From positions 1,736,001 through 1,800,000 of the forward strand of contig CM030337.1 of assembly GCA_017654855.1 (NCBI GenBank): 64,000 bases of DNA. The letters are read 5' to 3'. A program made the translations under genes and the position numbers. The notes beneath the pieces are model-generated. The model was not told the origin of the DNA, searched no databases, and saw nothing but the letters and a program-made list of their open reading frames with translations. Source of the DNA: Podospora anserina. Lineage: Eukaryota. The number at the start of each line of letters is the position of its first letter. Within the stretch, counting starts at the first letter, position 1. Below are positions 1 through 64,000 of this stretch, one piece after another.

Positions 1-330
1 GTGGCATATCTGTGTACCGTCTGCCGGAGCACCGTCGGCCACAACACCGTCGGCCAGAATGCCGTCTGCCAGAACACCGTTTTCCATATCGCGAATCCCA
101 ATAGCCTCCACACACTGTGCCACGCTACTCTCTGCTCCAATGTGGCATATCTGTGTACCGTCTGCCGGAGCACCGTCGGCCACAACACCGTCGGCCACAA
201 CACCGTCGGCCAGAACACCCTCTGCCAGAACACCGTTTGCCACGATGCCGTCTGCCAAATCGCAAATACCAATAACCTCCATACGCTGTCCCATGCTACT
301 CTCTGCTGTAGTGTGGCATATCTGTGTGAT
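1..330. repeat. Coding tandem repeat (141/171-bp period with nested 15-bp units)
   Basis: GTGGCATATCTGTGT starts at 1, 142 and 313, with internal CACCGTCGGCCACAA-type 15-mers. Confidence 0.85.
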
Positions 331-1122
331 GTCTTGCCCCGCGTCAATATTTTCTTCCGTGTTGCCAGCTTTCCCCATCTTGATGTTGTCATTTGAATCG
401 CCGCCTTTCTGTGTGCCATTGACCTTCTCAACGAGTGGTGGCTGGCCGTTTTTCGACAGATTGTACAGTTTACTTCTGACTTTGGTCTCAGGTATGCCGA
501 GTGCCTCCGAAAGTTCTGGGAGAGAGCGCCCGGAATTGTGACGAAGATAATCCACCTCCATCGCCGTCCACACGTGTATGTTCCGTCGTGGAATGCTCAA
601 GCCCTGACTGGCGCATGCCCTACGAATGCGCCTCAACTTTCCCTTAACTTTCTCAGAGGATCTTCCGAGTGAATCTCCTATTTCTCGATCAGTAAAAGTC
701 AAGTTTTTAAGAATAAACTCTTCTTCAAGCTTCGTCCACGTCCCTTCCTTTGGGGGAGGTTTCAAACCCAGTTGCCTCCTTTTCCAGTTGATTGCATTGG
801 AAGATCTGTTGAGTGCCTTTGATAATTGGTTGGCACGAAGAAAAGCCGCATTTTCAACAAGAAACTTCTCTTCATTTTCCGTCCATCGTGGCGTTGATTT
901 GCTATCGGTTTGGATGGTATGTATTGCGCTTAATCTTCTGTGGATTGCCAGGGGAGATCTCTTGAGTGCCCTTGATAGCTAGGTGATAGTAAGAGAAGTC
1001 GAATTTTCAAGAAGAAACTTCTTTTCACCATCCGTCCATAGTCGATTTGCGGTTTGGACTTCCTCGGCGTGGGGCGTATTGTCGACGGCCCTTTCCGGGA
1101 AAGGAGAAATCGAATGTGCCAT
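1..1122 (-). pseudogene. Protein with four Myb/HTH-like repeats plus a repetitive tail; in-frame TAG at 979-981; runs off the window
   Basis: Manual translation from ATG 1122 gives WTDGEKKFLLEN..LSRALKRS, WTENEEKFLVEN..LSKALNRS, WTKLEEEFILKN..IGDSLGRS and WTAMEVDYLRHN..LSEALG. A single TAG interrupts repeat 1; the frame then stays open to position 1 (GVLADGVVADGAPADGTQICH repeats). Confidence 0.75.
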
Positions 1123-1871
1123 AGTGCGGACAACGAACAAAAAGATAATAAAAGCGCGCAGATTGTGGGGGATCTGTGGATTGAGAAGAAGTGTTCCTCT
1201 TATTGTTTTAAAATCATGAGTTGACTGCGATAATTGCATGTAATTGTAAACCGGAGGGGCGGGCGGAGAGAGAAATCCGCGGCGCGACAATCTGATCTTC
1301 GGTATCCTAGCCCCAATCGCGATTAGAGCCAATCTTGCTGTCGTCAGCTTCATGCTGGACAGGGGGTGGGCGGAGAAGCTCTCCGCGGCATGTACTCCAA
1401 TAAATCACCTAATTTTACTAAGGTAACCAACAACCAGAAGCTTAGAACATCCCCGGCTCACTGATATTGTGATCTAACCCAGGTAGGCATTGCGAGACGA
1501 AATGGCGATCATCCAAGCGACCGAAAATGTGCTTGTGCGCGTTGCTCCTCTGCTCCATGTCTGGAAAGCCACTCACAGCCGCTCTCCAACTAGCACTCTA
1601 GGTACCTAGGTACCTATGCTCCTCCCCTTGAGTGGTAGTGTGCAGGTTTGGCGCTTTGCATGGCCGGTGGCCTTGCTCCCAACACTGTGTAATGCAAACA
1701 TCAGTTGGCCTGGATGCCTTTTATCTGACTTGTATAATATCTTCATCCACCATACACATTCTTTACATACCTATCTAGGTACCTACCTGCCTATCTTACT
1801 TGCTTATTGCCTTTATTTGACAGTACTGGGTCCGCTTTCACTACCTAAGTACCTTACTCGACCGACTCGAC

Positions 1872-2839
1872 ATGGCCGTTGGATTGGAGCCGTGGGTGTA
1901 TGTCCTCCGGGGTTGTTGTGCCATCGCCGTTTTCGTCGCCATCGTCTTCGCAATCCCTATTGTATCGTCATTCGGTACGGGGGATGCTAGAATCTACACA
2001 CACCCTTCCGGTTTTCGACCTCTTCTCGTCACCCTATTCTCGCTCTATCTCGGTCATATTCTCGTACTGGCTATCGAGGCGGCGAGCCGAGGGGAACTCC
2101 CGGAGATCCAGGCCTTGATTTCAGGTAGCATCTTTGCTATCATTAGCGCTGCTCAATTGGAAGGACTTACTACGCTGGAGAAAGTACAGTTCTTCAACTT
2201 CTGTATCTATCTCGGGTGCTGGGCTCTTCTCTTCACCGTCGAACTCTTCATCATTTGGCTCTCCTCGCGACCTTCCTCTACACCTTCCCCTATCCGCAAC
2301 TCAACATCTTTTTTACTGTGGCGGAGCTCCTGATCTATGTTGCACTCTTCGCCTTTCTTTTTTTTGCTTTCTGGGGGGGAGAATATGAACGCCTAACCCA
2401 GTCGGATATCGAAGATCGGGATGCTGCCGAGACCATCCGGAACGACGGCGATGTTAGCAAGGCTGATCCCTTTGGCATTCGTATGTCAGCACAGAAAGAG
2501 ATTGAGGAGCAACCTCTTCATGCGAAACCTCGTTCCCACTGCGGGTACCATTCTCATTGATGGCCAAGATATCACGAAGATTGAAAAGGATTCGTGAGTG
2601 TACTCTATGAGTCATTGAGGACACGTGAACTAACTGCGTTCCAATTTAGCTCACGAACACATCACGATGATGCCCCAGAACCCATACATTTTCAACACGA
2701 CGGTCGCGTACAACGTGAAGTACACGAATCCTGATGCGACTAGAGAGGAAATGTATGAGGCCTGTCGAAAGGCAGGAATTCACGACACTATCATGGCTCG
2801 GGAGGATAGGTATGAGACGTCCATGGGTGATAACGGACA
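1872..2839 (+). pseudogene. 5' part of an ABCB (HMT1/ATM1-like) half-transporter remnant, internally deleted
   Basis: Hydrophobic N-terminus, then GTILIDGQDITKIEKDS and, after an intron, ITMMPQNPYIFNTTVAYNVKYTNPDATREEMYEACRKAGIHDTIMAREDRYETSMGDNG. The core TMD and Walker A are missing, and the frame shifts. It ends at donor GTAGGT (2840). Confidence 0.8.
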
Positions 2840-3220
2840 GTAGGTTACCTCCTATCTTCGCCACCTCAGGGGCTGGTGGGCGTCCAATGGTTTGTTAGAA
2901 ATGCCACACGGCGCTCTTAAGGATTGTAAGCCCATCGATATTGTGCTGGAAAAGGGCGGCTTGTATGACCACTGACCACGTTTCTTGTCCGCTATGCTAA
3001 TAGATATTCTAGGCTCATTTGTGATGCACGACTGAGTTGGAAGAGACTCAAGGGTTATGTTATATTTTTCGTTTTCGCGACGGAGGAAGAACTCGCACGC
3101 TGGCCAGCAAAGAAATACCCCAGGGGCGGTGATTTCGAGCAAAAGATTACCCAGATGCAGAGCCCAACCATAGGGGTGAAGTTCACATGTTAACGGCGTC
3201 TCGAAATAATCTAAAGTACC

Positions 3221-4604
3221 TTACCCAGCCATCTGTGGCGCATGAACTGAGCTTTCATCTTGAAATGACGCTGATCCCAAGGCCGTCCCCGAATACATGA
3301 CCGGTGCCCTTGAACCAAATACCGTACCCGAATGCATAATCGGCGCCTTTGCCCCCAAAACCGTACCTGAATACATAGCTGGTGTCTCAGATCCAGGATA
3401 CATGGAGGGCATAAGAGATTCACGGGCCGTGTTCGAATACATGATTGGCGCCTTTGACCCATAGTTGTGCGCTCCCGATCCTGGGACACTGTTCAAAGTC
3501 TGCAGAATAGGAGCATCAAATGTCCCTAAGAAGTCCAGATGTGCTTGGCTGCTGCCCTGCAAATGAGGTTGGTCGGCCACTATCAACTATTGGGTTCTTG
3601 ACGTCTCCAAAACTTCATTAACTGGATTGGTAGTTCTGTGGCTGTCCGTCGTCCATGTATTCATCAATGTAGGAACACTATCAGAGGCTCCCAAGACATC
3701 TGGCTGCGGTTGTGCTTCCGTGGAATATGACATGTCCGTGTAAGTGTTGGCGATTCCAACTACGTGAGAACTGGGCGTCATTGCTGAAAGTGATTGTGTT
3801 ATAGCCGATTCGGTATCGATCGAGCGGCTATAAAAGGGCGCACTGCTGCTTTGCAAGTGAGGATGGTCGTGGATTAGCGTATGTTGAGTTCCTGACGCCT
3901 CTGAGTCCAAACCTGCTACTCCAAACTTCCGTTTCTGACTTTCTGGCGCCTCTGAGTCCAAACCTGTTACTCCAAACTTCGGTTTCATCAACGCGAGGTT
4001 AAGCTGATCGTCGGAAAGCTTACGTAATTCATCGCATGTTGCCCTAATATATACCTTCTTCCTTTCATCTTTTATGTCGACATGCTTCTCGGCATGCCTT
4101 AGGAACTCGCTTGTGAGCCTCATCGTCTTGTGACACTCCACACATACTTCGTTACAGGGGACATCTAGATGCGGTTGTTAGAAGCAATCTTGCGTGTAAA
4201 ACGGAGATGGAGACTTGCGTTGCTGAAAATGCCGCCGGAGTAGCTGCTTTTTCCATACCCGTTCTGGCGTTGAACATGTTCGGTTAGGGCAATAAAATCC
4301 CCCGTAGCGTTTATATTCCCTTCTTGTGCTCGTATGATTGCCGACCTCGTTGTCTTTACTATCTTGATTATCGTCGCAATCGCTTTGGCTAATTCGATCG
4401 TCGCTGGTTCTCCAATGGGTTCGGCATGTTTTGGCTTCGGCTAACAGATACTGCTCCCGGGACTTGGGAGATGTCAGTTAAGGAGCAACATAGGCTGGTA
4501 GGCGTGCTAACCCGATATTCTTGAATATGCTCATTCAAACCATCATCTGTTTGGAAAAGGGCCGAGCAAGCACATGCTGCTAGCTTTGAAATCTCATGCG
4601 ACAT
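3221..4604 (-). pseudogene. Multi-exon hypothetical protein with C2H2-like motifs and a repetitive tail; in-frame TAG at 3587-3589
   Basis: Motifs CACSALFQTDDGLNEH and CVECHKTMRLTSEFLRHAEKH. ORFs 3587-4141 and 3221-3586 are in frame and separated by one TAG. Tail has GAKAPIMYSGT-type repeats. Confidence 0.55.
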
Positions 4605-4843
4605 TATAGGTAGAACGAATAAAGAGTGAGAGGAAGCGGGTCCTCGTTAACTCGCAATAAGTGGGAGGAGGTCGGAAATCCTGTTATTAATCGGCGGCTA
4701 AAAGCTTCTGGGACATAATTGGATAAACAAGTTGCGCCATGAGCTGTTGATTACCTTGCATTTTCCCTACAAACCGTGGCAAAGCAGATCACAACTTTCC
4801 TCGACAAACAGCGCTTTTCCTTATACCTTATAAAATCGTTTTT

Positions 4844-5545
4844 TTATTGACGCTTTACTTTATCTGAAATAGAAAGATGGGTAAGTGCGAGATTTGCGGC
4901 GGCGATAAAGTCGTCATTCACGCATGCTTCATCGCAATCTTGATTGCATCGACACTGTTGCCCAAAGTAAGTTGGTTTTCGATTTCGCTGTTTGCCATTT
5001 GACAGTGGTAATTGCGGTGGTAATTGCGGTGACGGTTGTGGTTGTGGTTGTGGTGGTGGTAGGTGTGGTGGTGGTAGGTGTGGTGGTAGGTGTGGTGGTG
5101 GTAGGTGTGGTGGTGGTAGGTGTGGTGTTTGTGGTTGTGGTGGTGGTAGGTGTGGTGGTAGGTGTGGTGGTGGTAGGTGTGGTGGTGGTAGGTGTGGTGG
5201 TGGTAAGTGTGGTGGTAGGTGTGGTGTTTGTGGTTGTGGTGGTGGTTGAGGTTTCCATGGTGATTGGGGACGGACAGCCAGATATGCAAGTGGTGGAGGG
5301 ATACTAGCGGTCTGGTTCGTAGTTTGTTGTAGTGAGAGGTGGTTGTGGTGGCAGAAGGTAAGCTCAGCATTCAATCGTTGAGCATCTTTCTTCATCTCGT
5401 CCAGCTCCTTCTTCATCTCGTCCAGCTCCTTCTTAACCTCGTTCAGCTCCTTCTTCACCTCGTCCAGCTGTGGTTGCAATCCTTGCACCTTTAGCTGCCT
5501 GACGTTCTCTCGCACTTGCCATCTTGCTATGCGCTTTTGGTCCAT
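4844..5545 (-). CDS. Basic/coiled-coil (bZIP-like) protein with Pro/His-rich linker and Cys-rich C-terminus
   Basis: KRIARWQVRENVR followed by heptads LDEVKKE/LNEVKKE/LDEMKKE, then PPPHL repeats and CRCNQDCDEAC. Confidence 0.55.
   Translation of the reverse strand: MDQKRIARWQVRENVRQLKVQGLQPQLDEVKKELNEVKKELDEMKKELDEMKKDAQRLNAELTFCHHNHLSLQQTTNQTASIPPPLAYLAVRPQSPWKPQPPPQPQTPHLPPHLPPPHLPPPHLPPPHLPPHLPPPQPQTPHLPPPHLPPPHLPPHLPPPHLPPPQPQPQPSPQLPPQLPLSNGKQRNRKPTYFGQQCRCNQDCDEACVNDDFIAAANLALTHLSISDKVKRQ
5035..5246. repeat. GGTGGTGGTAGGTGT-type low-complexity tandem repeat (encodes PPPHL)
   Basis: Directly visible 12/15-bp units. Confidence 0.9.
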
Positions 5546-6060
5546 TTGACTGCAGATGATGTTGGATCATTGAGCTGCTTTGCCCGGTTGCGAGGTGTGT
5601 TCCGGTTTAAGAGGGAGGATTCGACGACGAATAACATTGCGGCAAATGCACTTGCAATACTGGACTTGGAGCAAACCTTCGGATTCGATTCCTATTACCT
5701 AATGCTCTTGACCCAATGATCGTTAAAGTAGCCAAGCCTTTGTTGGTCAGGTACACCTAAATAGAGGCGGCCGAGCGGACGGATGGAGAGTTTGAGCGTT
5801 TTCCGGAGTGGAGATACACCTTGGCAAGGAATTGCGCTGTTCCAGGTTGTCACACCCACGTCGGCCGCCCCCTCACGGCCCCCCCGGAAACACACTAACG
5901 ATGCAGCAGGCTTTCAGCTAACCTACCGACCCCTGCAGGTGGGGAATTATTCCGCTGTGCCTATGGTGCCCAGAGCCCGACTGAACGGTGGACGCAACAT
6001 CCATGTCACCTCATTGCACCGCCGCAGAATCGTCCTTCCGCTCGTGTGCCCCAGCTCCAT

Positions 6061-6195
6061 CCCTCCGCCCAAGGCACTCCCTCCGCCCAAGGCACTCCCT
6101 CCGCCCAAGGCACTCCCTCCGCCCAAGGCACTCCCTCCGCCCAAGGCACTCCCTCCGCCCAAGGCACTCCCTCCGCCCAAGGCACTCCCTCCGCC
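6061..6195. repeat. 18-bp tandem array CCCTCCGCCCAAGGCACT x7
   Basis: Seven perfect copies ~140 bp upstream of the Myb-like gene ATG. Confidence 0.95.
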
Positions 6196-6336
6196 ACCGT
6201 GAGCGGCCGCCAAACGGTGTAGGCACACTTTTCCTTTTTTTGTATCTGTCAAACATATAAAGAGGACCGAGTGCTACCTCTTGCCTTTCACCGAAACTAT
6301 TACAGCCAGTTCGACAGCCTGGTTATCTTCAGAATC

Positions 6337-6960
6337 ATGGCTACGTTGGGATACCGCCTACCCCTTGGTGATCACATTCTCGAAAAGATCTTGGAGTTAC
6401 CTCTTGATCTGGAAGCAATCAGCAAACTCTTACCAGAAGTTACTGGAACTTCGAGACGTCGACAGTGGACACCAGTGGAGGAGAATTTTCTACTGGAAAC
6501 TTGGGATAATCAACCCGCATATATAATATCCAAGTTCATACACAAAACCCCACAAGCAGTCAGCAACAAAGCGACCCGTTTTCTTCCTCTCTATGATAGA
6601 GCGGTCAAACGAACTAAGCCGATCATACCGCGTACGCGAATCAGCCACAAACTTTGGACAGCAGATGAAGATGCACAAATCAGACTGTTAGCGGGGCACA
6701 GACTTTCAGACGCTGAGCTACGGAATATACTAGACGGCAGGACGCCCAAAGCGGTTAGAAACAGGCTTTCTGTTCTGAGAAAAGAGTGGAGGGTGGGACA
6801 AGGCAACAGAACGGGAACAGGCAATAAATTGGAAGCCAATGGCGAAGAAGGGCTTAAAGGACGTGGAAGACGCGGAGGACGTGACAGAGGACGCGGAAGA
6901 CGTGGAGCACAGGCGAGGCATGGGGGTCATAGCAGGGATATTAAAAGCAGCGCTGAATAA
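6337..6960 (+). CDS. Myb/SANT-like two-repeat DNA-binding protein with RG-rich tail
   Basis: QWTPVEENFLLETW..KTPQAVSNK and LWTADEDAQIRLL..GRTPKAVRNRLSVL; C-terminal GRGRRGGRDRGRGRRG. Confidence 0.7.
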   Translation: MATLGYRLPLGDHILEKILELPLDLEAISKLLPEVTGTSRRRQWTPVEENFLLETWDNQPAYIISKFIHKTPQAVSNKATRFLPLYDRAVKRTKPIIPRTRISHKLWTADEDAQIRLLAGHRLSDAELRNILDGRTPKAVRNRLSVLRKEWRVGQGNRTGTGNKLEANGEEGLKGRGRRGGRDRGRGRRGAQARHGGHSRDIKSSAE

Positions 6961-7443
6961 TAATTCGCCAGTCTGCAGTCAGAGAGCGTAGTAGACGTAG
7001 TTTCTTTCCCTGTTAGCAATGTAGAAATGATGAGCATTACATTTCTTCCACTTGTGCGTCCTGTGAATTACTCTCTGCCGAGATTTATGGAGCCTAGAGG
7101 CCTGATTGCTTATTTCCCCCCTTAAGTACCCTTTCTTCGTTGATGCTAGGGTTTCAAAGGCTTTCGGTGATCGGCCAGGTACCTTAGTACCGTAGGTATG
7201 TAGCGTTTGACCCGCGCCACATCCCAGATTAAAAGGCCAACACACCCCCCTCCCCTGAACTCGTTATACAACCCGGCGCGGACTGTTGCTGAGGTCGCCA
7301 GGCCGCCTGGACGCCTTGTCGCCTTGTCGCCCGGATGCCTTGTTGCGTTTGCAGGAAAGTTATGGAAAAGATAAAGACCTTACTCCAATGTACTTTTCCA
7401 AGTCGTTGAAAAATTCCAATTCATCTTTTACTCCGAATCGACG

Positions 7444-9482
7444 ATGGGCCTTTCAAGGAAGTCGAATGGGGGCTTGAAGGAGCGTAAGAGCACTCTGCTA
7501 AGCGCCACTTCTAGCCCTCCCTTTTCGTCCGACCATCATGGCGTTGTGAACACAACTGGAACCTCTTACCTTACCTATCAGCTGCCAGCTATTGAAGAGC
7601 AACACCCTAAGCCAGACGATACCCCGGACCACTCTATTCCTGTCGTAACTCCAATCAAGTGTCGCGACCGCCACAAGCCAAAGCCCAGCCAACTCAACCC
7701 CAAAGACACCGTTCCTACTTCGATCCCCGCCAACTTCCACCTCCCTTCCAACCCCCAACAGAACAAGAAGCCCAATGATTACCCCATCACCTGCGATGAA
7801 GATAGCGTGGAGCTCATCAAATGCTTTCTGGTCACACCTATCACACAAAACCATCTGCTTGCCGAACTTCAAGGGATTAACGCTCGCCTTCTTGCATTTG
7901 AGTCGAGGTGTATTGAGTTCGAGGCGGACGCAAAGAATCAGAACCTTCAACTGAATAACGAGCAATGGAAGGACTTGGTAGTCCTCCATCGCAACCTACT
8001 ACACGAGTATCATGATTTCCTCCTAGCTTCACAGCATCCGTCAGCAAGCACTAAACTACGAGAAGTGGCATCAGAATATCTTATCCCTGCCCGTTTATTT
8101 AGGTATGGTATCCATGGATTTCTCGAGGTATTGAGAAAATATCTTTCACAGACTCTCCAGCACACACAGTATTTTCTAAACCTCGCTTATTCGCTAATGG
8201 GCGTTCTTTACGAAACTGTCCCGGCATTTCGGGATACTTGGGTGGAGTGCTTGGGCGATCTTGCACGGTATTGGTGGGCTCTATGCTTGGAAGACAAAGA
8301 CAGTGATGAGCGGGTCCGGAAGCAATGGCTCTCACACAGCATCTGTTGGTATATCAGGCGTTCTGATACGGTACGTGGAGAGCAGTTTTTTATTTAGCCC
8401 TAAGCACCGACTGGGCCCCCATCAACCATCAACACACTAACAAGGTAATAGATCCCAACCTCTGGTCGACTATACCATCATCTTGCCATTCTGTCTCGGC
8501 CCAATGTACGCCAACAGTTGTTTTATTTTCTGAAATCCTTATGTGTGCCAACCCCTTTCGAACCCGCACGGGAGAGTATTATGGGCGTGATCAACCCGAT
8601 CTTGAATCCACACTCTACCGTACCACGCATACTCCGCCCTGTCGAACTGTATCAGTGCAAGACCGTGAGCCACATCTTCCTGGGAAGGGAAGATAAGGTG
8701 GGCGATGTTCGACAGAGTTTGCACAATCTTGGCATGGACTCATACATTACTATGCTGGGCTCCAAGTGGATGGAAGCAAGGTAAGTCTTCTTAACACCCA
8801 CCTCCGTTCCATTGAAGCTAACTTAATACCTAGTTACCAACTTGCCATCATACATTGCTGTGTCATGCTTCATGTTGGATACGATGCGCGCTCCTGGGTC
8901 TGGGTAGTGAGTGAGGCTGAGGACGCTGTTGCGGGGTTATCTCTTACGGCTATCAAGCTCTTCTGTGAGACTTATAGAGTCGTTTCACTTCGGCCCAGTG
9001 ATCCCAACGTTCTCGCCTACATTCACTGCGCTCTGGTATTTCTGTTTTGGCTGTCCCAGTACGACGACGACACCTTTGAATGCGTCAATGACCTATTTCC
9101 TTGGGACAATACCATCCGCTTACTAACCCCGCTTCTCGACACTGCCCAACTTACAGGAGACTGTGCGATTCTGGATGATGACCTGCCGCCAGAGCCCTGT
9201 CAACTTCCCGAGGACTATGCCTTGCGAGGCCTTCCGTGGGCGGTTGTTCCTGACTCTCAGCCAGAATTCACAGATCAGTTCGAACGTCATCCTGAAGATT
9301 GGCACCTCAGGTACGCCGAGACAAACTCTAACTTTAAGAGGCGGGAACGCAGGATACTTTGGTTGGGAAGAAAGATGTATGAGAAACACCCCACTGGTAG
9401 ATTGGAGGCTGTTTACGGACCGGCCGCCACTGAACGAAGAGTAAAGGAACAGTGGGCTAGTATCTGGGGGGATACGATTTAG
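7444..9482 (+). CDS. Est1/SMG6-family (TPR-like DNA/RNA-binding) protein, 3 exons
   Basis: LNNEQWKDLVVLHRNLLHEYHDFLLASQHPSAS..LYETVPAFRDTWVECLGDLARY, then PTSGRLYHHLAILSRPN..LFYFLKSLCV and LPEDYALRGLPW. GT-AG introns at ~8371-8451 and ~8781-8833. Confidence 0.85.
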
Positions 9483-10477
9483 TTCGAAAGCACGGTACAC
9501 GTCAGAAGGGTACCAGTTGTTTAGGGTTATTAGGCACCGAGCAAGGATTTTAATATTGCGTTTATCTCTGGTGGGTTTGAGAGGGAGCTTTTGTTACCGA
9601 GATAAATTGATTTGTTTTAGGGATTAACTATTTCGTATTCTGCTAAGATATGTGCCACTAATACCCACCGCTTGTATGCTATAACTTTGGCCAAGTAAGA
9701 TAAGAAAAAGTATGTTAGAATGAGCGATAAGCCTGACCTAAAAAGAAGTAACTTACCTGCGTAAAGTTGCACATAGTGCCACTGGCGAGGCAGGCCGGAT
9801 GGGTTGATGACTGCGTTACTCGTGAAAGATAAGAGCAAACAGGCCGTTGAAGAGGAAGATAGGTAGGCATGCATGAGCTCGGGCCCAGACATTATATCTT
9901 ATATCTGGAATGTTTGAGGACACATGTGGGCATCCTAACTTAAGGGAAGGCAAAAGGAGGGGCGAGATAACGACATCGTCAGTTACGCATAGGCCAAGAT
10001 TCAAGGTCTATGTCCAGCTGATGACAGATACATCTAATCAGCCAAACAGATCGCGGATGGACGGAGATCGGGAGGGAGATTATGGACGGAGGGAGGCGCA
10101 GACAATACATGGAGGGGGGTGGGTGGACGGAGAGACTTGAAACGGTAGGGGCTAACAGCCCATGGAGGCTTGGCTTGAGCAAGGGTTGGAAACGACTGCA
10201 CGCACTTTGCCGTTGGTGAATGAGGACGGCACAAAGGACTTTGATAGCGTCACCTTGCATTTGATGCGCGGTGGACTGGCCAGCAGAAACAATGTGCATA
10301 CTACCTATCTAACATATTGATTCGTCGAAAGTTGTGCTACCCACCATGCCGCTCACATGAAGCAGATTGAGACATACGTTGGTCTTGGATGCCTCCCAGA
10401 GACAAAAAGCTGAGAACCTTTGACCTCGTATCCACGTCACTGTGGGAGAAAGAAGCATCTTCTCCGAGTAAACGACG

Positions 10478-10642
10478 TTACTCCCGCCCCTTAGCCTGTA
10501 ACAGAGTCAGATAAACTGCATGGCAATAGTGTGTGTGACTTACAAGACAGCTACCACAAGCATGCCCGTTCATGAACACCCAGTTGATGCAGTTGTAGAC
10601 GAGAAAATATTTGCATCGGTACTTGTTGAAACCGCCACTCAT
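10478..10642 (-). CDS. Very small Cys-rich conserved fungal protein (~38 aa, 2 exons)
   Basis: MSGGFNKYRCKYFLVYNCINWVFMNGHACGSCL, then a GTAAGT..CTGAC..CAG intron, then AKGRE. It resembles a conserved ascomycete N-terminal Cys4 motif. Confidence 0.55.
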   Translation of the reverse strand: MSGGFNKYRCKYFLVYNCINWVFMNGHACGSCLVSHTHYCHAVYLTLLQAKGRE

Positions 10643-11424
10643 GATGACGGGTAAGTTAAGGCAAGGTAGGTAACTGAGTGTTGAGTAACACAAGTAGGCA
10701 GGTATGATAACCAAGGTAGGTAGGTAGTATTCATGGGATGATGAAGATGCGATGCTAACTTCAGCACCAACAGTCGGTGTGTGGCACTTTTAACCATTAG
10801 ACTGACCGCGTGCCCAGCATGTAGAGTGTCCTTTTGTTGTTGTTACCCAGCCAGCTGGATCAGGTCCTTATTACCCATTTTGGAGATGTTTAGCGAAAGC
10901 AGCTCTTCTTTGCAAGAACTGCATGGTGGCGTGGCAAACAGAATTCATAGCGTCGGTCTGGGGACCCCCAACTGGAAAGCAAAAGGGTGTGTGGTCGGGG
11001 AGCGGGAGGGGGGGGGAGTAGGGGTGCGCGATAGGCAAGGCACCTTGTATCGGTAGGTACCCCTGCGACGCAGTGCAGGCGGCAGCCACACCCAAAAACA
11101 GATGTGCCGGGTTTGGCATTCTGCATAATTATTAGGACTTTACAAACAGCTTACATATTATATGCTCTATTACATGTCTTCGCTAATTACATTATCGAGT
11201 ATCCCTCCCCTTACCTACCTCATCAGTCTTCGCCGCTAATCTGAACTTGTTCCATCCGCTCTTTTCATCTATTCGGAATTCCCTTTCCCTCACATGTTCT
11301 GACACAAAGCTCTTGCCAAACTGTCTTATCTTCAGAGATGTGAGTATCTTGAGTATATACCCTCCAGATGTACGACTTATGCTAAAGATATATCACATAA
11401 AAAGAGGCCCTTCGAAACCACAAC

Positions 11425-12096
11425 ATGTCCATCACACAGGGACAGCTCGACCGGAATGATAGCCCCGGAACGGGCTCATACAACGCCCACAATCACAACC
11501 CCATCACGTCAACCGATCTAAAACCAGACGACACTGCGTTCTGCATTAAGGACGATGATGAAGAGGCTTTTGCAAAAGCAGTCAAGGAGCTCGGATATAG
11601 CATACAGTTTGATGATTTGTGCTCTGATGCATGTGGGTGCTCTCCTAGAGACGCACCTCAAGCTGAGCAACTGGAATTATTTCGATCAACTTTGTCAAAG
11701 CATGGCGCTTCTCTAGCGTTGGTTTCTTTGTATGAGGGTAATATTGAGGGCTGTGAGATTGTGAAGGGAAAGTAAATAATGCAAGTTTGTTATGTAAAGA
11801 CAGATGGCAATGTATCTCATGTATGGAAGGTTTTCCATGTCGGGTACCTAGTGAGTTTTGGGCGCCTTCCGTCTTGCAATTCTACCATGGTCATGACGCA
11901 AGTACCTGTGGAGGTGGTGCTAATTCCTCCATTGACCATCAATTTCCCTGCATAGATGTCGCACAAGAGGGTGTCTTTATTGCTGCGGGGAATAAGAACC
12001 AAGACGGGTATGCGCATTATGCCACCTTATCTTTCCAATGAAATAGAAGGATGCAGAGGAGGAATGACTTGGACCCCTTTAAGTTGGAACGATTGA
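11425..12096 (+). pseudogene. Hypothetical protein with two in-frame stops (TAA 11773, TAG 11953)
   Basis: The same frame stays protein-like across the stops: IVKGK*IMQVCYVKTDGNVSHVWKVFHVG...INFPA*MSHKRVSLLLRGIRT. Confidence 0.45.
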
Positions 12097-12830
12097 TGTA
12101 AGACGCTTGCGTCCCAACATAAGCGACGAAACGACTTTGCATTGTCTAGCGTAAGTAAGGCACCTAAGAACCCGTCTATATTCGAAGCACAATCAGAGAA
12201 TATAAAGGAGGAACACTTCCGGTTTTAGAGACAGAGGAGACTTTTGCCCTTGATTAACGGGGATAATACATTCGTACTTATTTAGAGGTATCTACCTGGC
12301 CAACACAACCCCATACGCCAATCTGTTTGCTAGATGGTGATCTGCGCGGTACGGGAAAGGGGGGGAAAGGGGGCTGGGTCTAGAGAGAAAGACATGGGGG
12401 GCGGGGTGTGTGCTTTACGTCGGATAGTGGATTTTTATATGTCAGAAGCATGTGACTGATCACACTAGGGAATTCAACACTGCCAAGTATATCGACACTG
12501 TTCACTTTGGTAATGATTCCGCTGGTTTTCCTTTATCTGTTCCACCTTTCCCAGGCCATCTCAAGCTGGATATTTGTCTTTGCCTGCCTCCCTTACATCC
12601 CGCGAGGTGTTCAACTCCATTACCTTGATTCTTCTTGATCTAGCAGTATTCCCATATTCCGCACCTCCCTCCGGGCATGTCGGCTAAGATCACTGAGCTT
12701 AGCAGCCCCTCACGGCTCGAAATACATCACGTCGGATCAGTTTCTTAAGTAAACGAAAAGATAAAATGTACGTTCGTCATTGATGCGGCTTTGACTGTAT
12801 GTGATAGTTAAGGTATCTAACACTTTGAAG

Positions 12831-13097
12831 ATGGCGGTCGGCCAGCGACGGTCCCGGCTATTGCGCCGTCGCTTTAAGCGTATCAGGTCCAAGTCCCACC
12901 GAGCTCAACGCGACCTTAAAATCAAGAACCTTCAGCTTGCGTTAACAAGAGTAAAATCGGAAAATGAGGGGCTGATAGAGCAGCTGTATAGATTCCAACA
13001 TACTGTCTTACAACTTCACAAAGAGATGGCAAAGTTTGGGATCCCCAAGAGCGCGCCATATGAGTTTCACCCTTCAAAATGGTTGGAGGAAGTTTGA
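12831..13097 (+). CDS. Small bZIP-like protein (basic region + leucine heptads)
   Basis: RRRFKRIRSKSHRAQR followed by the I/L/V/L/L heptad IKNLQLALTRVKSENEGLIEQLYRF. An upstream exon is possible. Confidence 0.6.
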   Translation: MAVGQRRSRLLRRRFKRIRSKSHRAQRDLKIKNLQLALTRVKSENEGLIEQLYRFQHTVLQLHKEMAKFGIPKSAPYEFHPSKWLEEV

Positions 13098-13132
13098 GTC
13101 TATCTGACAAAAGAATAATAACTGCTGCTTTA

Positions 13133-13676
13133 CTATCTTAAGAGCTTCACCGCAATCCTAGGAACTCCAATTCTGCCCGTGACTGCGTTCCTCAAAACTT
13201 CGTCGACTTCATCCTGCGTGATACGAGGCCCGTTGAGTGCCTCAAGGTTCCAACGGTAATCATTGACGGTTATACTCTGAAGCCAGACAGAAAGAGGCGT
13301 CCCTCTGTTCGAGCTCGCCTGGACTGCTGCCTCCTTGATACTGAGGACACATATGTGATCGACTTGTCTTTCAACGTCGCGACAGTAATGGCCGTCTTCA
13401 ATGATTAGACGAACAGTCCGCTTGATGGAGTGTAGAGCAGCATGAATGAAATCATGCCTGCAATATTTGATAGCACCGGATAAACACCCGGGGTGTAAGG
13501 AATGCGGAGAGCTTGAGCCCGAGAAAATGGTTGAATCGTTGTCGCAGCCAGGGGAGCTGAGTTGACTTTGGACGGCATCGGCTGACTTGACAAAGAGAGC
13601 AAAAAATGCACCTTGGTAGGTGGGTGATGTTGCGGCCAAAACTCGGTCGGCACCCTGTAGGGCGGTGATGGTCCAT
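13133..13676 (-). CDS. Hypothetical protein (exon of a multi-exon gene)
   Basis: 168-aa open frame with protein-like composition; intron signals near 13740-13800. Confidence 0.35.
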
Positions 13677-14528
13677 GAAGTAGAGTCCGCTGATTTGGAC
13701 GCTATGAGACGAATATCATCTCCCCGACAGAACCTGAGATTGTCTAGTGATGTTGAGTACGTTAGTTTTAGCTGCTTGATATCAAACGTCCCACATACCT
13801 ATAATCTGTGTGCGAAGATACACAATGTTTTCGGACATTTTAAACTTAGAGGGTTCTCGTGTGAATGAATCATGGATGTCAATGTGAGACCTGATACGGA
13901 AGCGGAGATGAGCTGCCTTATATTGGCAATGCTATTTCAAGATGCTTTCCCAAAACACCCACCTATAAACATCTCTGTTGCTTGCTGAGATCAGCGCCCG
14001 GTGCCAGCGCCATTACTAGTCTATCTCAGCGGCGTGGATATATCCCATGATCGTGACCGCACCACCAGCGCCGTGCTAAAATTGGCAGAGCTCAAGCTCT
14101 CTTTTGCAACCTGCCCCATCCGGCGCCAAAAAATGCGAATAATTAGAGTTGCAGAAAAAGCGTCAATTACTATCTACTTGATTTCTAACTACCTACAAAT
14201 ATCCAGGTGAATTACTTGTGAAAAAGGGTGAGATATCAAATTGTTGTTGAAGTCTGGCTCCGGCTTAACTTCGGCTTCCGGCAAAACCCCGCCTAAACCG
14301 GGGAGCCAAAACAACCTCAAAGCTCAACATGCAAGTCGTCCGTTAACCACAGAAGATCCCACAACTATGAGAATTCGCTTTTCTCGGTTAATTTAGCTAT
14401 CTCTTCTGCCCTATATGTTAATCGAAAACAGAAATTTTCAAACTTTAGCGAAAATCCTTGGATAACTCGTTCACCTAGAGCCGACAGCGTGGTTGGTTTG
14501 ATCCTCTTGAAATCATATCTATCTCGGG

Positions 14529-15125
14529 TTAGCTAATTTCCTGCAGCAACTGGAGTCTAGGGAAAGAAGCATACATTATAACGTCAACTTCGCTCGAAAA
14601 AAAAAGCAAAGATAGAGGGTGTCCATTGGATAGAATGACCCAGCGTCGAGCAATCCTTCTTTGCGCAACAATCTTACTACGCTTAACCATACTGTTGCAT
14701 GCTCGCTCACAGATATCAATTGCGACACTGTCGTCGCTACTTCCTCGCTTGCGACGGAACACTCCACTTTGTCTTTCCGTTCGGATCATGGCCTTCACCT
14801 GAGCGAAAAGATAGACGAGCCGGAGGTACGTAAGCCGTTGAATCGTGCCGGTTGTGTTGGACAGAACACTTTGAACTGTTCTGAACGCAGCAAAAACACG
14901 ATCGTCATGGCTTGTAAGATTCGGCGGTAGTATAGTGTGCGATAGAAGTACGATCCAGTTGTCCCAGACTTCTTGGCAGCGTAACCCAAAGAATTCGACG
15001 CTGCTGTTTTGAAGTAACTGTCGATACAGGTGGTCCACTTTGGCATTCTCGTCCTCTATGATCGAGTTTGAGGATAAAGAGGGGGGACTTGCCCCTTGCT
15101 CCTTGATATCGGCGTTTTGACTCAT
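14529..15125 (-). CDS. Hypothetical helical protein typical of fungal accessory regions (probably continues in a second exon)
   Basis: 198-aa ORF with RTERQSGVFRRKRGSSDDSVAIDI..RRIARRWVILS; GTATGC donor near its end. Confidence 0.5.
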   Translation of the reverse strand: MSQNADIKEQGASPPSLSSNSIIEDENAKVDHLYRQLLQNSSVEFFGLRCQEVWDNWIVLLSHTILPPNLTSHDDRVFAAFRTVQSVLSNTTGTIQRLTYLRLVYLFAQVKAMIRTERQSGVFRRKRGSSDDSVAIDICERACNSMVKRSKIVAQRRIARRWVILSNGHPLSLLFFSSEVDVIMYASFPRLQLLQEIS

Positions 15126-16493
15126 GATGTTTGTGTGTTTCTGGAAAAAGTCCTGCTAAAAGCGAAGAGTTGGTCCCTACTTATAGAAAAGACTTGTAGA
15201 CAGTGGCCTTTTTGATTTTAACACATCCGTCGCGGTTCGGGCGCTCAATGTTACAAGTGGTTCCGCGCCATTATAAAAATAGGAGACAATATGGCCTATT
15301 TGACCAAGAGGCCGTGAAAATCTCGCGCCTTGCAAGTACAGGTGATCTGATTTGGATGAGCTGTTACAGGCTGCGGTCATCCTGAAACATCTTCGTGTGA
15401 GAATTCAGTACATCTAAGTGAGCGATTCATCACTCTCAAACCTGAAAAGTGGTCTCTACCACACTCGCCCTCCAGTCTTCTTTAGGGGCGCAATTTTGGT
15501 GCTACATCACATTCTGACTTTCTATGCAAATGTCACCATGGTTTATTTTATGGATATCAGAGCGCAAATACGTTCTATTGAAATGCCAAACTTGAGTTTG
15601 CCGAGTAACCAGGGCAAGGTAATCAATACCTAGTGTACACCATCCTCATCCAACGAAAAAGCCTATCCCAATGAACGCCCAGCGCCATACCTAATTACCT
15701 CCAACACCATGATCGAAGCATACAAATAAATAATATGAACCCCCTTATCCAACTAAACTGCCCGTCTTTTTGCTGCCCTTTCTTCCACACCCCCGCTGAT
15801 CTCCACGTATTTACGCTTTTTAGTCGGGCAGTCTGTCTTTGGAACAACCAGTTCTGGTCCAGCTTCCTCAGGTTTTACCCATGTTGTCATTATATCCTCC
15901 AGCGGCTGGTCAGCGTAAGGCGAGCGATACCATTCATCCAACAGAGACACGATCTTGGCTTCGTCCATGTTTTTGATGATTGCTAGGAATGTGTGCTTGT
16001 ACGTTTCTCTTTGTCGCTGGCTGAAATATTTAAAAATGTAGAAAGAGTTGAAAGAATAACTTGTGTGATTCCCCAGTGTAAGGCACCTCATTTACTTGGA
16101 GGCCATGACTTGCCTTATATCTCGACTTGTTAGCTAAAAATAAGGCAGGTCAGGTTTTCAACTCTAGCAGAGGCCAGACCTGACGTTTCAGAGAAGACTA
16201 TTGAAGCCATGTTATCCGTCAAGGTCAGCCCGTGGTCTACAAGACCAGCGCGATTAGACCGGGCAGAGGTCAACTTTTGCAGATGGTTCTTTTACATGCA
16301 ACATCCTTCTCTGAGTCTTGGCGCCAAGGCCATACATGCACGGGACGTCTTGGCGCGCTAAGAAACGTAAGACTCCTGGCAGGAGTCTTACGTTTCTTGG
16401 CTCTAATATGGGTCTCATCTAATGTAAGGCGCCAGCCGCGTCTTTGTTTACAACTGTTTTTTTGTCTGCACCGGCGCATAGAGAATCGAGACA

Positions 16494-18745
16494 ATGGAGC
16501 TCTTCACAGCAAAGCTGGATGAGATTTCCGTTAGGATTCAATCATTACCTCAGCATATCAAATCCACCAGGCGCCATGCTTATAATTCAACACCAGACTG
16601 GGCTGCGCTATTGGCCACTTTGCAGGAACTGAGACTGCTCGTTGGGAGGCTGGAGTCGGCTTTCTACCCTTCCCCAGGAGAAGGTCGAGAGGGAAAGCAA
16701 CCGAGGAAGTCGATAGTTCATACGTGAGTTCATCTCCAAAATATAGGGCGCATAAGCTGATCACCACATGTAGCGCTTCATTACGGCCAATGCACACCCT
16801 TCCCTCTGGCATACCAGCGTCCCCGCTCGCATCGTCGACGCCAGCCCGAGACTCTGTGGGGTCCGAAAGTTCGTCCAGCCCCACTATCTCCTCGGCATCG
16901 AGTATCAGCACAAACACCAGCTCGGCCGAGTTAGTACCTAGTAGATTTGTATCTCGCCCTATAGACTCGCCAGTCCCAGCAGCCACCTTTCGCTTTGTTA
17001 GTGACAGAGGAAACAGTGTGCCCAATCCTCCCGACAGCATGCTGCACCTATCAGATCTCGGAGACAGTCTGCTCAACACTCTTGGTAGTATCATATCTCA
17101 AAATAAACACACCGCCAAGGTCTCCCTGGATGACATCGACTTCAACAACATGGCACTTGGCAAAAACGTGATACCCCTCGCAAAGGATCAGCAATTCGCC
17201 GTTAGATATCAAAACAGCGACCACCCCTCCTGCTCACAACTCCACCTCGATCCTTGCAACAAGCTGCGTCTTCCCGTGTTGAAGAGAGACGCGTGCATCC
17301 CTCCTGACGAGAGATTTGATTCGTGGTTTCGGACACTCCTGAGTAACCCGCCGACTAAACGGGTTGCATACTACGTTGGTCCTCTTGAGGGAACATTTGC
17401 TGAGCATCTCCAGGATCTTTTTCCGTCTGGGAACCGCGTGTCTGAATTAATCACCGAATCATCGAGCACAGAAGGCCACTTTCCAGGGGTTTCGTCCCTG
17501 TACGGCCACATCGGGGAGGCAATGTCTGGCACCGCTTTTCATTGTGAGGACGCCAACTTACGATCCTACAACTTGACCCTTATTGGGTGGAAAACGTGGA
17601 TCTTGATCGAACCTTCTCATACTCTTGCGTTTGAGCAACTTATCCGACGGCTGCACCCCCATCCCAGTCAATGCGACCAGTTCGTTCGACACAGCGCTCT
17701 TTTGATACATCCAGATAAACTAAGGTCGGAAAAGATAGCCTTCAGCGTTGTGCATTCGGGCCCTGGAGATCTGGTTCTGACACGGCCGCGCCAGTATCAT
17801 GCAGTCATAAACAGAACCGCCTCCTTTGCGATAGCCACCAATTTCGTGCTGGGTGACGAAGATCCCATACCTGAGCGCCTCTTGGTATGTACGGAGGACG
17901 CTTTCTTTCACGTCAAGGACCACAGAATACGCAGGCTAGGGTCCCGCAATGCATTTGAGGAACAGAACAAAGCCACTATAGTGTCGGTGAAACGTCATAC
18001 GCATACGATACCAGAGAAACGGCTCTTCAAAGATATCTCTGCGGAGTCCTCGGATATTTTTCCAGTCATCGCAACTTTAACGTCTTGGATGCAAACCACC
18101 GGCCCGATTCTTCGCCTAGTCTCTCTCGTCGGTATTTGGCGTTGTAACGACTCTCTCCGCAAGTCCCTATTACAGATTCAGTCTCAGCACGGAAATGAAC
18201 TGCTTGAAGCTCTATCCGGCCTCAGTAGTCAAACATCTCGATACTCACATTTCCACTCGTTCTTGGAGACCCTTGTCAATATACGCTTTGTACGGTCGCT
18301 CCAATCGCCAGGCAAGAAACGGATTCCTCGCAAATCCGTCGAAAGGGTTCTACGCGCGCGCAAGTTAGATCTGACGCCGGAGACTCGAAAATCCTTCCAG
18401 AACGAGCTCTCGCACTACCGTTCCTAGGCGGATTTCTGCGGTGAAGCACCGGACTACACCTATGATGGCATTCTCTGCCTTCTTCCTCTAGGGTTTTCAG
18501 ATCAAGTGGAAGTTAGGAGGAATGATATACGCGACCTTACCAAGGCGGCGTATCAATCTTTTCACCTTAACCTTAACACTCTACCATATTTTTCGGGCTT
18601 GTGCCAAATCGGTCAAAGGTTTCAAAATGCAATTTTTAGTCTAACAGATCTTAAAGAGCAGCCCTTCGAACAAGTACAGGAAGAAGACTTGATGAGGTTA
18701 CCCTTAGAAGATCTACTTGCACTCTTGGGATTGCCTCAGAACTAG
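16494..18745 (+). pseudogene. JmjC-domain (KDM4/KDM5-like) putative histone demethylase; in-frame TAG at 18425-18427 truncates the C-terminus
   Basis: SGTAFHCEDANLRSYNLTLIGWKTWILI (HxE and Lys), CDQFVRH, and GDLVLTRPRQYHAVIN (distal His). Intron 16724-16773 joins in frame. The ORF ending 18745 is in frame beyond the TAG. Confidence 0.8.
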
Positions 18746-19097
18746 CAACCAGTATATGTTGAGGGGCCAATGGGTGCGTGCGAGAGGCTACCTCCCCGCG
18801 TTTGTACTGTCATTTTTCAAAGCTTTGAGGGACCCATGGTCTCAACGTCGGCTCAGGTCACGGCCTGTAGCTTTTGGTGAAGAGTGGCGATGGCGGCGCT
18901 GGAGGCACGGGTTTGGTTCCATGATAGCCGTCTCATGATGAATTAACGGAGACACTTCTGAAATTGACTTTGCCCTTCTGAAATAATTTGAACGGCATTT
19001 GACGGGTACCTAAATAGTCAAAAATACTATAAATCTCAAGTGCCCCGACAACACTTTCACTTAGCTGTCTATCTTTCCAAACTACTAGCTTTTTTGC

Positions 19098-20294
19098 ATG
19101 GGGTGGGTCAAAATGAACCGACCTAGTTGTCCGAAAGTATCGATTAGATCTCCGTTCGGCTCCTCTGAAGATTGGAAATGCAAACGATGCATATTCTTTG
19201 ATCAAATCTTCAAAACTCGCGATTTTCTCAATCATTTAGAGGTCAAAAACATACAGGCTGATTTTTTCGGGACAAGTCTAGACGAGCTGGTTGCCCAGCC
19301 GGCAACTCACGGTTTCCATTATATCGTTTTCATATCTCACGGTATGGGGAAAGACGCATCGAGGCCTGAAGAAAGAGCGAAGACGATCTTGTCGTGTTTG
19401 CTACATCACAAATATCATGAAGAAACTTGCGAAGCCGAAATCACAACAGGCTCGGGCGCAACCATTACTCTCAACATATGGCAGTGGGTTCATCAAGCAT
19501 CGCATGTGGAGGTTGGGGACTTTGAGCGCCGCTTTCCCATGATAGAGGGGCAACCTGGTCGATGTGGCTACATTGTTGGTGCGAGACACCGTATCGAGGA
19601 TCGGGTGATTGAGGTACTTGAGAAACGGAGATTCAGGCAGCTTTCCGCAACGAATTCCGCAACGAATTTCAAGTTTCATCAGTTTGGCAGCATCATTATA
19701 TACCCTTATCCTTGGGGTATGTTCGCCAATTTTTGGGGACACGTAACGAGCCTCGAAAGTGTTTCTCCCCCCAAAAGGAAGCGAGAGGCTGAAAGTCACG
19801 AAGAACATGCAAGCAAACGAAGGAAAGTACCTGGACAGGGCCCCGATTCTTCCGAGCATTCTTCTACCTCATCTGTGAAGCGAGAGGCTGAAAGTCACGA
19901 AGCCCCTTCAATTAAACGAAGGAAAGCACCTGGATAGGGCCCCGATTCTTCCGAGCATTCTTCTACCTTATCTGTGAAGCGAGAGACTGAAAGTCACGAA
20001 GTCCCTTTAATCAAACGAAGGAAAGCACCTGGACAGGGCCCCGATTCTTCCGAGCATTCTTCTACCTCATCTGTGAAGCGAGAGGCTGAAAGTCACGAAG
20101 TCCCTTCCAGCCAAAGAAGAAAAGAGGCAGGGCCCAGCCCCGAGGCTCCCGATAAAAAGAGGAAGCGAGAGGGTGAAAGCCAGCAGTGTCCTTTGATCAA
20201 AAGAAGGAAGGAAGCTGAGCCCGTACACGAACCTGCCATCAATCCTACGAGCTCAATATTGGAGCAACTACTGGCAAACAAGAAGCCGACATAA
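19098..20294 (+). pseudogene. Hypothetical protein with NLS-rich 33-aa C-terminal repeats; TAG at 19935-19937
   Basis: 99-bp repeats KREAESHE.P.IKRRK.PGQGPDSSEHSSTSSV. Copy 2 has GGA TAG GGC where copies 1 and 3 have GGA CAG GGC. Confidence 0.6.
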
Positions 20295-20455
20295 GACGCC
20301 TTTACTCTCGTACAATTTGACTCCGCTGGTCCGGAGGGTAGCGCACTCGAGGGAATTTCGACGACATAAGGTAGGTAGGTAGGTAGGTATGTTTCTTTGA
20401 TGATTTGGTTTTGGGTGGTATGTTTCTTTAATAATTTTGGGTAATAGATTCGGTG

Positions 20456-21359
20456 TTAAACTATCTCCACAATATGCTCCTCTGCTAGATAATTGTCTTT
20501 GTGTTCTCGACGTGATAAAACTGTAGAACATGTAGCCTCAGCTCCCTGTTTGTTTTTATGATCGCTCTCATCCAAAATTCTCTCCCTCCCAACATGCAAG
20601 AATAGCCGCTTCTTCATTCCCACAATGGCTGGCCAGAGGAGAGTCTGAAGGATGGTCAGAGCAAGACTGGTCATTTCAGCGAGATACAAGCCTTGCCAGT
20701 TGGTAGACATTCCAACGACGATAATGAGTATGGAAAAAGCTAAAAAAATAGCGAGCCATGCAAGCCTCCAAGAGATCGATTCCGACTTAATGCCGAGATT
20801 CTGGGTAAGTCGCTGTTTCCTCCAGATTATAAACAGCCAGAATGCCAGTACTCCGGTGTACGTGTGTAGCAACAGGAGAGATGATAGAAGAATACGCGGG
20901 ATTGTCTTAACGTTCCAACATCCTATAATAATAAGGGCGACGTTGAGAAGTATTGGGCTCGCGAGAAGACACCACCGTAGAACGATATCATGTTTGTCAT
21001 ATATTAGAGACAGACAGAGCGGATATATCACGTATATGGTCTATTGAAGTCAGCTGAAGGGTCTTCGGCGATCAAGGTCCGTGGGGATAACTGACATGAA
21101 CGACATGCAGCGAAGTGTAACATGCAACTGTGACTGAAACAGTCATATTCGTGATGAACAAATCGATGGCCAGGAACACGACGACAAGCAGTAGTGATAT
21201 GGCGGAAGAGCAAAACTGCACCATGGACTGTTTCCAATGTTTCTCCTGCTTAGTGCCGATGAAAAAAGACACAAGAGGCTGCCGTGCGATGATCAGAATG
21301 ATGATATGGATGGGAAGAGAGATTGCAGCAGCCACAATCATTTCAGAGGTGCCTTGCAT
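20456..21359 (-). CDS. Multi-pass membrane protein (~7 TM, divergent PTH11/rhodopsin-like), 2 exons
   Basis: About seven hydrophobic segments across ORFs 21072-21359 and 20456-21031, joined by a GTCAGT..GCTGAC..TAG intron; charged C-terminal tail. Confidence 0.55.
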
Positions 21360-22014
21360 TTTGTGAGTTTGGAATCGGACAAATACTAGATACCTCTTAC
21401 CTTAACTGTTATTGAAGGTAGCCACTTTTTAATGTAGGCGTGCTAGCTTTCAGGCCATGGCTACTGATGTCAACACGGAGCGTGCTTGACTTCTACACGA
21501 TGGAACGAGATGCGGAGTTTATTTCGGACCAACTCCTCCACCACCGCCGCTGCGGCGCAGGATCACTATCACACCCGTGACCTACCAAGCCAAGCTTGCG
21601 ACGAGGGCAGGGCATGAATAGTGTGTTGTGATGGATGATACCCTACAGTGTTGAGGCACAGTGTTGGGGCGATCTTTAAACACAGTGGAAGAAGTGCGAC
21701 TGTTCGGTGGCACCTCGGTAACCGTACCCAGGCTAATACGTGCTGGGTAAGGGCGGGGTCTGGGTTGGTACGTACCACTTTGGAGTGGGAGGTTTCCTTC
21801 CCTCATCTTAGTGAGGGCTGATTCTACAGCGTAGTGCCATACAATTCAGTCTGGCGTCTCTCGCAAGCTCAGCTTTGAACTCACGCCTCAACAAGTATGC
21901 CTCACAGCGGCCGCCAGCAGCATATATAAGCGGCACCTCCTAACCTCACCTCAGTCAAAAACACTTTGTCCATATGTTTGACACAAATCATTGCCTGCTA
22001 TCTCTTTTACTGCC

Positions 22015-23635
22015 ATGATGAGCATCGAGACACTCGATTTTGCTGGCCAGGCGACTGATCTTGTGTTAGAAGTTGGCCCCAAACCAATTCTTCTGAGAGT
22101 ACAGGCAGAGCTTCTTGAGAAACACTCGCCGGTCTTCAAGAAAATGTTTCTTCCAGATCAAATGGATTCTATCACATTTGATGGATCGGGTACACGACAT
22201 ATCTCGCTTCCGGAAGATAACCCTACTCTATTCCGAGCCTTATTCTACGCTATCCACGGCCAGTTCGCCAATGTAACTGCCCTTTTTACTGTTCTCAACT
22301 TCGCGACAATTCTACAAACCATCGCATTGGCAAGCAAGTATGGAATGGTCCCAGTATTTAACCCATGGATAGGCAGTCTGGTTCTACGAATCCGAAGAAG
22401 CTTGCAGCTATTAGATAGCAGCGAACTTGTAAGTTGCGCCCTGATTCTCAGATTTATCGGGGACATTGAAAATCTATTTCTCGCCATCTACATTCTTGCC
22501 CATTTTGCCAGTCGGGAGGATAAAGAAGGCAGGATGATTCTTGATTCCATACAGCAGCCTTAGTCAGCAGAGCAGTGTCAGACGCCTGCGACAGGATATC
22601 TCCAAGGGATTCCAATTGATGCAGGCTTAGACCTGATAGGTAAGACAGAATCAGAACCCATTCTCACCCCTAACTAACATTGAGTAATGGAACTAGATGC
22701 TATTGAAAGTGTACGGGAAGGCTTATATCGCAACATAGCTATGATCGTTCAGAAGAAGTTTCGAGAGTTGAATGACGCTTCCCAATGCCGATGCTATAAG
22801 AAAAGTATGAGGGCCATTCAACAGTTCCTTTCTCTTTCGCAAAATCAAGAAGAGCAGATCTTTCTCGACCTGGTAGGATCTGAGGTTGTTGAAGTTCAGA
22901 CCCTTACATCCTTTCGGCGCACATCAATCGCAAATCTAATCACTCTGGTCAATACTACGATGAAGGCAGGAATCCAGCCGTACTCTACCGGGAGTAAGTC
23001 TTGTTTCACGTGGGAGCCGCGCTAGATAAACCATCATAAGTTCGACGTCGCTTCAATTCCTTACATCATCTGTAAGGCGGATTATTTTAGCAGCATAGCT
23101 AATCGGCAAATGTCAATTCGAAGACATGATCTAGGGCTCAATTCAAGTTTGCACCGGTCATCGGTCATCGATACGGCATTGAGCTTAGGTCATCACGCGC
23201 AACTACGTCCTCAATCACAACCTCTGCTTTTAACTGCTGGATCGTCACGGCGCTGGAGGATAACCAGAATATCTAATTTCGTTTTTTGTTTTGAAGGTGC
23301 ATTTTACTTGGAGCAGCAACTCTACGCCGATTCTCTATACATCCACTGCCGAGCTCAGTTTCCGCTGCCACCCGGGGCAAAATACTTTTTGGATATTGTT
23401 GGACATGATATTGATGGAATTTACTATACCGGTAGGATCATTCATCGACTAACATACGTTTCGCGTCGTGCTGACCCATCTTTGCTTAGATGAAGAGCCT
23501 TGCTGCGCGGTGATTGCACGGACTTATGGTCCGGACTATACGGCATATGAGTTTCAGTCTGCACAAGAGCAGAAGGACTTCTTAGCATCAATGAGCGCAG
23601 TTAATAGTAAGAAGGTCTCAGTAGTGAGGAGGTAA
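22015..23635 (+). pseudogene. BTB/POZ-domain protein; in-frame TAGs at 22561 and 23023
   Basis: DLVLEVG..LRVQAELLEKHSPVFKKMF..ISLPEDNPTLFRALFYAIHG..IALASKYG is a fungal BTB signature. The frame continues past both TAGs, and there are two GT-AG introns. Confidence 0.75.
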
Positions 23636-23668
23636 GCACATCATTTTCTCTGTAACAAAAGCAAGCAT

Positions 23669-24713
23669 CTAACCATATAATAGGCAAATCTTGACTGGTT
23701 TGGTGAGTTCGTTGGGGGGAGCGATGAAGTGGCAAGCGGGTGAGGTGTAGAATATCTTCTCGAGGAGTTCTTGATGCTTAAGGCAGGACAAGATGTTGAT
23801 AGTATGATAAGATATACGCTGGCGGAGGAAAATGTGGCAACTCAGATCTCTCGTCCTCCACGTGCTGAACCCGATCGTGTGTAACCATAACCTGACAGAG
23901 TGCTTCGTGATCCACATCTACCCCTATAGCCTTGTTCCATTCTGATAGCAGCATCGAGCTGGATGCTAGAAGTTCGCCAGGCAGGCCAGTGAGGTAGATG
24001 ACCTATGTGCGTGTCAGCACGCGATGTTGAGAATTTGGGATAAACGCACAAGCAGAAACTCATCATCGTCAGAACACAGCAACCCTGCACAGCAGCTCAT
24101 CGAACAGAGTGATATGATAATGTAGGCTAGAAGCTTTCGTCTCTGAGATCGTGATACAAGTAGTAGTCGTGTCAGAAGAAGAAGGTACTCCGTTGCAGTC
24201 CAGGCATGTATTGAACACGCAATGACAAGAATGCTAACTCTGCCGACATTGGCAATGTGGTGGGCGCTTGCCATGATCCCCCCAAGCAAGAGGGCACTGC
24301 CGGCGGCCGCTGAGAGAAGTTTACGTCGACCACGGGGCTCAGTCCAAGATACACAGATCATGTGTATGATACGCTGTTTTATGTTATTGAGTGGACCGAT
24401 TTTGGGGGCGACAGCCTACTTCTGAAAGTGTGCGGTAGATTCCAAGCGCATAGATGCAAGTTTCAAGCCGTTGGACAAGCAAAGGCGGTATAATAGCCAC
24501 AACTGACAACTGGGCAATCCAAAGGCAGTCGAATGCCAAAGCTTGCGAGGTGAAAAGGCCTTTGTGCTGATACTGTTGCCCATGCGACCTCTTCCGGGTA
24601 GCGAAAATGCCGTTGGAGAGGGCATACCGTCTCACGAGGAGCCCTCCGAGGCTGAGAGCGGCCATTGTCCATACGATGACAACGAATGAAACTGCGGCCG
24701 CTGAGTGCGCCAT
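23669..24713 (-). CDS. Multi-pass membrane protein (divergent PTH11-like), possibly disrupted; 3' end uncertain
   Basis: VVIVWTMAALSLGGLLVRRY first helix and several further hydrophobic segments over adjacent ORFs. Confidence 0.4.
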
Positions 24714-25005
24714 GGGAAAGACCTGGAAATTCGGAGAAGCCCGTTGGAACTGCACAATTTGGTCTGAACGAGCGCAGGCCAACGGTGTTTTGTAGACCCC
24801 AGCCCCATTCTAAAACTCATGCCTTCACAAGCAAGGCATCCGCGCCGCCAGTACCGCCAACGAGCTGCCTCCAGGTAAAAATAGTTCAGTTCTTATGATG
24901 GCTATAAGTATCTAAGGTATGTCGTGAGGTGATGGGTGACTTCTTGCAGCCGTGTCATCGCTCACCTACTAGCTCACATCCATCAAACACCCAGACTTGA
25001 TACAA

Positions 25006-25648
25006 ATGGCAAGAAGCAAGACACAGGGTCGAAGTCGTCCCCGGCGCAAAACGTACAAAACAAAGAATGTCCCATCCAGGAAGGTCTGGGAACGTTATCA
25101 AAACTACAAATCTTTCTTCCGTAAGTCAACACTATCCTGTACACATGGGAAGCTTAATCTAATCCACAACAGTTAACGAAACCAGATTCCGTGTCGGTGA
25201 TACTATCTCCGTTGCCAACCGTGATACGGTGAGGTGGCAGCAGGACACGGGAGATGGCAAAGCAGATGCAGATTGTCAGCCTAAATGGGCCGCACGCATC
25301 ACATCTATCAGGGCTAAGGATCCTGCAAACGTCTATGCACTGGTTCAGTGGTTCTATTACCCCCGTGATCTTCCCGAGAAGGCGCAGACAGATGCCGTTT
25401 TTGGTGAACAAGAGCTCATCTTGTCAAATCACAGTAGGTGGCCAGACCGCAGCTGGTAGAAAGCTTGTGACACTAATCACTTTGGGTACCTAGCCGATCT
25501 TATCCGAGCGCAGAGTGTCATAGACATTTTGGAAGTCAGAGACCTCCGCGATGTTGACGATGCACCACGACATGGTATGTACTGGAGGCGGTTCTGGGAC
25601 GTTCATGCTCGAGACTTCTCCAACAACGCAAATATCATTGGTCTGTAG
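25006..25648 (+). CDS. Standalone BAH-domain protein, EPR-1/BP1 (EBS/SHL)-type, lacking a PHD finger; 3 exons
   Basis: Spliced translation: YQNYKSFF|LNETRFRVGDTISVAN..WAARITSIRAKDPANVYALVQWFYYPRDLP..FGEQELILSNH|TDLIRAQSV..GMYWRRFWDV. Confidence 0.8.
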
Positions 25649-26524
25649 GATAAAATCCCTAGGTAGTTTGTTGCGCAGTAAACGGGGTCGGTTTTTTCTA
25701 TCCTACACCAATGACATTATGTGCTGGGTTTAACTCTTGTCCAATCGCGTGTTATATACAGATGCTTATCAACAAGATCAAATGTGGGGTAAGAATTCTG
25801 TGCCGCAGCTAAATCCATGGGTTTGATGAACACTAGGAAAGTTCGGGTCCCATTACCGAATATGACTCTACTCCAGCATCGCCACTTTGGTGTACAATAT
25901 TTATAGTGTTGTCAGGTATTCTTGAAACAGAAAGAAAGATGCTCTTTACTTTAATCACATGATTCAGGAAATTCAGTTCGATATATAGCTGGACAAAAAC
26001 CCCTACAATATTTCAACATAGGCACATCCTGAATCTTCTGAATTGCTGTTCTAGAAAACAACCAACAAATCACAGTAACCCATGTGAACTAATCTGGATC
26101 TCCCGCATTTGCCCCACAAAACCGATCCTTCGCTCCTCAGCTCCGCGCTTACCCATCAGCCTTACCATTCAGTCATGCATGGACAACGTTCGATGCCGAA
26201 TCATTGACTGTTGCCGGCAAGCCAAGTCACTGCAGAGCCGCGGTATTACGCTGCAATACTATATAGCTGCAAGATGCGTTTGGTCATAAGAAGTCAAGAT
26301 CCTTAGAACATTTATCCCATTCAAACAAAACTTGTAGCTACCTTGGATCGATGAGGGTAAAGCGGTACAACAATAGCATTCTGGTACATTTGTCCTTCTA
26401 ATCGATAACTTCGAATCCCATCTAAATCTGTCTAAAACCCGTCTATTATATATCTACCTATCTCCTGTGTCGTTTTTGTCCTAGTAGTTGTGCGAAGGCG
26501 TGCATACGACTCCGTAATGATTAC

Positions 26525-26864
26525 TTAGCTTGCATGAAAGTCCTTGTCGTCCTCTCCTTCACCAACGCCCCCAACTGTATGTGGAGTATAGATCAGCGGC
26601 AAGGGATATGATGTCGACTGAGAACCCAATTAGGAATGTGGCACGGAAAGCAGGTAGATAGATACTTACAATGTTCTTCTGGGTTGGTGGCCATTCTCCG
26701 TCCATTGTATTGGAAGAGTAAATGTAAAAGCGGTGGTTCTTTCGGATGATCAAGTAGACCTGGGCGTCACAGAGCTTATGGAATTCGTCAACCTTCTTGA
26801 TGAGTGTCTGTCTCCTTTTCCTGGTACGTGCCAGTCGTCGTTGGTGTTCTTTACGTTTATCCAT
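26525..26864 (-). CDS. Small SRF-type MADS-box protein, 2 exons
   Basis: RKRRQTLIKKVDEFHKLCDAQVYLIIRKNHRFYIYSS..WPPT, then a GTAAGT intron, then STSYPLPLIYTP. Confidence 0.8.
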
Positions 26865-27016
26865 GCTGAGGGTAGATTTACATGATTCAGATCATGTTAC
26901 TCCCCGCCTTGCTTTGCGGTCAATATATGTGGAAACAGCTTCAAGTTGTGATCCAAATATAGGAGAAAGTCCTGACACAGTAGCTTTTTTGAAATGATAT
27001 CGAGGTAGGATTGGAG

Positions 27017-27107
27017 ATGGCGCTGGCAATGGCGCTGGCGATAGCGATGGCGCTGGCAATGGCGCTGGCGATAGCGATGGCGCTGGCAATGGCGCTGGCA
27101 ATGGCGC
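27017..27107. repeat. ATGGCGCTGGCA / GATAGCG composite tandem repeat between the divergent MADS and C2H2 genes
   Basis: Directly visible 12/18-bp units. Confidence 0.85.
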
Positions 27108-27410
27108 TGTGTCTCATATTGGCGATGTGTGTGGAGCTGGTCACCGATCGTCACCTTTTCTCACCGAAGCACCTATACCTAAGATGGAACTTGACCCCTA
27201 CCTCTCGTCCAGAAATAGGACCCTTTAACTTGTTTTCTCCCATATCCTAGGTCACATGATCAAGTTTTACATGTAGGAGAGCATCTTGCTTCGATGGACT
27301 TGACCAATCAGAACAAGTTCCAAACGGTCGGGTATATGTGACAGGCTTATAAACAACGAAGGGAAACAACACTTTTTACCAGCCTGCTTTCAGTTATCCC
27401 CGCAATAGTT

Positions 27411-28159
27411 ATGAATTTTCAGACCGATGTTTCGTCCTGCTTCTGGCCAGTCCCTGTAACAGGCCCGGGGTCGACAGTCAGTCCAGAGTATTGTCTACAT
27501 GAAGCTCTTTTCTCACAACACTTCAAACCGACCAGCCATGACAACACATACTACAGCCCGGTCGGCTGGCCACCACCTCCCCGAAGCACGCTATTAGCCC
27601 ATCCTCAAGGGGCACCTTTCTACAACCCGACCATGGATGCACCTAACTACCACAACCAGGACTCCCAGAGACAAGAGTGTAGCCAACCACCGCAATCTCA
27701 CACACTGTGGGAAAGGCCACCGCCTCGCCGGAGACGTACAACCCGTTCCTCATCACACGTTTGCAAACTGTGCAATAAATGTTTCACACGGAGATACAAT
27801 TTGTCTGCTCACATGGAAACACATAACAAAGATCGAGAGCACCCCTTTCCCTGTATGGGGTGTACGAAAAGATTTGTTCGTAAGACGGATTGCGAACGCC
27901 ATTACAAAAGTGTTCATCTGAAGGAAAGGCCTTACTTCTGTGGGTATTGCAAGCAAGGATTTACCCGCAAAGACATCCTCTCCAGGTCAGTAGAAATACC
28001 GAGTTGAATTCTTTTCCATTTTCTAACAGTTAGTATTTTAGACACATGGCAGTTGTATGCCCGAATATCGAAAGACAACAGGCGCCTGAGGAAGAGGACA
28101 GGACACATATGAAAAGTTTAAACCAGTTTGTTTGGGCCGGAAGCGATAGGGTTTCATAG
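27411..28159 (+). CDS. Three-finger C2H2 transcription factor, 2 exons
   Basis: CKLCNKCFTRRYNLSAHMETH, CMGCTKRFVRKTDCERHYKSVH and CGYCKQGFTRKDILSR|H, with an intron at ~27986-28040. Confidence 0.9.
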
Positions 28160-28363
28160 TTTGGGAAATTGTATCATATTGATCGACTTTGGTTTTGGGT
28201 GTGCCTGATGCTTTGGCCGACCTGCTAGGTACGGCCAGGGATTTGGTATGGAGTTTGGAGTTGGGTCAGTACTGCATATAACAAATCTTTATAAAGTCCC
28301 TCCTCTCCCCTGATATGAAATGCTTCTCTTCGTTACTTCCCTTACCTTTATCTGGCTGTTACG

Positions 28364-31300
28364 ATGCCTGTGGCTCGTAGCTTAACTGAAAAAGCCGCCA
28401 AACGAATCGCGAGACAAGTTCAACGCTTTGCCTTTCAGAATCCCAACACATTTACCTCCGATGATGTGAAAATCGCGGTAGCGATCCAAGGCGAGAATAT
28501 CAAGGGTCGGGATACTCCTCGAGATGATGAATCGGAACTTACGGAAAAGAATCTTGCTTGGGCCAAGGAGAAGACCAGAGTCAAGGATATGCAACGTTTG
28601 AAGGACTACTATATGGCAAATCAAGACAACAACACGACTCAGACCGAATTACACAGTCCCTATTCACCCGTTGTCCTCAAGGATACTAACTCAAGACAAA
28701 CACGAGCAAAGACTGCAGCTGGACTGCAAAATACAACGCCTCGAGTCAAGGAATCCTCTGTCACCCCTGTCAACGGACCCGTGGATACAAACGGTAAAGC
28801 ATTAAAGAATACTGCAGAACAGGGAAAGTCGGGGAACTTAAAGGGACAGACTACTGTAGCTGGACTACAGAGAAAGGAGTCTTTACAAGGTCCAAGTGCT
28901 ATGCAACAGCAAAATGAAATTTTGAAAAAGGCACAAACGTCAGAAGTTACGCTGGCGCCTTCGAAGCCGAAGCCAAAGCAAGGCCAAAGCCAGACGACAA
29001 ATCAACCGCAAAGAAAGCCAACATTAAACGGTCAGAGTGGCGGCCCACAGGCACAAATCACTCCACAAGGCACCGGCATGCAAAAGAAGGCAACTTCGGA
29101 TGGAAACAGGTCAGACTCACAGCGAGTATTAGTTGCTAGCCTGCCAAAATTACAAATCCCACAGGCACCGGAGCTGGGAAAGGAAATTACATCTGCTCAA
29201 CAGAAGAAAGCGGCTGAGCCACAGAGAAAGGGCACGACATCTCAGAAGTTAGCTGAGCCTCAGACTGCACCTACTCAGCAGAGGAAGATGACAGAGCCAG
29301 CGATAAAGGGAACGACGTCGATTCCCGAGAAGTTGGCTGAGCCACAGAGAAAGGGAACGACGTCAACTTCCCAGAGGAAGGAGGCTGAGCCAGTGAGAAA
29401 GGGAACGACGCCAATTACTCAAATGGCCGGGCCACAGAGAAGGGGAACCTCTGGGCAACCTCCTACGTTTAATATACAAAGAAAAAACTCTTCACAGTTG
29501 CCCATGGCCGAAAGAAATCAGAAACACCCGCCACAGCATGATTATTCAGTAGGCTTGCGGGTTTTTCCTGTAGCCCCGGATCAAAAGTCTTCGCAAGGGC
29601 AGGCTGCTGCATCACACAAGCCTGCTACCCCCACAGCACACAGCTTGGGACAGTATCACAAAAAACAGGGTACTTCACAAATACCCGGACAGCCTTCAGC
29701 GGGGCAAGAACAATCCGAATCTCAAAAGAACCATGCAACAAGAGCAACTCCACATAGCATAGAAACAGAGATATTCCCCAACAGCCTGACAGGTTCCAAG
29801 CGCAAGGCCTCCGGCCCTCTTCCAACGACCGGCACAAAGCGTTTCCGCCCAGACACCGCAAGAGCGAATGTACAAATTAACGGGAATGAAGAGCTTGCCA
29901 CAAAGCCATTATCTCACAGGGATTCAGATACACGCCAATCAGTTCAAATAAATGACGCCCCGCAAGGGGTATTAGAAACACAGTCGAAGGAACCATTCGA
30001 CGAAGACACCATCATGGCTGAGTCGCCAGTTGAAATCTCATCTACCAGCAACCGAAATAGAAAGAGGCAAAAGAAGTTGGTGGATAGCGAAAAAAGTATC
30101 AATGATAAAAATGATAGGAAGCGAAAACGACAAAACTCGCACTCTTCTGGCGACGAGGTAAATATCAGGCCCTTTGCTCAAACATATCAGTCCAATCAGC
30201 ACCAGAGTCATGAGGCTTCTTCTCAACCAATGCAACACAAAAAGTTCACCCTTCAACCTAGTGTATCTCCGGAAAACAACATATCAACGGACCAAACGTC
30301 AATAAATTCGAACAAAGCAGCCGAAGTTCACATACCGCAAAAGCCGAATATTATATTCGAATCGATGTACAAGAACTTTCAGAATCAACGTCCTGAACCG
30401 CAGGAAAATCCTACATCCCAAGAGAAAAACTCACCAACTAGTCAGCCTGCGCAGCTATCGGGACAGGAGCCCGCTCGAGTGAACAGCCCAAAAAGCCCAC
30501 AAGGCGAAGCACAAGCATCGCATATGGGTGAGCAGCCCAGATCCCGGGATACATCAACACCAGAAAAATATTCACATACATATCATCAATGTAAAAAGAT
30601 GTTTGATAAAGAGAGGCAGCTGTTTTCCGGACAATCACTACCGTCCGTGACTCCAAATGTGAGCCACATACACCCGCATTTCTCAACCACGAAGCAAGAG
30701 GTTGACGAAACTTGGCCACCGCATATCCGACGATCGACCAGCACGTGTACTTTGGATGGGAGGCCGGTATTGCCGCAACAATACCAAAGCCAGTTATTCA
30801 CGCAACGGAATTCGGGCACAGAGAACGAGGCTTGGCCACCACAAGGTGCTCGATCGGCTAGTATATCCACACCGCCACAATACCAAAGCCAGCCATTCAC
30901 GCAACTTAATTCGGGAACGCATTATTCACCTCCAGACAGTCGATACCACCATGCGAGAGGAATTAGTCCTTATGCGGACGAGCGGGAATTATTTCAACAA
31001 TTCCAAGACTGGCGTGTTCGCCAGCATGTGAACGCGCCCAATCGTTTAGCTTCTCGACAACCTACAGAAATTCCCCTCTTTAACTCTAACAGTTTGCTAC
31101 CAAAATCAAATTCGAAAGATAACTTCACCTATCCATCTTCGTCTTTGAAGATAGAGCTTGCGCTAAACAAAAGACTCGCCAAGATACAATCGGGAAAGCC
31201 TGCAGGACAGCCGCCCACCTATTTAACATTTGATATTCAGAATGGAAACCAATATTATAGATGCAAGGGTGAAGTTATTGGTCTCGATAGACTTCTCGGT

Positions 31301-31663
31301 ACGCAGTATCTCTATGTCGTTGGAATGATGCCAAACGGTGTCCCGCAAGGACATCTCCTTAAGGCCAACCAATTTCCCGAAATACAAACACAGCTGGCAC
31401 CCTACAACAACGCCATTACGAAAACGGAAGTTGTTAATTTGAAGCCGAAAGATGTGACGGTGTTGAGTTTTGCTATTATCACATCGAGTGGCACTCGTAG
31501 AACACCAGTGGTTAAAATCGAGCTATTCAATCATCGAACCAATAGCATCCAGCTTTGCTCAAGAACTTCACTAGCAAATGCTCTTTCCACGGCAACCGTC
31601 ACAGCGACATTAAGGGAGATCTCAAAAACGACCTCGCAAGATGTATCCTTTTTGGATAAATAG
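28364..31663 (+). CDS. 1099-aa largely disordered Q/S/T/K/P-rich protein with a small globular C-terminal domain
   Basis: Uninterrupted 3.3-kb ORF with AEPQRKGTTS repeats, NLS-like RNRKRQKK and RKRKRQ, and an ordered last ~170 aa. Confidence 0.75.
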   Translation: MPVARSLTEKAAKRIARQVQRFAFQNPNTFTSDDVKIAVAIQGENIKGRDTPRDDESELTEKNLAWAKEKTRVKDMQRLKDYYMANQDNNTTQTELHSPYSPVVLKDTNSRQTRAKTAAGLQNTTPRVKESSVTPVNGPVDTNGKALKNTAEQGKSGNLKGQTTVAGLQRKESLQGPSAMQQQNEILKKAQTSEVTLAPSKPKPKQGQSQTTNQPQRKPTLNGQSGGPQAQITPQGTGMQKKATSDGNRSDSQRVLVASLPKLQIPQAPELGKEITSAQQKKAAEPQRKGTTSQKLAEPQTAPTQQRKMTEPAIKGTTSIPEKLAEPQRKGTTSTSQRKEAEPVRKGTTPITQMAGPQRRGTSGQPPTFNIQRKNSSQLPMAERNQKHPPQHDYSVGLRVFPVAPDQKSSQGQAAASHKPATPTAHSLGQYHKKQGTSQIPGQPSAGQEQSESQKNHATRATPHSIETEIFPNSLTGSKRKASGPLPTTGTKRFRPDTARANVQINGNEELATKPLSHRDSDTRQSVQINDAPQGVLETQSKEPFDEDTIMAESPVEISSTSNRNRKRQKKLVDSEKSINDKNDRKRKRQNSHSSGDEVNIRPFAQTYQSNQHQSHEASSQPMQHKKFTLQPSVSPENNISTDQTSINSNKAAEVHIPQKPNIIFESMYKNFQNQRPEPQENPTSQEKNSPTSQPAQLSGQEPARVNSPKSPQGEAQASHMGEQPRSRDTSTPEKYSHTYHQCKKMFDKERQLFSGQSLPSVTPNVSHIHPHFSTTKQEVDETWPPHIRRSTSTCTLDGRPVLPQQYQSQLFTQRNSGTENEAWPPQGARSASISTPPQYQSQPFTQLNSGTHYSPPDSRYHHARGISPYADERELFQQFQDWRVRQHVNAPNRLASRQPTEIPLFNSNSLLPKSNSKDNFTYPSSSLKIELALNKRLAKIQSGKPAGQPPTYLTFDIQNGNQYYRCKGEVIGLDRLLGTQYLYVVGMMPNGVPQGHLLKANQFPEIQTQLAPYNNAITKTEVVNLKPKDVTVLSFAIITSSGTRRTPVVKIELFNHRTNSIQLCSRTSLANALSTATVTATLREISKTTSQDVSFLDK

Positions 31664-31809
31664 ACTGCGAAATGTTTTGGGAAGGGACATAATGAATTTA
31701 AAGACTGGGCTTAAAAGTATTGGTTCTTTAAAGGATGTAATATTTTTTTAAAGTAAATTGAATTTTAAGAAGAATCCACCCTATAGAATTAGCTACAAAA
31801 TACTCCATC

Positions 31810-32340
31810 TTATCCATTGCCAGAATAATGCTGAAAAAGTGAGTAATAGCCACCTTTCCTAGCAATAAGATCTTGATGTGTTCCCTCTTCGCAGACTTGA
31901 CCATTGTTTGATAAAAATAATATGTTGTGGGCGTGCATGACCGAGGATAATCGGTGCCTAGAAGCAATAAGTGATTAGTACCTAGGTGAATGACCTCCAA
32001 AAAGATAGGTACATACGCAATAAGAATTGTTGTCTTTCCTTGGAACCACTCTCTCAGGTTCATGTTTACTTGAGTCTCAGTATCGGCATCGATTGCACTG
32101 GTTCCCTCGTCTACAACAACAATATCGGGGTTTTGGACAAACAAGCGAGCTAGCCCAAATCTTTGTCTCTCCCCGCCCGACCATCCACTACTGTGCACTC
32201 GATTAATATTGTCCCAGGTCACAAATGTTATTCAAACTTACCCTCCACGGCTAAGTACCTCATGGTATCCGTTCTCGCGACTCATAATACAATCGTGGAT
32301 GTTCGCCTTCTTGCAAGCCTCGCGGACCTCTTCGAAGCAC
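31810..32340 (-). pseudogene. C-terminal half of an ABC nucleotide-binding domain (5'-truncated paralog)
   Basis: EEVREACKKANIHDCIMSRENGY, WSGGERQRFGLARLFVQNPDIVVVDEGTSAID and IA|HRLSSV..EEGTHQDL. Confidence 0.85.
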
Positions 32341-32366
32341 AGGATACTTACCACGCACCCATGTAG

Positions 32367-32550
32367 AAATTTCTCGGGCGGCGAGAGGCAGCGGATCCTC
32401 CTGTCCCTTCCCCTGACCAACTTCCATACTTTATGCATAAGCTGACTTTTCTGGTATGTCAGTCATCGGCTATCCTCCATCAGGCATGTCGAACAGATTT
32501 TTGTACTGGGTACAAACGGCAAAATCACGGAGCGCGGCACTCATGGCACA
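32367..32550 (+). pseudogene. 3' remnant of an ABC NBD; likely continuation of the 1872-2839 gene
   Basis: TAG acceptor at 32364-32366, then NFSGGERQRILLS and later HRLSSIRHVEQIFVLGTNGKITERGTH. Walker B is deleted. Confidence 0.75.
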
Positions 32551-34205
32551 GGAGAGGTTCTAGTCATGCGTAGAAAACAACATCGTACTGTTAAAATCTG
32601 TAGATTTTTGAGTAGAAAGAGAAAGTTTGGAAGAAGAAGACTACAAAGCCAAGTTCACAAATTGTTACTGTACCTAAGCACGCTTTAATCGTAGTGTACC
32701 GAGTCACGAATGTATGATCATCGCGGCAGCCCTGCGCTCATCAACTTGCGAGGGACAAGCGCCTCTTCCGGCCCCATATCGGCTTCCGTCAAAGAGCCGT
32801 GATCCCCAGCCCGGGACAAACACACGCAAAATTGCGCTGAGATGTCGGCCGAACAGTGAGCATCAAGGTATGGATCTTAAGCACAGACAAAAAGGAAGAA
32901 ATGCAAGGGTGAAAAAGTGGGATAGAATAGTAGGGTAGGTAGGATGATGGCTCATGATCCCAAAAAAGCTACATGGTTAGGCATGGAAGCCCTTCCCCGC
33001 ATTGGACAGGATATCAATGAAGATTGATGACATTATTGAGTTGGCTCCAGAATATCACTACAATTTTCCCCTCCCGCCGCAGCATCCTTCCCCCCCGCAA
33101 CAATCGCCATCTCCAATACAGCAGCGATTTGCAACAAACCGGAGCCGCTACTACGCGGAAGAGCAGGACCGAGGAAGGTGACCCGAGAGCGCCGCCAGTT
33201 ACTCTCTATCGTCCATCGCCCGCACACGGTATCGCCCTCTCTCTTGCCTAGCCAACCCGGCATTGCATAGACATCCGCTAACCAGCTCCAGGATACATGA
33301 TGGCTGATGCCGCAGCCGACTCCCGCCCGGACAAGCGACTTAACCAACGACTGCCGCGCCCTATCGACGACGGCCCGTAGCAGCATGTCTGGGTTATCCA
33401 CTCCGAGTAGAACGTAGAGGGACGCCCGCGACCGGCTGACGCGGAGCAGCGCACCACCATCTCCGGCGGCCATGCCGGCGCTTTAAGGAGGCTGCGCGTA
33501 TACCGACTTCCAAAAAACCACTACCTCTATGTCCGATGGGATTTGCCATCGACGCAGGCCGAATTCACAACCCTTGGAAGAAAGCTTGGGGTCGACTACA
33601 GCCTCGTACAGTCACTTTCCATCAATTGGCTGTCCTGGAAGTTCCGTGTCCGCCCGGTATTCGTTGAGCATCACAATGGCCTGCCGTTTGGCAGAATCTT
33701 AGCCGAGACGTGCGCCTTGAGGGCTTCGATGCGAGAGCGGGAGGGGATAGATTCCCATGAATGCATAAGCCTGTTGTAATATACCACGCTTGCCTTTGGA
33801 TGTTTGGATACTCGTTTTGATGAGGGTAGATGACTTTGGTGAAGGAGGTTAAGGATATCCCTCCTAAGCTTTCCTCACACCCCAGTATAGTGTATGTCAA
33901 CTATCAAAGAGTCCTCCAGCCACTCGCTATATTCAACCTTATTGCCTGTCCCATTCGTCGTTGTCTGCTGAGCACCACCAAAGTGATGCTTCAACGTCTT
34001 CCCGTCAGCTCCACCATCCAGGCCATTGCTGTAATCCGCCCCCAGTGTCCCCAAGTTCGTCTTACCACACGAAGATCCGCTCCAACCTACCTTCGTGGTG
34101 AGAACAGCTAAATCCAAGTATACAAGGCTAGCCGAGTACGCGGCTGGGCGGGGAGAAGAGCGGGTTGGGGCTCCTGCATTAGTGCAACTTTTTACAGCCA
34201 CCCCC

Positions 34206-34606
34206 GGCTGACCTAACGACAGGGATCACAAAACTGTGATGCCTGTAAGTGTTAATGGGCCTCTTGTTCAACGATGTAATTTTAGCCCGCAATGCATGTC
34301 CGCAGTTGCGTCTAGCTAGTTTTGGTTTCCGGATATAGGGGAACCGGCCGCCTGGACGAGCATCTGGAGCGCTCATATTCTACTGGTCAATGTTGGCTCG
34401 CTCACATTGACTTCCGGGGCTGATGCGTGTACGGCGTTCAATCTGCACTTTCAAGGATCACAGTTTTGTGTTCCATATCATCAGGTCAGCTTTGCCATCT
34501 TACAGGCATCACAGTTTGTGATCCATGTCGCCAGGTCAGCCTTTGGCCCATCTGCACTTTCAAGGATCACAGTTTTGCGATCCCTGTCATTAGGCCAGCT
34601 TTTGGG
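34206..34606. repeat. Three ~55-bp direct repeats with palindromic core GATCACA-GTTT-TGTGATC plus one inverted copy
   Basis: Units start at 34441, 34497 and 34550. 34206-34249 is the reverse complement of the unit (CTTACAGGCATCACAGTTTTGTGATCCCTGTCGTTAGGTCAGCC). Confidence 0.85.
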
Positions 34607-34880
34607 TCATGTTCCGAGCCAACCTTCTGATTTACACAATCGGCAGTTGACGCTGAAGTCGAACTACCCACACTCGGCATCACTATGAGCTGGTAAATTA
34701 GGAAATACTTGAACTTAATGAGGTCTATTGTCTGTAAAGACAGTTAAAGTATTTAAGTCTGACCGATACTCCCCTATTTGCTTTCATACCTGTCTCTTAT
34801 TCTCCACAAGCCAGACACAGTTTACCTCTATTTATTATCGGTTTACTAGCACCTTTTACTTCTACTCTCAGCATATCAAT

Positions 34881-35859
34881 ATGGTTAAGTTGAGAGACGT
34901 TCTCCTTCAGGCCCCGTTTCCAGATAATACTGCCTCATTTCACAGATTACTAGGAGCTGGCAGACCCACTCTGACCCAGAAGCCCTGGGCGCGAGACTAT
35001 CATGAGATCCAAAACCTTCAATACTATCTAAACCCTACCGAAGACGACATCGATCAAGTGTTTGGGCCCGAAGATGCTTTAGACGCCTATCTCCTGAACA
35101 GGGAGGTAAGCCCTCTAAACGTCACTACCGAATTGTTACAGACGGAGGGCGACTCTGTCAGGACATTCTACACCAAAGTCGCAGAACCCATCCAGCTCGC
35201 CTTCCAACCAGTTGTCGCTTTACGGTCAGAATCAGGACCTCTTGGCCCAACCGACGTTAACCAGACCATTGACTTCACTTGGGGATATAGAAATCATTGC
35301 CTTATAATAGGGGAACTTAAAAGGCATGGGATAATCGATGTCGATAGGTGGACGGGAGTGGCTGGACAAAATACTACTCGGACCTGGCTAGGAAAGGAGC
35401 TAAGAGGGTAAGTATAATAGCCCCATAATAATAACTGTTTACTGATAGATATATAGATACTGCTATAAATACAAATGCTTCGCTGGAACAATATTTGACG
35501 GCCAGCACCTCATGATCCTTATATTTCATGCTCAGGCAGCTCGGAATATCCGCGACCAAAACTGCCAAGTTACTGCCCTTTTTTTCACAAGCAACTGGGA
35601 AACATTACGCTATGGCCTCTTCCGGACCATGACCCATCAGATTCGGAGAATGCAAGCTGCCGAGCCCCTGGAAGTAATCTTGGATGGTTATCATCGTAGA
35701 TTCAGATGGTATTCAGGAATGCCTTATTGGGTTGATAGGAACGATGAATACGACGCGCATCCCAATGGTTATATACGGCAATTTCATGTGTCCGGGGCAT
35801 GGTACTGGATTGACGGGGATGGGCAGCGGGTCTGGGATACTATCGGCCTCGGGTTTTAA
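34881..35859 (+). CDS. PD-(D/E)XK restriction-endonuclease-fold-like protein, 2 exons
   Basis: QTEGD..TIDFTWG..LIIGELKRHG..KELRG|YCYKY..IFDGQHLMIL gives E..D..ExK..ExxxY spacing. The intron from ~35408 joins in frame, and there are no internal stops. Confidence 0.65.
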
Positions 35860-36025
35860 CATCTGCAGTTTCCGCCTAATTGAGTTTTGGTGCCTAGAAA
35901 AGTGGATCCCACTCGTTTGCTTGTGCTACCTTCTTCTTTTTATAAAAACCTTAAGCCAATTCCACCTCGCTTAATTTTCCTGCGACCATTCTCCTCTATC
36001 ACTCTACCCTATCAATTACTTCAAG

Positions 36026-36952
36026 ATGGAAGACAATGAAGACTGCGGAACTAAGGTATATACTTTAACTTCTAAATACTAAAATTTACTATTATTAATC
36101 GTAGTTCTATAGGACATACAGTTTGGCTTCCGACGTTTTCGAGCACCTGCAAAACGAATCTACGCGAATCGGAATGTCTTTCTCTTGGATGTCCCGCCGA
36201 ACCCAATTGCTAGCTGGCTATTATTTTGGATGCCGCAGCTCGTCCGCTGGCTACAGCGATTACTACCAGAGTGGTTCTTGCCGACAACTGTTATTCTAAA
36301 GGAGCGAAACCCCACCAAGGCTGATAGCTACGAAAACGAAATCGATACATACCTGCATCTTCGATCCCTCCAGGGTACCCACATCCCGCGTTTGTTTGGT
36401 GAAGTAACCGTTAGCGACCCCCACGCGCAGAGATACCAGATCAGTAAGCGACCCACTCCTGCTATCCTCCTAGAAAACGTCGAAGGAGTATCGCTATACA
36501 ATCTTCCAACCGAAGAGCTAGGGAATCCTCGCCTTCTTGAGGAACTCGAGGATATGTATAACCTACTTACGGAAAAAGGGGTTGTTCATGGGGATCCAAA
36601 GCTCCACAACTTTCTACGTGTTGATAAGAAGATCGTTGCTATCGACTTTGAGTTGTCCTACCCTCTTCCTAGTGATATAACGAATGAGCATGAATTGGAG
36701 GAATTAAAGAGCGAGATTAAGGAACGGGAAAAGCAGGCACAGGAGGCAAAATTGGAACGTCTCGTCCCGGGCCCTGTCATTGTAAATGGTTTACGGGTAC
36801 GAAAGAGGACGGATTTGCCGCCTTCCGGCACAACGACCCATAACGAGCAGAGGGGTGACGAGGGGCTGTCTACCCTGGGAGCTCAGCTACCTAAGGTGTG
36901 TTCTCGGCACGGGCGTGTTGGGCCGCGGCCGGGAACGACATATGGTGGATGA
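36026..36952 (+). CDS. Atypical protein kinase-like protein (same motif style as the SPOK kinase domain), 2 exons
   Basis: VILKE (beta3 Lys), ENEIDTYLHLRSLQGTHIPRLFG, ILLENVEG, HGDPKLHNFL (catalytic loop) and IDFE. Confidence 0.85.
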
Positions 36953-38386
36953 GGTGGAGAGGTGGTGTGGTGAGAAAGAAGGGGAGGAAATGGAGGTTAG
37001 CGGAAAGTGAGACGTGGGGGGTGCACTCGGGAAGGATGGATGGGCACTGACGGGAGTAGGAGGGGTTTCTATGTAGGAGCCGGGTGGCCGGGTTTATCTG
37101 CCGTTTAGCTCTTCTCCCTTAGTCAAATCACATGTTAGGCAAGGCCGAGCTCCGGCATGCCGACAAGAGGAGTGTGCTCGCGTGGATCTTCAACTGTACG
37201 CAACTGCTTCTGGCCTTCGTGTTCGACGGGTACTGCTAGATTCTGTAACACATTAGCAAGACATCTCAGGAAGGAAAGGACCGTCTCACCTTTTGATGTA
37301 GTATCCTGCCCTTCGGGTATAAGTGGATTGAAGAAGCCATTCACTGGGCACTGCTTCCCACGCGGCCACAATTGCCCGGCGAAGTGGCCCAGGCCGTGGG
37401 TTTTCCACATCGTAATGTAATTCAATTCAATTTTTCATCCAAAACCTCACATGTTCAATAGGATTCAAATCAGGACTTTTTGCCGGCCAATTCAAATGTT
37501 CAATGCCCACACTGGTCATGACGCACAGGCCAACCCGCAACAGATTCTTAAATGTTACAGGCGATGGAGACTTTGACTGACGTGCCTGTCCCGCCCCTGC
37601 CCCACTCCTTTTTTTCGGCCTGGCTTCCTTCTGACTCTTGGCACGTGCCTGGCCAAGTCAGGCTCCATCAAAGGAGCCCCCACCTGTAACTCCGCTCGAC
37701 CACGACATTCCCGCAACGACCTCCAGCGTGCTGATCTCGCTCATGGACCCAATAACTTCGCTACCAGTACATGCCAACGCAGAATCACAAACTCATGTCT
37801 CAAAGCCAGCAGGCGTACAGTGAACGGGACTAGGCCCATCGGCCGTCGTATTGAGCGGGAGATCCAACTATCTAATTAACCCTAGCCAACCCGAGACAGT
37901 TTCCACATTGGTGGTACGTGCTGTCACATGCATGACGGGTAAGGTCCACCATAAATCAAAATTGTTATGATATCATGGCGTCTCCAAAGCAAGGCCCCCC
38001 TTGACAGCAGGTAGCAATAGCGCAACAACATCCAGCGATACCCGTAAGAACTTGTCTAACCCAAGATATTTCACCCCCTCTCATCGTTGTTGTGGTGGCT
38101 GTTGGTTGCAGCTCAAAATTCATCCTCTCTTTTTGACTGATATTCGGGCATTTCGTCGAGTGTTCACCGGCTGACATGGCTGAAGCTGGCATGTCGATCT
38201 GCGAATGTAAGCGTGGTGATCTGGTCTATCAAGAGATGTGGTAAGGTACCTTGAGTCAAGCAACGGGGAGAGCTTCTGAGGAGATAAATTACGTTATTTG
38301 TGGAAGTGGTATAGGAAAAAGGCACGTTCAAGACGAAGACCATACGTTCTTTTTAAGGGATACAGAAGAGATTGAAGCATGTGTTT

Positions 38387-38556
38387 GGCGGAGGGAGTGG
38401 CGGAGGGAGAGGGCGGAGGGAGTGGCGGAGGGAGTGGCGGAGGGAGAGGGCGGAGGGAGTGGCGGAGGGAGTGGCGGAGGGAGAGGGCGGAGGGAGTGGC
38501 GGAGGGAGAGGGCGGAGGGAGGGGCGGAGGGAGGGGCGGAGGGAGGGGCGGGCGGA
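38387..38556. repeat. G-rich array of GGCGGAGGGAG(T/AG/G) 12-13-mers
   Basis: About a dozen copies; the core is the reverse complement of the CTCCCTCCGCC core of the 6061 array. Confidence 0.9.
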
Positions 38557-38589
38557 GCAGAGACCGAGGGAGAGGATTGCAGGGGTCAA

Positions 38590-39260
38590 GGAGATGCAAG
38601 TGTCGCTTTTCCGCAGAACGGTACCTGTTTTTTATTACCGGCATACCACCATATATAGTCAGATATCCCGAAGATATCGAACCGCCGCCAGCCACGTTCC
38701 ATAGCTTTGGTCGGCAGCCCGATATGTGGGAACGATTCTCTCAGCCGTATGTTTCCCAGCTTGGGAAGATTGTATTGCCATTGGAAATGCCCGAGTTTCT
38801 TTCGCACGCTCTGGGCAATCAGTCCCCACTTCCCCAGCTCCAGGCATAGGTACTTATGAGAGGAAATATAAGGGAATCTTGCGCCAACATGAATCCAAAT
38901 ACGTTCCACTATCACTGCCCACTGTATCACCACGATATATTTCCCTCCAGATTCACGCGTATAAATCAATTATTACTACCAGGATTGCAAGTATGTCCTG
39001 CCTGCGAATGGGAAACTCAGTCCTTCCCGGTCTTCTTCCCGATGGAGTTACTGCGGTCGAAGCATGATTTCAGGGTCACTTACGACATGTCCCTTGGAAA
39101 GTACTCACGTTTGTCTGACATATATCGCTCTAGAAGCCCCATCATCAGATTCATTAGGAAGGAAAGAGTGCTGAACATGAAAGAAAGAAACTCGGAGATT
39201 TCTCACGATATTGCCGCTGCCCGCTTAAGCAGAACTGGAAAGGTCATCTGCTCTCATTAG
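38590..39260 (+). pseudogene. Hypothetical protein with in-frame TAG at 38847-38849
   Basis: ORFs ending 38849 and starting 38856 share a frame (LQA*VLMRGN). The start is uncertain. Confidence 0.35.
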
Positions 39261-39603
39261 CGCGGATTGGCTATTTCTGACGCTCCCAGTTTCAGTTTGA
39301 CCCCTCTTCACCAACGCTCTCAGATTAGAGTGGCTCGGTAGATCCCGAGTTAGAACGGCGCGGTCGGCCGTGCCATGACACCGTCGCCCGAGGACAAGAG
39401 TTGATGGATGCCGCTGGCGGCGCGGTTGTCATTGGTGGCATTTCTGCTCCACTAACAGGTCAACGACGGCACGGTTGCTGAGCGATTGTTGCTTCATATT
39501 CCTGTGGCCGTTTCAGATGACCCTTATAATTCAGCACTTAGAGCTCTCAAATTTTGCAAATTCAGCATCATCGTACCATCCTCGGCCCCATCAGCTCAAA
39601 AAG

Positions 39604-40227
39604 ATGACCAGAAGTGCGACTCTCCGACGGCCCAAGGCATCCCGTGCTATGCCCAAAAAGCGTCGAACAACCCGTGCTCCCAAAAAATATGGCGGCGCCT
39701 GCAAGCGGCATACCTCGCGCGCTCACAAATGCTCGGTTGGTTTCCAGCACCTAACGGGCAACATAGAAGCCACCATATCATCACCGAATGAACACACGAA
39801 CGAACCCGGCCCGGAAGGCAACACTGATCTTGCGACAATCCAAGCCATACAACCCCAAACGACTCAGTCACAGGCCTTCGATTTGATTGATCAAGTTTTG
39901 ATGGCGGAGTGGGACTCCCTTTTCGAACAGCCTCAGAATTCTTTCCCGGAAGGCCAATATCAATTTCAGATGGCAGAATGGGACTTTCTTGCCTCTGTGT
40001 GGGCCGCCCCGGGCCTGGCCGGGGGGACCGAAGATGCGGCAGGATTTGGCTATGACTGGACGAATTTTGATGAAAATTCCACCAAGTTGGACCATGGTTA
40101 TGCGGGGCTGGTTGATGGCAGCATGGGCTCGGATAATGGCCAGCTTTTTGGTTTAGAAGATATTTGGAGTGGGTTGGAAGCATACGATATACATCAGTTC
40201 ATGGACAGTCATATTGGGGAAATGTAA
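39604..40227 (+). CDS. Hypothetical protein: basic N-terminus with ACKRH..HKC motif and acidic/aromatic activation-domain-like C-terminus
   Basis: PKKRRTTRAPKKYGGACKRHTSRAHKC and a D/E/F/W-rich tail; convergent with the captain. Confidence 0.45.
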   Translation: MTRSATLRRPKASRAMPKKRRTTRAPKKYGGACKRHTSRAHKCSVGFQHLTGNIEATISSPNEHTNEPGPEGNTDLATIQAIQPQTTQSQAFDLIDQVLMAEWDSLFEQPQNSFPEGQYQFQMAEWDFLASVWAAPGLAGGTEDAAGFGYDWTNFDENSTKLDHGYAGLVDGSMGSDNGQLFGLEDIWSGLEAYDIHQFMDSHIGEM

Positions 40228-40475
40228 AGGCTGAATTAGATTACTTAAAATGTAGTTGGAAGGTGATGTTGTTATTTACGGTGGTGGGCTGAAGATAAAT
40301 AAAAGACAGATATAGGTCGCCAGGAGTAAATACACATGAAAGATTTTGCTACCAAGAAACTGAGAAGCTACCTTAGGTAAAGACGAAAAAACTCCATGCT
40401 TGAAGACCCCAAATCACGAACGAACTGTTATGTCTACTACGCTTGAGTCAAAGTGCTGCTACCAACTGGGAAAGC

Positions 40476-43050
40476 CTACATACTCTCTTTCCGCTTTTTC
40501 GTATCAATGTCCTGGACACCGTCATCCTTCCTTTTCCGCTTTCTTTCTATCTTGCCACACACAGCTGTTCCCGCTTGTCCGTCCTGCTGATGACAGTTCC
40601 ATGTATGGTCCAACCACTCCTCGCGTGTTTTTATTTCCACCGCTACCAAACCTTTCCTCTTGCATTCCGGGCATTCAAATGGCTTTTTGAACATCTTGCT
40701 ATGGGACTTATTGACATGTCTTGAGTGGCTATTTCCGGGGTGGTGCATTTGTTCGCAAAACAGGCATCGGGCTGATCTGGTCGTTGGTGTTTTAGTTGGA
40801 CGTCCCTTTTTGTCAGACCTTTTACTAGGCAACCACGGCGTATAATTTATACCGTGGCACTTGGCTGTGTGGTTACTCCACGCCTGAGGACCTTCAATAA
40901 TAATATCGGGACAAAGGGGGCATGGTATAGGTTTGTCGAACGTCCCCTTCTTGAAGTGTTGATCTTGGTTGTGCCGTGTTAAACCATTACGGTTAGCGAA
41001 GGTGCGTTGGCAAAAGAGGCATGTCCATGCCTTAGTATCAGGTTCCTCAACCATCGTCTGCGCTTCGGTGAGAGAATGTATCACTGCCTTAAGCTCTGTG
41101 ACACGGTGCCCCAAATATGAGACGAGCATTCGACAGTATATCTCGGTTCTCCTTGGCTTCCCAAGATCTCTGCCAGCCAAAAACCTGCCCATGTAACCTC
41201 CTTGGTCGTGAGGATGGGGGGCAGGAGGGGTGCCTCGGGGTATCGGGATATCTTCAATCGACTGGCCTAGCGCCCGGCGTCGATCCACCTCTTCCAAATA
41301 TTCACCTCTCCGCTTTTCCACCATCAAGGCCAGTATCTGTTTCCGTCTATTCGCCAGCGTAGCATAAGCTCGACTGATATCGGGAGAGGAGGATCTTGTT
41401 TTTGCCTGTTCATACTCCCAAGTAAGCTTGGTAATATCCTCACGTTGTCGTAGACTTTTCTCATCCTCTTCGGTAGGATATAGGGGTGCATTGACGTCTC
41501 TGAGAAGTGTGGCGCGCTGAAGACTGCGAAAGAGTGAGTGGTGTTCTCCTGCGGCATCAGTGCCAAATATGATTGGCATAAGCTCCTGGCGTATATGCTC
41601 TGGCTGGTAGCTCGATTCAAACACAGCTGTTGTATTTGACATAAGGTGACCGCGCAAGGCCGGAGTCAGAGGGCCTGTGTCAAGGTTAGTGAGGGCTTTG
41701 AAAGATCGTCAGGTTTGAATCGTACCATCGAGGAGAGACCCTGCACCAACGCGCAGCGAGTAAGGCCTGATCGTGTCGCGGTTTCCCGCCACACGCCACA
41801 ACTCATTCCACATGCCCCAATACTTATAGTAGGGCATAGGGAAAATCTCTTGCTCCATTTTGTCTTCTTTCCATCTAAGATCGAGGCAGTCCGTCTGGTC
41901 TAAGTTTGGTCGCGTCAGTATCTCCTCTAAAGAACCAAACTCAGCCTCGAAAGCATTGTCGTGAATAGCTTGTGCGATAATCAAGCTGAGAAGACAGATC
42001 GTCTGGCATGGGACAAGAGTAATAGAGAATTGTACGCTATAAAATATTAGAAGAGGAGTCTCAAAGTACTATTTGCTGACCACTTACACTGCATTGTGTG
42101 AGTTTGCGGTATACTGGCGCCTCTTATTGTGAACAATCTTAATCGTTGCGCAAATCGCAAGATTTTTCGGATTATTATCAACTCGCAAGCATCGAATACG
42201 AACATGCTGATATTTAAAGGAGACAATAGAGCCAGGGCGGAACCCAAATCCTGCGAGTAGAAGGACCGAGTGAAATGCAACCCGTTGCCTTGCGGTACAT
42301 CGGAGATCTGATGGTCGTGTCCAGAGCGTGTCCAAAAGGAGAATAATATCGTCAGATGTTAGAACTTTCTTCTCAAATGTTTGCTCCCTGGATAAATAAA
42401 GCTCATCGCTCAATTCAACTCGAATCCACTACGTAACTAGTTAATACTTGATCGAAAATAAGAAAATGAAAAGACTAACCCTGGATACATCGGCGACAGG
42501 TCCAGACCCGGGATTGCCCCCGGCCCCCACGTCCGCCCATCTTAACTTCCATTTATGTCTATTATTCGGGTCGTTGTGTCGTGCTTCGTTCAGAATAGTT
42601 GTGTCGGCCATGTAGACGATATTCCTCCAGAAAGTAAGAGCCGACTTCGCCGCGGATATGGTCTGAACTACTTGTGTTTCGGATTTACCAATGGCCGGGC
42701 GCTTTTGTCGTGACCGTAGAACGTACTCATAGAGAAATGCCCGAATCAGGCTTTTGGGTTTATCCTTATTCTCACAAAAGTCCATCCAAGCAGTCGTCAT
42801 GCTGTAATCTTGGTAGGGAATAGTACGATACCACCTACGAAGCTGTTAGTGGCTTGCCTTCTTGAACTATTTAAGGTACTAACCACTCAAACTTTTGCCA
42901 ATCTCTTTGGGCGGCTTCCTGGGCTTTTTTACTGACGGGTACAAACTCGAGGATCGGATTTGACTCAAACCGCTGGATAAGTTGAGCAGCGCTTACGAGC
43001 CCGGCGTCCTCATCATCCGAGTCGAGTGAAATTTGGAGAACTCGAGGCAT
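40476..43050 (-). CDS. Starship captain: DUF3435 tyrosine recombinase with four C-terminal C2H2 zinc fingers, 5 exons, ~790 aa
   Basis: Four GT-AG introns splice in frame with no stops. Motifs GFRPGSI (R), HNKR (K), RPYSLRVGAG (YxxR), LMSN..VFESSY (Tyr) and RDVNAP. Fingers: CLFC..H..H, CPLC..H..H, CLFC..H..H and CPEC..H..H. Confidence 0.92.
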
Positions 43051-43096
43051 GGTTATTAGAAGGCGTGGACGAGGATATGCTTGACGTGATGCTGGT

Positions 43097-43152
43097 GGAT
43101 GATGGTTGATGGATGATGGTTGATGGATGATGGTTGATGGATGATGGTTGAT
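43097..43152. repeat. GGATGATGGTTGAT x4 in the captain 5' leader/promoter
   Basis: Four perfect 14-bp copies. Confidence 0.9.
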
Positions 43153-43400
43153 GGATGGTGGGTTGAGTTGGCTAGCTGATGTTAACCCGCAACGAAATGA
43201 TGGCGGGAATCCATATAAATATTATGGATTAAAATTATCTATTTAAAGTAGTGGCGCTGGCATAACGGTGTTTTGGACGTTATGGCTACGCCATTTAAAA
43301 CGGGCACAGCCGTTAATTGCTTAACATGAAGATCTGTCGCGGCCATTTTCAGCCCTCGTTCTGTCACAAATTTGGGTGGTAGATATCTCAAAAGATAAAA

Positions 43401-43461
43401 CTGGTAGAGCCGAACCAGTACTCAGGTGGGTTTCCACTGGGGAATCCTCGGTGTTGTATGT
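43401..43461 (+). rRNA. 3' half of a 5S rRNA gene (about nt 58-118), interrupted by the Starship
   Basis: CTGGTAGAGCCGAACCAGTACTCAGGTGGGTTTCCACTGGGGAATCCTCGGTGTTGTATG shows loop E AGTA/GAA, helix GTGG/CCAC, CCGA/TCGG pairing and the ascomycete 5S end TGTTGTATG. The upstream sequence is not 5S-like. Confidence 0.85.
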
Positions 43462-43462
43462 A

Positions 43463-43468
43463 TTTTTT
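43463..43468 (+). terminator. RNA polymerase III oligo-T terminator of the 5S gene
   Basis: TTTTTT immediately after the 5S 3' end. Confidence 0.7.
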
Positions 43469-44041
43469 GGTCTATTTCCCCCCCTAAGCCCTTTTCTAAG
43501 GGCTAGCATTTACTACATATTCACCATCCGGCTCCTTGATTGCTTTATCTTGGAGTGTCAAGACATGTTCACACGAAAGATTAAGCATAGTGGGTGGATC
43601 AGGTAGCACGGCATTTCACTAGTGCGATTACTTTTGGAAGCTGCACCGGCACATCACCTGCCTCCCGCGTTTGAAGATAGACAGCTTGCAGGTGAGCCCC
43701 CATCTTTAGGAAGAAATATACCTCATGATTCCTGGATACAAAATGTGGGATGAGACAGCGGGAGCAGTCGTCATACCCCACGGGATTCCTCATGCAGAGA
43801 GCAGCACTGCGGCTGAGCGCTCAAGGGGGAAGGACGTTGAGGTGTGGCGTATGCAGCTTGCGAAAAGGGGGAAGGTGGGCGGTGGGTTGTTATCAGATGG
43901 GCTTCATGAGGGAGGGACATGATGCCATTCAGTTGAGGCAACGACTTGCAGATAAATACGATGATTCATCATGGCAATCTCTAGCTTAGCTGCCCAACCT
44001 CATCCATATCTTCAAACACTGCCCGCTTATCACCTGCCGAA

Positions 44042-45470
<1,429 letters not shown>

Positions 45471-45881
45471 GGGTTGCCAGGGACGAGAGTAGGGGGGTTG
45501 TAAGTAGGTAGGTATATGTGCTCGGCAACATTGTTCTTAGTGACATATGTGGGAAACGATCTGTGACTTTGTAAGTAGGCATTCATGTGTTTCGCTTGAG
45601 TTACACTGTGTTTATATGGAATGGTATAAAGTCATCATCATGATGTATCTCTTGCTAACTCGCGGGCAAGACGCTCATTATAATGGTTACCTAAACCATT
45701 GCGTACCCAGTGGCCCGCCAAACTTATTAACTCCAGCCCAACTCCTGCCAAAAACTGAATGAGCTCATAAACAATGGAACATAATTTCTCCATGATCTCG
45801 TGTAAATCCTCAAGAAAATCGCTAATTTCACGCTCACACCTTAACAAACCCAAAAGTACCTGATACCCTGTTCTGTTCCAG

Positions 45882-48800
45882 CTACCTCCTAGTATTTTTC
45901 TTGCGTCTCCTTTCAGCCCAATGTAGGAAATGAGCTGATCTGAGCTGAGCCGGCCCTTGACTTGACTTGGCTCGGGCGAGCTTCTCGAAAGTCGTCCCGT
46001 GGTCTTGCAGCGCCAGAGCGAGCCGGATGACGGTGGAAAATAACTCAAAGGTTAGGTCTTCGATGTTGTGCAGGTCTACTGGCTTGGTTGGTGGTTCAGG
46101 TGGTTTCTCGTGGATGTCCCCTTTGGCAGGCACTGTTGTCACAGCATCCTGGTAGCAAGCGCAACGGTCGCCGTATTCGATGAGATGCTTGACGAGTTCG
46201 AGGATATCGCTCACTGTCCAGATACCAGTCTGTGACGTGACTCGTAATTCGGGGAGCACTGCTTCTGTGTCGGCGTCGCCGCCAGAGACTGACGTCTGGG
46301 CCATCTCTTCGAACCGTCTCTGTTTTTGTCTCTGTTGCGTGAGTTCCATGGTGATTGCGTCGGCCCTTGCCATTGAATTCGTCACGGCAAAGGCGTCATT
46401 CTTTGTCGAAGGGCTCATCATGACTTGGTCGGAGTCATCATCCCCCGGGTGCCTCATCATGTACCGTTGTCTTCGGGTTGAAGCTTTCATGTACATCGCG
46501 CGCTCACGAGGCCATCCAAACCATGGATCTGGATCATACCTTTCACCGTAACCGTACCATGGTTCGTCAAACTCTGGTAATGCCCATTGGAATGATGACA
46601 GGGCGGTGTTGTCACGGTGCTCGCGGCGGCGGAGCGAGCGGCTGACTCGGTCAAGGCATCTCGATATCAGCTCACGGATTCGACCGAGAACGTAATTAAT
46701 GCCAGCCCAGAAGCGGGCCTTGCTCAAGAAGTCCTGGTGGCGCAGATGATTCATGGTATTTTCGTGATGGGGAACAACCCGCTTGATGGCGTCTAGCTGA
46801 TCTTGGAAAGGAATTCTGGCGAGCAGCCGCCTATTGATAAACGCCTCATCCGGCATGGTGGTCATGGGGATTGTCCATTGATGGACAACGCTTGCGAGAA
46901 GTTCATGCTCTCCGAGGGCCTCTTCTTCTAGCCAGCTGGGTGCTGATGCCTTAAGCAATGTCTCGTAGTTTGTCGAGGCGAAATCCAGAACATTCATCCT
47001 GTTATACCGCGGCCGGGGATCGAGGGACGACCTCACCCTGCTGTACGCCAAGGTCCAGAACATGGGAGATTCGAGCCATTCGGCATTTTTGGATCGTAAC
47101 ATCTCAAGGACCTCGTCCGATCCCTTGACCAAGGAAACCCTAGGATGCGCAAATGCGGCCTGGGCAGCTGTGCCGAAACAGCCAGCAACTATGTTGGGGT
47201 CGGCATCGTTGGCCAGGAGTAGCTTGATGGTACTGATCTTCCTGGATGCGCAGGCCGCCTGCAGAGCGGTGCCGAAGGGGTCGGCGAGATGATCTACGGC
47301 CACGCCAGGTGGCTCAAGAAGTAGTTTGACGACCGCATCATGGCCGCGGAATGCTGCGACGTGCAGTGGACTACCAAGATTTCCATCTGCTTGGTCACCT
47401 GTCTTTGTGTCGGCGTGGAGCAGCTTCATTGCTTGGAATAGGCTTTTCACCACTTCAAGGTGACCCTCGGCTGCAGCTGCATACAGCGCAGTCCCGTGGG
47501 GTCCTTTCTCCGCATTCACATCGGCGCCTTGTTGGAGCAGGAGGTTAATAATATCAGATTCACCCCGAACTGCAGCCAGTTGGAGAGCGGTTCCCTCTAG
47601 ACCACGTTGGTCCAGGGCCCTGCGTCGAGCGGGAAGATTGGTGTGCAACTTGGACATCTCTTCGACAAGCCGTGTGAGGATGCCATTGAGCTCCAGCTTG
47701 ACGGCGTAGTAGACAGCAGAGGGTGGCTTTTTGTTTCCCCGTCCGTCAGGATCATAGATATCTAGCCAAGCCCGCATCTTCTCCTTGTCTAGCAGAAGCT
47801 TGGAGCAAATCTCGCTCTCCAGCTCTTTGAGCCTGGCTGGAAATCCTTTGTCACTGCCAATAGCATTGAATTGACCTTCGTTGCTATGAATCTCATTGTA
47901 GTGGCAGAACCAAAATTCGGCCGCGTATCCCCGAGCTGGAACATCGATGCTCTTCCTGCTTGCTGTTTTGATGGGGGCGCGCCGGTCCGGCGCTGAATCA
48001 TCTGGACTGGTGTCCTGTGTGCGCCAGGCGTCAGAGCCGTGGCCGCTGGCATCGATAGTGACACGGCGGCGGTTGGGGCCGGAGGCGGACGAAACAAGAC
48101 GGTCCGAATCACTATCGCTACTTGACGTGTTCTCGATAGCATCGCCTTTCTTCTTGTTCGTCTTCGTCGGCCGGAAGGCTGATAGGATCTCCAAGCAGCG
48201 TTTGGTGATGAGAAGGTGTGCGTCGTGTTTCTGGGGCGGCAGAAGGCGCTCGATGTTCCCAGACCTGATGGTTTCCTGCCCCTTGGGAGCTCGGGAGAAG
48301 GGGTCTTTCAGATACTCTTGGACTGAGAAGTGGGTGAAGCGAAAGACGTCCACCTCGTCCTCCGTGGCCGTCTCCACAAGTACTCTTGGACAGATCCCTG
48401 CGACTTCCTTTGCGTTTCGAAGTTTGACCACTGCCGCAAGCTCGGCTTGCGAGAGCGGCCGCTTTTGATTCATGAGCCAAAGGAGAATGTCCTTCAGCCT
48501 TTTAACGCTGTTGGCCGCCACTTTCTCCAGCGCATCTTGCTACCTGACGGCAATGTTTTCTGGCAATTTCCTCAATTCCGCTGTGACCTCTGCTGGCTCG
48601 TGACACGCTGACACTTGTTTGAGAATAGACCGTGCCCAGTGAAAGTTGCTGCCTTGGCTGCTTTGGTAATGCCCGAGACGCTGCTTAACCTCGCCCTTCA
48701 GAGAGTCCTCTCCCTTCAAGACAGGAGTGTCCTCTAGTTTCCTCTCCACAAATGTTTCAAGAACTTTGCCAAGTCCCTGCTCAACATCTACTGACACCAC

Positions 48801-51225
48801 CATATCTCTGATCTTGTTCTCAAAATCCTGTGCTATGTCTTTCTCGTACTTGCTGACTACGAGGACGTGAAGGTTGGTGTACTCTTTTTGTATCAGCTTC
48901 AGGATAATGTCAAGCAGTTTGATATCGTTCTTGCGTGAGCCCCTGCGATCGAGAACATGGTCAAGGCCGTCAAGGACAAGGAAGATATCCCTGTCTGCCT
49001 TGGATATAAACCGCTGCAGGTGATTGAAGAGGTCCATGCTGTCATCCGGAAGCTGTCCCTGGCCCTGATAATCACGTAGTGTTTCGTACAAACCATCGTC
49101 GGGGACCTTTTTACACTTGATTGTGAGCTGCCCGAGCAATGATGCCAGGAGGAGATGCATCCTTTTTGTGTCCTCATGATCAAAGCGAAAGTACCAGGAG
49201 GCAAGGGCCTTCGTCGGGTCATTTCCGAATGTCTTTTTCAGGTTTCTGATGATCGATGAGCTGTCTGTGAGTTAGAAACACTAGGTACCCATATAGTCTC
49301 AGGTTATCGGTTGGGACTTTACCATAGCACCGATTTACCACACCCAGCTGCGTACCACACGAGTTAACGACATGTACCCATGTGCTTGACAAGAGCAATG
49401 GGGGTACTGAGAACCTACAGTTGCCATACAACCACAACAGACTTTGCGGATATTTCACCCATTCTGTATATTCTCTGCTCTCGAAGAGCTAATCTCCATA
49501 CTCGTCGGCTTGGTCTGCATCCTGTTCAAGGCTGGTTTTTGATACAACGTCGAGCGTCTTTCTGTCGTGGGCTTCCTCGTCTTCAGAGGTCTCGGGATCC
49601 GTCGTGATATCGCCGCTCTCGCTACCTTGGTCGTCGTCATCGTCACCACTTTCGTCTGTCGCGGTATCGCTGGCCGTGTGGTATTTTTTGCCTTTCCTGT
49701 CCCCATCACCCCCAGGCCTCCAGTGGCTGTTTCCAGAGTTCAGCCACCACGCTCTTTCGGTTGCTAGGCTCGTGCGAATCTTATCCTGGCGCCCTCCATC
49801 GCGCTTCAGCAGCCACTCGCATAACCGTTCCAGCTCTGCAGCAGTAGCTTTGGCGTATGTATCTGAGGCGGTCTTGGCCAGACCGTCGACTCTCTTCAAT
49901 ATCACTTCCGTGTTTGTTCTGATTTCCATAATCTCCTCACGAGCTTCGTCCGCAACTGCTCATTTTGTTACATCAGGTTAATAATTCGGACAGAAAACAT
50001 CAAAGGATGTGTTTAAGGTAGCTATGTAAGTTCGCCACTCACGTTCTCTCGAAACCTAGTTCTGCCAATCCTCTAATGCGGATTTCTCTTCGTTGATCTT
50101 CGTCTCCAGATCGCGGAGTGGCTGTCCAGCCAAGCTGAGGATGAACTTTTTGACCCGGGCTGGGACGGGTCAAAGGTTGTATCGTCAGCCCGAGTTTCTT
50201 ATGCAGACATTAGGGATCGAGGACTGACTCCGAGTTCTACCATTGCTTGACTCTTGCACCTCAGCTGCATACACAAGAATAGCCGTATATACCCTGACCA
50301 GGGCATCCTCGAGTTGCTTCTCTTGCTTGGCTTTTCGCTCGCGGTAGTTTGACTCCATTCGAGAATACAGAGCCATCGAGTGGCTCAGGTAGCTGCAGGC
50401 TTTGAATGTAGAGTCCGCCAGTTCCTTGTCATGGAGGGCCAACTGCAGGCAGGCTGTTATCAGCATCAACTGAAGCAGCATCCATTGGGATACTCGGGCT
50501 TTTACCGTAAGACCAAAGGACACGACAGCCCATGCCGCTGAACAATAGCCTGTCGGATCAAATTTGACGACATTATCGAGCAAGTCCTTGAAGGTTAAGG
50601 CCGAGAACAATATAGACTTCGCATTCCTAAGAGAGGTTTCACCGTTGTCAGATCCCCAGCGCGCCTTGTAGTTAACCATCTTGGCCTCGGTATTTTCGAT
50701 GACGAGCCCGACGAGCTCGATCGAATTGACCCGCGAAGGTTTCTGGTCCTTCGACTTGCCGACCCCCGACCTGCCTTGCAGAAGGGCCCTTTTCGCCTCT
50801 CCCAGCTCGTCCGACTCCCATGCTTCTTTCCAGAAGTCCCGTGCTGACTTGTCGACAGCATCGTCGTCGTCCTTGTCGTCTTCAGGTCTGTTTTCCTCGC
50901 TCTCGCTCTCGCTCTCGCCCTTTGCTCCAGTATTGTCGAGCTGCGCAACAGTAGTCAACCCTCGCTCATCGCCGTCATCCTTACTGTCCTTGCAATCTTC
51001 CTTGCCAGTTTCAGTACTGGCGGCTGCATTCTTATTGCTCGCAGTCTCAGGAGGTGTTGCTCTTGTCGCCCCTTCATCCACTTCTAATTGCGAGCTTGGT
51101 TCATGATTCGGCAGGAGCTCCGCAGGTGCTTCGGTCTTGGTGCGTTCTTGGGTCACTCGCAGTGATAACCACTGACGCACGCTCTTCATCCTAGAAGGCT
51201 TTTTTGCCACAGCCTCTCGCTCCAT
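45882..51225 (-). pseudogene. NLR-like NACHT_N-NACHT-ankyrin gene with in-frame TAGs at 49489-49491 and 48540-48542
   Basis: DFWKEAW..FDPTGYCSAAWAVVSFGL, LLWLYGN|SGCGKS (Walker A), FLVLDGLD (Walker B), FTHFSVQEYL, and GTALQLAA/GTALYAAA/GSPLHVAA ankyrins. Stops occur in YGD*LFESREY and ENIAVR*QDAL. Confidence 0.85.
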
Positions 51226-52687
51226 TTTGATCGTGGTGATGGGCAGGATCTTGAATCAAAAGCTGAGGAGTGGCGAACACTTCTTCCGAGTCTGGAAGAT
51301 CGAGAAAATGGGAACACTGGAGAGAAGAAAGAGGGGTAATGCTTGCACGAGTACCTAAAATGGACTTTCAATGCCTCAGCTGCAGCCGCATCATAACCTC
51401 CAGCCATTGAAATGTTATTCCGCTACTACTTCAGCCCCTTTGAGATGCAGCCTGCGAGATCGGCATACCAAAACAACTCGAGCCGTCAATCGATTGGAGC
51501 CAATAGGAATGTTGCCGGCCAATCCGGTGGTGAGACAGGTAGCCAGCACAGCAAATATTGGGGTGAAGTGTATGTTTGATTCGCTTGTCTTTTCCACCCG
51601 CAGCCTTTATCACCCATGCTTCGAACAACTCGCATGGGCCTACGAGATCACGGCCTTGAGGAACGCGAGGGATTCGGAGTGCTTCACCATCGAGATCGAT
51701 TTGGGTCATACTAAAAGCTGTCTGCGGTGGTAGCTGCCATTGCTTCCAAGACAAAGGGAGATGTCATGCTAGAATATGAAATAACGCTCTCAGAAGTCCC
51801 ATTCAATACCTTTGAAATCTAAGTCATCGGGTTGTAAAATGCCGAAGACACCAAGAAATTCTGATCAGGCTCTGCCACGTCACGCCGAAAATAGCTGGAA
51901 TACTTTGAGTGCCACAAGTTCACGCAGAGCTGAACGAGAAGAGCTACTCAATGGACAGATTATATCTCATTGGGCAGGTACCCAGAAAGTACGGATTTCT
52001 CTGCCACATTTTTTAATTCCTCACGCCAACCTGCACCAAGTATGTAGAGGTCTTCTGAAGTAGACGGGGTCATTGTTCTGCTTGTTTTGTATTCCGAATA
52101 TTTCAATTTTCTCTTCTAAACTCCTACAATGTATACTCATAGTGTCTCTCTTCCAGCCGGCAACATTATACCTGCTACGTTCAGGGGGCCCAGATCGTCA
52201 ATTTTCAATAAAGATTGCAGTTATCATATTTGCGACACAACGAAGCTATTTAAAAGAGCGTACCAGGGCCATATGTGTAGAAGAAGAGCGCGTAATCCAC
52301 CTGTCAAGCTTACCCAGAGCTCTGCTTCCTTTCTTGATTGAGAACCATTAAATCCTAGCCTGTTCATCTCTGCTCGGCTAAGCCTTGCGTACGAAACATA
52401 TATCCATCTCTCGCTCCATAAGACTTACGGATTACATGCACCTGATCCGGGAACCTCTACCTCGAGAATCCCAAAAGACTCTGCTGTCAATCCGGAAGTA
52501 GGCAGTGATGTGATTAACCAATGTAGCATATTCTGAGAAGAAAGGCCGTCTCGTACCAAGGAGGAGTTAGGGATTCTCATGATGAAGAATGAACCTCGGG
52601 CGGTTTCAGCCACGCTTTTGATCTCCACCGTTCCCGGTGTTCAAGTACTGCCGAGACTCTCCCAGGCCCCAAGACCCCCTATTCATT

Positions 52688-55076
52688 CTAACAAAACCAG
52701 TTATTTTTCGGATTTGGAAAGCCTTTGTACAATTGACGATGAAAACTTCCTGAAAGTTCCTGTGAAGGAGTAGGGCTCTTGGTGGAGTGGCTCTCGGGTG
52801 TGATGTCAGGGATGACCGGTATTTTCTCTCGACTCTGAATCTCACGTGGCCAGGCTAAGTCGAACAGGCACTCGAAATTACTAGGTCCCTTCTCTTGAGC
52901 CAAAAGTCGCGGTGTATGGCCTTCATTGTCCTTCGCCCTAATCTTCGCACCGCTTGCAAGGAGCATTGCAGTAATTGTCATGCGACCAAACTGAGCGGCA
53001 ATGTGCAGAGCCGTTTCACCATTGTCTGCTCTTGCATCAATGTCAGCGCCTGCTCTGAGCAGTTTGTTGACAGTCTCAATGTGACCGCGTCTAACGGCGC
53101 AGTGTAGCAGAGGTATGGTACCGTCGTGTGGCATGATTTGGCATCGCATGCCAACATCTGCCCCAGATGTGATGAGATCTTCGACAAGGCCGTGATAGCC
53201 ATGGGAGACGGCTAAGCCGAGCAATTCGTTTTTCGAAGCGATGTCAAATTGGCCGACGAAGTGTGTATCTCGTACGCATTCTTGAATGATTTGTTCTTGA
53301 TTCCAACTTGCGCGACAAATCATGGAAATCAAGTCTGGCATTTTGTTAAGATCTTTGGCTTGGACGGCTTCAAAAACTCTGTCGTGAAGGACTGATCCCA
53401 ACCTCGATCTATCGTCGTTTTTACCTGGCGACTTAATTCGTTTGTTGGGAGGACTGTTGATGGGGCAGTGGTGAAGCAGGATCTTGATGATTGCAACACC
53501 TTTTGGTCGGTTTCCCGCCGCTAGACTGAAGAACTTCTCCGTGACCGATGGTCGGTAAGTGGTCTTCGAGAACAACGTTCTGAGCACTTCGTCTCCACTG
53601 ACATCGTTTTGAGATTGCCTCTTTGACCACCGCAGTAACATAACCTGGAGGGAGCTCGCGCGACAACCTTTCCAAGTTGGCCAGTATTGCTTCGAGTATC
53701 TGACTTCCTTTCCCTTTATTTTTGGCCACAGCCCGAACTACCCATTCGCTGATAGGCAGTCTAGGTCGGCGATCTAAGTTGTGGGCCATTGCTGCATCGC
53801 CGTCCAACTCATCCATTGCTGCTAACTCGAGAGCCCTTTCGTTCCAGAATGTGAGACGAGTGCAAAGATCTCGGAGCGAGTTTGGGCGAATTCCTAGCCG
53901 GGGTTTCACGTGAAATAAAAAAGAAAAGACCGTTTCCACAACATCCTCGTCCGTCTTTTCGTAGTCTGGCTGAATGATGTTGATCGCATCTGAAGCCAGA
54001 GCCAGTAGGGCATATACCAAGTCTTTGTCCCTTGTCGCTTCGCTTCCTCCAATATTCTCCAACAGTGTGTAGAGATCCAGGCATCCACCAAACCAAGAAC
54101 TTACTCGAAAGGGCCCAGGCATCATGTCCAATATTCCCTGGCAATGGGGCTCAGGAGCCACCCCAAGCAGAGACGGAGCAAGCCTGAAGATCCTTGCCGA
54201 GACGAATTCATTTCCGCAGTATACACTAGCGGCTTTGGATTTGGCGACCTCCTGTAAAATCCATACTCTCCTAAACCACGGTCGACAAAGAAGCTCTTCC
54301 AAGCCTTTGCGCTCGAGCCCTGGGTGTCGTTGGTCACTTGCCTCCAAATGTGTCCAAGCAGCCATCCACTGTTCCCCTGTCCACGTCTTCGAGACAGTCC
54401 TCCTGGCCTCCTCCTCAAGCCGCCTGAGCGCCCGTAGGCAGCAGTTTGTGTCAAATCCTGGAGGCCCAAGCCAATAAATAACGGATTCCGCCTCGCTGTA
54501 TACATCGCCCATGTGCCGGACTTGATGGCCACACTCAACGTCGTTTTCCTGGTCAATACAGATTGCATCTACCCAGACGATGCGATCGTTATCTTTAAGC
54601 TGCAAGAAACATAGAGCGTCGTGAAGGCTTCTGGTTACGCCGAATTTCTTGTTGTGGAGCACCACGCTGTATTCTCGGTCCTGACTGCCCCGGACGTAGG
54701 AGATTGACTCATAAGATATCACCCTCTCCCGGTCTTGCAAGCGTGCTGTAAACAATTCGCATGGGATTGATGGATCGCGGCCTTTCAGAAGGCGCAGGAG
54801 GCGAAAACTTGGTCCGCCGAGGTCGATTGGATCGTAAGAGAAACCACCGTGACGAATGCCGTCTTTGATAACGCTGGGTATCTCAACACTGTTGTCGCTA
54901 AGGCCCTCACTAACCACCTTTTCCTTGCTCACATCACCACTGTCGCAGTCATTGGGGTCTGCATGCAATTCTTTGAGGCCAGACTCTTCGACAGTCCCAG
55001 AGTCACCAACAACAGGATCTTCACCATTAAACTCGTCAAGTGAAGAGTCATCGCTGCAGTATATGTAAGGGGTCAT
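52688..55076 (-). pseudogene. HET-domain (HET-6-like) + ankyrin protein with an apparent frameshift near 53610
   Basis: FRLLRL, YESISYVRG, WVDAICIDQ, MGDVYSEA and RPWFRRVWILQE. The ankyrin C-terminus (LLHCAV, GETALHIAA) is in a different frame overlapping at 53433-53641. Confidence 0.8.
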
Positions 55077-55793
55077 TGCGCGTCAGCTCTATACCTAGGC
55101 AATCACCTTGTACGATACTGAAACAGTATATTTAGCGGGATTGAGCTCGTGAATATGGTCTGGGTGTTGAGAGAAGATGGCAAGAGAGAGATTGCAGCCT
55201 TCGAGGCATCAAGCTGTGCCACATCACGCCAAGGGCGCCTGTGTTGCCGCCACGGATGGTTACACAGACATAGTGCGAACTGCTCCCGTTGGCCAGGCAC
55301 GATCTCACCAAGTCACAGAACCAACATTTTCCATATTGAAAAACCCCGTTAGAATATCACTACCTAATGGGATAACAATGTGTGCTAGCATAGGTAGAAA
55401 ATGGCAACATACAGGACTACTATACCTGCATCAGTTACGACACAATGACTGGTCTCACTTGGTCAGGCCTTTTAACCTGCCTCTCTATATCGATGCCCAC
55501 TTAATAGGCACTGTTTTCCGAAGTTCTCTTTCAGGTAATATCAAGGTAATATCATACAATCGATTCCATGTTTCCCCAAGATCAAAGTATAACAGAGACC
55601 TTGAAAGGATCTACAGTGTATAAGTCAACTTCTGTGACTGATAATGAGCGACAAGTGTATTCAAAGAGCGTCCCAATCTACCTTATCTAACCTGACATCT
55701 TCCGTGTCACCACCACCCATGTATACCCAACCCATCTACTATCTTATCAGATACATACTTGATCCTCACCCTTTTTCCAACGAACCCAGGTCC

Positions 55794-56153
55794 TTACTCA
55801 TAAATCACACGCCACTGACCTGGAGCCACGTACTCCACCACCGCCTTTCTTTTGAGTCTAGGCGGCAGAGTAGCGACGAAAGCCTGTGCTGCTTCCTGGG
55901 TGGCATAGTAGGTCTCGTCGGAGTCGTTTTGAGCAACAGCTCCACCACCACCACCACCACTACCACCACCACCGCTGCCACCACCACTACCGCTGCTGCC
56001 GACGACCTGTGTAGAACCTGTAGTAGCACGCTTGCCGAAAATTGAGCCTGAAGGGGCGGACAGTGCGTCATTGTCGCGGGGGAGAACAGCTGCGCTGCCC
56101 AGAGCTGCTCCGGCGAGGCTGATCGCGAGGATGAGAAGGTTGTTTTGCTTCAT
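55794..56153 (-). CDS. Small secreted Gly-rich protein
   Basis: Signal peptide MKQNNLLILAISLAGAALG, KR processing site and GGGS linker. Confidence 0.7.
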   Translation of the reverse strand: MKQNNLLILAISLAGAALGSAAVLPRDNDALSAPSGSIFGKRATTGSTQVVGSSGSGGGSGGGGSGGGGGGAVAQNDSDETYYATQEAAQAFVATLPPRLKRKAVVEYVAPGQWRVIYE

Positions 56154-58657
56154 TTTGGGAGGAAGGTTCTGAGGAAAAGCGATATTTGGAGAGGGAAGAG
56201 TTTGGAATAGGTGGGTAGTTGTGATGGTGTTGGAAGCTTGCCAGAAGCTCGATAGATGGATTTTGGGGTTGTATAATGGAAGCTTGCCAGAAGCTTGTCT
56301 GATGATTGAAGGAGAGTTGAGAAGGTGGAGACCTGCCAGAAGTCACCAGAAGGCTGAGAAGGAATGATGCGTGATGCTGGAAATTAAGACCCATCTTTCG
56401 AGGAGAGTGGAAGGCTTCTTATAGGTCTGATCACTGTTTTCTCGCCTGGTTTCATTCATCAAGCTATCGGAACCAGAGGCCTCTGCAGTGATTCGGACAT
56501 GGTGATACTCGGAGGTCCTCTGTTCTCGAAACACGACAGCATACCGGGTGAGATGTTTTCTGGACTATTCTTTGACGTTGATGTTCGACGGCTAGCTGAT
56601 AGAATAGCTGTACGACATGCCTCTTCTAGTAATTCTGCCATTCGTGTAGTGAGCATGCGATTCGGAGGATCGGGGTTTGTCAGCTAACCACCTAATCTTA
56701 ACTCAAGCCAATGGGCCTGTCAGACGGAGTATGACAGGTCTCGCCTGCAGTGATCAGTGCCGTCGGAATGTGTAAACCAACGAATAGGTTTTACTAGTGT
56801 CATTATGTATTCCCACACTTCCACATATTGTCCTTTTAGTGAGTGAAAGACCTTGAAGCTAGGTCATTGAAAATTCTAAGTGGAATATGGAGGGCGTACA
56901 GCATGCACAACCTTACCTACGTAGTAGGCCATGGTGTCGATGTAGGAAAGAAGCTCAAAAAGTCTGGCAACCCCAGCACTGCACAAGCTGACACTCCCGT
57001 CCTCAGTAACTTATGTCAGCATATCTTGAGCACAATTTCCGCCTATACATGATTATGAAGAGAGTATGAGATGTGGGTCAGGCGCAAGGGTGCCGGCTTC
57101 ACTTAATGCCACGTTGACATAGCCCCTTTTTTCGGCCGAAAATATACGATCAAATATCATTCTTCATGAACCATGTTATCACAGGATTTCCTGTCTGTCG
57201 TTTGTCTTACATAGTCCCGCTAAGGCAGCGACTTGAAATGCCAGGACATCCCTATAGGGCTGCGGACGGGTGCAAAGAATAAGGATCTGAGATGAGACAG
57301 CTGCCGAGCTGCGCAGATGAAATCTTATTTACTGGAACCTATTCGACAGTGGCTTGGAAATTAATCTGGAGAATGAGCCCGGAATTATAGTTTGATGCTT
57401 ACATTATGCGTCTTCGCTACCTTAAGTAAAGAGAAAGCTGCCTTGGGATTGATGGCTGAGTCAGACTGCCGGCGGAAACTCACCGTTCCGTGATGTGTTT
57501 ACTGCAAATCTATTCAATGTCGTAGTAGGATCTAGAGACATATGTGCAATTAACTTCCCCGTACATTATTCGTCCTTCTGTTTGGTCCTGTTTTCCCTTT
57601 AACGTTTGTTGGTCGCACAAACTTCGCTGTTGGTTCCACAAACTTTTACTATTGGACGCACAAACTCGAGCTAACCCGCCTAGAACTTCACACACTAAGA
57701 GAAGGTTTTATATAAAAGACCTGGCTCGGGTGGTTGGTGGCTCGCTAGATTTGGTATCTCATAATGGTGATTCTAGCGAGGCAGAAGCTTGGACTCTCAC
57801 GGTAAGATAGAGCACCTTGAAAACTCAACCGACTGATGAGTGCGGGGAGGAGTCCGATTGGCTGAATTACGCAAGAAAAACATTCGAAGACAATTCAGTG
57901 GAGGTCTGCCAACGCTTCTTCACGTCCAAGGTCTTAGCCAGTCTATAGCCAGTTATTCGCGCGGTTGTGATGGGAAACAACATTATGAAACCATTGATGT
58001 TGAACAGATCGGTTGATGATCTATCATCAAGGAGGTGTTGGTGTCGTAATATGAGCGGAATGTTCACCGCCACCATGTTAATAAATGTCCTTGGGTTACT
58101 GCCACAGTGCCAACTTGAAAGTGAATTACTTGTCTGCAGATAGAGGTTGAACAGACATCGTATCTGAAGTGGCTGAATATAGATGACTAGACAGCCGGGA
58201 AGATTGAGGTTTCTTTGGTGAAATTCTGGAGATCATGATTAGAGGGAAATCCACCACCCAGTCTATACAGGTAGAATGCGCCTGTTGATCAGGCATAGTC
58301 ACGGCATGACCCCTGTGCCGCTTCCCTGCACCAGACCACTTTGCAATATCATCACCACCATCAACAACACTGCATATTGTCTTTCGATCATCGAGGTAGA
58401 CCAACTCTCGGCCCCCTGCCAGGGTATCATGAAGCAACCTCGCGCACGACCGTTCGGTGTCCGTGACTCGGAAGTTGCACGAGGTGTTGAGGACAACGAT
58501 CCTCTCTCGTCGTCCGAGGCCACGGCCAAAACAAGTATAAAACCCCATCCTCCCCCCATCTCCCTCCCCCGGTGATCACCACCATCAACTCACTCTCAAC
58601 TCCAACTCTCAACACAAATCCACCACTTCAAAACCACACAACCCCTCAACCGCCAAA

Positions 58658-59061
58658 ATGCAGTTCACCAACAACCTCCTCGCCCTCCTCACCCTCCTCC
58701 CTCTTACCCTCGCCGCCCCCGAGAGTCAGCTCGAGGCCAAGTTCGAGTCCGGCGTCAGCATCCTCGGCACCGCCGTCGTGACCACCTATTCCGGCGACGC
58801 CTGCAACGGCAGCAACGAGCAGGTCACCGTCACCAACGGCGGCTACCGCTGCTTTGCCGTTTCCAACAAGCGGTCTATTGGCTATAGCGGCTCTGGGTAA
58901 GTCTTCTATCTGTTTACATCGCTCCAGAAGATGAGCTGACAGAAATGATAAGCTGCACCGTCACGACCTGGAGCGGCAACAACTGCCGTGGCTCCAGCTT
59001 CGTCGCCACCCGCGCGGGCTGCTACAGTGTCTTGTATGGCTCTGTTTCTATCCAGTGCTAG
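58658..59061 (+). CDS. Small secreted 6-Cys protein, MiAMP1/beta-gamma-crystallin-like, 2 exons
   Basis: Signal peptide; duplicated motifs VTTYSGDACNG and VTTWSGNNCRG; ends GCYSVLYGSVSIQC. Confidence 0.75.
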
Positions 59062-59372
59062 AGAGAGTGCTGTGATTGTGGGATGAGATAGGGGGTGAAA
59101 TGATGGACTGTTTTGGTGACAGGTCTAGGTAGATTGTTGGGACGAGGTGGCGTGAAGTCGGAGGGTTGTCCTTTCGCATTCTCACTGGAGTTCTCCGGCT
59201 CAAAGTCTTACGCCATGAACTGTATAGTTTAGGTAGGAAGGTATCTGCGAGTGAATACACGGTTGAATGGACGCGGAAAATATCCCGACTTGCCTTAGGA
59301 AGTGAAATTGTCTAGAAATAAGAGGTACTCTTCCTGAAGAGCAACCTAGCTTATAAGTTATGCTGTGTTTGT

Positions 59373-61560
59373 TCAGGTGATCTTGTAGTCGGTGACATGA
59401 GGAGTCAACAGTCGTTGAAACTCAGCCCCCAAGAAAGCTTGCTTTGTCCTTGGCAACAGAACCATACCCACTCGGCGAAAGACATTTTCCTGCCTGCCCG
59501 TGATGGGCGCAAGACATAGCATTGCGCAGGACAACTGCTTGTTCTTCTCCTGTAGCTTGAAGGGGTAGCTTCCTACAAGCGCAAGATGGCTCACCCTTTC
59601 CGCATCTGGGTCCCCGTCACCATGATCCAGAGACGCACCTCCCGCCATGAAAGAAAGCTGTGTGTCGATCGGGACATATGCAACCTCCTCCTCATTTTCG
59701 TCATATGTGACAACCTCTCGCTTCACGGGAATCAAAGGTCCCCTCAACGTCACTGTTCCTCCTCCTTGCCCAAACACCGCCGCTGGCGGAGGCTCTTTGA
59801 CTTCGAAATCGAGCAGCTCAACCCATAATTTTGGATCGACCCCGTACCATACCCAACTGATGAAACTGACAGGTCTTCCACAGGAGGGCCACGCCCATGA
59901 AGGAAACAGATCCGGATATATCTGTTCCGAGACAGGTTCTCCCGAGACATGCCACAAGAGCAGGTCCGGTAAAAGCGATAACCAGCACCCAAAGAAATAT
60001 TCGTCCCTTTTGTAAATGTTCGGCCACCTCCGTTGCAAAGCCACAGCAATACCCTCCAAGGCCGCGACTCTATCGCCGAACTGCGTGAGTAGCCGGCCCG
60101 AGTAGGTTGCAACTATATCAGACCACAGGTACGAGTACGTTTTGCTGAGTTCAGCCTCGGAGAACAGATTGTTTACCGACATGTGATTGATGCCGTATCT
60201 CCGAGTAAACACACGGTCCCCTGCCTCTGTCTTGATGTGTGGACTGGGATTCCTGCATTCGCATTGCACCTCGGTGGCACACGTCCATGACATTTCTCCT
60301 TTTCCAATATACAGCGATCTCTTGGCTAAGAATCGTTCCTGAAATGTCCATCCACGTTCCTCAACAACGTTGAGGGCGTCTGTGGGATCTTGATCAAAGG
60401 TTTCGTGTGCCCAGTGTCCCGGTAGAGATCGGCACCGCTCGTGCTCCATTTGCTCCACGACAATCGTTTCTCTGTAATCAGATGATTCGTTGTCGTTATT
60501 GGCATACCGGGAAAAGTCTAACCCTATTATCTTTGGTGGAGAGGGCTGCATTTCGGGTGGCCCAAGCGGGCAGCCCTCAAGCGAGCCTGAAGAGCCAGCA
60601 GCAGACAGAACAAGAAGTGCGCCGGAGTAAATGTCGGCCATCTGAGGAATCTGTGCTATTTTGTCGCGTGGATCATCCTGGATGATGCAAAGGGCGTCGA
60701 CCCATAGATAACGCTGGCAGAGGTGTTTACAGGCAATGACTGCGTCTCTGATGGTGGAAGGAAGTGACAGCATCGGGATTCCGGCTGCATGTTGTTTGAG
60801 GTTGGCGGTGTTGGTGCAAAGGTTCCCTTGTTTGCCCCAGCAGTAGCTGAGGGCGACATACCCCGTCCGTGGATGAAGTTCTTGATGCTGCGTATTTACT
60901 AAGCGGATGTGTTCGACGTCTGAAATATCCAACAGTCGCCTCGGCAATAGATACTCTGCATCGTGTTCATTACAAGCCTCGTGTGATGTGACACATTCTG
61001 AAAGCCATTCTTTGGCGAGGGCAAAACGATGTTCGGGAGTTGTCCTGATGGGGCGGAAATTGACATGGGTAGCTTTATGTGCTATCGGCAGGCCTACTAT
61101 GGGGTCCAACAAGGGTCGTTCACCCTTGTACCTGTCTATAGACGCTCGTTTCAGCAACTGAATGGTTTCTGTAGTCTTGATCGAACATGTCTTAGTAGCA
61201 CTCACCACCAGTTTCATAAATCTTATATCCCGGTGCTGTCTCAAAGGTGTCTCCTGGCCTGATGACCCCAATTTCGAGCGTGTTGTCATGCCAGATACTT
61301 CCTACCAGGACAGTGCTGGCACTCCTGAGATCTGTGACATTATTCAGAATTTGTCCCAAGGCCCAGCACCGCGAACATTGGGCAGCGGATTCCAAAACCG
61401 TCGATAGCTGGACCTGCTTATCGTAGACATCGCCAAATAGTTCTTTGCAATGTGGGCACTGCTCCCAGGCTTTTGGGCTGCCTCTTAACTGCAGACCGGG
61501 TGTCGTTGTTTTTCGCTTCAGACGAAGCCGCAGCTTCAAGAACCGTGGAAAGCATCCCAT
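59373..61560 (-). CDS. HET-domain (TOL-like) protein, 2 exons
   Basis: N-terminal CxxC..CxxC, WLSECVTSHEAC, LPRRLLDI, YVALSYCWG, YLWVDALCIIQD and RGWTFQER. A GTGAGT..TAG intron joins the two ORFs in frame. Confidence 0.9.
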
Positions 61561-61892
61561 AGCTATTGACTGAATCTTGAAAGAGGTGAAAGAGTTGTTG
61601 AGTTGTGGATGAAAGGGCTAGTCGGTTGGGCTGAATTGCGGTGCTCTCCGCTCTGTCAGGTCACAAAACTTCCCGACCTTTCTCCGATCCACTCAGAGAC
61701 TAAAATCGTGTTGCCCACTCACCCAACATCATCATCAACTTTCCACTTCCTACCAATAGGTATATCTGGGCCAACTGTTGACCCTTCAAGCTTGTGCAAT
61801 CTTGCACACCTGGAAATAGCGCGATTCAGTGACGTGACTGCATCGCAATGCGTGCTCGCTTGCCATGAACATATATTGCAAGAATCCAACCC

Positions 61893-62729
61893 CTAAAGCC
61901 TCTCAAACTCCCCAGGCAACTTCTCCCCCTCAACCCAAGCCCTCACACCTCCCGCAAACAACTCGGGAAATTGCATATCCCACCCATGCACCCCCTCCCT
62001 CAACACAAACCCTCCCGACCCATCCTCAGGCCACCCACCCCCTTGGTCTGTTCTCCTGCTCCTCAACGCCTCCGCCGTCCTAACCATCATACCAACATCA
62101 TCCCCTTTAGCTCCCGCAACATGCAAAGTCCTCAATTCCAACCTCCTCACATCATCCAAACCAAACTCCAATATCCAAGGAAACATATCGTGCACCACCT
62201 CCCAAGTGATATTCCCCTTCATCTCCTCTATCAACTCAATATCCAGCTTCAACCCAAGCAACGAAGCCTGCCATTGATACAACCAACTCGGTACCCACCC
62301 TACCATCATCTTCATAGTGTAGTAAGTCAATCCCGGCCATTGCGCCATGAATAACCGTGCCCTGCTCGCGGGAGCAGCACCTGTCACAAAAAGAGAGAGG
62401 ACTAGGTCGGGTTGGTCCAAGGCGAGGCATTGGGCTATGTACCCGCCCATTGAAACACCGACAACATGGGCCTTGCCGCCGTGGGCGTGTGAGCGGATGA
62501 GTTGCGCGACGTGCTGGGCTGAGTGGTCGGTGGTGCCTGGTTTGATGTGGCGGGAGGCGGAATGGAGTGGTAGGTCAGGGACGACGAGGTGGAAGTCCGA
62601 GAGGTAGGGGATGATGAGGGCGAATTCAAGACGGCAGGTGAAGCCGCCGTGGAGGAGGATGATTGTGGCGGGTTTGTCGTCGTTCCACGACGTGAAGGAT
62701 AGCGACGTTGTGGGGGGAGGTGGGGTCAT
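61893..62729 (-). CDS. Alpha/beta hydrolase
   Basis: IILLHGG, PDLPLH, nucleophile elbow GVSMGG and C-terminal HGW. Confidence 0.88.
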   Translation of the reverse strand: MTPPPPTTSLSFTSWNDDKPATIILLHGGFTCRLEFALIIPYLSDFHLVVPDLPLHSASRHIKPGTTDHSAQHVAQLIRSHAHGGKAHVVGVSMGGYIAQCLALDQPDLVLSLFVTGAAPASRARLFMAQWPGLTYYTMKMMVGWVPSWLYQWQASLLGLKLDIELIEEMKGNITWEVVHDMFPWILEFGLDDVRRLELRTLHVAGAKGDDVGMMVRTAEALRSRRTDQGGGWPEDGSGGFVLREGVHGWDMQFPELFAGGVRAWVEGEKLPGEFERL

Positions 62730-62963
62730 GGTGAAGGATGTGAAGCTGGAGTGTTTTTGAGGCTGGAATAGAAAGTGAATTTTGAGTGTAAAGTTGATTT
62801 GTCAGAAAGAGAAATAATTAACTCGGATTCAAGTCTAGGCCGAGCGGCCCGTGCGACCGATTGGCTCCGTCTCCATCTATGATAGGCATGCATTTCGAAC
62901 CCTTCGTCTGGGTCATTGCCAAAAACCCTCTTCCTCACCATCACAGCACCAAATCTTTGAGAC

Positions 62964-63706
62964 TCAATTCCCCAAAGAGAGCCCCAGAATGCGCTGCAAA
63001 AGACCCGAAAACCCCCCAGACTCTTCCTCCTCTTCCGTTTCCGGAGATCCTGCAGCTTGCAGTCAGCAACTTCCTCCCTGTGACAGCATCGAACAAAGGC
63101 CAACTTACGCCCAATAACATCAAACTTCGACTTGGTCTTTCCTGGATCAATCGCGCGAGCCGGGATCCCATGCAAACAAATGTACGCCCCTCGCTTGTGA
63201 GATTCTTGCACTTTTGAATCGATCTTGCTTCCAAGACCAAACCGATCGACAAGCGTGCTAAGCTTGAAAAAGTGGACATCTGTGAGCGTTGACGTGTCGA
63301 TGGTGAGAATAAACCAGTCGTCTTCACCTGGCTCGCTTCTGCCCCATCTTTCCAGACAGAGTGCCCATCTTACGGCGTGCTGCTCGACCGAAAAGAACGT
63401 TATGAAAGGTGTCGGGCGCGTGCTACTCCAGTCGAAGTGATCCGCAACGGCGTCTTTGAAGAGTTGAGTAGCTCTGATTCTCGCGAATTGCGTGGTTGTG
63501 TCCCGGGCTTTGAGTCCACTGGTCTTGTTGTACAGTCCTGTATTTCCTCGGTATTGCACCCGGTAAAGATAACGCGGGAGGTCGCCGGGTGGGTGTCGAT
63601 ATGTGTCCATTGTTGATGTGCTCTCGACACTTTCTCGCCAAGCGGAAATTTCCTTGGATAACTCAGGTGCCAATAAGTAGTTGTTGAAGGGGAACGCCCC
63701 TGGCAT
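62964..63706 (-). CDS. Hypothetical fungal protein with LYRV..HFDW..TPFITFFS motif (possible ADP-ribosyltransferase-like fold), 2 exons
   Basis: Motif order R..S/T-x-F; a GTAAGT..GCTGAC..CAG intron leads to a stop at 62964. Confidence 0.55.
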
Positions 63707-64000
63707 TTAAGCCTTTGATCGTCGGGGGTTTCAATGTCGAAACTTCACCTGATAAGATGCGCAGTTTAACTAGCGAAGGATAAATAGTTGTGTGATTCAG
63801 CAGAGCCCCACGCACATGGTTGGTCGAGAGAGACACACATCGATGTACCTAAGTTAGCTAACCCAACAGACTCGGGGCCAGATAACAGAAAGAGAAGGTG
63901 TTGCGATGGTCTAGTGGTCGCCCAGCCTCCTCAGCCCAGAGCCTTTGCCTGGCTCAGTCTGGTGGTTGCTTGGCTTCACCAAACTTCGTGACAAGGCTGT

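What the first reader, a model, noticed from the sequence alone, without database searches (positions are those of the whole stretch)
16494..25648. Element-borne chromatin eraser and reader: JmjC demethylase plus PHD-less EPR-1/BP1-type BAH domain as a possible anti-silencing kit
Seen: a JmjC domain with intact HxE..H and Lys residues in KDM4/5-like context, and a small three-exon BAH-only gene keeping aromatic residues (WAARI, QWFYYP). Known: KDM4 enzymes remove H3K9/H3K36 methylation, and Neurospora EPR-1 and Fusarium BP1 are BAH-PHD readers of H3K27me needed for Polycomb silencing. Inference: a BAH-only copy could occupy H3K27me as a decoy while the JmjC erases repressive marks, protecting the transposon from heterochromatin. 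Caveat: this JmjC allele has a TAG after the catalytic domain.
Basis: partly seen in the sequence, partly recalled or inferred. Interest (0 to 1): 0.8.

Follow-up and report, generated by a model that had tools for sequence, protein, structure and literature searches.

The report
KDM4-like demethylase and PHD-less BAH reader
A fungal chromosome segment holds a histone-demethylase-type gene (broken in this strain by a genome-defence mutation) and, 6 kb away, a small histone-mark-reader-type gene, both next to a giant-transposon-type recombinase gene, but nothing yet shows that the two work together.

Summary
Both observations are real. Positions 16494-18745 (+) hold a two-exon JmjC gene, which protein names identify as Podospora anserina Pa_6_2460. 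Its catalytic core matches KDM4 in sequence and fold, with all metal and 2-oxoglutarate ligands present, and RNA-like contigs show it spliced. The TAG is private to this strain. Four of four other runs read TGG. Sixteen of the 17 differences from another strain are G:C>A:T in CpA/TpG context, so it is a RIP-type mutation. It removes the conserved last 106 residues.

Positions 25006-25648 (+) hold a three-exon, 176-aa BAH-only gene. It keeps the W/W/Y cage and the His of H3K27me3-reading BAH domains; EBS and SHL are the nearest solved relatives. I found no PHD exon within 2.6 kb. Its P. australis orthologue also lacks a PHD and appears to lie five genes from a JmjC gene.

"Element-borne" is plausible but unproven. 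An intact 790-aa DUF3435 recombinase gene (43050-40476, -) reads towards both genes. It neighbours Pa_6_2440, the closest paralogue of the Enterprise gene Chekof. I found no element ends, second copy or empty site.

The anti-silencing-kit idea has no direct support: four unrelated genes separate the pair, 0 of 16 other JmjC loci carry a BAH, and null JmjC alleles segregate.

The parts
16494..18745 (+). JmjC gene (P. anserina Pa_6_2460). Exon 1 is 16494-16723, the intron 16724-16773, exon 2 16774-18745. The intact form is 733 aa; this allele stops at 627 aa.
   Evidence: Spliced contigs of X15 and X16. P0113 is PODANS_6_2460. Script check of the reading frame. N-terminal homology to P0002.
17510..17845 (+). 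JmjC (cupin) domain. His at 17540-17542 and Glu at 17546-17548 form the HxE; Lys is at 17591-17593 and the second His at 17798-17800.
   Evidence: Pfam PF02373, 61.4 bits. Invariant columns of A1. KDM4D alignment. Codon positions computed from the P0001 offset.
18425..18427 (+). Premature TAG, a strain-private RIP-type TGG>TAG change that removes the conserved last 106 residues.
   Evidence: G at 18426 in 4 of 4 other runs. W in 7 of 7 database alleles. TpG context.
16348..16394 (.). 47-bp stretch upstream of the JmjC ATG that is absent from strain X2. It is bounded by a 7-bp direct repeat and contains a 19+19-nt palindrome.
   Evidence: Joint 16347>16395 in X2, with 7 letters fitting on both sides. 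Sequence read.
19089..20294 (+). Intervening gene with 99-bp (33-aa) tandem repeats rich in KRRK. It has an in-frame TAG at 19935-19937 where sister repeats have CAG.
21982..23025 (+). Intervening BTB/POZ-domain gene (ORFs 21982-22563 and 22684-23025).
   Evidence: Pfam BTB, 23.5 bits, cut-off 20.5.
25006..25648 (+). BAH-only gene of 176 aa. Exons are 25006-25120, 25173-25433 and 25494-25648. Cage residues: W at 25286-25288, W at 25349-25351, Y at 25355-25357. The His of the SNH motif is at 25430-25432.
34722..36952 (+). Kinase-like ORFs (34722-35411, 35449-35859, 36113-36952). I infer, but have not verified, that these are Pa_6_2440, the closest paralogue of the Enterprise gene Chekof.
   Evidence: Pfam APH, 28.8 bits. 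Order of accessions CAP71384 to CAP71387. Passage in PMC8092012.
40476..43050 (-). Intact DUF3435 tyrosine-recombinase (Starship-captain-type) gene with C-terminal C2H2-like fingers, 790 aa. Exons are 43050-42884, 42834-42480, 42428-42088, 42036-41726 and 41674-40476. The reference annotates only the last 388 aa, as Pa_6_2430.
   Evidence: Pfam DUF3435, 65.6 bits (cut-off 25.8), on the read-through with X at stops. Splice signals read. Open frame checked with a 46-nt first intron of the same phase. P0106 is 100% identical.

Best explanation
The finding covers two real, separately transcribed chromatin-type genes. They are neighbours in an orphan-rich accessory block of Podospora anserina chromosome 6 (Pa_6_2430 to Pa_6_2460).

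Gene 1 is a KDM4-like Fe(II)/2-oxoglutarate dioxygenase: a complete KDM4-type catalytic core followed by a family-specific helical C-terminal domain. In most strains it is intact and transcribed. I infer that it demethylates trimethyl-lysine on histone H3, of the K9/K36 type. In this window's strain a RIP-type TGG>TAG change cuts off the conserved last 106 residues, so this allele is probably null or crippled.

Gene 2 is a 176-aa PHD-less paralogue of the EPR-1/BP1/EBS reader. It keeps the W/W/Y methyl-lysine cage and the His that reads H3 Pro30, and it has a basic N-terminal tail. I infer that it binds H3K27me2/3 in the nucleus but, lacking the PHD, cannot engage PRC2.

The block lies downstream of an intact Starship-captain-type recombinase gene and a Chekof-like kinase gene, so it is probably cargo or a remnant of an Enterprise-like element.

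Shown here: gene structures, family assignments, splicing of the JmjC transcript, the RIP-type nature of the stop, and the likely linkage of the pair in P. australis. Inferred: substrates, nuclear location, element membership. No evidence yet says the two genes cooperate.
For: Identity of the locus:
- P0106 is PODANS_6_2430, 100% identical.
- P0113 is PODANS_6_2460.

JmjC gene:
- Pfam JmjC 61.4 bits and KDM4D/A at E 5e-14.
- AlphaFold model of P0001 (99% identical to the window's ORF), pLDDT 80. Foldseek's top matches are all KDM4 cores, E about 6e-14.
- VIA-align gives Z 24.4, rmsd 3.4 A, 280 aligned residues, with model residues 1-303 matching KDM4B 12-320. This includes the JmjN region.
- 40 invariant columns across 21 homologues at 28-65% identity. 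They include the ligands and C219, H225 and C291 at the KDM4 zinc-site positions.
- The splice junction appears in contigs of two studies.

The stop:
- 17 of 17 differences from X2 are A/T in the window against G/C in X2.
- 16 of the 17 lie in CpA/TpG context, P = 3.6e-8.
- Allele P0115 has 7 amino-acid changes, all explicable by G>A. Allele P0118 has 3 C>T changes and ends where the window has CAG.

BAH gene:
- 77 relatives at E<=1e-3, and all 29 of 29 that I scanned hit Pfam BAH at E<=0.001.
- Model of orthologue P0029, pLDDT 81. Its top folds are EBS, AIPP3, SHL and BAHCC1, four of them solved with H3K27me3 peptide.
- The family profile hits EBS at 1.4e-14 and SHL at 3.5e-13, with the cage residues aligned.
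- A review passage (PMC13068663) describes the Trp-plus-two-Tyr cage and the His that reads Pro30.
- No PHD exon in 24000-28300, best score 5.7 bits.

Linkage of the pair:
- P. australis BAH is KAK4184123 and its JmjC is KAK4184128. Each is recorded on a longest contig of 55,915 bp.

Element context:
- DUF3435 at 65.6 bits, an open 5-exon frame, and the Chekof/Pa_6_2440 passage.
Against: - No element boundary, target-site duplication, second copy or empty site was found. All 14 DNA-like runs listed hold at least 93% of the region's words, so no presence/absence polymorphism is seen.
I did not see the DNA.
- Its JmjC is only 33-34% identical to this one, while its BAH is 72-73% identical over exon 2. 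Orthology of the JmjC pair is therefore uncertain (tree).
- The BAH gene is not annotated in the P. anserina reference as far as one search shows: only P0029 was found among longer proteins, which the tool calls weak evidence.
- Pfam JmjN does not hit.
- The recombinase's catalytic residues were not checked.
- Demethylase activity and methyl-lysine binding are inferred from homology only.
Confidence: 0.5

Rival explanations
1. The JmjC enzyme and the PHD-less BAH protein are co-selected cargo of a Starship-like element. The BAH occupies H3K27me as a decoy while the JmjC erases H3K9/K36 methylation, keeping the element out of heterochromatin.
For: - Both proteins keep their functional residues.
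- BP1 lacking its PHD still binds H3K27me3 but not Suz12 (PMC8501951 passages).
- The pair appears linked in a second species.
- A captain-type recombinase reads towards them.
- The Enterprise captain Kirc itself carries a chromodomain (PMC8092012 passage), so chromatin modules on such elements have a precedent.
Against: - About four unrelated genes lie between the two.
- 0 of 16 metagenomic JmjC loci carry a BAH. Seven of them have at least 5 kb of flank on one side.
- No DUF3435 or BAH appeared in the 64 ORFs scanned from 9 of those loci.
- The RIP tract (15076-23024) stops short of the BAH gene, so the two were not hit as one unit.
- At least two truncated JmjC alleles exist in nature.
- RIP, not histone marks, is the defence seen acting here.
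- Full-text searches found no paper with Starship plus JmjC (0 papers) or Starship plus BAH domain (0 papers).
Confidence: 0.1
2. There is no element. These are ordinary lineage-specific chromosomal genes inherited vertically. The recombinase gene nearby is a solo or domesticated DUF3435 gene, and the RIP-type changes come from transient segmental duplications of the JmjC segment.
For: - The region is present in all 14 DNA-like runs listed.
- There is no second copy in the window and no heavy RIP; the composite RIP index is negative throughout.
- No terminal repeats pair the recombinase end with another site.
- Linkage in P. australis fits vertical descent.
- The RIP tract is only a part of the block.
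Against: - The recombinase gene is intact and oriented like a captain.
- It sits beside the closest paralogue of an Enterprise gene.
- The JmjC family is patchy and multi-copy, with four paralogues in Neurospora tetraspora and members in Xylariales and Eurotiomycetes.
- 4 of the 11 species-named homologues lie on contigs under 60 kb.
- Independent RIP-type alleles in several lineages imply repeated duplication.
Confidence: 0.3
3. The BAH gene is a non-functional relic of a BAH-PHD gene that lost its PHD exon. The JmjC gene is likewise on its way to decay.
For: - The BAH gene was not found among annotated P. anserina proteins.
- Pfam BAH is below the cut-off on exon 2 alone.
- JmjC nonsense alleles segregate.
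Against: - The BAH frame is open across three exons with canonical splice signals.
- It is 63% identical over its full length to an annotated PHD-less orthologue that ends the same way.
- The cage residues and the His are kept.
- There are no differences between the window and X2 across 23025-27000.
- The JmjC ligands are invariant across the family, and the reference and most alleles are intact.
Confidence: 0.1

Closest known systems
KDM4/JMJD2 histone lysine demethylases (human KDM4A-D, yeast Rph1)
   Same: It has the same catalytic core fold from the JmjN region to the mixed domain: Z 24.4, 280 residues aligned, model 1-303 against KDM4B 12-320. The HxE...H, Asn and Lys ligands are present, and Cys/His occupy zinc-site positions. 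Like KDM4D it has no PHD or Tudor readers.
   Different: Identity is only about 20%. Pfam JmjN does not hit. The Lys sits one residue closer to the HxE. It has its own Ser/Pro-rich N-terminus and a roughly 230-aa helical C-terminal domain with no recognisable relative. Its distribution is patchy and often multi-copy. Activity is untested.
EPR-1 (Neurospora), BP1 (Fusarium), EBS/SHL (plants): BAH-PHD readers of H3K27 methylation
   Same: It has the same BAH subtype. EBS and SHL are the best profile and fold matches. The aromatic cage and the His of the S-x-H motif are kept. Relatives in the same search include BAH-PHD proteins.
   Different: There is no PHD finger, here or in the P. australis orthologue. 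It is only 176 aa, with a basic N-terminal tail. BP1 needs its PHD to bind Suz12 and to function (PMC8501951 passages), so this protein cannot be a simple equivalent.
Enterprise / Starship giant transposons (captain Kirc, accessory gene Chekof)
   Same: A DUF3435 tyrosine-recombinase gene with zinc fingers reads into a block of orphan cargo-like genes. Its neighbour is the closest paralogue of Chekof (PMC8092012 passage).
   Different: No ends, RGGTAG-type duplication, extra copies or empty sites were found. No chromodomain was detected. Vogan et al. report Pa_5_10116 as the only Kirc homologue they recovered in P. anserina (passage). That may be because the reference model of Pa_6_2430 lacks the recombinase part; this explanation is my inference.
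Repeat-induced point mutation (RIP)
   Same: All changes are G:C>A:T, 16 of 17 in CpA/TpG context, with strand bias (14 G>A against 3 C>T). They produce stop codons without frameshifts.
   Different: The mutation is very light, 17 changes in 8 kb, and no duplicate partner is visible now.
VANC anti-silencing proteins of Arabidopsis VANDAL transposons (recalled from memory, no call)
   Same: It is a conceptual precedent for a transposon that encodes a factor removing repressive marks from itself.
   Different: The proteins and the mark (DNA methylation) are unrelated, and no such activity has been shown here.

Membership tests
KDM4/JMJD2 demethylases | JmjC cupin with Fe(II) ligands HxE...H | tested here: met
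   Pfam JmjC 61.4 bits. H, E and H align to KDM4D and are invariant in 21 sequences.
KDM4/JMJD2 demethylases | 2-oxoglutarate-binding Asn and Lys after the HxE | tested here: met
   N185 and K192 are invariant. The Lys is reached through a one-residue gap in the KDM4D alignment.
KDM4/JMJD2 demethylases | JmjN domain packed on the JmjC | tested here: inconclusive
   There is no Pfam JmjN hit at E<=0.01. However, the model aligns from residue 1 to KDM4 residues 8-20 onwards, which spans the JmjN region.
KDM4/JMJD2 demethylases | Structural zinc site (Cys, His, Cys, Cys; residue numbers recalled from memory) | tested here: inconclusive
   C219, H225 and C291 are invariant at matching spacing, but no fourth ligand was identified.
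KDM4/JMJD2 demethylases | Demethylation of H3K9me3/H3K36me3 | not testable with these tools
   This needs an enzyme assay.
EPR-1/BP1/EBS BAH-PHD readers | BAH domain with aromatic cage and the His that reads H3 Pro30 | tested here: met
   The W, W and Y align to EBS Y49, W70 and Y72, and the SNH motif aligns to SDH. Top fold matches are H3K27me3-bound BAH domains. Cage description taken from PMC13068663 passages.
EPR-1/BP1/EBS BAH-PHD readers | PHD finger directly after the BAH | tested here: not met
   The protein ends 51 residues after the BAH exon. No PHD-like exon lies in 24000-28300 (best 5.7 bits). The orthologue P0029 also lacks one.
EPR-1/BP1/EBS BAH-PHD readers | Binding of H3K27me2/3 and link to PRC2 | not testable with these tools
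   This needs peptide binding and interaction assays.
Starship / Enterprise-like elements | DUF3435 tyrosine-recombinase captain gene | tested here: met
   DUF3435 65.6 bits against a cut-off of 25.8. The 790-aa frame is open across five exons. Catalytic residues were not checked.
Starship / Enterprise-like elements | Captain is the first gene at a defined element end, with terminal repeats or a target-site duplication | tested here: inconclusive
   The orientation fits. No repeat pairs the 43.05-44.03 kb spacer with another site, and no RGGTAG-type junction was seen. The other end may lie outside the window.
Starship / Enterprise-like elements | Presence/absence polymorphism or several copies | tested here: inconclusive
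   14 of 14 DNA-like runs listed hold the region, but the search lists only holders. There is no second copy in the window or in X2 at 90% likeness or more. RIP-type alleles hint at past duplication.
RIP-mutated sequence | G:C>A:T transitions concentrated at CpA/TpG | tested here: met
   17 of 17 differences run in one direction and 16 of 17 are in context. The background is 0.29, giving P = 3.6e-8.
RIP-mutated sequence | A duplicated partner sequence | tested here: not met
   None in the window and none in X2 contigs at 90% likeness or more. The whole genome was not available.

The most novel reading that the evidence does not exclude
An Enterprise-like giant transposon in Podospora carries its own chromatin counter-defence. 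The defence would consist of a KDM4-type eraser and a PHD-less H3K27me reader that blocks Polycomb-type silencing. The host's RIP machinery would be repeatedly knocking out the eraser. This would be a visible arms race between a fungal mobile element and two layers of genome defence.
Probability: 0.1. Interest if true: 0.85.

Novelty: new variant of a known kind. Interest (0 to 1): 0.45.

Why it matters
If the BAH-only protein binds H3K27me without recruiting PRC2, it would be a natural antagonist, or a new adaptor, of fungal Polycomb-type silencing. That is easy to test in a model fungus.

The JmjC family is an uncharacterised, patchily distributed branch of KDM4-like enzymes with a new C-terminal domain.

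Three by-products are useful in themselves:
- The reference models of Pa_6_2460 and Pa_6_2430 are truncated. The first lacks its first exon and the second lacks its whole recombinase domain.
- An unreported captain-type recombinase gene therefore sits beside the Chekof paralogue.
- The locus carries several independent RIP-type alleles, which makes it a natural series of knock-outs.

None of this yet shows an anti-silencing function.

Tried and rejected
- Whole genome: none is held for this window.
- Earlier notes of this scan: nothing by place, sequence or words.
- RNA evidence: no listed holder is on record as RNA. The RNA-like contigs of X15, X16 and X19 cover only about 16480-19005. The BAH gene has no cover in them, which says nothing about its expression.
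- PHD exon: an HMM built from 14 PHD segments (14 of the 78 BAH relatives carry the motif) found nothing in 24000-28300 on either strand.
- BAH next to other JmjC genes: tblastn of 78 BAH relatives against the 16 metagenome loci gave 0 hits.
- Pfam scan of other JmjC loci: I scanned 64 of the 149 ORFs of 130 aa or more from 9 of the 16 loci, dropping 85 mostly overlapping or antisense ORFs. Neighbours were AAA, HNH, HET, NACHT, caspase and DUF6594 proteins. None was BAH or DUF3435.
- Recombinase gene as pseudogene: I first read it this way because of in-frame stops. I rejected that reading because every stop lies inside a 51-nt intron with good donor, branch and acceptor signals.
- Heavy RIP: composite indices are negative across the window.
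- Second copy in the window: none, only tandem repeats.
- Enterprise-type junction: a CTACCT upstream of the recombinase gene is not followed by RGGTAG.
- C-terminal domain of the JmjC protein: the Atlas search gave no usable feature hit, and structural rows all had TM under 0.35.
- Rfam: 0 matches in the window.
- Family tree: the careful run did not finish, so I used the quick tree.
- Literature: Starship plus JmjC gave 0 papers, Starship plus BAH domain gave 0, and Starship plus demethylase plus cargo gave 1, which was irrelevant (a CYP51 reference). The Podospora sexual-transcriptome preprint mentions four differentially expressed JmjC genes without naming them in the text.

Full report
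**What is at the coordinates**

The window is fungal. Protein names returned by the searches place it in Podospora anserina. The ORF 40479-41708 (-) is 100% identical to PODANS_6_2430. The JmjC protein clusters with PODANS_6_2460, accession CAP71384.

The finding's start, 16494, is the ATG of the JmjC gene. Its end, 25648, is the last base of the BAH gene's stop codon.

**The JmjC gene**

*Structure and expression.* Contigs of two RNA-like runs from different studies (X15, X16) cover 16480-18948. They join 16723 to 16774, removing a 50-nt GT..AG intron. Exon 1 (16494-16723) is homologous to the N-terminus of the Triangularia setosa protein P0002. The full coding sequence is 733 codons plus stop. 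The reference model P0113 (651 aa) starts inside exon 2 and so lacks the first exon.

*Sequence.* Pfam JmjC scores 61.4 bits. By sequence the closest solved proteins are KDM4D and KDM4A (E 5e-14), followed by Rph1 and KDM5.

*Fold.* I modelled P0001, which is 99% identical to the window's ORF, with 21 homologues; mean pLDDT was 80. Foldseek's best matches are all KDM4 catalytic cores. VIA-align gives Z 24.4, rmsd 3.4 A and 280 aligned residues. Model residues 1-303 match KDM4B residues 12-320, so a JmjN-like part is present although Pfam JmjN does not hit.

*Conservation.* Across 21 homologues at 28-65% identity, 40 columns are invariant. These include both His, the Glu, the Asn, the Lys, and Cys/His residues at the positions of the KDM4 zinc site.

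*C-terminal domain.* Residues 348-575 of the model are helical. Nearly invariant motifs lie after the position of the stop. I found no relative for this domain.

*Family distribution.* The family is small and patchy, with 27 hits in the large protein collection. It includes four paralogues in Neurospora tetraspora and members in Chaetomidium, Microdochium, Cladophialophora and a SET-fused form.

**The TAG**

The stop is real but is an allele. X2 (DNA-like) and X15, X16 and X19 all read G at 18426. All seven database alleles have Trp there.

Across 15000-27000 the window differs from X2 at 17 sites. At every one the window has A or T where X2 has G or C: 14 A against G and 3 T against C. Sixteen of the 17 are in TpG or CpA context, against a background of 0.29, giving P = 3.6e-8. 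This is the signature of repeat-induced point mutation.

The sites run from 15076 to 23024, with none in 23025-27000. The tract therefore covers the JmjC gene but not the BAH gene.

Other lineages carry their own changes of this type:
- The reference-like RNA-run strains have G>A at 17605 and 17633 and C>T at 18577.
- Allele P0115 has seven amino-acid changes, all explicable by G>A.
- Allele P0118 has three C>T changes and ends exactly where the window has CAG.
- Allele P0117 starts at an internal Met, which may mean an upstream interruption. I could not check this.

In the window, the neighbouring repeat-protein gene has TAG at 19935-19937 where its sister repeats have CAG.

The window's JmjC allele encodes 627 residues and lacks the conserved last 106, so it is probably null or crippled. 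The gene is evidently dispensable in nature. Even so, family-wide conservation and the intact alleles in the reference and most strains argue that it is functional where intact.

No duplicate partner is visible in the window or in X2. There is also no heavy RIP. The cause of the repeated light RIP is therefore open.

**The BAH gene**

*Gene model.* I read three exons with canonical splice signals, giving 176 residues with no internal stop. No transcript evidence was available. Homology supports the model: the annotated 189-aa P. australis protein P0029 is collinear with it, 109 of 174 residues identical, and runs straight across both exon junctions.

*Domain type.* Exon 2 alone finds 77 relatives at E<=1e-3, mostly short fungal proteins. 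All 29 that I scanned hit Pfam BAH at E<=0.001, and some also carry a PHD. Fourteen of the 78 relatives carry the PHD motif.

The family profile hits EBS (1.4e-14) and SHL (3.5e-13). The family's W, W and Y align with EBS Y49, W70 and Y72, and its S-N-H aligns with EBS S-D-H. A model of P0029 (pLDDT 81) matches best EBS, AIPP3, SHL and BAHCC1, four of them solved with H3K27me3 peptide. A 2026 review, read as passages, describes this cage and the His that reads H3 Pro30.

*No PHD.* No PHD-like exon lies within 2.6 kb downstream on either strand. The orthologue ends the same way. The PHD-less form is therefore a conserved architecture and not a truncated prediction.

*What the missing PHD implies.* Passages of the BP1 paper state that BP1 without its PHD still binds H3K27me3 peptide. 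They also state that neither deletion form binds Suz12 or rescues the mutant.

**Are the two genes linked in function?**

*For.* In P. australis the BAH protein (KAK4184123) and a JmjC protein (KAK4184128) each have a longest contig of 55,915 bp. Their accessions are five apart, which matches the roughly four genes between the pair here.

*Against.*
- That JmjC is only 33-34% identical to this one, while the BAH is 72-73% identical. In the quick tree it sits on a long branch in the sister clade.
- None of the 16 metagenomic JmjC loci carries a BAH. Neighbours there are heterogeneous.
- The intervening genes look unrelated: a KRRK-repeat protein, membrane-protein-like ORFs and a BTB protein.
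- The RIP tract did not treat the pair as one unit.

**Is it element-borne?**

The five pieces of DUF3435 similarity on the minus strand first looked like a decayed gene. However, the in-frame stops all lie in three 51-nt introns with GTTAGT, GTAAGT or GTACGA donors, CTAAC-type branch sites and AG acceptors, and there is a 49-nt first intron. The spliced frame is open for 790 residues. Read through with X at the stops, it scores 65.6 bits on DUF3435 against a cut-off of 25.8.

The reference annotates only the last 388 residues. This probably explains why Vogan et al. recovered only Pa_5_10116 as a Kirc homologue in P. anserina (passage; the link is my inference). The same paper says the Enterprise gene Chekof is most similar to Pa_6_2440 (passage). 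By gene number and accession order, Pa_6_2440 lies between this recombinase gene and the JmjC gene. The kinase-like ORFs at 34.7-37.0 kb are the likely candidate, but I did not verify this.

The recombinase gene's 5' end faces a subtilase gene and a cluster of HET and NACHT-ankyrin genes. The gene reads towards the JmjC and BAH genes, as a Starship captain would. Against this, I found no terminal repeats, no target-site duplication, no second copy and no empty site. Every DNA-like run listed holds the region.

I put cargo, or a remnant, of an Enterprise-like element at roughly even odds. It is not demonstrated.

**Verdict**

The family assignments in the interpretation hold. Element-borne is plausible. 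The anti-silencing kit is an untested idea with several points against tight coupling. It is worth a modest experimental follow-up, because both genes are small, the organism is tractable and natural null alleles exist.

Noticed in passing
window 40476-43050 (-): The reference annotation (PODANS_6_2430, 388 aa) covers only the zinc-finger tail of what reads as an intact 790-aa, five-exon DUF3435 tyrosine-recombinase gene. Three of its introns are exactly 51 nt long and each carries in-frame stops.
   Followed up: yes
window 15076-23024: A light RIP-type tract. All 17 differences from strain X2 are G:C>A:T in the window, 16 of them at CpA/TpG. No duplicate partner was found, and the left limit lies outside the stretch I laid.
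   Followed up: partly
window 16348-16394: 47 bp upstream of the JmjC ATG are absent from strain X2. They are bounded by a 7-bp direct repeat (TCTTGGC) and contain a perfect 19+19-nt palindrome. This could be a small insertion footprint or a microhomology deletion.
   Followed up: no
window 19778-20107 and 19935-19937: A 99-bp tandem repeat (3.3 copies) encodes a KRRK-rich 33-aa unit. One unit has TAG where the others have CAG, which splits the ORF 19089-20294.
   Followed up: partly
window 6024-6213 and 38349-38570: Two minisatellite arrays share a reverse-complementary core (CCCTCCGCC / GGCGGAGGG). They lie 32 kb apart and bracket the JmjC and BAH genes but not the recombinase gene. This may be chance similarity of G-rich repeats.
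   Followed up: no
window 34207-34599: A MITE-like inverted repeat (55-nt arms, 84% complementary, 283 nt apart) with internal direct repeats, just upstream of the kinase-like ORFs.
   Followed up: no
window 31728-32231 (-): An isolated ORF with an ABC-transporter signature (GGERQR... and a Walker-B-like VVVDEGTSAID). It looks like a gene fragment.
   Followed up: no
window 28319-31663 (+): An uninterrupted 1114-aa ORF, mostly low-complexity and Q/P/K-rich, with internal repeats and no Pfam family.
   Followed up: no
window 43985-63706: To the right of the recombinase gene lies a subtilase gene, then a cluster of allorecognition-type genes: NACHT (NPHP3_N) plus ankyrin at 45882-49271 (-), two HET-domain ORFs at 53433-55082 and 59373-61301 (-), ankyrin at 52688-53737 (-), an alpha/beta hydrolase, and DUF7587.
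   Followed up: no
P0025 (Xylariomycetidae sp., 733 aa): One member of this JmjC family is fused to a C-terminal SET domain, putting a demethylase-type and a methyltransferase-type domain in one protein.
   Followed up: no

What the first reader, a model, noticed from the sequence alone, without database searches (positions are those of the whole stretch)
34881..36952. Intact two-gene nuclease + kinase module on a Starship: candidate split SPOK-like toxin-antidote or drive system
Seen: two co-oriented genes only ~170 bp apart. The first has PD-(D/E)XK-type spacing (TIDF..GELK..ELRGY..FDG); the second is a kinase with YxxLxxLQGxxIP..HGD..N..IDFE. Both are stop-free while most neighbouring cargo carries nonsense mutations. 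Known: Podospora SPOK meiotic drivers fuse a restriction-like nuclease (killing) to a kinase of this motif style (resistance) and ride the Enterprise Starship. Inference: this could be an unfused version acting as an element-addiction or spore-killing module.
Basis: partly seen in the sequence, partly recalled or inferred. Interest (0 to 1): 0.85.

Follow-up and report, generated by a model that had tools for sequence, protein, structure and literature searches.

The report
Split nuclease–kinase gene pair in Podospora
Two neighbouring fungal genes encode a restriction-enzyme-like nuclease and a small kinase that stay together (or are fused) in many fungi, so they resemble a two-piece version of the single-protein SPOK spore killers, but whether they kill or protect has not been tested.

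Summary
Gene 1 (34881-35859, one 49-nt intron, ~310 aa) and gene 2 (36026-36952, one 57-nt intron, 289 aa) are intact, co-oriented and 166 bp apart.

- **Gene 1:** a close homologue folds with pLDDT 95.6. Its best structural matches are PD-(D/E)XK nuclease domains: BpuSI Z 11.2 and Vibrio vulnificus HsdR Z 8.6. E89, D91, D131, E145-x-K147 and ELRGY are conserved.
- **Gene 2:** a minimal RIO/Bud32-like kinase with a complete catalytic set. It is 100% identical to Podospora anserina Pa_6_2440. The Enterprise paper names Pa_6_2440 as the closest paralogue of Chekof, an Enterprise gene of unknown function. Contigs of three runs show its intron spliced out.
- **Linkage:** the genes are adjacent in at least five annotated genomes and in 3 of 4 testable metagenome contigs. 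They are annotated as one fused protein in two species.
- **Not shown:** sequence homology to SPOK (only a language-model lead), any toxin-antidote or drive activity, and Starship membership. An apparently intact DUF3435 recombinase gene lies 3.5 kb away, but no element borders were found.
- **Differences from SPOK:** no coiled coil and no cysteine cluster.
- **Variant:** other runs hold a gene-1 variant with a premature stop.

Verdict: a new split variant of the known nuclease-plus-kinase conflict module. The mechanism is inferred.

The parts
34881..35407 (+). Gene 1 exon 1 (residues 1-175 plus two bases of codon 176). It holds the N-terminal region and the nuclease core, with E89, D91, D131, E145 and K147.
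   Evidence: Homologues.
35408..35456 (+). Gene 1 intron, 49 nt, GTAAGT...TAG, phase 2.
   Evidence: Read from the sequence. The junction agrees with homologues. An intron sits at the same place in L001 and L003.
35457..35859 (+). Gene 1 exon 2 (Y177 to F310, stop TAA at 35857-35859). It holds the rest of the nuclease core and a beta-rich C-terminal part.
35860..36025 (+). Intergenic spacer of 166 bp. Spliced kinase contigs begin at 35988, 36002 or 36014.
36026..36055 (+). Gene 2 (kinase, = Pa_6_2440) exon 1, encoding MEDNEDCGTK.
36056..36112 (+). Gene 2 intron, 57 nt, GT..AG, seen spliced out.
   Evidence: a joint in contigs of 3 of 4 runs.
36113..36952 (+). Gene 2 exon 2: a RIO/Bud32-like kinase core (about 215 folded residues) followed by a disordered tail.
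40476..43050 (-). Context: a DUF3435-type tyrosine recombinase gene (the Starship-captain type) with four canonical introns and C-terminal C2H2 fingers. It is convergent with the pair.

Best explanation
The two genes form one functional module: an HsdR-N/BpuSI-like PD-(D/E)XK nuclease (gene 1) and its cognate minimal RIO/Bud32-like kinase (gene 2 = Pa_6_2440). It is a split form of the nuclease-plus-kinase architecture known from SPOK drivers and Crinkler toxin domains.

The most likely working is as follows. The nuclease is the harmful effector, attacking DNA or another phosphodiester substrate. The kinase, made from its own transcript, holds it in check. It would do so by phosphorylating either the nuclease or the shared target.

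The pair would therefore behave as a toxin plus antidote or regulator carried in accessory, mobile DNA.

Shown here: the folds, the intact catalytic residues, conserved linkage and fusion, and splicing of the kinase transcript. Inferred: toxicity, neutralisation, and any addiction or drive effect.
For: Nuclease (gene 1):
- The AF2 model of the 74%/65% identical homologue P0154 has pLDDT 95.6 and pTM 0.93.
- Best matches among 48,161 chains are BpuSI (Z 11.2, rmsd 2.6, 139 aligned), DrdV (Z 9.3) and the V. vulnificus HsdR fragment 3h1t (Z 8.6).
- 10 of the top 20 rows are named restriction endonuclease, HsdR, nuclease or endonuclease in their titles.
- Vogan 2019 names V. vulnificus HsdR as the best HHpred hit of the SPOK3 killing domain (passages).
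- E89, D91, D131, E145, K147 and ELRGY are at least 90% conserved in 51 sequences spanning four ascomycete classes.
- They sit on the canonical elements: helix 89-108, strand 130-136 and strand 139-146.

Kinase (gene 2):
- Pfam APH scores 28.8 bits against a cut-off of 23.2.
- K, D and D are invariant, and H-G-x-x-x-x-x-N is at least 90% conserved, in 41 sequences.
- Best structural matches are Rio2 (Z 15.1), Rio1 (Z 13.6) and Bud32 (Z 12.6).

Linkage:
- 10 of 52 kinase hits share organism and contig length with a gene-1-family hit. Five of these have consecutive or near-consecutive locus tags.
- 3 of 4 testable metagenome loci found with the kinase alone carry gene 1 upstream on the same strand.
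- There are two annotated fusions. P0163 is 573 aa. P0132 is 498 aa and is colinear with both window genes.
- Atlas structure rows show 472-aa ascomycete clusters and 566-aa Crinkler-plus-kinase clusters. Their N-terminal part matches gene 1 at TM 0.57-0.58.

Expression: contigs of 3 runs from 3 studies join the kinase exons exactly at the predicted borders.

Precedent:
- In SPOK3 the nuclease lysine is needed for killing and the kinase aspartate for resistance, in cis and in trans.
- In Crinkler C-termini the nuclease is held to be the toxic part and the kinase its regulator.
Against: - No experiment or computation here shows that gene 1 is toxic, or that the kinase acts on it.
- Many kinase homologues have no annotated gene-1 partner. 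This includes all 9 hits named Podospora.
- At least 5 of 12 named close gene-1 homologues have no kinase hit on the same contig. The linkage is therefore frequent but not obligate. Both counts are lower bounds, because the window's own gene 1 is itself unannotated.
- One kinase-bearing locus (L004) lacks gene 1 in the 1,848 nt upstream.
- The two fusions could be merged gene models.
- In 4 of 4 laid runs, the only contigs over gene-1 exon 2 carry C>T changes. One of them turns codon 35566-35568 into a stop. The nuclease may therefore be decaying in this species.
Confidence: 0.5

Rival explanations
1. Defence or cell-death switch rather than addiction. The kinase senses a signal, such as infection, non-self or damage, and activates the nuclease, which then executes.
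For: - Several cell-death and immunity-type genes lie in the same window: two HET-domain genes and an NPHP3_N/NACHT-plus-ankyrin gene.
- The kinase fold is closest to RIO/Bud32 kinases and to small effector kinases.
Against: - In the only tested relatives by architecture (SPOK3), the kinase protects rather than activates.
- Orphan kinases are common. That fits an antidote better than an activator.
- No sensor domain was found in either protein.
Confidence: 0.2
2. Accessory machinery of a giant tyrosine-recombinase transposon. Nuclease and kinase help excision, integration or DNA processing of the element.
For: - The kinase is Pa_6_2440, the closest paralogue of Chekof. Chekof is one of four genes conserved in Enterprise, and the authors suggest these may have accessory roles in transposition (passages).
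- A DUF3435 recombinase gene lies 3.5 kb away, oriented so that the pair would sit inside an element that starts with it.
- The kinase family is multi-copy. Paralogues at 78-94% identity occur within closely related Podospora species.
Against: - The same paper finds that Kirc alone is shared between the Podospora and Melanconium elements. It calls Kirc the minimal feature for transposition.
- No element borders or flanking repeats were found around the pair in 30000-44000.
- Short contigs of 5-10 kb carry the pair without a recombinase hit being sought or seen.
Confidence: 0.12
3. A relic. The kinase is a working orphan gene and gene 1 is on its way to becoming a pseudogene, so there is no joint function in this species today.
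For: - Gene 1 is not among annotated Podospora proteins, while the kinase is.
- Contigs of 4 of 4 laid runs show a gene-1 exon-2 variant with five C>T changes, including a stop.
- Another public ORF differs at residue 24.
Against: - In the window, gene 1 is stop-free. It keeps 37 of 38 strongly conserved residues and all catalytic ones.
- Whether the variant is an allele or a second copy is not known.
Confidence: 0.15
4. Two unrelated neighbours that happen to lie side by side.
For: The annotation-level linkage is incomplete.
Against: - Same order, same strand and a short gap recur in Sordariales and Xylariales genomes and in metagenome contigs.
- Fused models exist.
- Fused nuclease-plus-kinase clusters appear in the Atlas.
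Confidence: 0.03

Closest known systems
SPOK meiotic drivers of Podospora (Spok1-4)
   Same: - An HsdR-like PD-(D/E)XK nuclease lies upstream of an atypical (ELK-like) kinase.
- V. vulnificus HsdR, the protein Vogan 2019 reports as the best hit of the SPOK3 killing domain, is among the top structural matches here, alongside BpuSI.
- Both occur in the same genus, and both have a link to the Enterprise element.
   Different: - Two genes instead of one polypeptide.
- No N-terminal coiled coil and no C-x3-C-x13-C-x5-H-x7-H cluster.
- ExxxY instead of QxxxY in most members.
- No sequence-level hit to SPOK-length proteins.
- Function untested.
Crinkler (CR) toxin C-termini with a restriction-endonuclease domain plus a kinase (Zhang 2016, as summarised in PMC5289972)
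   Same: - A nuclease is coupled to a kinase; the nuclease is thought to be the toxic part and the kinase its regulator.
- An Atlas cluster carrying Crinkler (91% of members) and Pkinase (89%) matches gene 1 structurally at TM 0.57 over 211 residues.
   Different: - No Crinkler/ubiquitin-like header domain was found by Pfam.
- The proteins appear to be cytoplasmic fungal proteins, not secreted effectors.
- The module is split into two genes.
Chekof / Pa_6_2440 kinase family of the Enterprise element
   Same: Gene 2 is Pa_6_2440 itself, 279/279 identical. The paper names Pa_6_2440 as the closest paralogue of Chekof.
   Different: - The paper gives Chekof no function and mentions no nuclease partner.
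- Here the paralogue has a conserved upstream nuclease gene.
- Whether Chekof has one was not testable, because the supplements are closed and no Enterprise DNA is held.
N-terminal nuclease domains of type I (HsdR) and type IIG/IIL restriction enzymes (BpuSI, DrdV)
   Same: The fold and the placement of the D...ExK motif.
   Different: - No helicase, methylase or specificity domains.
- Eukaryotic, with an intron.
- Sequence similarity is undetectable by profile search of PDB sequences.
RIO / Bud32 minimal kinases
   Same: Best structural matches (Rio2 Z 15.1, Bud32 Z 12.6) and weak Pfam and NCBIfam hits.
   Different: - Scores lie far below the family cut-offs (31 bits against 125 for Bud32).
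- It has its own N-terminal PEWFLP segment.
- Its phyletic pattern is accessory and multi-copy, not that of a housekeeping gene.

Membership tests
SPOK family | One polypeptide with an N-terminal coiled coil plus domain 1, a nuclease domain and a kinase domain | tested here: not met
   There are two genes with a stop, 166 bp and a separate spliced transcript between them. The model shows only a 5-residue helix in the first 34 residues.
SPOK family | PD-(D/E)XK nuclease domain of HsdR type with a catalytic lysine | tested here: met
   BpuSI Z 11.2 and HsdR 3h1t Z 8.6. D131 and E145-x-K147 are conserved.
SPOK family | QxxxY motif after the catalytic core | tested here: inconclusive
   E173-L-R-G-Y177 is nearly invariant, with Q in place of E in P0147. 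Equivalence to the SPOK motif was not shown by alignment.
SPOK family | Cysteine/histidine cluster C-x3-C-x13-C-x5-H-x7-H before the kinase | tested here: not met
   A relaxed regular expression found none in 9 proteins: the window pieces, the fused forms and homologues.
SPOK family | Kinase domain with a catalytic Asp, ELK-like | tested here: met
   HGD171, N176 and D188 are conserved. Closest folds are RIO and Bud32.
SPOK family | Detectable sequence homology to SPOK proteins | tested here: inconclusive
   0 of 98 hits of exon 1 are SPOK-length relatives. The 'longer' search with the kinase profile gave only P0163. The Atlas feature search gives a cluster with PF27653 SPOK2_N in 76% of members, at score 0.91 with 179 shared features. 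PF27653 is not in the local Pfam.
SPOK family | Spore killing and self-resistance | not testable with these tools
   Needs crosses or expression assays.
PD-(D/E)XK nuclease superfamily | alpha-beta-beta-beta-alpha-beta core with acidic residues and a lysine on strands 2 and 3 | tested here: met
Protein-kinase-like superfamily (APH/RIO/Bud32 branch) | Family profile match above the cut-off and a complete catalytic set | tested here: met
   APH PF01636 scores 28.8 bits against a cut-off of 23.2. K73, E86, D171, N176 and D188 are present.
Crinkler effectors | N-terminal Crinkler/ubiquitin-like header domain | tested here: not met
   No Crinkler hit in Pfam scans of the window pieces, P0154, P0163 and P0132.
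Crinkler effectors | Restriction-endonuclease domain coupled to a kinase | tested here: met
   Seen as adjacent genes or fusions. There is a structural match to a Crinkler-plus-kinase cluster.
Starship / Enterprise-like element cargo | A DUF3435 tyrosine recombinase as first gene, with the cargo inside defined borders | tested here: inconclusive
   Three colinear DUF3435 pieces score 19.1, 24.4 and 22.5 bits, each below the 25.8 cut-off. The introns are canonical. No borders or flanking repeats were found. Insertion polymorphism was not tested.
Chekof / Pa_6_2440 kinase family | Identity to Pa_6_2440 | tested here: met
   279/279 identical. The relation to Chekof is taken from the paper.

The most novel reading that the evidence does not exclude
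The pair is a trans-acting, two-gene counterpart of SPOK: a nuclease toxin with a separately encoded kinase antidote, spread across Pezizomycotina on giant recombinase-driven transposons. Orphan kinases such as Chekof on Enterprise would then be portable immunity genes against such nucleases. Starship-type elements would carry a second, unrecognised addiction or drive system beside Spok.
Probability: 0.2. Interest if true: 0.9.

Novelty: new variant of a known kind. Interest (0 to 1): 0.68.

Why it matters
- **A testable role for Chekof.** SPOK proteins combine killing and resistance in one chain, which has made the mechanism hard to dissect. A natural version with the nuclease and the kinase on separate genes would let each half be expressed, mutated and titrated alone. 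It would also give a testable role to Chekof, a conserved Enterprise gene of unknown function. The only paper found for that name, in a full-text search, is the Enterprise paper itself.
- **An unannotated nuclease gene.** The work reveals a nuclease gene that is not annotated in a model fungus. No Podospora protein of this family was returned.
- **An old, recurring association.** The restriction-nuclease-plus-kinase association, known from oomycete Crinklers and SPOK, also exists as a linked gene pair. It is found in Sordariomycetes, and the nuclease family extends to Dothideomycetes, Eurotiomycetes and Leotiomycetes.

Tried and rejected
- **Complex prediction:** Complex prediction on the natural adjacent pair of Corynascus sepedonium (P0155 + P0014) gave no answer, score 0.02 against a mark of 0.34. 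This says nothing either way.
- **Foldseek on the nuclease model:** against PDB it gave 0 matches at E <= 0.001. The exhaustive aligner was needed.
- **Sequence searches of PDB:** exon 1 alone and the family profile gave nothing meaningful.
- **Family libraries:** Pfam gives no family for gene 1. PADLOC and NCBIfam give nothing for gene 1 and only sub-threshold Bud32/RIO-type hits for the kinase.
- **Own genome:** none is held, so paralogues in the same genome could not be sought.
- **Second copy in the window:** profile searches of all 910 window ORFs of at least 40 aa found none.
- **PF27653 SPOK2_N:** not in the local Pfam. No SPOK sequence could be obtained from any tool, so no direct alignment with SPOK was made.
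- **Papers not held:** Zhang 2016 is not held under its DOI or its PMC id. Its content is cited only through two papers that summarise it.
- **RNA evidence for gene 1:** no RNA holder is listed on record for the stretch. Gene-1 exon 1 had no contig cover in the four laid runs. Neither is evidence on expression.
- **Scoty as the nuclease partner of Chekof:** considered because Scoty is the gene named just before Chekof in the paper's list of Enterprise genes. No support was found. No P. anserina or other Podospora protein, such as Pa_6_8905 (29% similar to Scoty), appears among the gene-1-family hits or in the 10 clusters opened. The paper's supplementary table on these genes could not be seen.
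- **Repeats around the pair:** direct and inverted repeats in 30000-44000 gave no terminal repeats bracketing it.
- **Earlier findings of this scan:** none by place, sequence or words.
- **Literature on a split Spok-like pair:** the terms 'Spok + restriction endonuclease + kinase + Crinkler' matched 0 papers. 'Starship + cargo + Spok + homologs + Sordariales' matched 1. 'Pa_6_2440' and its neighbours matched 1. 'Chekof' gave 1 relevant paper.
Full report
**What is there**

The stretch 34881-36952 holds two co-oriented genes on the + strand, each with one short canonical intron.

Gene 1:
- It runs 34881-35407, then a 49-nt intron (35408-35456, GTAAGT...TAG), then 35457-35859.
- The spliced junction ...KELRG|YCYKYK is the one seen in full-length homologues P0060, P0081, P0065 and P0154.
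- Metagenome homologues have a 53-nt gap at the same place.

Gene 2:
- It runs 36026-36055, then a 57-nt intron (36056-36112), then 36113-36952.
- Its first ten residues match homologue P0004.
- Contigs of three of four laid runs, from three studies and guessed to be RNA, join the two exons exactly there with GT..AG ends and no other differences. The fourth run's contig starts at the exon-2 border.

The genes are 166 bp apart. Profile searches of all 910 window ORFs of at least 40 aa found no second copy of either gene.

**Gene 2 is a known but uncharacterised gene**

- Exon 2 is 279/279 identical to PODANS_6_2440 (Pa_6_2440) of Podospora anserina S mat+, named only 'uncharacterized protein'.
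- Pfam places it in the APH phosphotransferase family, 28.8 bits against a cut-off of 23.2, with weaker RIO1 and WaaY hits.
- In an alignment of 41 homologues, the lysine of ILKERN, the aspartate of HGD and the aspartate of AIDFE are invariant. H, G and N of the catalytic loop are at least 90% conserved. In full-length numbering these are K73, D171, D188 and N176.
- The window copy matches 67 of 67 strongly conserved columns present in exon 2.
- The AF2 model has a confident core (blocks mostly above 90) and a disordered tail after about residue 220.
- Its best structural matches are Rio2 (Z 15.1, rmsd 3.0, 160 aligned), Rio1 (13.6), RIOK3 (13.6), an archaeal RNA kinase Ark1 (12.7) and Bud32 (12.6). 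Foldseek agrees: PknG, Rio2, CK2 and Bud32 at E 2e-7 to 6e-6.
- It is therefore a minimal, atypical kinase with a full catalytic set.

**Gene 1 is a restriction-type nuclease**

- No Pfam family matches it.
- A search of 1.84 billion representatives with exon 1 gave 98 hits. Most are about 176 aa, which are exon-1-only gene calls. Full-length forms are 270-345 aa.
- A profile search returned 126 proteins, 120 of them listed. Named members come from Sordariomycetes, and also from Venturia, Aspergillus, Emmonsiellopsis and Hymenoscyphus.
- In 51 aligned sequences, E89, D91, D131, E145, K147 and E173-L-R-G-Y177 are at least 90% conserved.
- The window keeps 37 of 38 such columns; the other is L to M.
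- The model of P0154 is very confident, with pLDDT 95.6 and pTM 0.93. P0154 is 74% identical to exon 1 and 65% to exon 2 of the window.
- Foldseek against PDB found nothing at E <= 0.001.
- The exhaustive aligner gave BpuSI (Z 11.2, rmsd 2.6, 139 aligned, model 76-240), DrdV (9.3), the V. vulnificus HsdR fragment 3h1t (8.6) and EcoR124I HsdR (5.8), then a long list of restriction enzymes and other PD-(D/E)XK nucleases.
- The conserved residues lie where the fold expects them: acidic residues at the start of helix 89-108, D131 on strand 130-136 and E145-x-K147 on strand 139-146.
- The Atlas's own model of P0154 likewise matches HSDR_N-type clusters, TM by row 0.65-0.67.

**The two genes belong together**

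Comparison of the kinase hits (52 proteins) with the gene-1-family hits:
- Ten kinase hits share organism and contig length with a gene-1-family hit.
- Five of these have consecutive or near-consecutive locus tags:
  - Corynascus sepedonium 278/279
  - Chaetomium olivicolor 7489/7490
  - Xylariaceae sp. FL0594 470513/470514
  - Humicola hyalothermophila 6541/6542
  - Parathielavia hyrcaniae 99969/99972

An independent DNA-level test searched metagenome contigs with the kinase profile only and gave seven loci. tblastn on them showed:

| Locus | Result |
|---|---|
| L001, L003 | Gene 1 upstream on the same strand |
| L002 | The C-terminal end of gene 1 at the contig edge |
| L004 | No gene 1 in the 1,848 nt upstream; its kinase is split over two frames |
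| L005 | Too close to the contig end to test |
| L006, L007 | Match only a 43-residue motif |

Fusions:
- Two annotated proteins fuse both parts. P0163 is from Xylaria sp. FL1042 (573 aa). P0132 is from Apiospora phragmitis (498 aa).
- P0132 aligns colinearly with both window genes.
- These may be true fusions or merged gene models. Either way they require adjacency and a shared strand.
- The Atlas also lists a 472-aa ascomycete 'protein kinase domain-containing' cluster and a 566-aa Mucoromycota cluster. In the latter, 91% of members carry Crinkler and 89% carry Pkinase. The N-terminal part of each matches gene 1, TM by query 0.57-0.58.

Against strict coupling:
- None of the nine kinase hits named Podospora has an annotated gene-1 partner.
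- Five of twelve named close gene-1 homologues have no kinase hit on the same contig.
- These are lower bounds, because the window's own gene 1 is absent from the annotated proteins. The nearest full-length protein held is 74% identical.

**Relation to SPOK**

From the passages of Vogan 2019 that I read, SPOK3 has:
- an N-terminal coiled coil and domain 1;
- a PD-(D/E)XK domain whose best HHpred hit is V. vulnificus HsdR, with K240 needed for killing;
- a QxxxY motif;
- a cysteine-histidine cluster;
- an ELK-like kinase whose D667 is needed for resistance, acting in cis and in trans.

The pair shares the nuclease type, the kinase type and their order. It lacks:
- the single chain;
- the coiled coil;
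- the cysteine cluster.

Sequence searches did not reach SPOK-length proteins. None of the 98 hits is one; the single 807-aa hit is a repeat protein that matches in seven short stretches. Only P0163 came from the 'longer' search, which is itself weak evidence.

The one positive pointer is the Atlas feature search. It places P0154 at 0.91, with 179 of 256 shared features, next to a 341-aa cluster in which 76% of members carry Pfam PF27653 SPOK2_N. For exon 1 alone the score is 0.83. That family is not in the local Pfam, so this remains a lead.

My reading is that the pair works like the two catalytic domains of SPOK. Its membership in that family is open, at about 0.4 for a remote common origin.

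**Relation to Crinklers and to Enterprise**

[quoted passage not shown] It summarises Zhang 2016, which I could not read. The nuclease is held to be the toxic part and the kinase its regulator. A Fusarium Spok paper makes the same link for SPOK.
- The Enterprise paper (passages) lists four conserved genes: Kirc, Scoty, Chekof and Uhera.
[quoted passage not shown] It mentions three further divergent paralogues.
- So the kinase half of this pair is the closest relative of a conserved gene of the Spok-carrying element. The paper does not mention an upstream nuclease.
- A full-text search finds 'Chekof' in no other relevant paper.
- One cluster member, P0283, is 84% identical to the window kinase. 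Its accession lies in a series that may correspond to the deposited Chekof record. That is my inference only.

**Starship context**

- Pieces on the minus strand match DUF3435 colinearly:

  | Piece | DUF3435 profile positions |
  |---|---|
  | 42084-42428 | 2-79 |
  | 41709-42068 | 97-210 |
  | 40476-41708 | 215-336 |

- Each piece is below the family cut-off on its own.
- The stops between them lie in introns with GTAAGT, GTACGA or GTTAGT donors, CTAAC-type branch sites and AG acceptors.
- The gene therefore looks intact from an ATG at 43050. It ends in C2H2 fingers.
- If it were the first gene of an element, the pair would lie inside that element.
- No borders were found and no presence/absence comparison was possible. 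'On a Starship' is plausible, at roughly even odds, but not shown.
- The window shows no RIP-type composition.

**An unexplained variant**

- In all four laid runs, the only contigs over gene 1 are short, low-depth pieces within 35460-35754.
- They differ from the window by C>T at 35511, 35566 and 35592, and in some runs also at 35714 and 35723.
- The change at 35566 turns CAA into TAA (read).
- The kinase contigs of the same runs have no differences.
- A public ORF of exon 1 (P0198) differs at residue 24. It has P, as homologues do, where the window has L.
- No exon-2 ORF above 65% identity is among the 313 proteins held.
- Whether this is an allele at the same locus or a second copy could not be decided. 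If allelic, the nuclease is broken while the kinase is kept. That is the decay order expected for a toxin-antidote pair, but it also fits simple loss of function.

**Verdict**

The best-supported account is a conserved, mobile, two-gene nuclease-kinase module in which the nuclease is the effector and the kinase its cognate regulator or antidote (0.5). The rivals are:
- an activating switch (0.2);
- a decaying relic (0.15);
- a role in transposition (0.12).

Spore killing itself is a minority possibility. It is a new split variant of a known architecture, with a new link to Chekof.

Noticed in passing
window 35460-35754: Short low-depth contigs in 4 of 4 laid runs differ from the window only by C>T changes, at 35511, 35566, 35592, 35714 and 35723. 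The change at 35566 makes a stop in gene 1. The kinase contigs of the same runs are identical to the window. Whether this is an allele or a second copy is unknown.
   Followed up: partly
window 34881-35407 (codon 24): The window has Leu24. A public ORF of the same exon (P0198) and homologues P0154 and P0155 have Pro.
   Followed up: partly
window 34207-34602: A cluster of about 55-nt repeats lies 280-670 bp upstream of gene 1: three direct copies and one inverted copy. Each has a palindromic core of the GGATCACA...TGTGATCC type. It could be a small inverted-repeat element or a binding-site array.
   Followed up: no
window 40476-43050 (-): An apparently intact DUF3435 tyrosine recombinase gene with four canonical introns and C-terminal C2H2 zinc fingers. 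A 7/14-nt tandem repeat (43093-43166) lies just upstream of its ATG.
   Followed up: partly
window 38386-38551: A tandem array of a 12-nt GGCGGAGGGAG-type unit (also read as periods of 25 and 37), about 13 copies.
   Followed up: no
window 45882-49271 (-), 53433-55082 (-), 59373-61301 (-): An NLR-like gene (NPHP3_N/NACHT-type N-terminus followed by ankyrin repeats) and two HET-domain genes. This is an allorecognition or cell-death neighbourhood.
   Followed up: no
window 28319-31663 (+): A 1114-aa open frame with no Pfam match at E <= 0.01, and only noise at E <= 1.
   Followed up: no
L004 1849-2551: A metagenome kinase homologue split over two frames, with no gene-1 match in the 1,848 nt upstream. 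It is possibly a decayed orphan copy.
   Followed up: no
proteins P0311 and P0080: A member of a wider gene-1-family cluster is named 'Decapping nuclease' in Madurella fahalii. A Schizothecium vesticola model joins a gene-1-like N-terminus to an alpha/beta-hydrolase domain.
   Followed up: no
window 34700-37100: Fourteen DNA-type runs hold 0.95-0.96 of the sampled words, and none holds all of them. By my arithmetic, five nearby substitutions would remove about 5% of the 31-letter words. These runs may therefore carry the variant gene 1. This was not tested.
   Followed up: no

Follow-up and report, generated by a model that had tools for sequence, protein, structure and literature searches.

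Does this locus preserve the place at which a Starship transposon landed in a 5S rRNA gene and split it, and can the site of recombination be read from the junction? We analysed a stretch of 64,000 nucleotides of Podospora anserina DNA, referred to below as the window (GCA_017654855.1, contig CM030337.1, positions 1,736,001 to 1,800,000 of the forward strand), in which the initial annotation had recognized a Starship with an intact captain inserted in the middle of a 5S rRNA gene. That reading is supported by a published element, an intact captain and 5S homology that starts at the direct repeat. We consider it about 85% probable that the element Starship-2_Pans, whose captain-proximal ~43 kb lie in the window, integrated site-specifically into a dispersed copy of the 5S gene, splitting it. 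As a discovery the insertion carries little weight: this Starship has been described before, with its ends and its family, and Starships are known to land in 5S rDNA. What the locus may add to the record is, at most, a core-like site of palindromic sequence across the junction.

The captain gene and its protein

The gene model of the captain was built here from the DNA and consists of five exons on the minus strand.

40476 to 43050, minus strand: captain gene (splice model), encoding a 790-aa DUF3435 tyrosine recombinase with C-terminal C2H2 zinc fingers
43050-42884, minus strand: captain exon 1
42834-42480, minus strand: captain exon 2
42428-42088, minus strand: captain exon 3
42036-41726, minus strand: captain exon 4
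41674-40476, minus strand: captain exon 5, including the stop codon

The four introns, of 49, 51, 51 and 51 nt, are all bounded by GT..AG, and each contains a CTAAC-like branch site. Splicing of the five exons gives an uninterrupted protein of 790 aa, so that the earlier claim of a stop-free spliced captain holds. When the spliced protein was aligned with 18 relatives, full-length relatives included, it passed through each of the four exon joins without a gap, a result in favour of the gene model.

Scanned exon by exon against Pfam, the captain matches DUF3435 in exons 3, 4 and 5 with 19.1, 24.4 and 22.5 bits, each single exon falling below the cut-off of 25.8 bits; the three matches are collinear, covering positions 2-79, 97-210 and 215-336 of the 418 positions of the profile. 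Exons 1 and 2 gave no Pfam match, exon 5 additionally gave weak matches to C2H2 zinc fingers, and the exon scan found no CHROMO domain at E ≤ 1. Searched against 1.84 billion representatives, the last exon has 386 relatives at E ≤ 0.001, of which 59 reach E ≤ 1e-30. It matches PODANS_6_2430 (Podospora anserina S mat+), an entry whose 388-aa model spans this exon only, with 100% identity. A search for longer homologues returned a single match, a 927-aa Xylariaceae protein with 31% identity.

Where at least 85% of the 19 aligned sequences agree on a residue in the recombinase part, the protein keeps it. The residues are R238 (in GFRPGS), K276, Y380 and R383 (both in YSLRVGAG) and Y414 (in SSYQP), with Y380 occupying the H position of the R-K-H-R-Y pattern of tyrosine recombinases. 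By the order of the motifs, R238, K276, Y380, R383 and Y414 would correspond to the catalytic positions of Cre and XerD, proteins to which the active-site columns are mapped in Table S5 of the starfish paper, as covered here (PMC11162782). Judged on its gene model and its conserved residues, the captain is an intact DUF3435 tyrosine recombinase.

A sequence search of the PDB with a profile of 16 captain relatives returned no recombinase and only C2H2 zinc-finger proteins, the best being Aart (E 2.4e-07). For a structure search we used the AlphaFold model of a 40%-identical captain relative of 858 aa (mean pLDDT 71). The best Foldseek matches of this model were Cre, XerH and Flp, with probabilities of 1.00 and target TM values of 0.42-0.53; their E-values were 2.7e-3 or weaker, and no match in the PDB reached E ≤ 0.001. 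The tail of the same model matched the fingers of CTCF in structure. As far as this 40%-identical relative can stand for it, the captain has the predicted fold of a tyrosine recombinase.

The element and its published boundaries

The element is already known, being catalogued as Starship-2_Pans or Pans_Starship2 (Gluck-Thaler et al. 2022; Gluck-Thaler & Vogan 2024, PMC11162782), and its boundaries, empty site, direct repeat and family are taken here from that literature. In the tables covered here, Pans_Starship2 (predicted as Pans_s00063) is placed at FO904941.1:1692414-1752609, with a starfish end at 1752613, 4 bp past the manual end. It is ~60 kb long, has an empty site on CP071498.1 and is given a direct repeat of TCTC (manual) or ctct (starfish); the listed length, 60406, and the span of the coordinates are 210 apart (PMC11162782 Table S1). 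For chromosome 6 a single captain is recorded, podans1_209680 (1749683-1752254, minus strand; Table S3), which forms part of fam09 together with the reference "Starship-2_Pans-Captain" (Table S4), and family 9, in clade 3, is named Arwing (Table 1 of the same paper).

The span of podans1_209680, 2572 bp, is the exact length of window positions 40479-43050, and the strand also agrees. We infer a coordinate offset of 1,709,204 between the published chromosome 6 and the window, a mapping that holds if positions are numbered alike in FO904941.1 and the JGI chromosome 6. With this offset the published manual end falls at window position 43405 and the starfish end at 43409, so that the boundary proposed earlier, at ~43390-43400, has to be moved 5-19 bp to the right. 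The four letters AGAG at the mapped end correspond to ctct when reverse-complemented and to TCTC when simply complemented, and this match to the published direct repeat serves as a check on the coordinate mapping. In organism, in the length, strand and position of the captain, and in the direct repeat at the mapped end, the element in the window and Starship-2_Pans are the same.

1 to 43405, minus strand: part of Starship-2_Pans within the window, cargo and captain (mapped from Tables S1 and S3)
43406 to 43409: direct repeat and presumed crossover, AGAG on the plus strand and CTCT in the orientation of the element (Table S1 and sequence)

The captain is the first gene at this end of the element and is transcribed inward, its ATG lying 355 bp from the mapped end. 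The far end would be found ~16.8 kb further left than the window reaches. Terminal inverted repeats are present in only some Starships; a search for repeats across the window, which ends short of that far end, found none, inverted or direct, that involves the terminus. Behind the captain, ~40 kb of open reading frames extend leftward. There, 3 of 42 stop-to-stop frames of at least 120 aa, many of which are not genes, matched Pfam at E ≤ 1e-5 (JmjC, C2H2 and an APH-like kinase), compared with 9 of 22 such frames to the right of the junction; the DUF3723, ferric-reductase and patatin-like families gave no Pfam match among the frames scanned. The frame with the kinase domain, at 36113-36949, has 52 relatives, the best of them 86-94% identical and found in other Podospora species. 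Pa_6_2440 was considered as a candidate for this frame; no P. anserina entry is present among the 52. A pair of ankyrin/NACHT (NLR-like) genes stands beyond the element, on the right-hand side of the junction.

Dinucleotide indices computed here (TpA/ApT of 0.77-0.80, with 0.77 for the element; (CpA+TpG)/(ApC+GpT) of 1.13-1.22, with 1.22 for the element) show a composition without the signature of RIP by the usual thresholds. In a full-text literature search we found no paper naming Pa_6_2430 or Pans_Starship2, and the portion of the supplement of the 2022 Starship paper covered here holds no Podospora entry. In two Podospora papers, Starships come up only as a general remark or in the list of references.

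A 5S rRNA remnant beside the element

Immediately to the right of the mapped end lies the 3' part of a 5S rRNA gene.

43406 to 43462, plus strand: 3' remnant of a 5S rRNA gene in the host flank, 57 nt (Rfam RF00001, model positions 64-120)
43463 to 43468, plus strand: run of six Ts, directly after RF00001 model position 120

In E-value mode, RF00001 matched 43345-43462 on the plus strand with 27.5 bits, equivalent to an E-value of 0.0011 for a segment of 401 nt and of 0.17 for the whole window. On its own, 43406-43462 scored 24.9 bits (E 0.001), was flagged as 5'-truncated and matched model positions 64-120 end to end, one pair in the internal helices being marked as non-standard; 43376-43462 scored 30.2 bits over model positions 29-120. 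Since the addition of 43345-43375 lowers the score, no whole 5S gene is present. All of these scores are below the RF00001 gathering score of 38 bits, as expected for half a gene, and a scan of the whole window at the gathering score gave no Rfam match. The match is a fragment, not a gene, of 57 nt, or of up to ~87 nt if the weak stretch from 43376 is counted. The run of Ts after its 3' end fits a Pol III terminator. Thus the ~60 nt and T6 that had been said to remain of the gene are here 57 nt and T6, and the distance from the captain ATG (43050) to the start of the remnant, put earlier at ~350 bp, was measured as 356 nt. Within the window, RF00001 in E-value mode found no second 5S-like piece and no 5S 5' half, and no tRNA genes were found.

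These elements can be arranged into a history. The window is a piece of chromosome 6 of Podospora anserina S mat+ and belongs, up to 43405, to Starship-2_Pans of the Arwing family. The tyrosine recombinase of the captain would have inserted the element near nucleotide 63-67 of one dispersed copy of the 5S gene, and a crossover within CTCT would have left the 4-bp repeat. The copy would thereby have been split, its 3' 57 nt and T6 staying at 43406-43468 and its 5' part being expected at the far end of the element, ~16.8 kb to the left of the window. The piece at the junction would be without the start of the gene and, to judge from the usual positions of its boxes, the front of the internal promoter, and the copy is presumably dead. 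That the target was a whole 5S gene, and that it was entered by this kind of recombination, is what we infer from the arrangement. The element may still be mobile, which would be in keeping with an intact captain and with the presence/absence polymorphism of the insertion. The initial annotation had named continuous synteny across 43400 as an observation that would speak against an insertion; the empty site published in another genome excludes it (PMC11162782 Table S1, as covered here).

Several points count against the 5S reading, namely the sub-threshold Rfam match, the E-value of 0.17 over the window and the lack of a 5' half within it. The Starship could be real but have split no working 5S gene, either through landing at the edge of a 5S pseudogene that was already truncated or because the 5S likeness is irrelevant to its targeting. 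P. anserina has 87 5S genes, 72 full-length and 15 partial (PMC2441463), and the match here lies below the Rfam gathering score. Moreover, among the 30 rows of Table S1 covered, "targets 5S" is marked for three other elements and not for Pans_Starship2, and the published direct repeat is 4 bp long where the declared 5S targeters would lead one to expect 6-16 bp (PMC11162782). In the portion of its main text covered, the 2022 paper likewise names Voyager and two further 5S-targeting Starships, Starship-2_Pans not being among these (PMC9156397). However, the strong 5S homology, from model position 64, starts exactly at the mapped direct repeat, where a prior truncation would have to be a coincidence; the 3' end of the gene and its T6 are intact; and the family of the captain inserts mostly in 5S rDNA, according to the part of the starfish paper covered (PMC11162782). 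On this evidence we regard a pre-existing pseudogene, or an irrelevant likeness, as improbable.

The position of the crossover is open to a narrower objection, that it truly lies further to the left, at ~43376-43390, and that the last 15-30 nt of the "element" are host 5S sequence. The stretch 43376-43405 does add 5.3 bits and carries the match to RF00001 model position 29, and TCTC, the letters of the manual direct repeat, occurs at 43386-43389. Such a shift is nevertheless very improbable in our judgement, with a gain of 5.3 bits being small, AGAG standing exactly at 43406-43409, and the two published ends, manual and starfish, which were each placed by comparison with an empty site, mapping to 43405 and 43409 (PMC11162782, tables covered). 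We give hardly any credence to a solitary DUF3435 or Crypton-like recombinase gene without a cargo-carrying element. Most DUF3435 genes are "solo" according to the G3 2025 paper, and the window shows neither a far end nor terminal inverted repeats, but manual and automatic boundaries with an empty site have been published for this very captain (PMC11162782 Tables S1 and S3, as covered).

Site-specific integration of Starship-2_Pans into a 5S copy, the reading that we prefer, can be compared with what has been described for its relatives. The earlier statement that some Starship lineages target dispersed 5S rDNA is borne out in the covered parts of PMC11162782: 23% of the curated Starship insertion sites are in 5S rDNA, at least 5 different positions are used, all internal to the gene, and Arwing is one of three families that insert mostly there. 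The captain here, assigned to fam09, shares this preference with its family (Tables S4 and 1). The core motif of the Arwing family is CCCG/GGGC and the direct repeats of 5S targeters measure 6-16 bp, whereas the repeat here is CTCT, of 4 bp. Apart from the absence of a 5S note in the rows covered, the published entry for Starship-2_Pans does not differ in substance from the element described here; it is a benchmark element with no 5S label in the entries covered, which may be a missing annotation (PMC11162782). [quoted passage not shown] In Kirc (fam06), the captain of the Podospora element Enterprise, a zinc-finger domain likewise accompanies a DUF3435 recombinase; the Osiris elements of Aspergillus fumigatus, which belong to the Enterprise family, insert in 5S rDNA and fragment it. 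The captain family of Enterprise and Osiris differs from that of the captain here, and Enterprise targets a palindrome, not 5S (PMC11162782, as covered).

A more distant parallel is provided by bacteria. To judge from the structure search with the relative of the captain, the bacterial integrative elements of tRNA genes, with their Cre/XerD/lambda-Int fold, would belong to the same fold class. Bacterial integrative elements in tRNA genes usually restore the RNA gene. Unlike these, the element side of the junction here rebuilds no whole 5S gene, the full-length alignment scoring lower than the truncated one. Both kinds of element take a small, conserved RNA gene as their stable place of insertion, an analogy drawn in the passages covered of PMC9156397. 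With its 72 full-length dispersed 5S copies (PMC2441463) and a single intact captain of the Arwing family, P. anserina, a harmless fungus that is easy to work with in the laboratory, is a convenient system in which to test how a Starship recombinase chooses its site inside 5S rDNA.

The junction palindrome and the terminal 355 bp

The sequence around the mapped end, on both sides of the direct repeat, contains the following features.

43051 to 43405, minus strand: terminal 355 bp of the element, between the captain ATG and the mapped end
43096-43166: 14-nt tandem repeat in five copies, within the terminal 355 bp
43252-43267 and 43278-43293: 16-nt hairpin, within the terminal 355 bp
43296-43312: copy of the junction sequence (14 of 17 positions), itself palindromic, ~100 bp inside the element and adjoining the 16-nt hairpin
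43376 to 43405, plus strand: last 30 nt of the element, weakly 5S-like (RF00001 score +5.3 bits, match extending to model position 29)
43400 to 43419: junction palindrome, made up of ACTGGT at 43400-43405 (element side), the 8-nt spacer AGAGCCGA and ACCAGT at 43414-43419 (host 5S side)

The spacer of the junction palindrome contains the direct repeat. Inverted repeats of 6 bp with a spacer of 6-8 nt occur 43 times in the window, and only one of them is near the junction; the number expected to cover a random 4-nt site is 0.0025, a figure that has to be read with the palindrome having been noticed after the fact. We propose the junction palindrome as a candidate core site for the recombinase. 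Together with its inner copy, the adjoining hairpin and the 5S-like last 30 nt, it looks like a core site accompanied by a subterminal binding site, although these features could be native 5S sequence or chance. For the tandem repeat, the hairpin and the junction copy within the terminal 355 bp, any roles are putative. The 5S likeness of the last 30 nt brings a small gain in score and may be due to chance.

Taken together, these features would allow a reading in which the junction exposes the recombination site of the Arwing captain in 5S rDNA. The half-sites ACTGGT and ACCAGT would flank an 8-bp spacer with a 4-bp crossover, the palindromic copy (14 of 17 positions) would lie 100 bp inside the element, the end of the element would imitate ~25 nt of 5S sequence, and the C2H2 fingers of the captain may read the adjacent internal control region of the 5S gene. 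We put this forward as a tentative reading, and on balance a doubtful one. If true, it would amount to a Cre/lox-like site architecture combined with a targeting module for a eukaryotic giant transposon; in the passages of the Starship literature covered here, we found no description of such a junction site.

A further motif, WAACGG, is not enriched over the window as a whole (46 found, 47 expected). One local cluster of it, with three copies within 53 nt, does stand out.

The element end and its repeats

At the junction, where the mapped end of Starship-2_Pans (43405/43409) meets the 3' remnant of the host 5S rRNA gene, the direct repeat AGAG lies within the spacer of a short inverted repeat. 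By the calculation for this window, a random 4-nt site is expected to be covered by only 0.0025 such inverted repeats. The arrangement resembles a tyrosine-recombinase core site. Features between the captain ATG and the junction are as follows.

43096-43166, 14-nt tandem repeat TGGATGATGGTTGA, five copies with 96% matches, in the interval from the captain ATG to the element end
43252-43267 and 43278-43293, 16-nt hairpin, adjoining the copy of the junction sequence
43296-43312, subterminal copy of the junction sequence, 14 of 17 positions matching
43400-43419, inverted repeat ACTGGT/ACCAGT, 6-bp arms and 8-nt spacer, AGAG inside the spacer

The subterminal copy is itself also a palindrome (AACGG-GCACAG-CCGTT), and the motif WAACGG occurs three times within 53 nt in the region 43252-43315; a search for WAACGG enrichment across the whole window found none. 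In its Pans_Starship2 entry, Table S1 of the starfish paper (PMC11162782) gives a manual length of 60406, whereas its coordinates span 60196, a difference of 210. The manual direct repeat in that entry, TCTC, corresponds to the bases at the mapped end as their plain complement and not as their reverse complement.

The captain and its reference model

The C-terminal third of the captain (40476-41100, minus strand) contains conserved Cys/His pairs and C2H2 zinc-finger matches, and we speculate that these predicted fingers might read the 5S internal control region. The NCBI model PODANS_6_2430 (388 aa) corresponds to the last exon of the captain only (40479-41642, minus strand) and its start falls just upstream of the predicted catalytic tyrosine; the recombinase domain is therefore missing from the reference annotation.

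Cargo and host flank

Within the element, the following features were found.

6024-6213 and 38349-38570, two G+C-rich minisatellites sharing a common core (CCCTCCGCC/GGCGGAGGG), in opposite orientation
28319-31660, plus strand, open frame of 1114 aa
36113-36949, plus strand, cargo ORF with an APH-like kinase domain, by domain match

The kinase-domain ORF has 52 relatives across Sordariales, with 86-94% identity in other Podospora species. It is a candidate for Pa_6_2440, a kinase-domain gene numbered adjacent to the captain and reported as the one that the Enterprise gene Chekof most closely resembles (Vogan 2021). The 1114-aa open frame, which matched no Pfam family at a cut-off as loose as E<=0.01, contains internal repeats, and its region is strongly skewed towards A over T, with values reaching 0.34. 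The two minisatellites, both within the element, are separated by 32 kb.

To the right of the junction, the host flank (43985-63706) carries an inhibitor-I9/subtilase gene, an NLR-like gene combining NPHP3_N and ankyrin domains, a second ankyrin ORF, two HET-domain genes, an alpha/beta hydrolase and a DUF7587 gene. Such a combination is characteristic of variable regions involved in non-self recognition.
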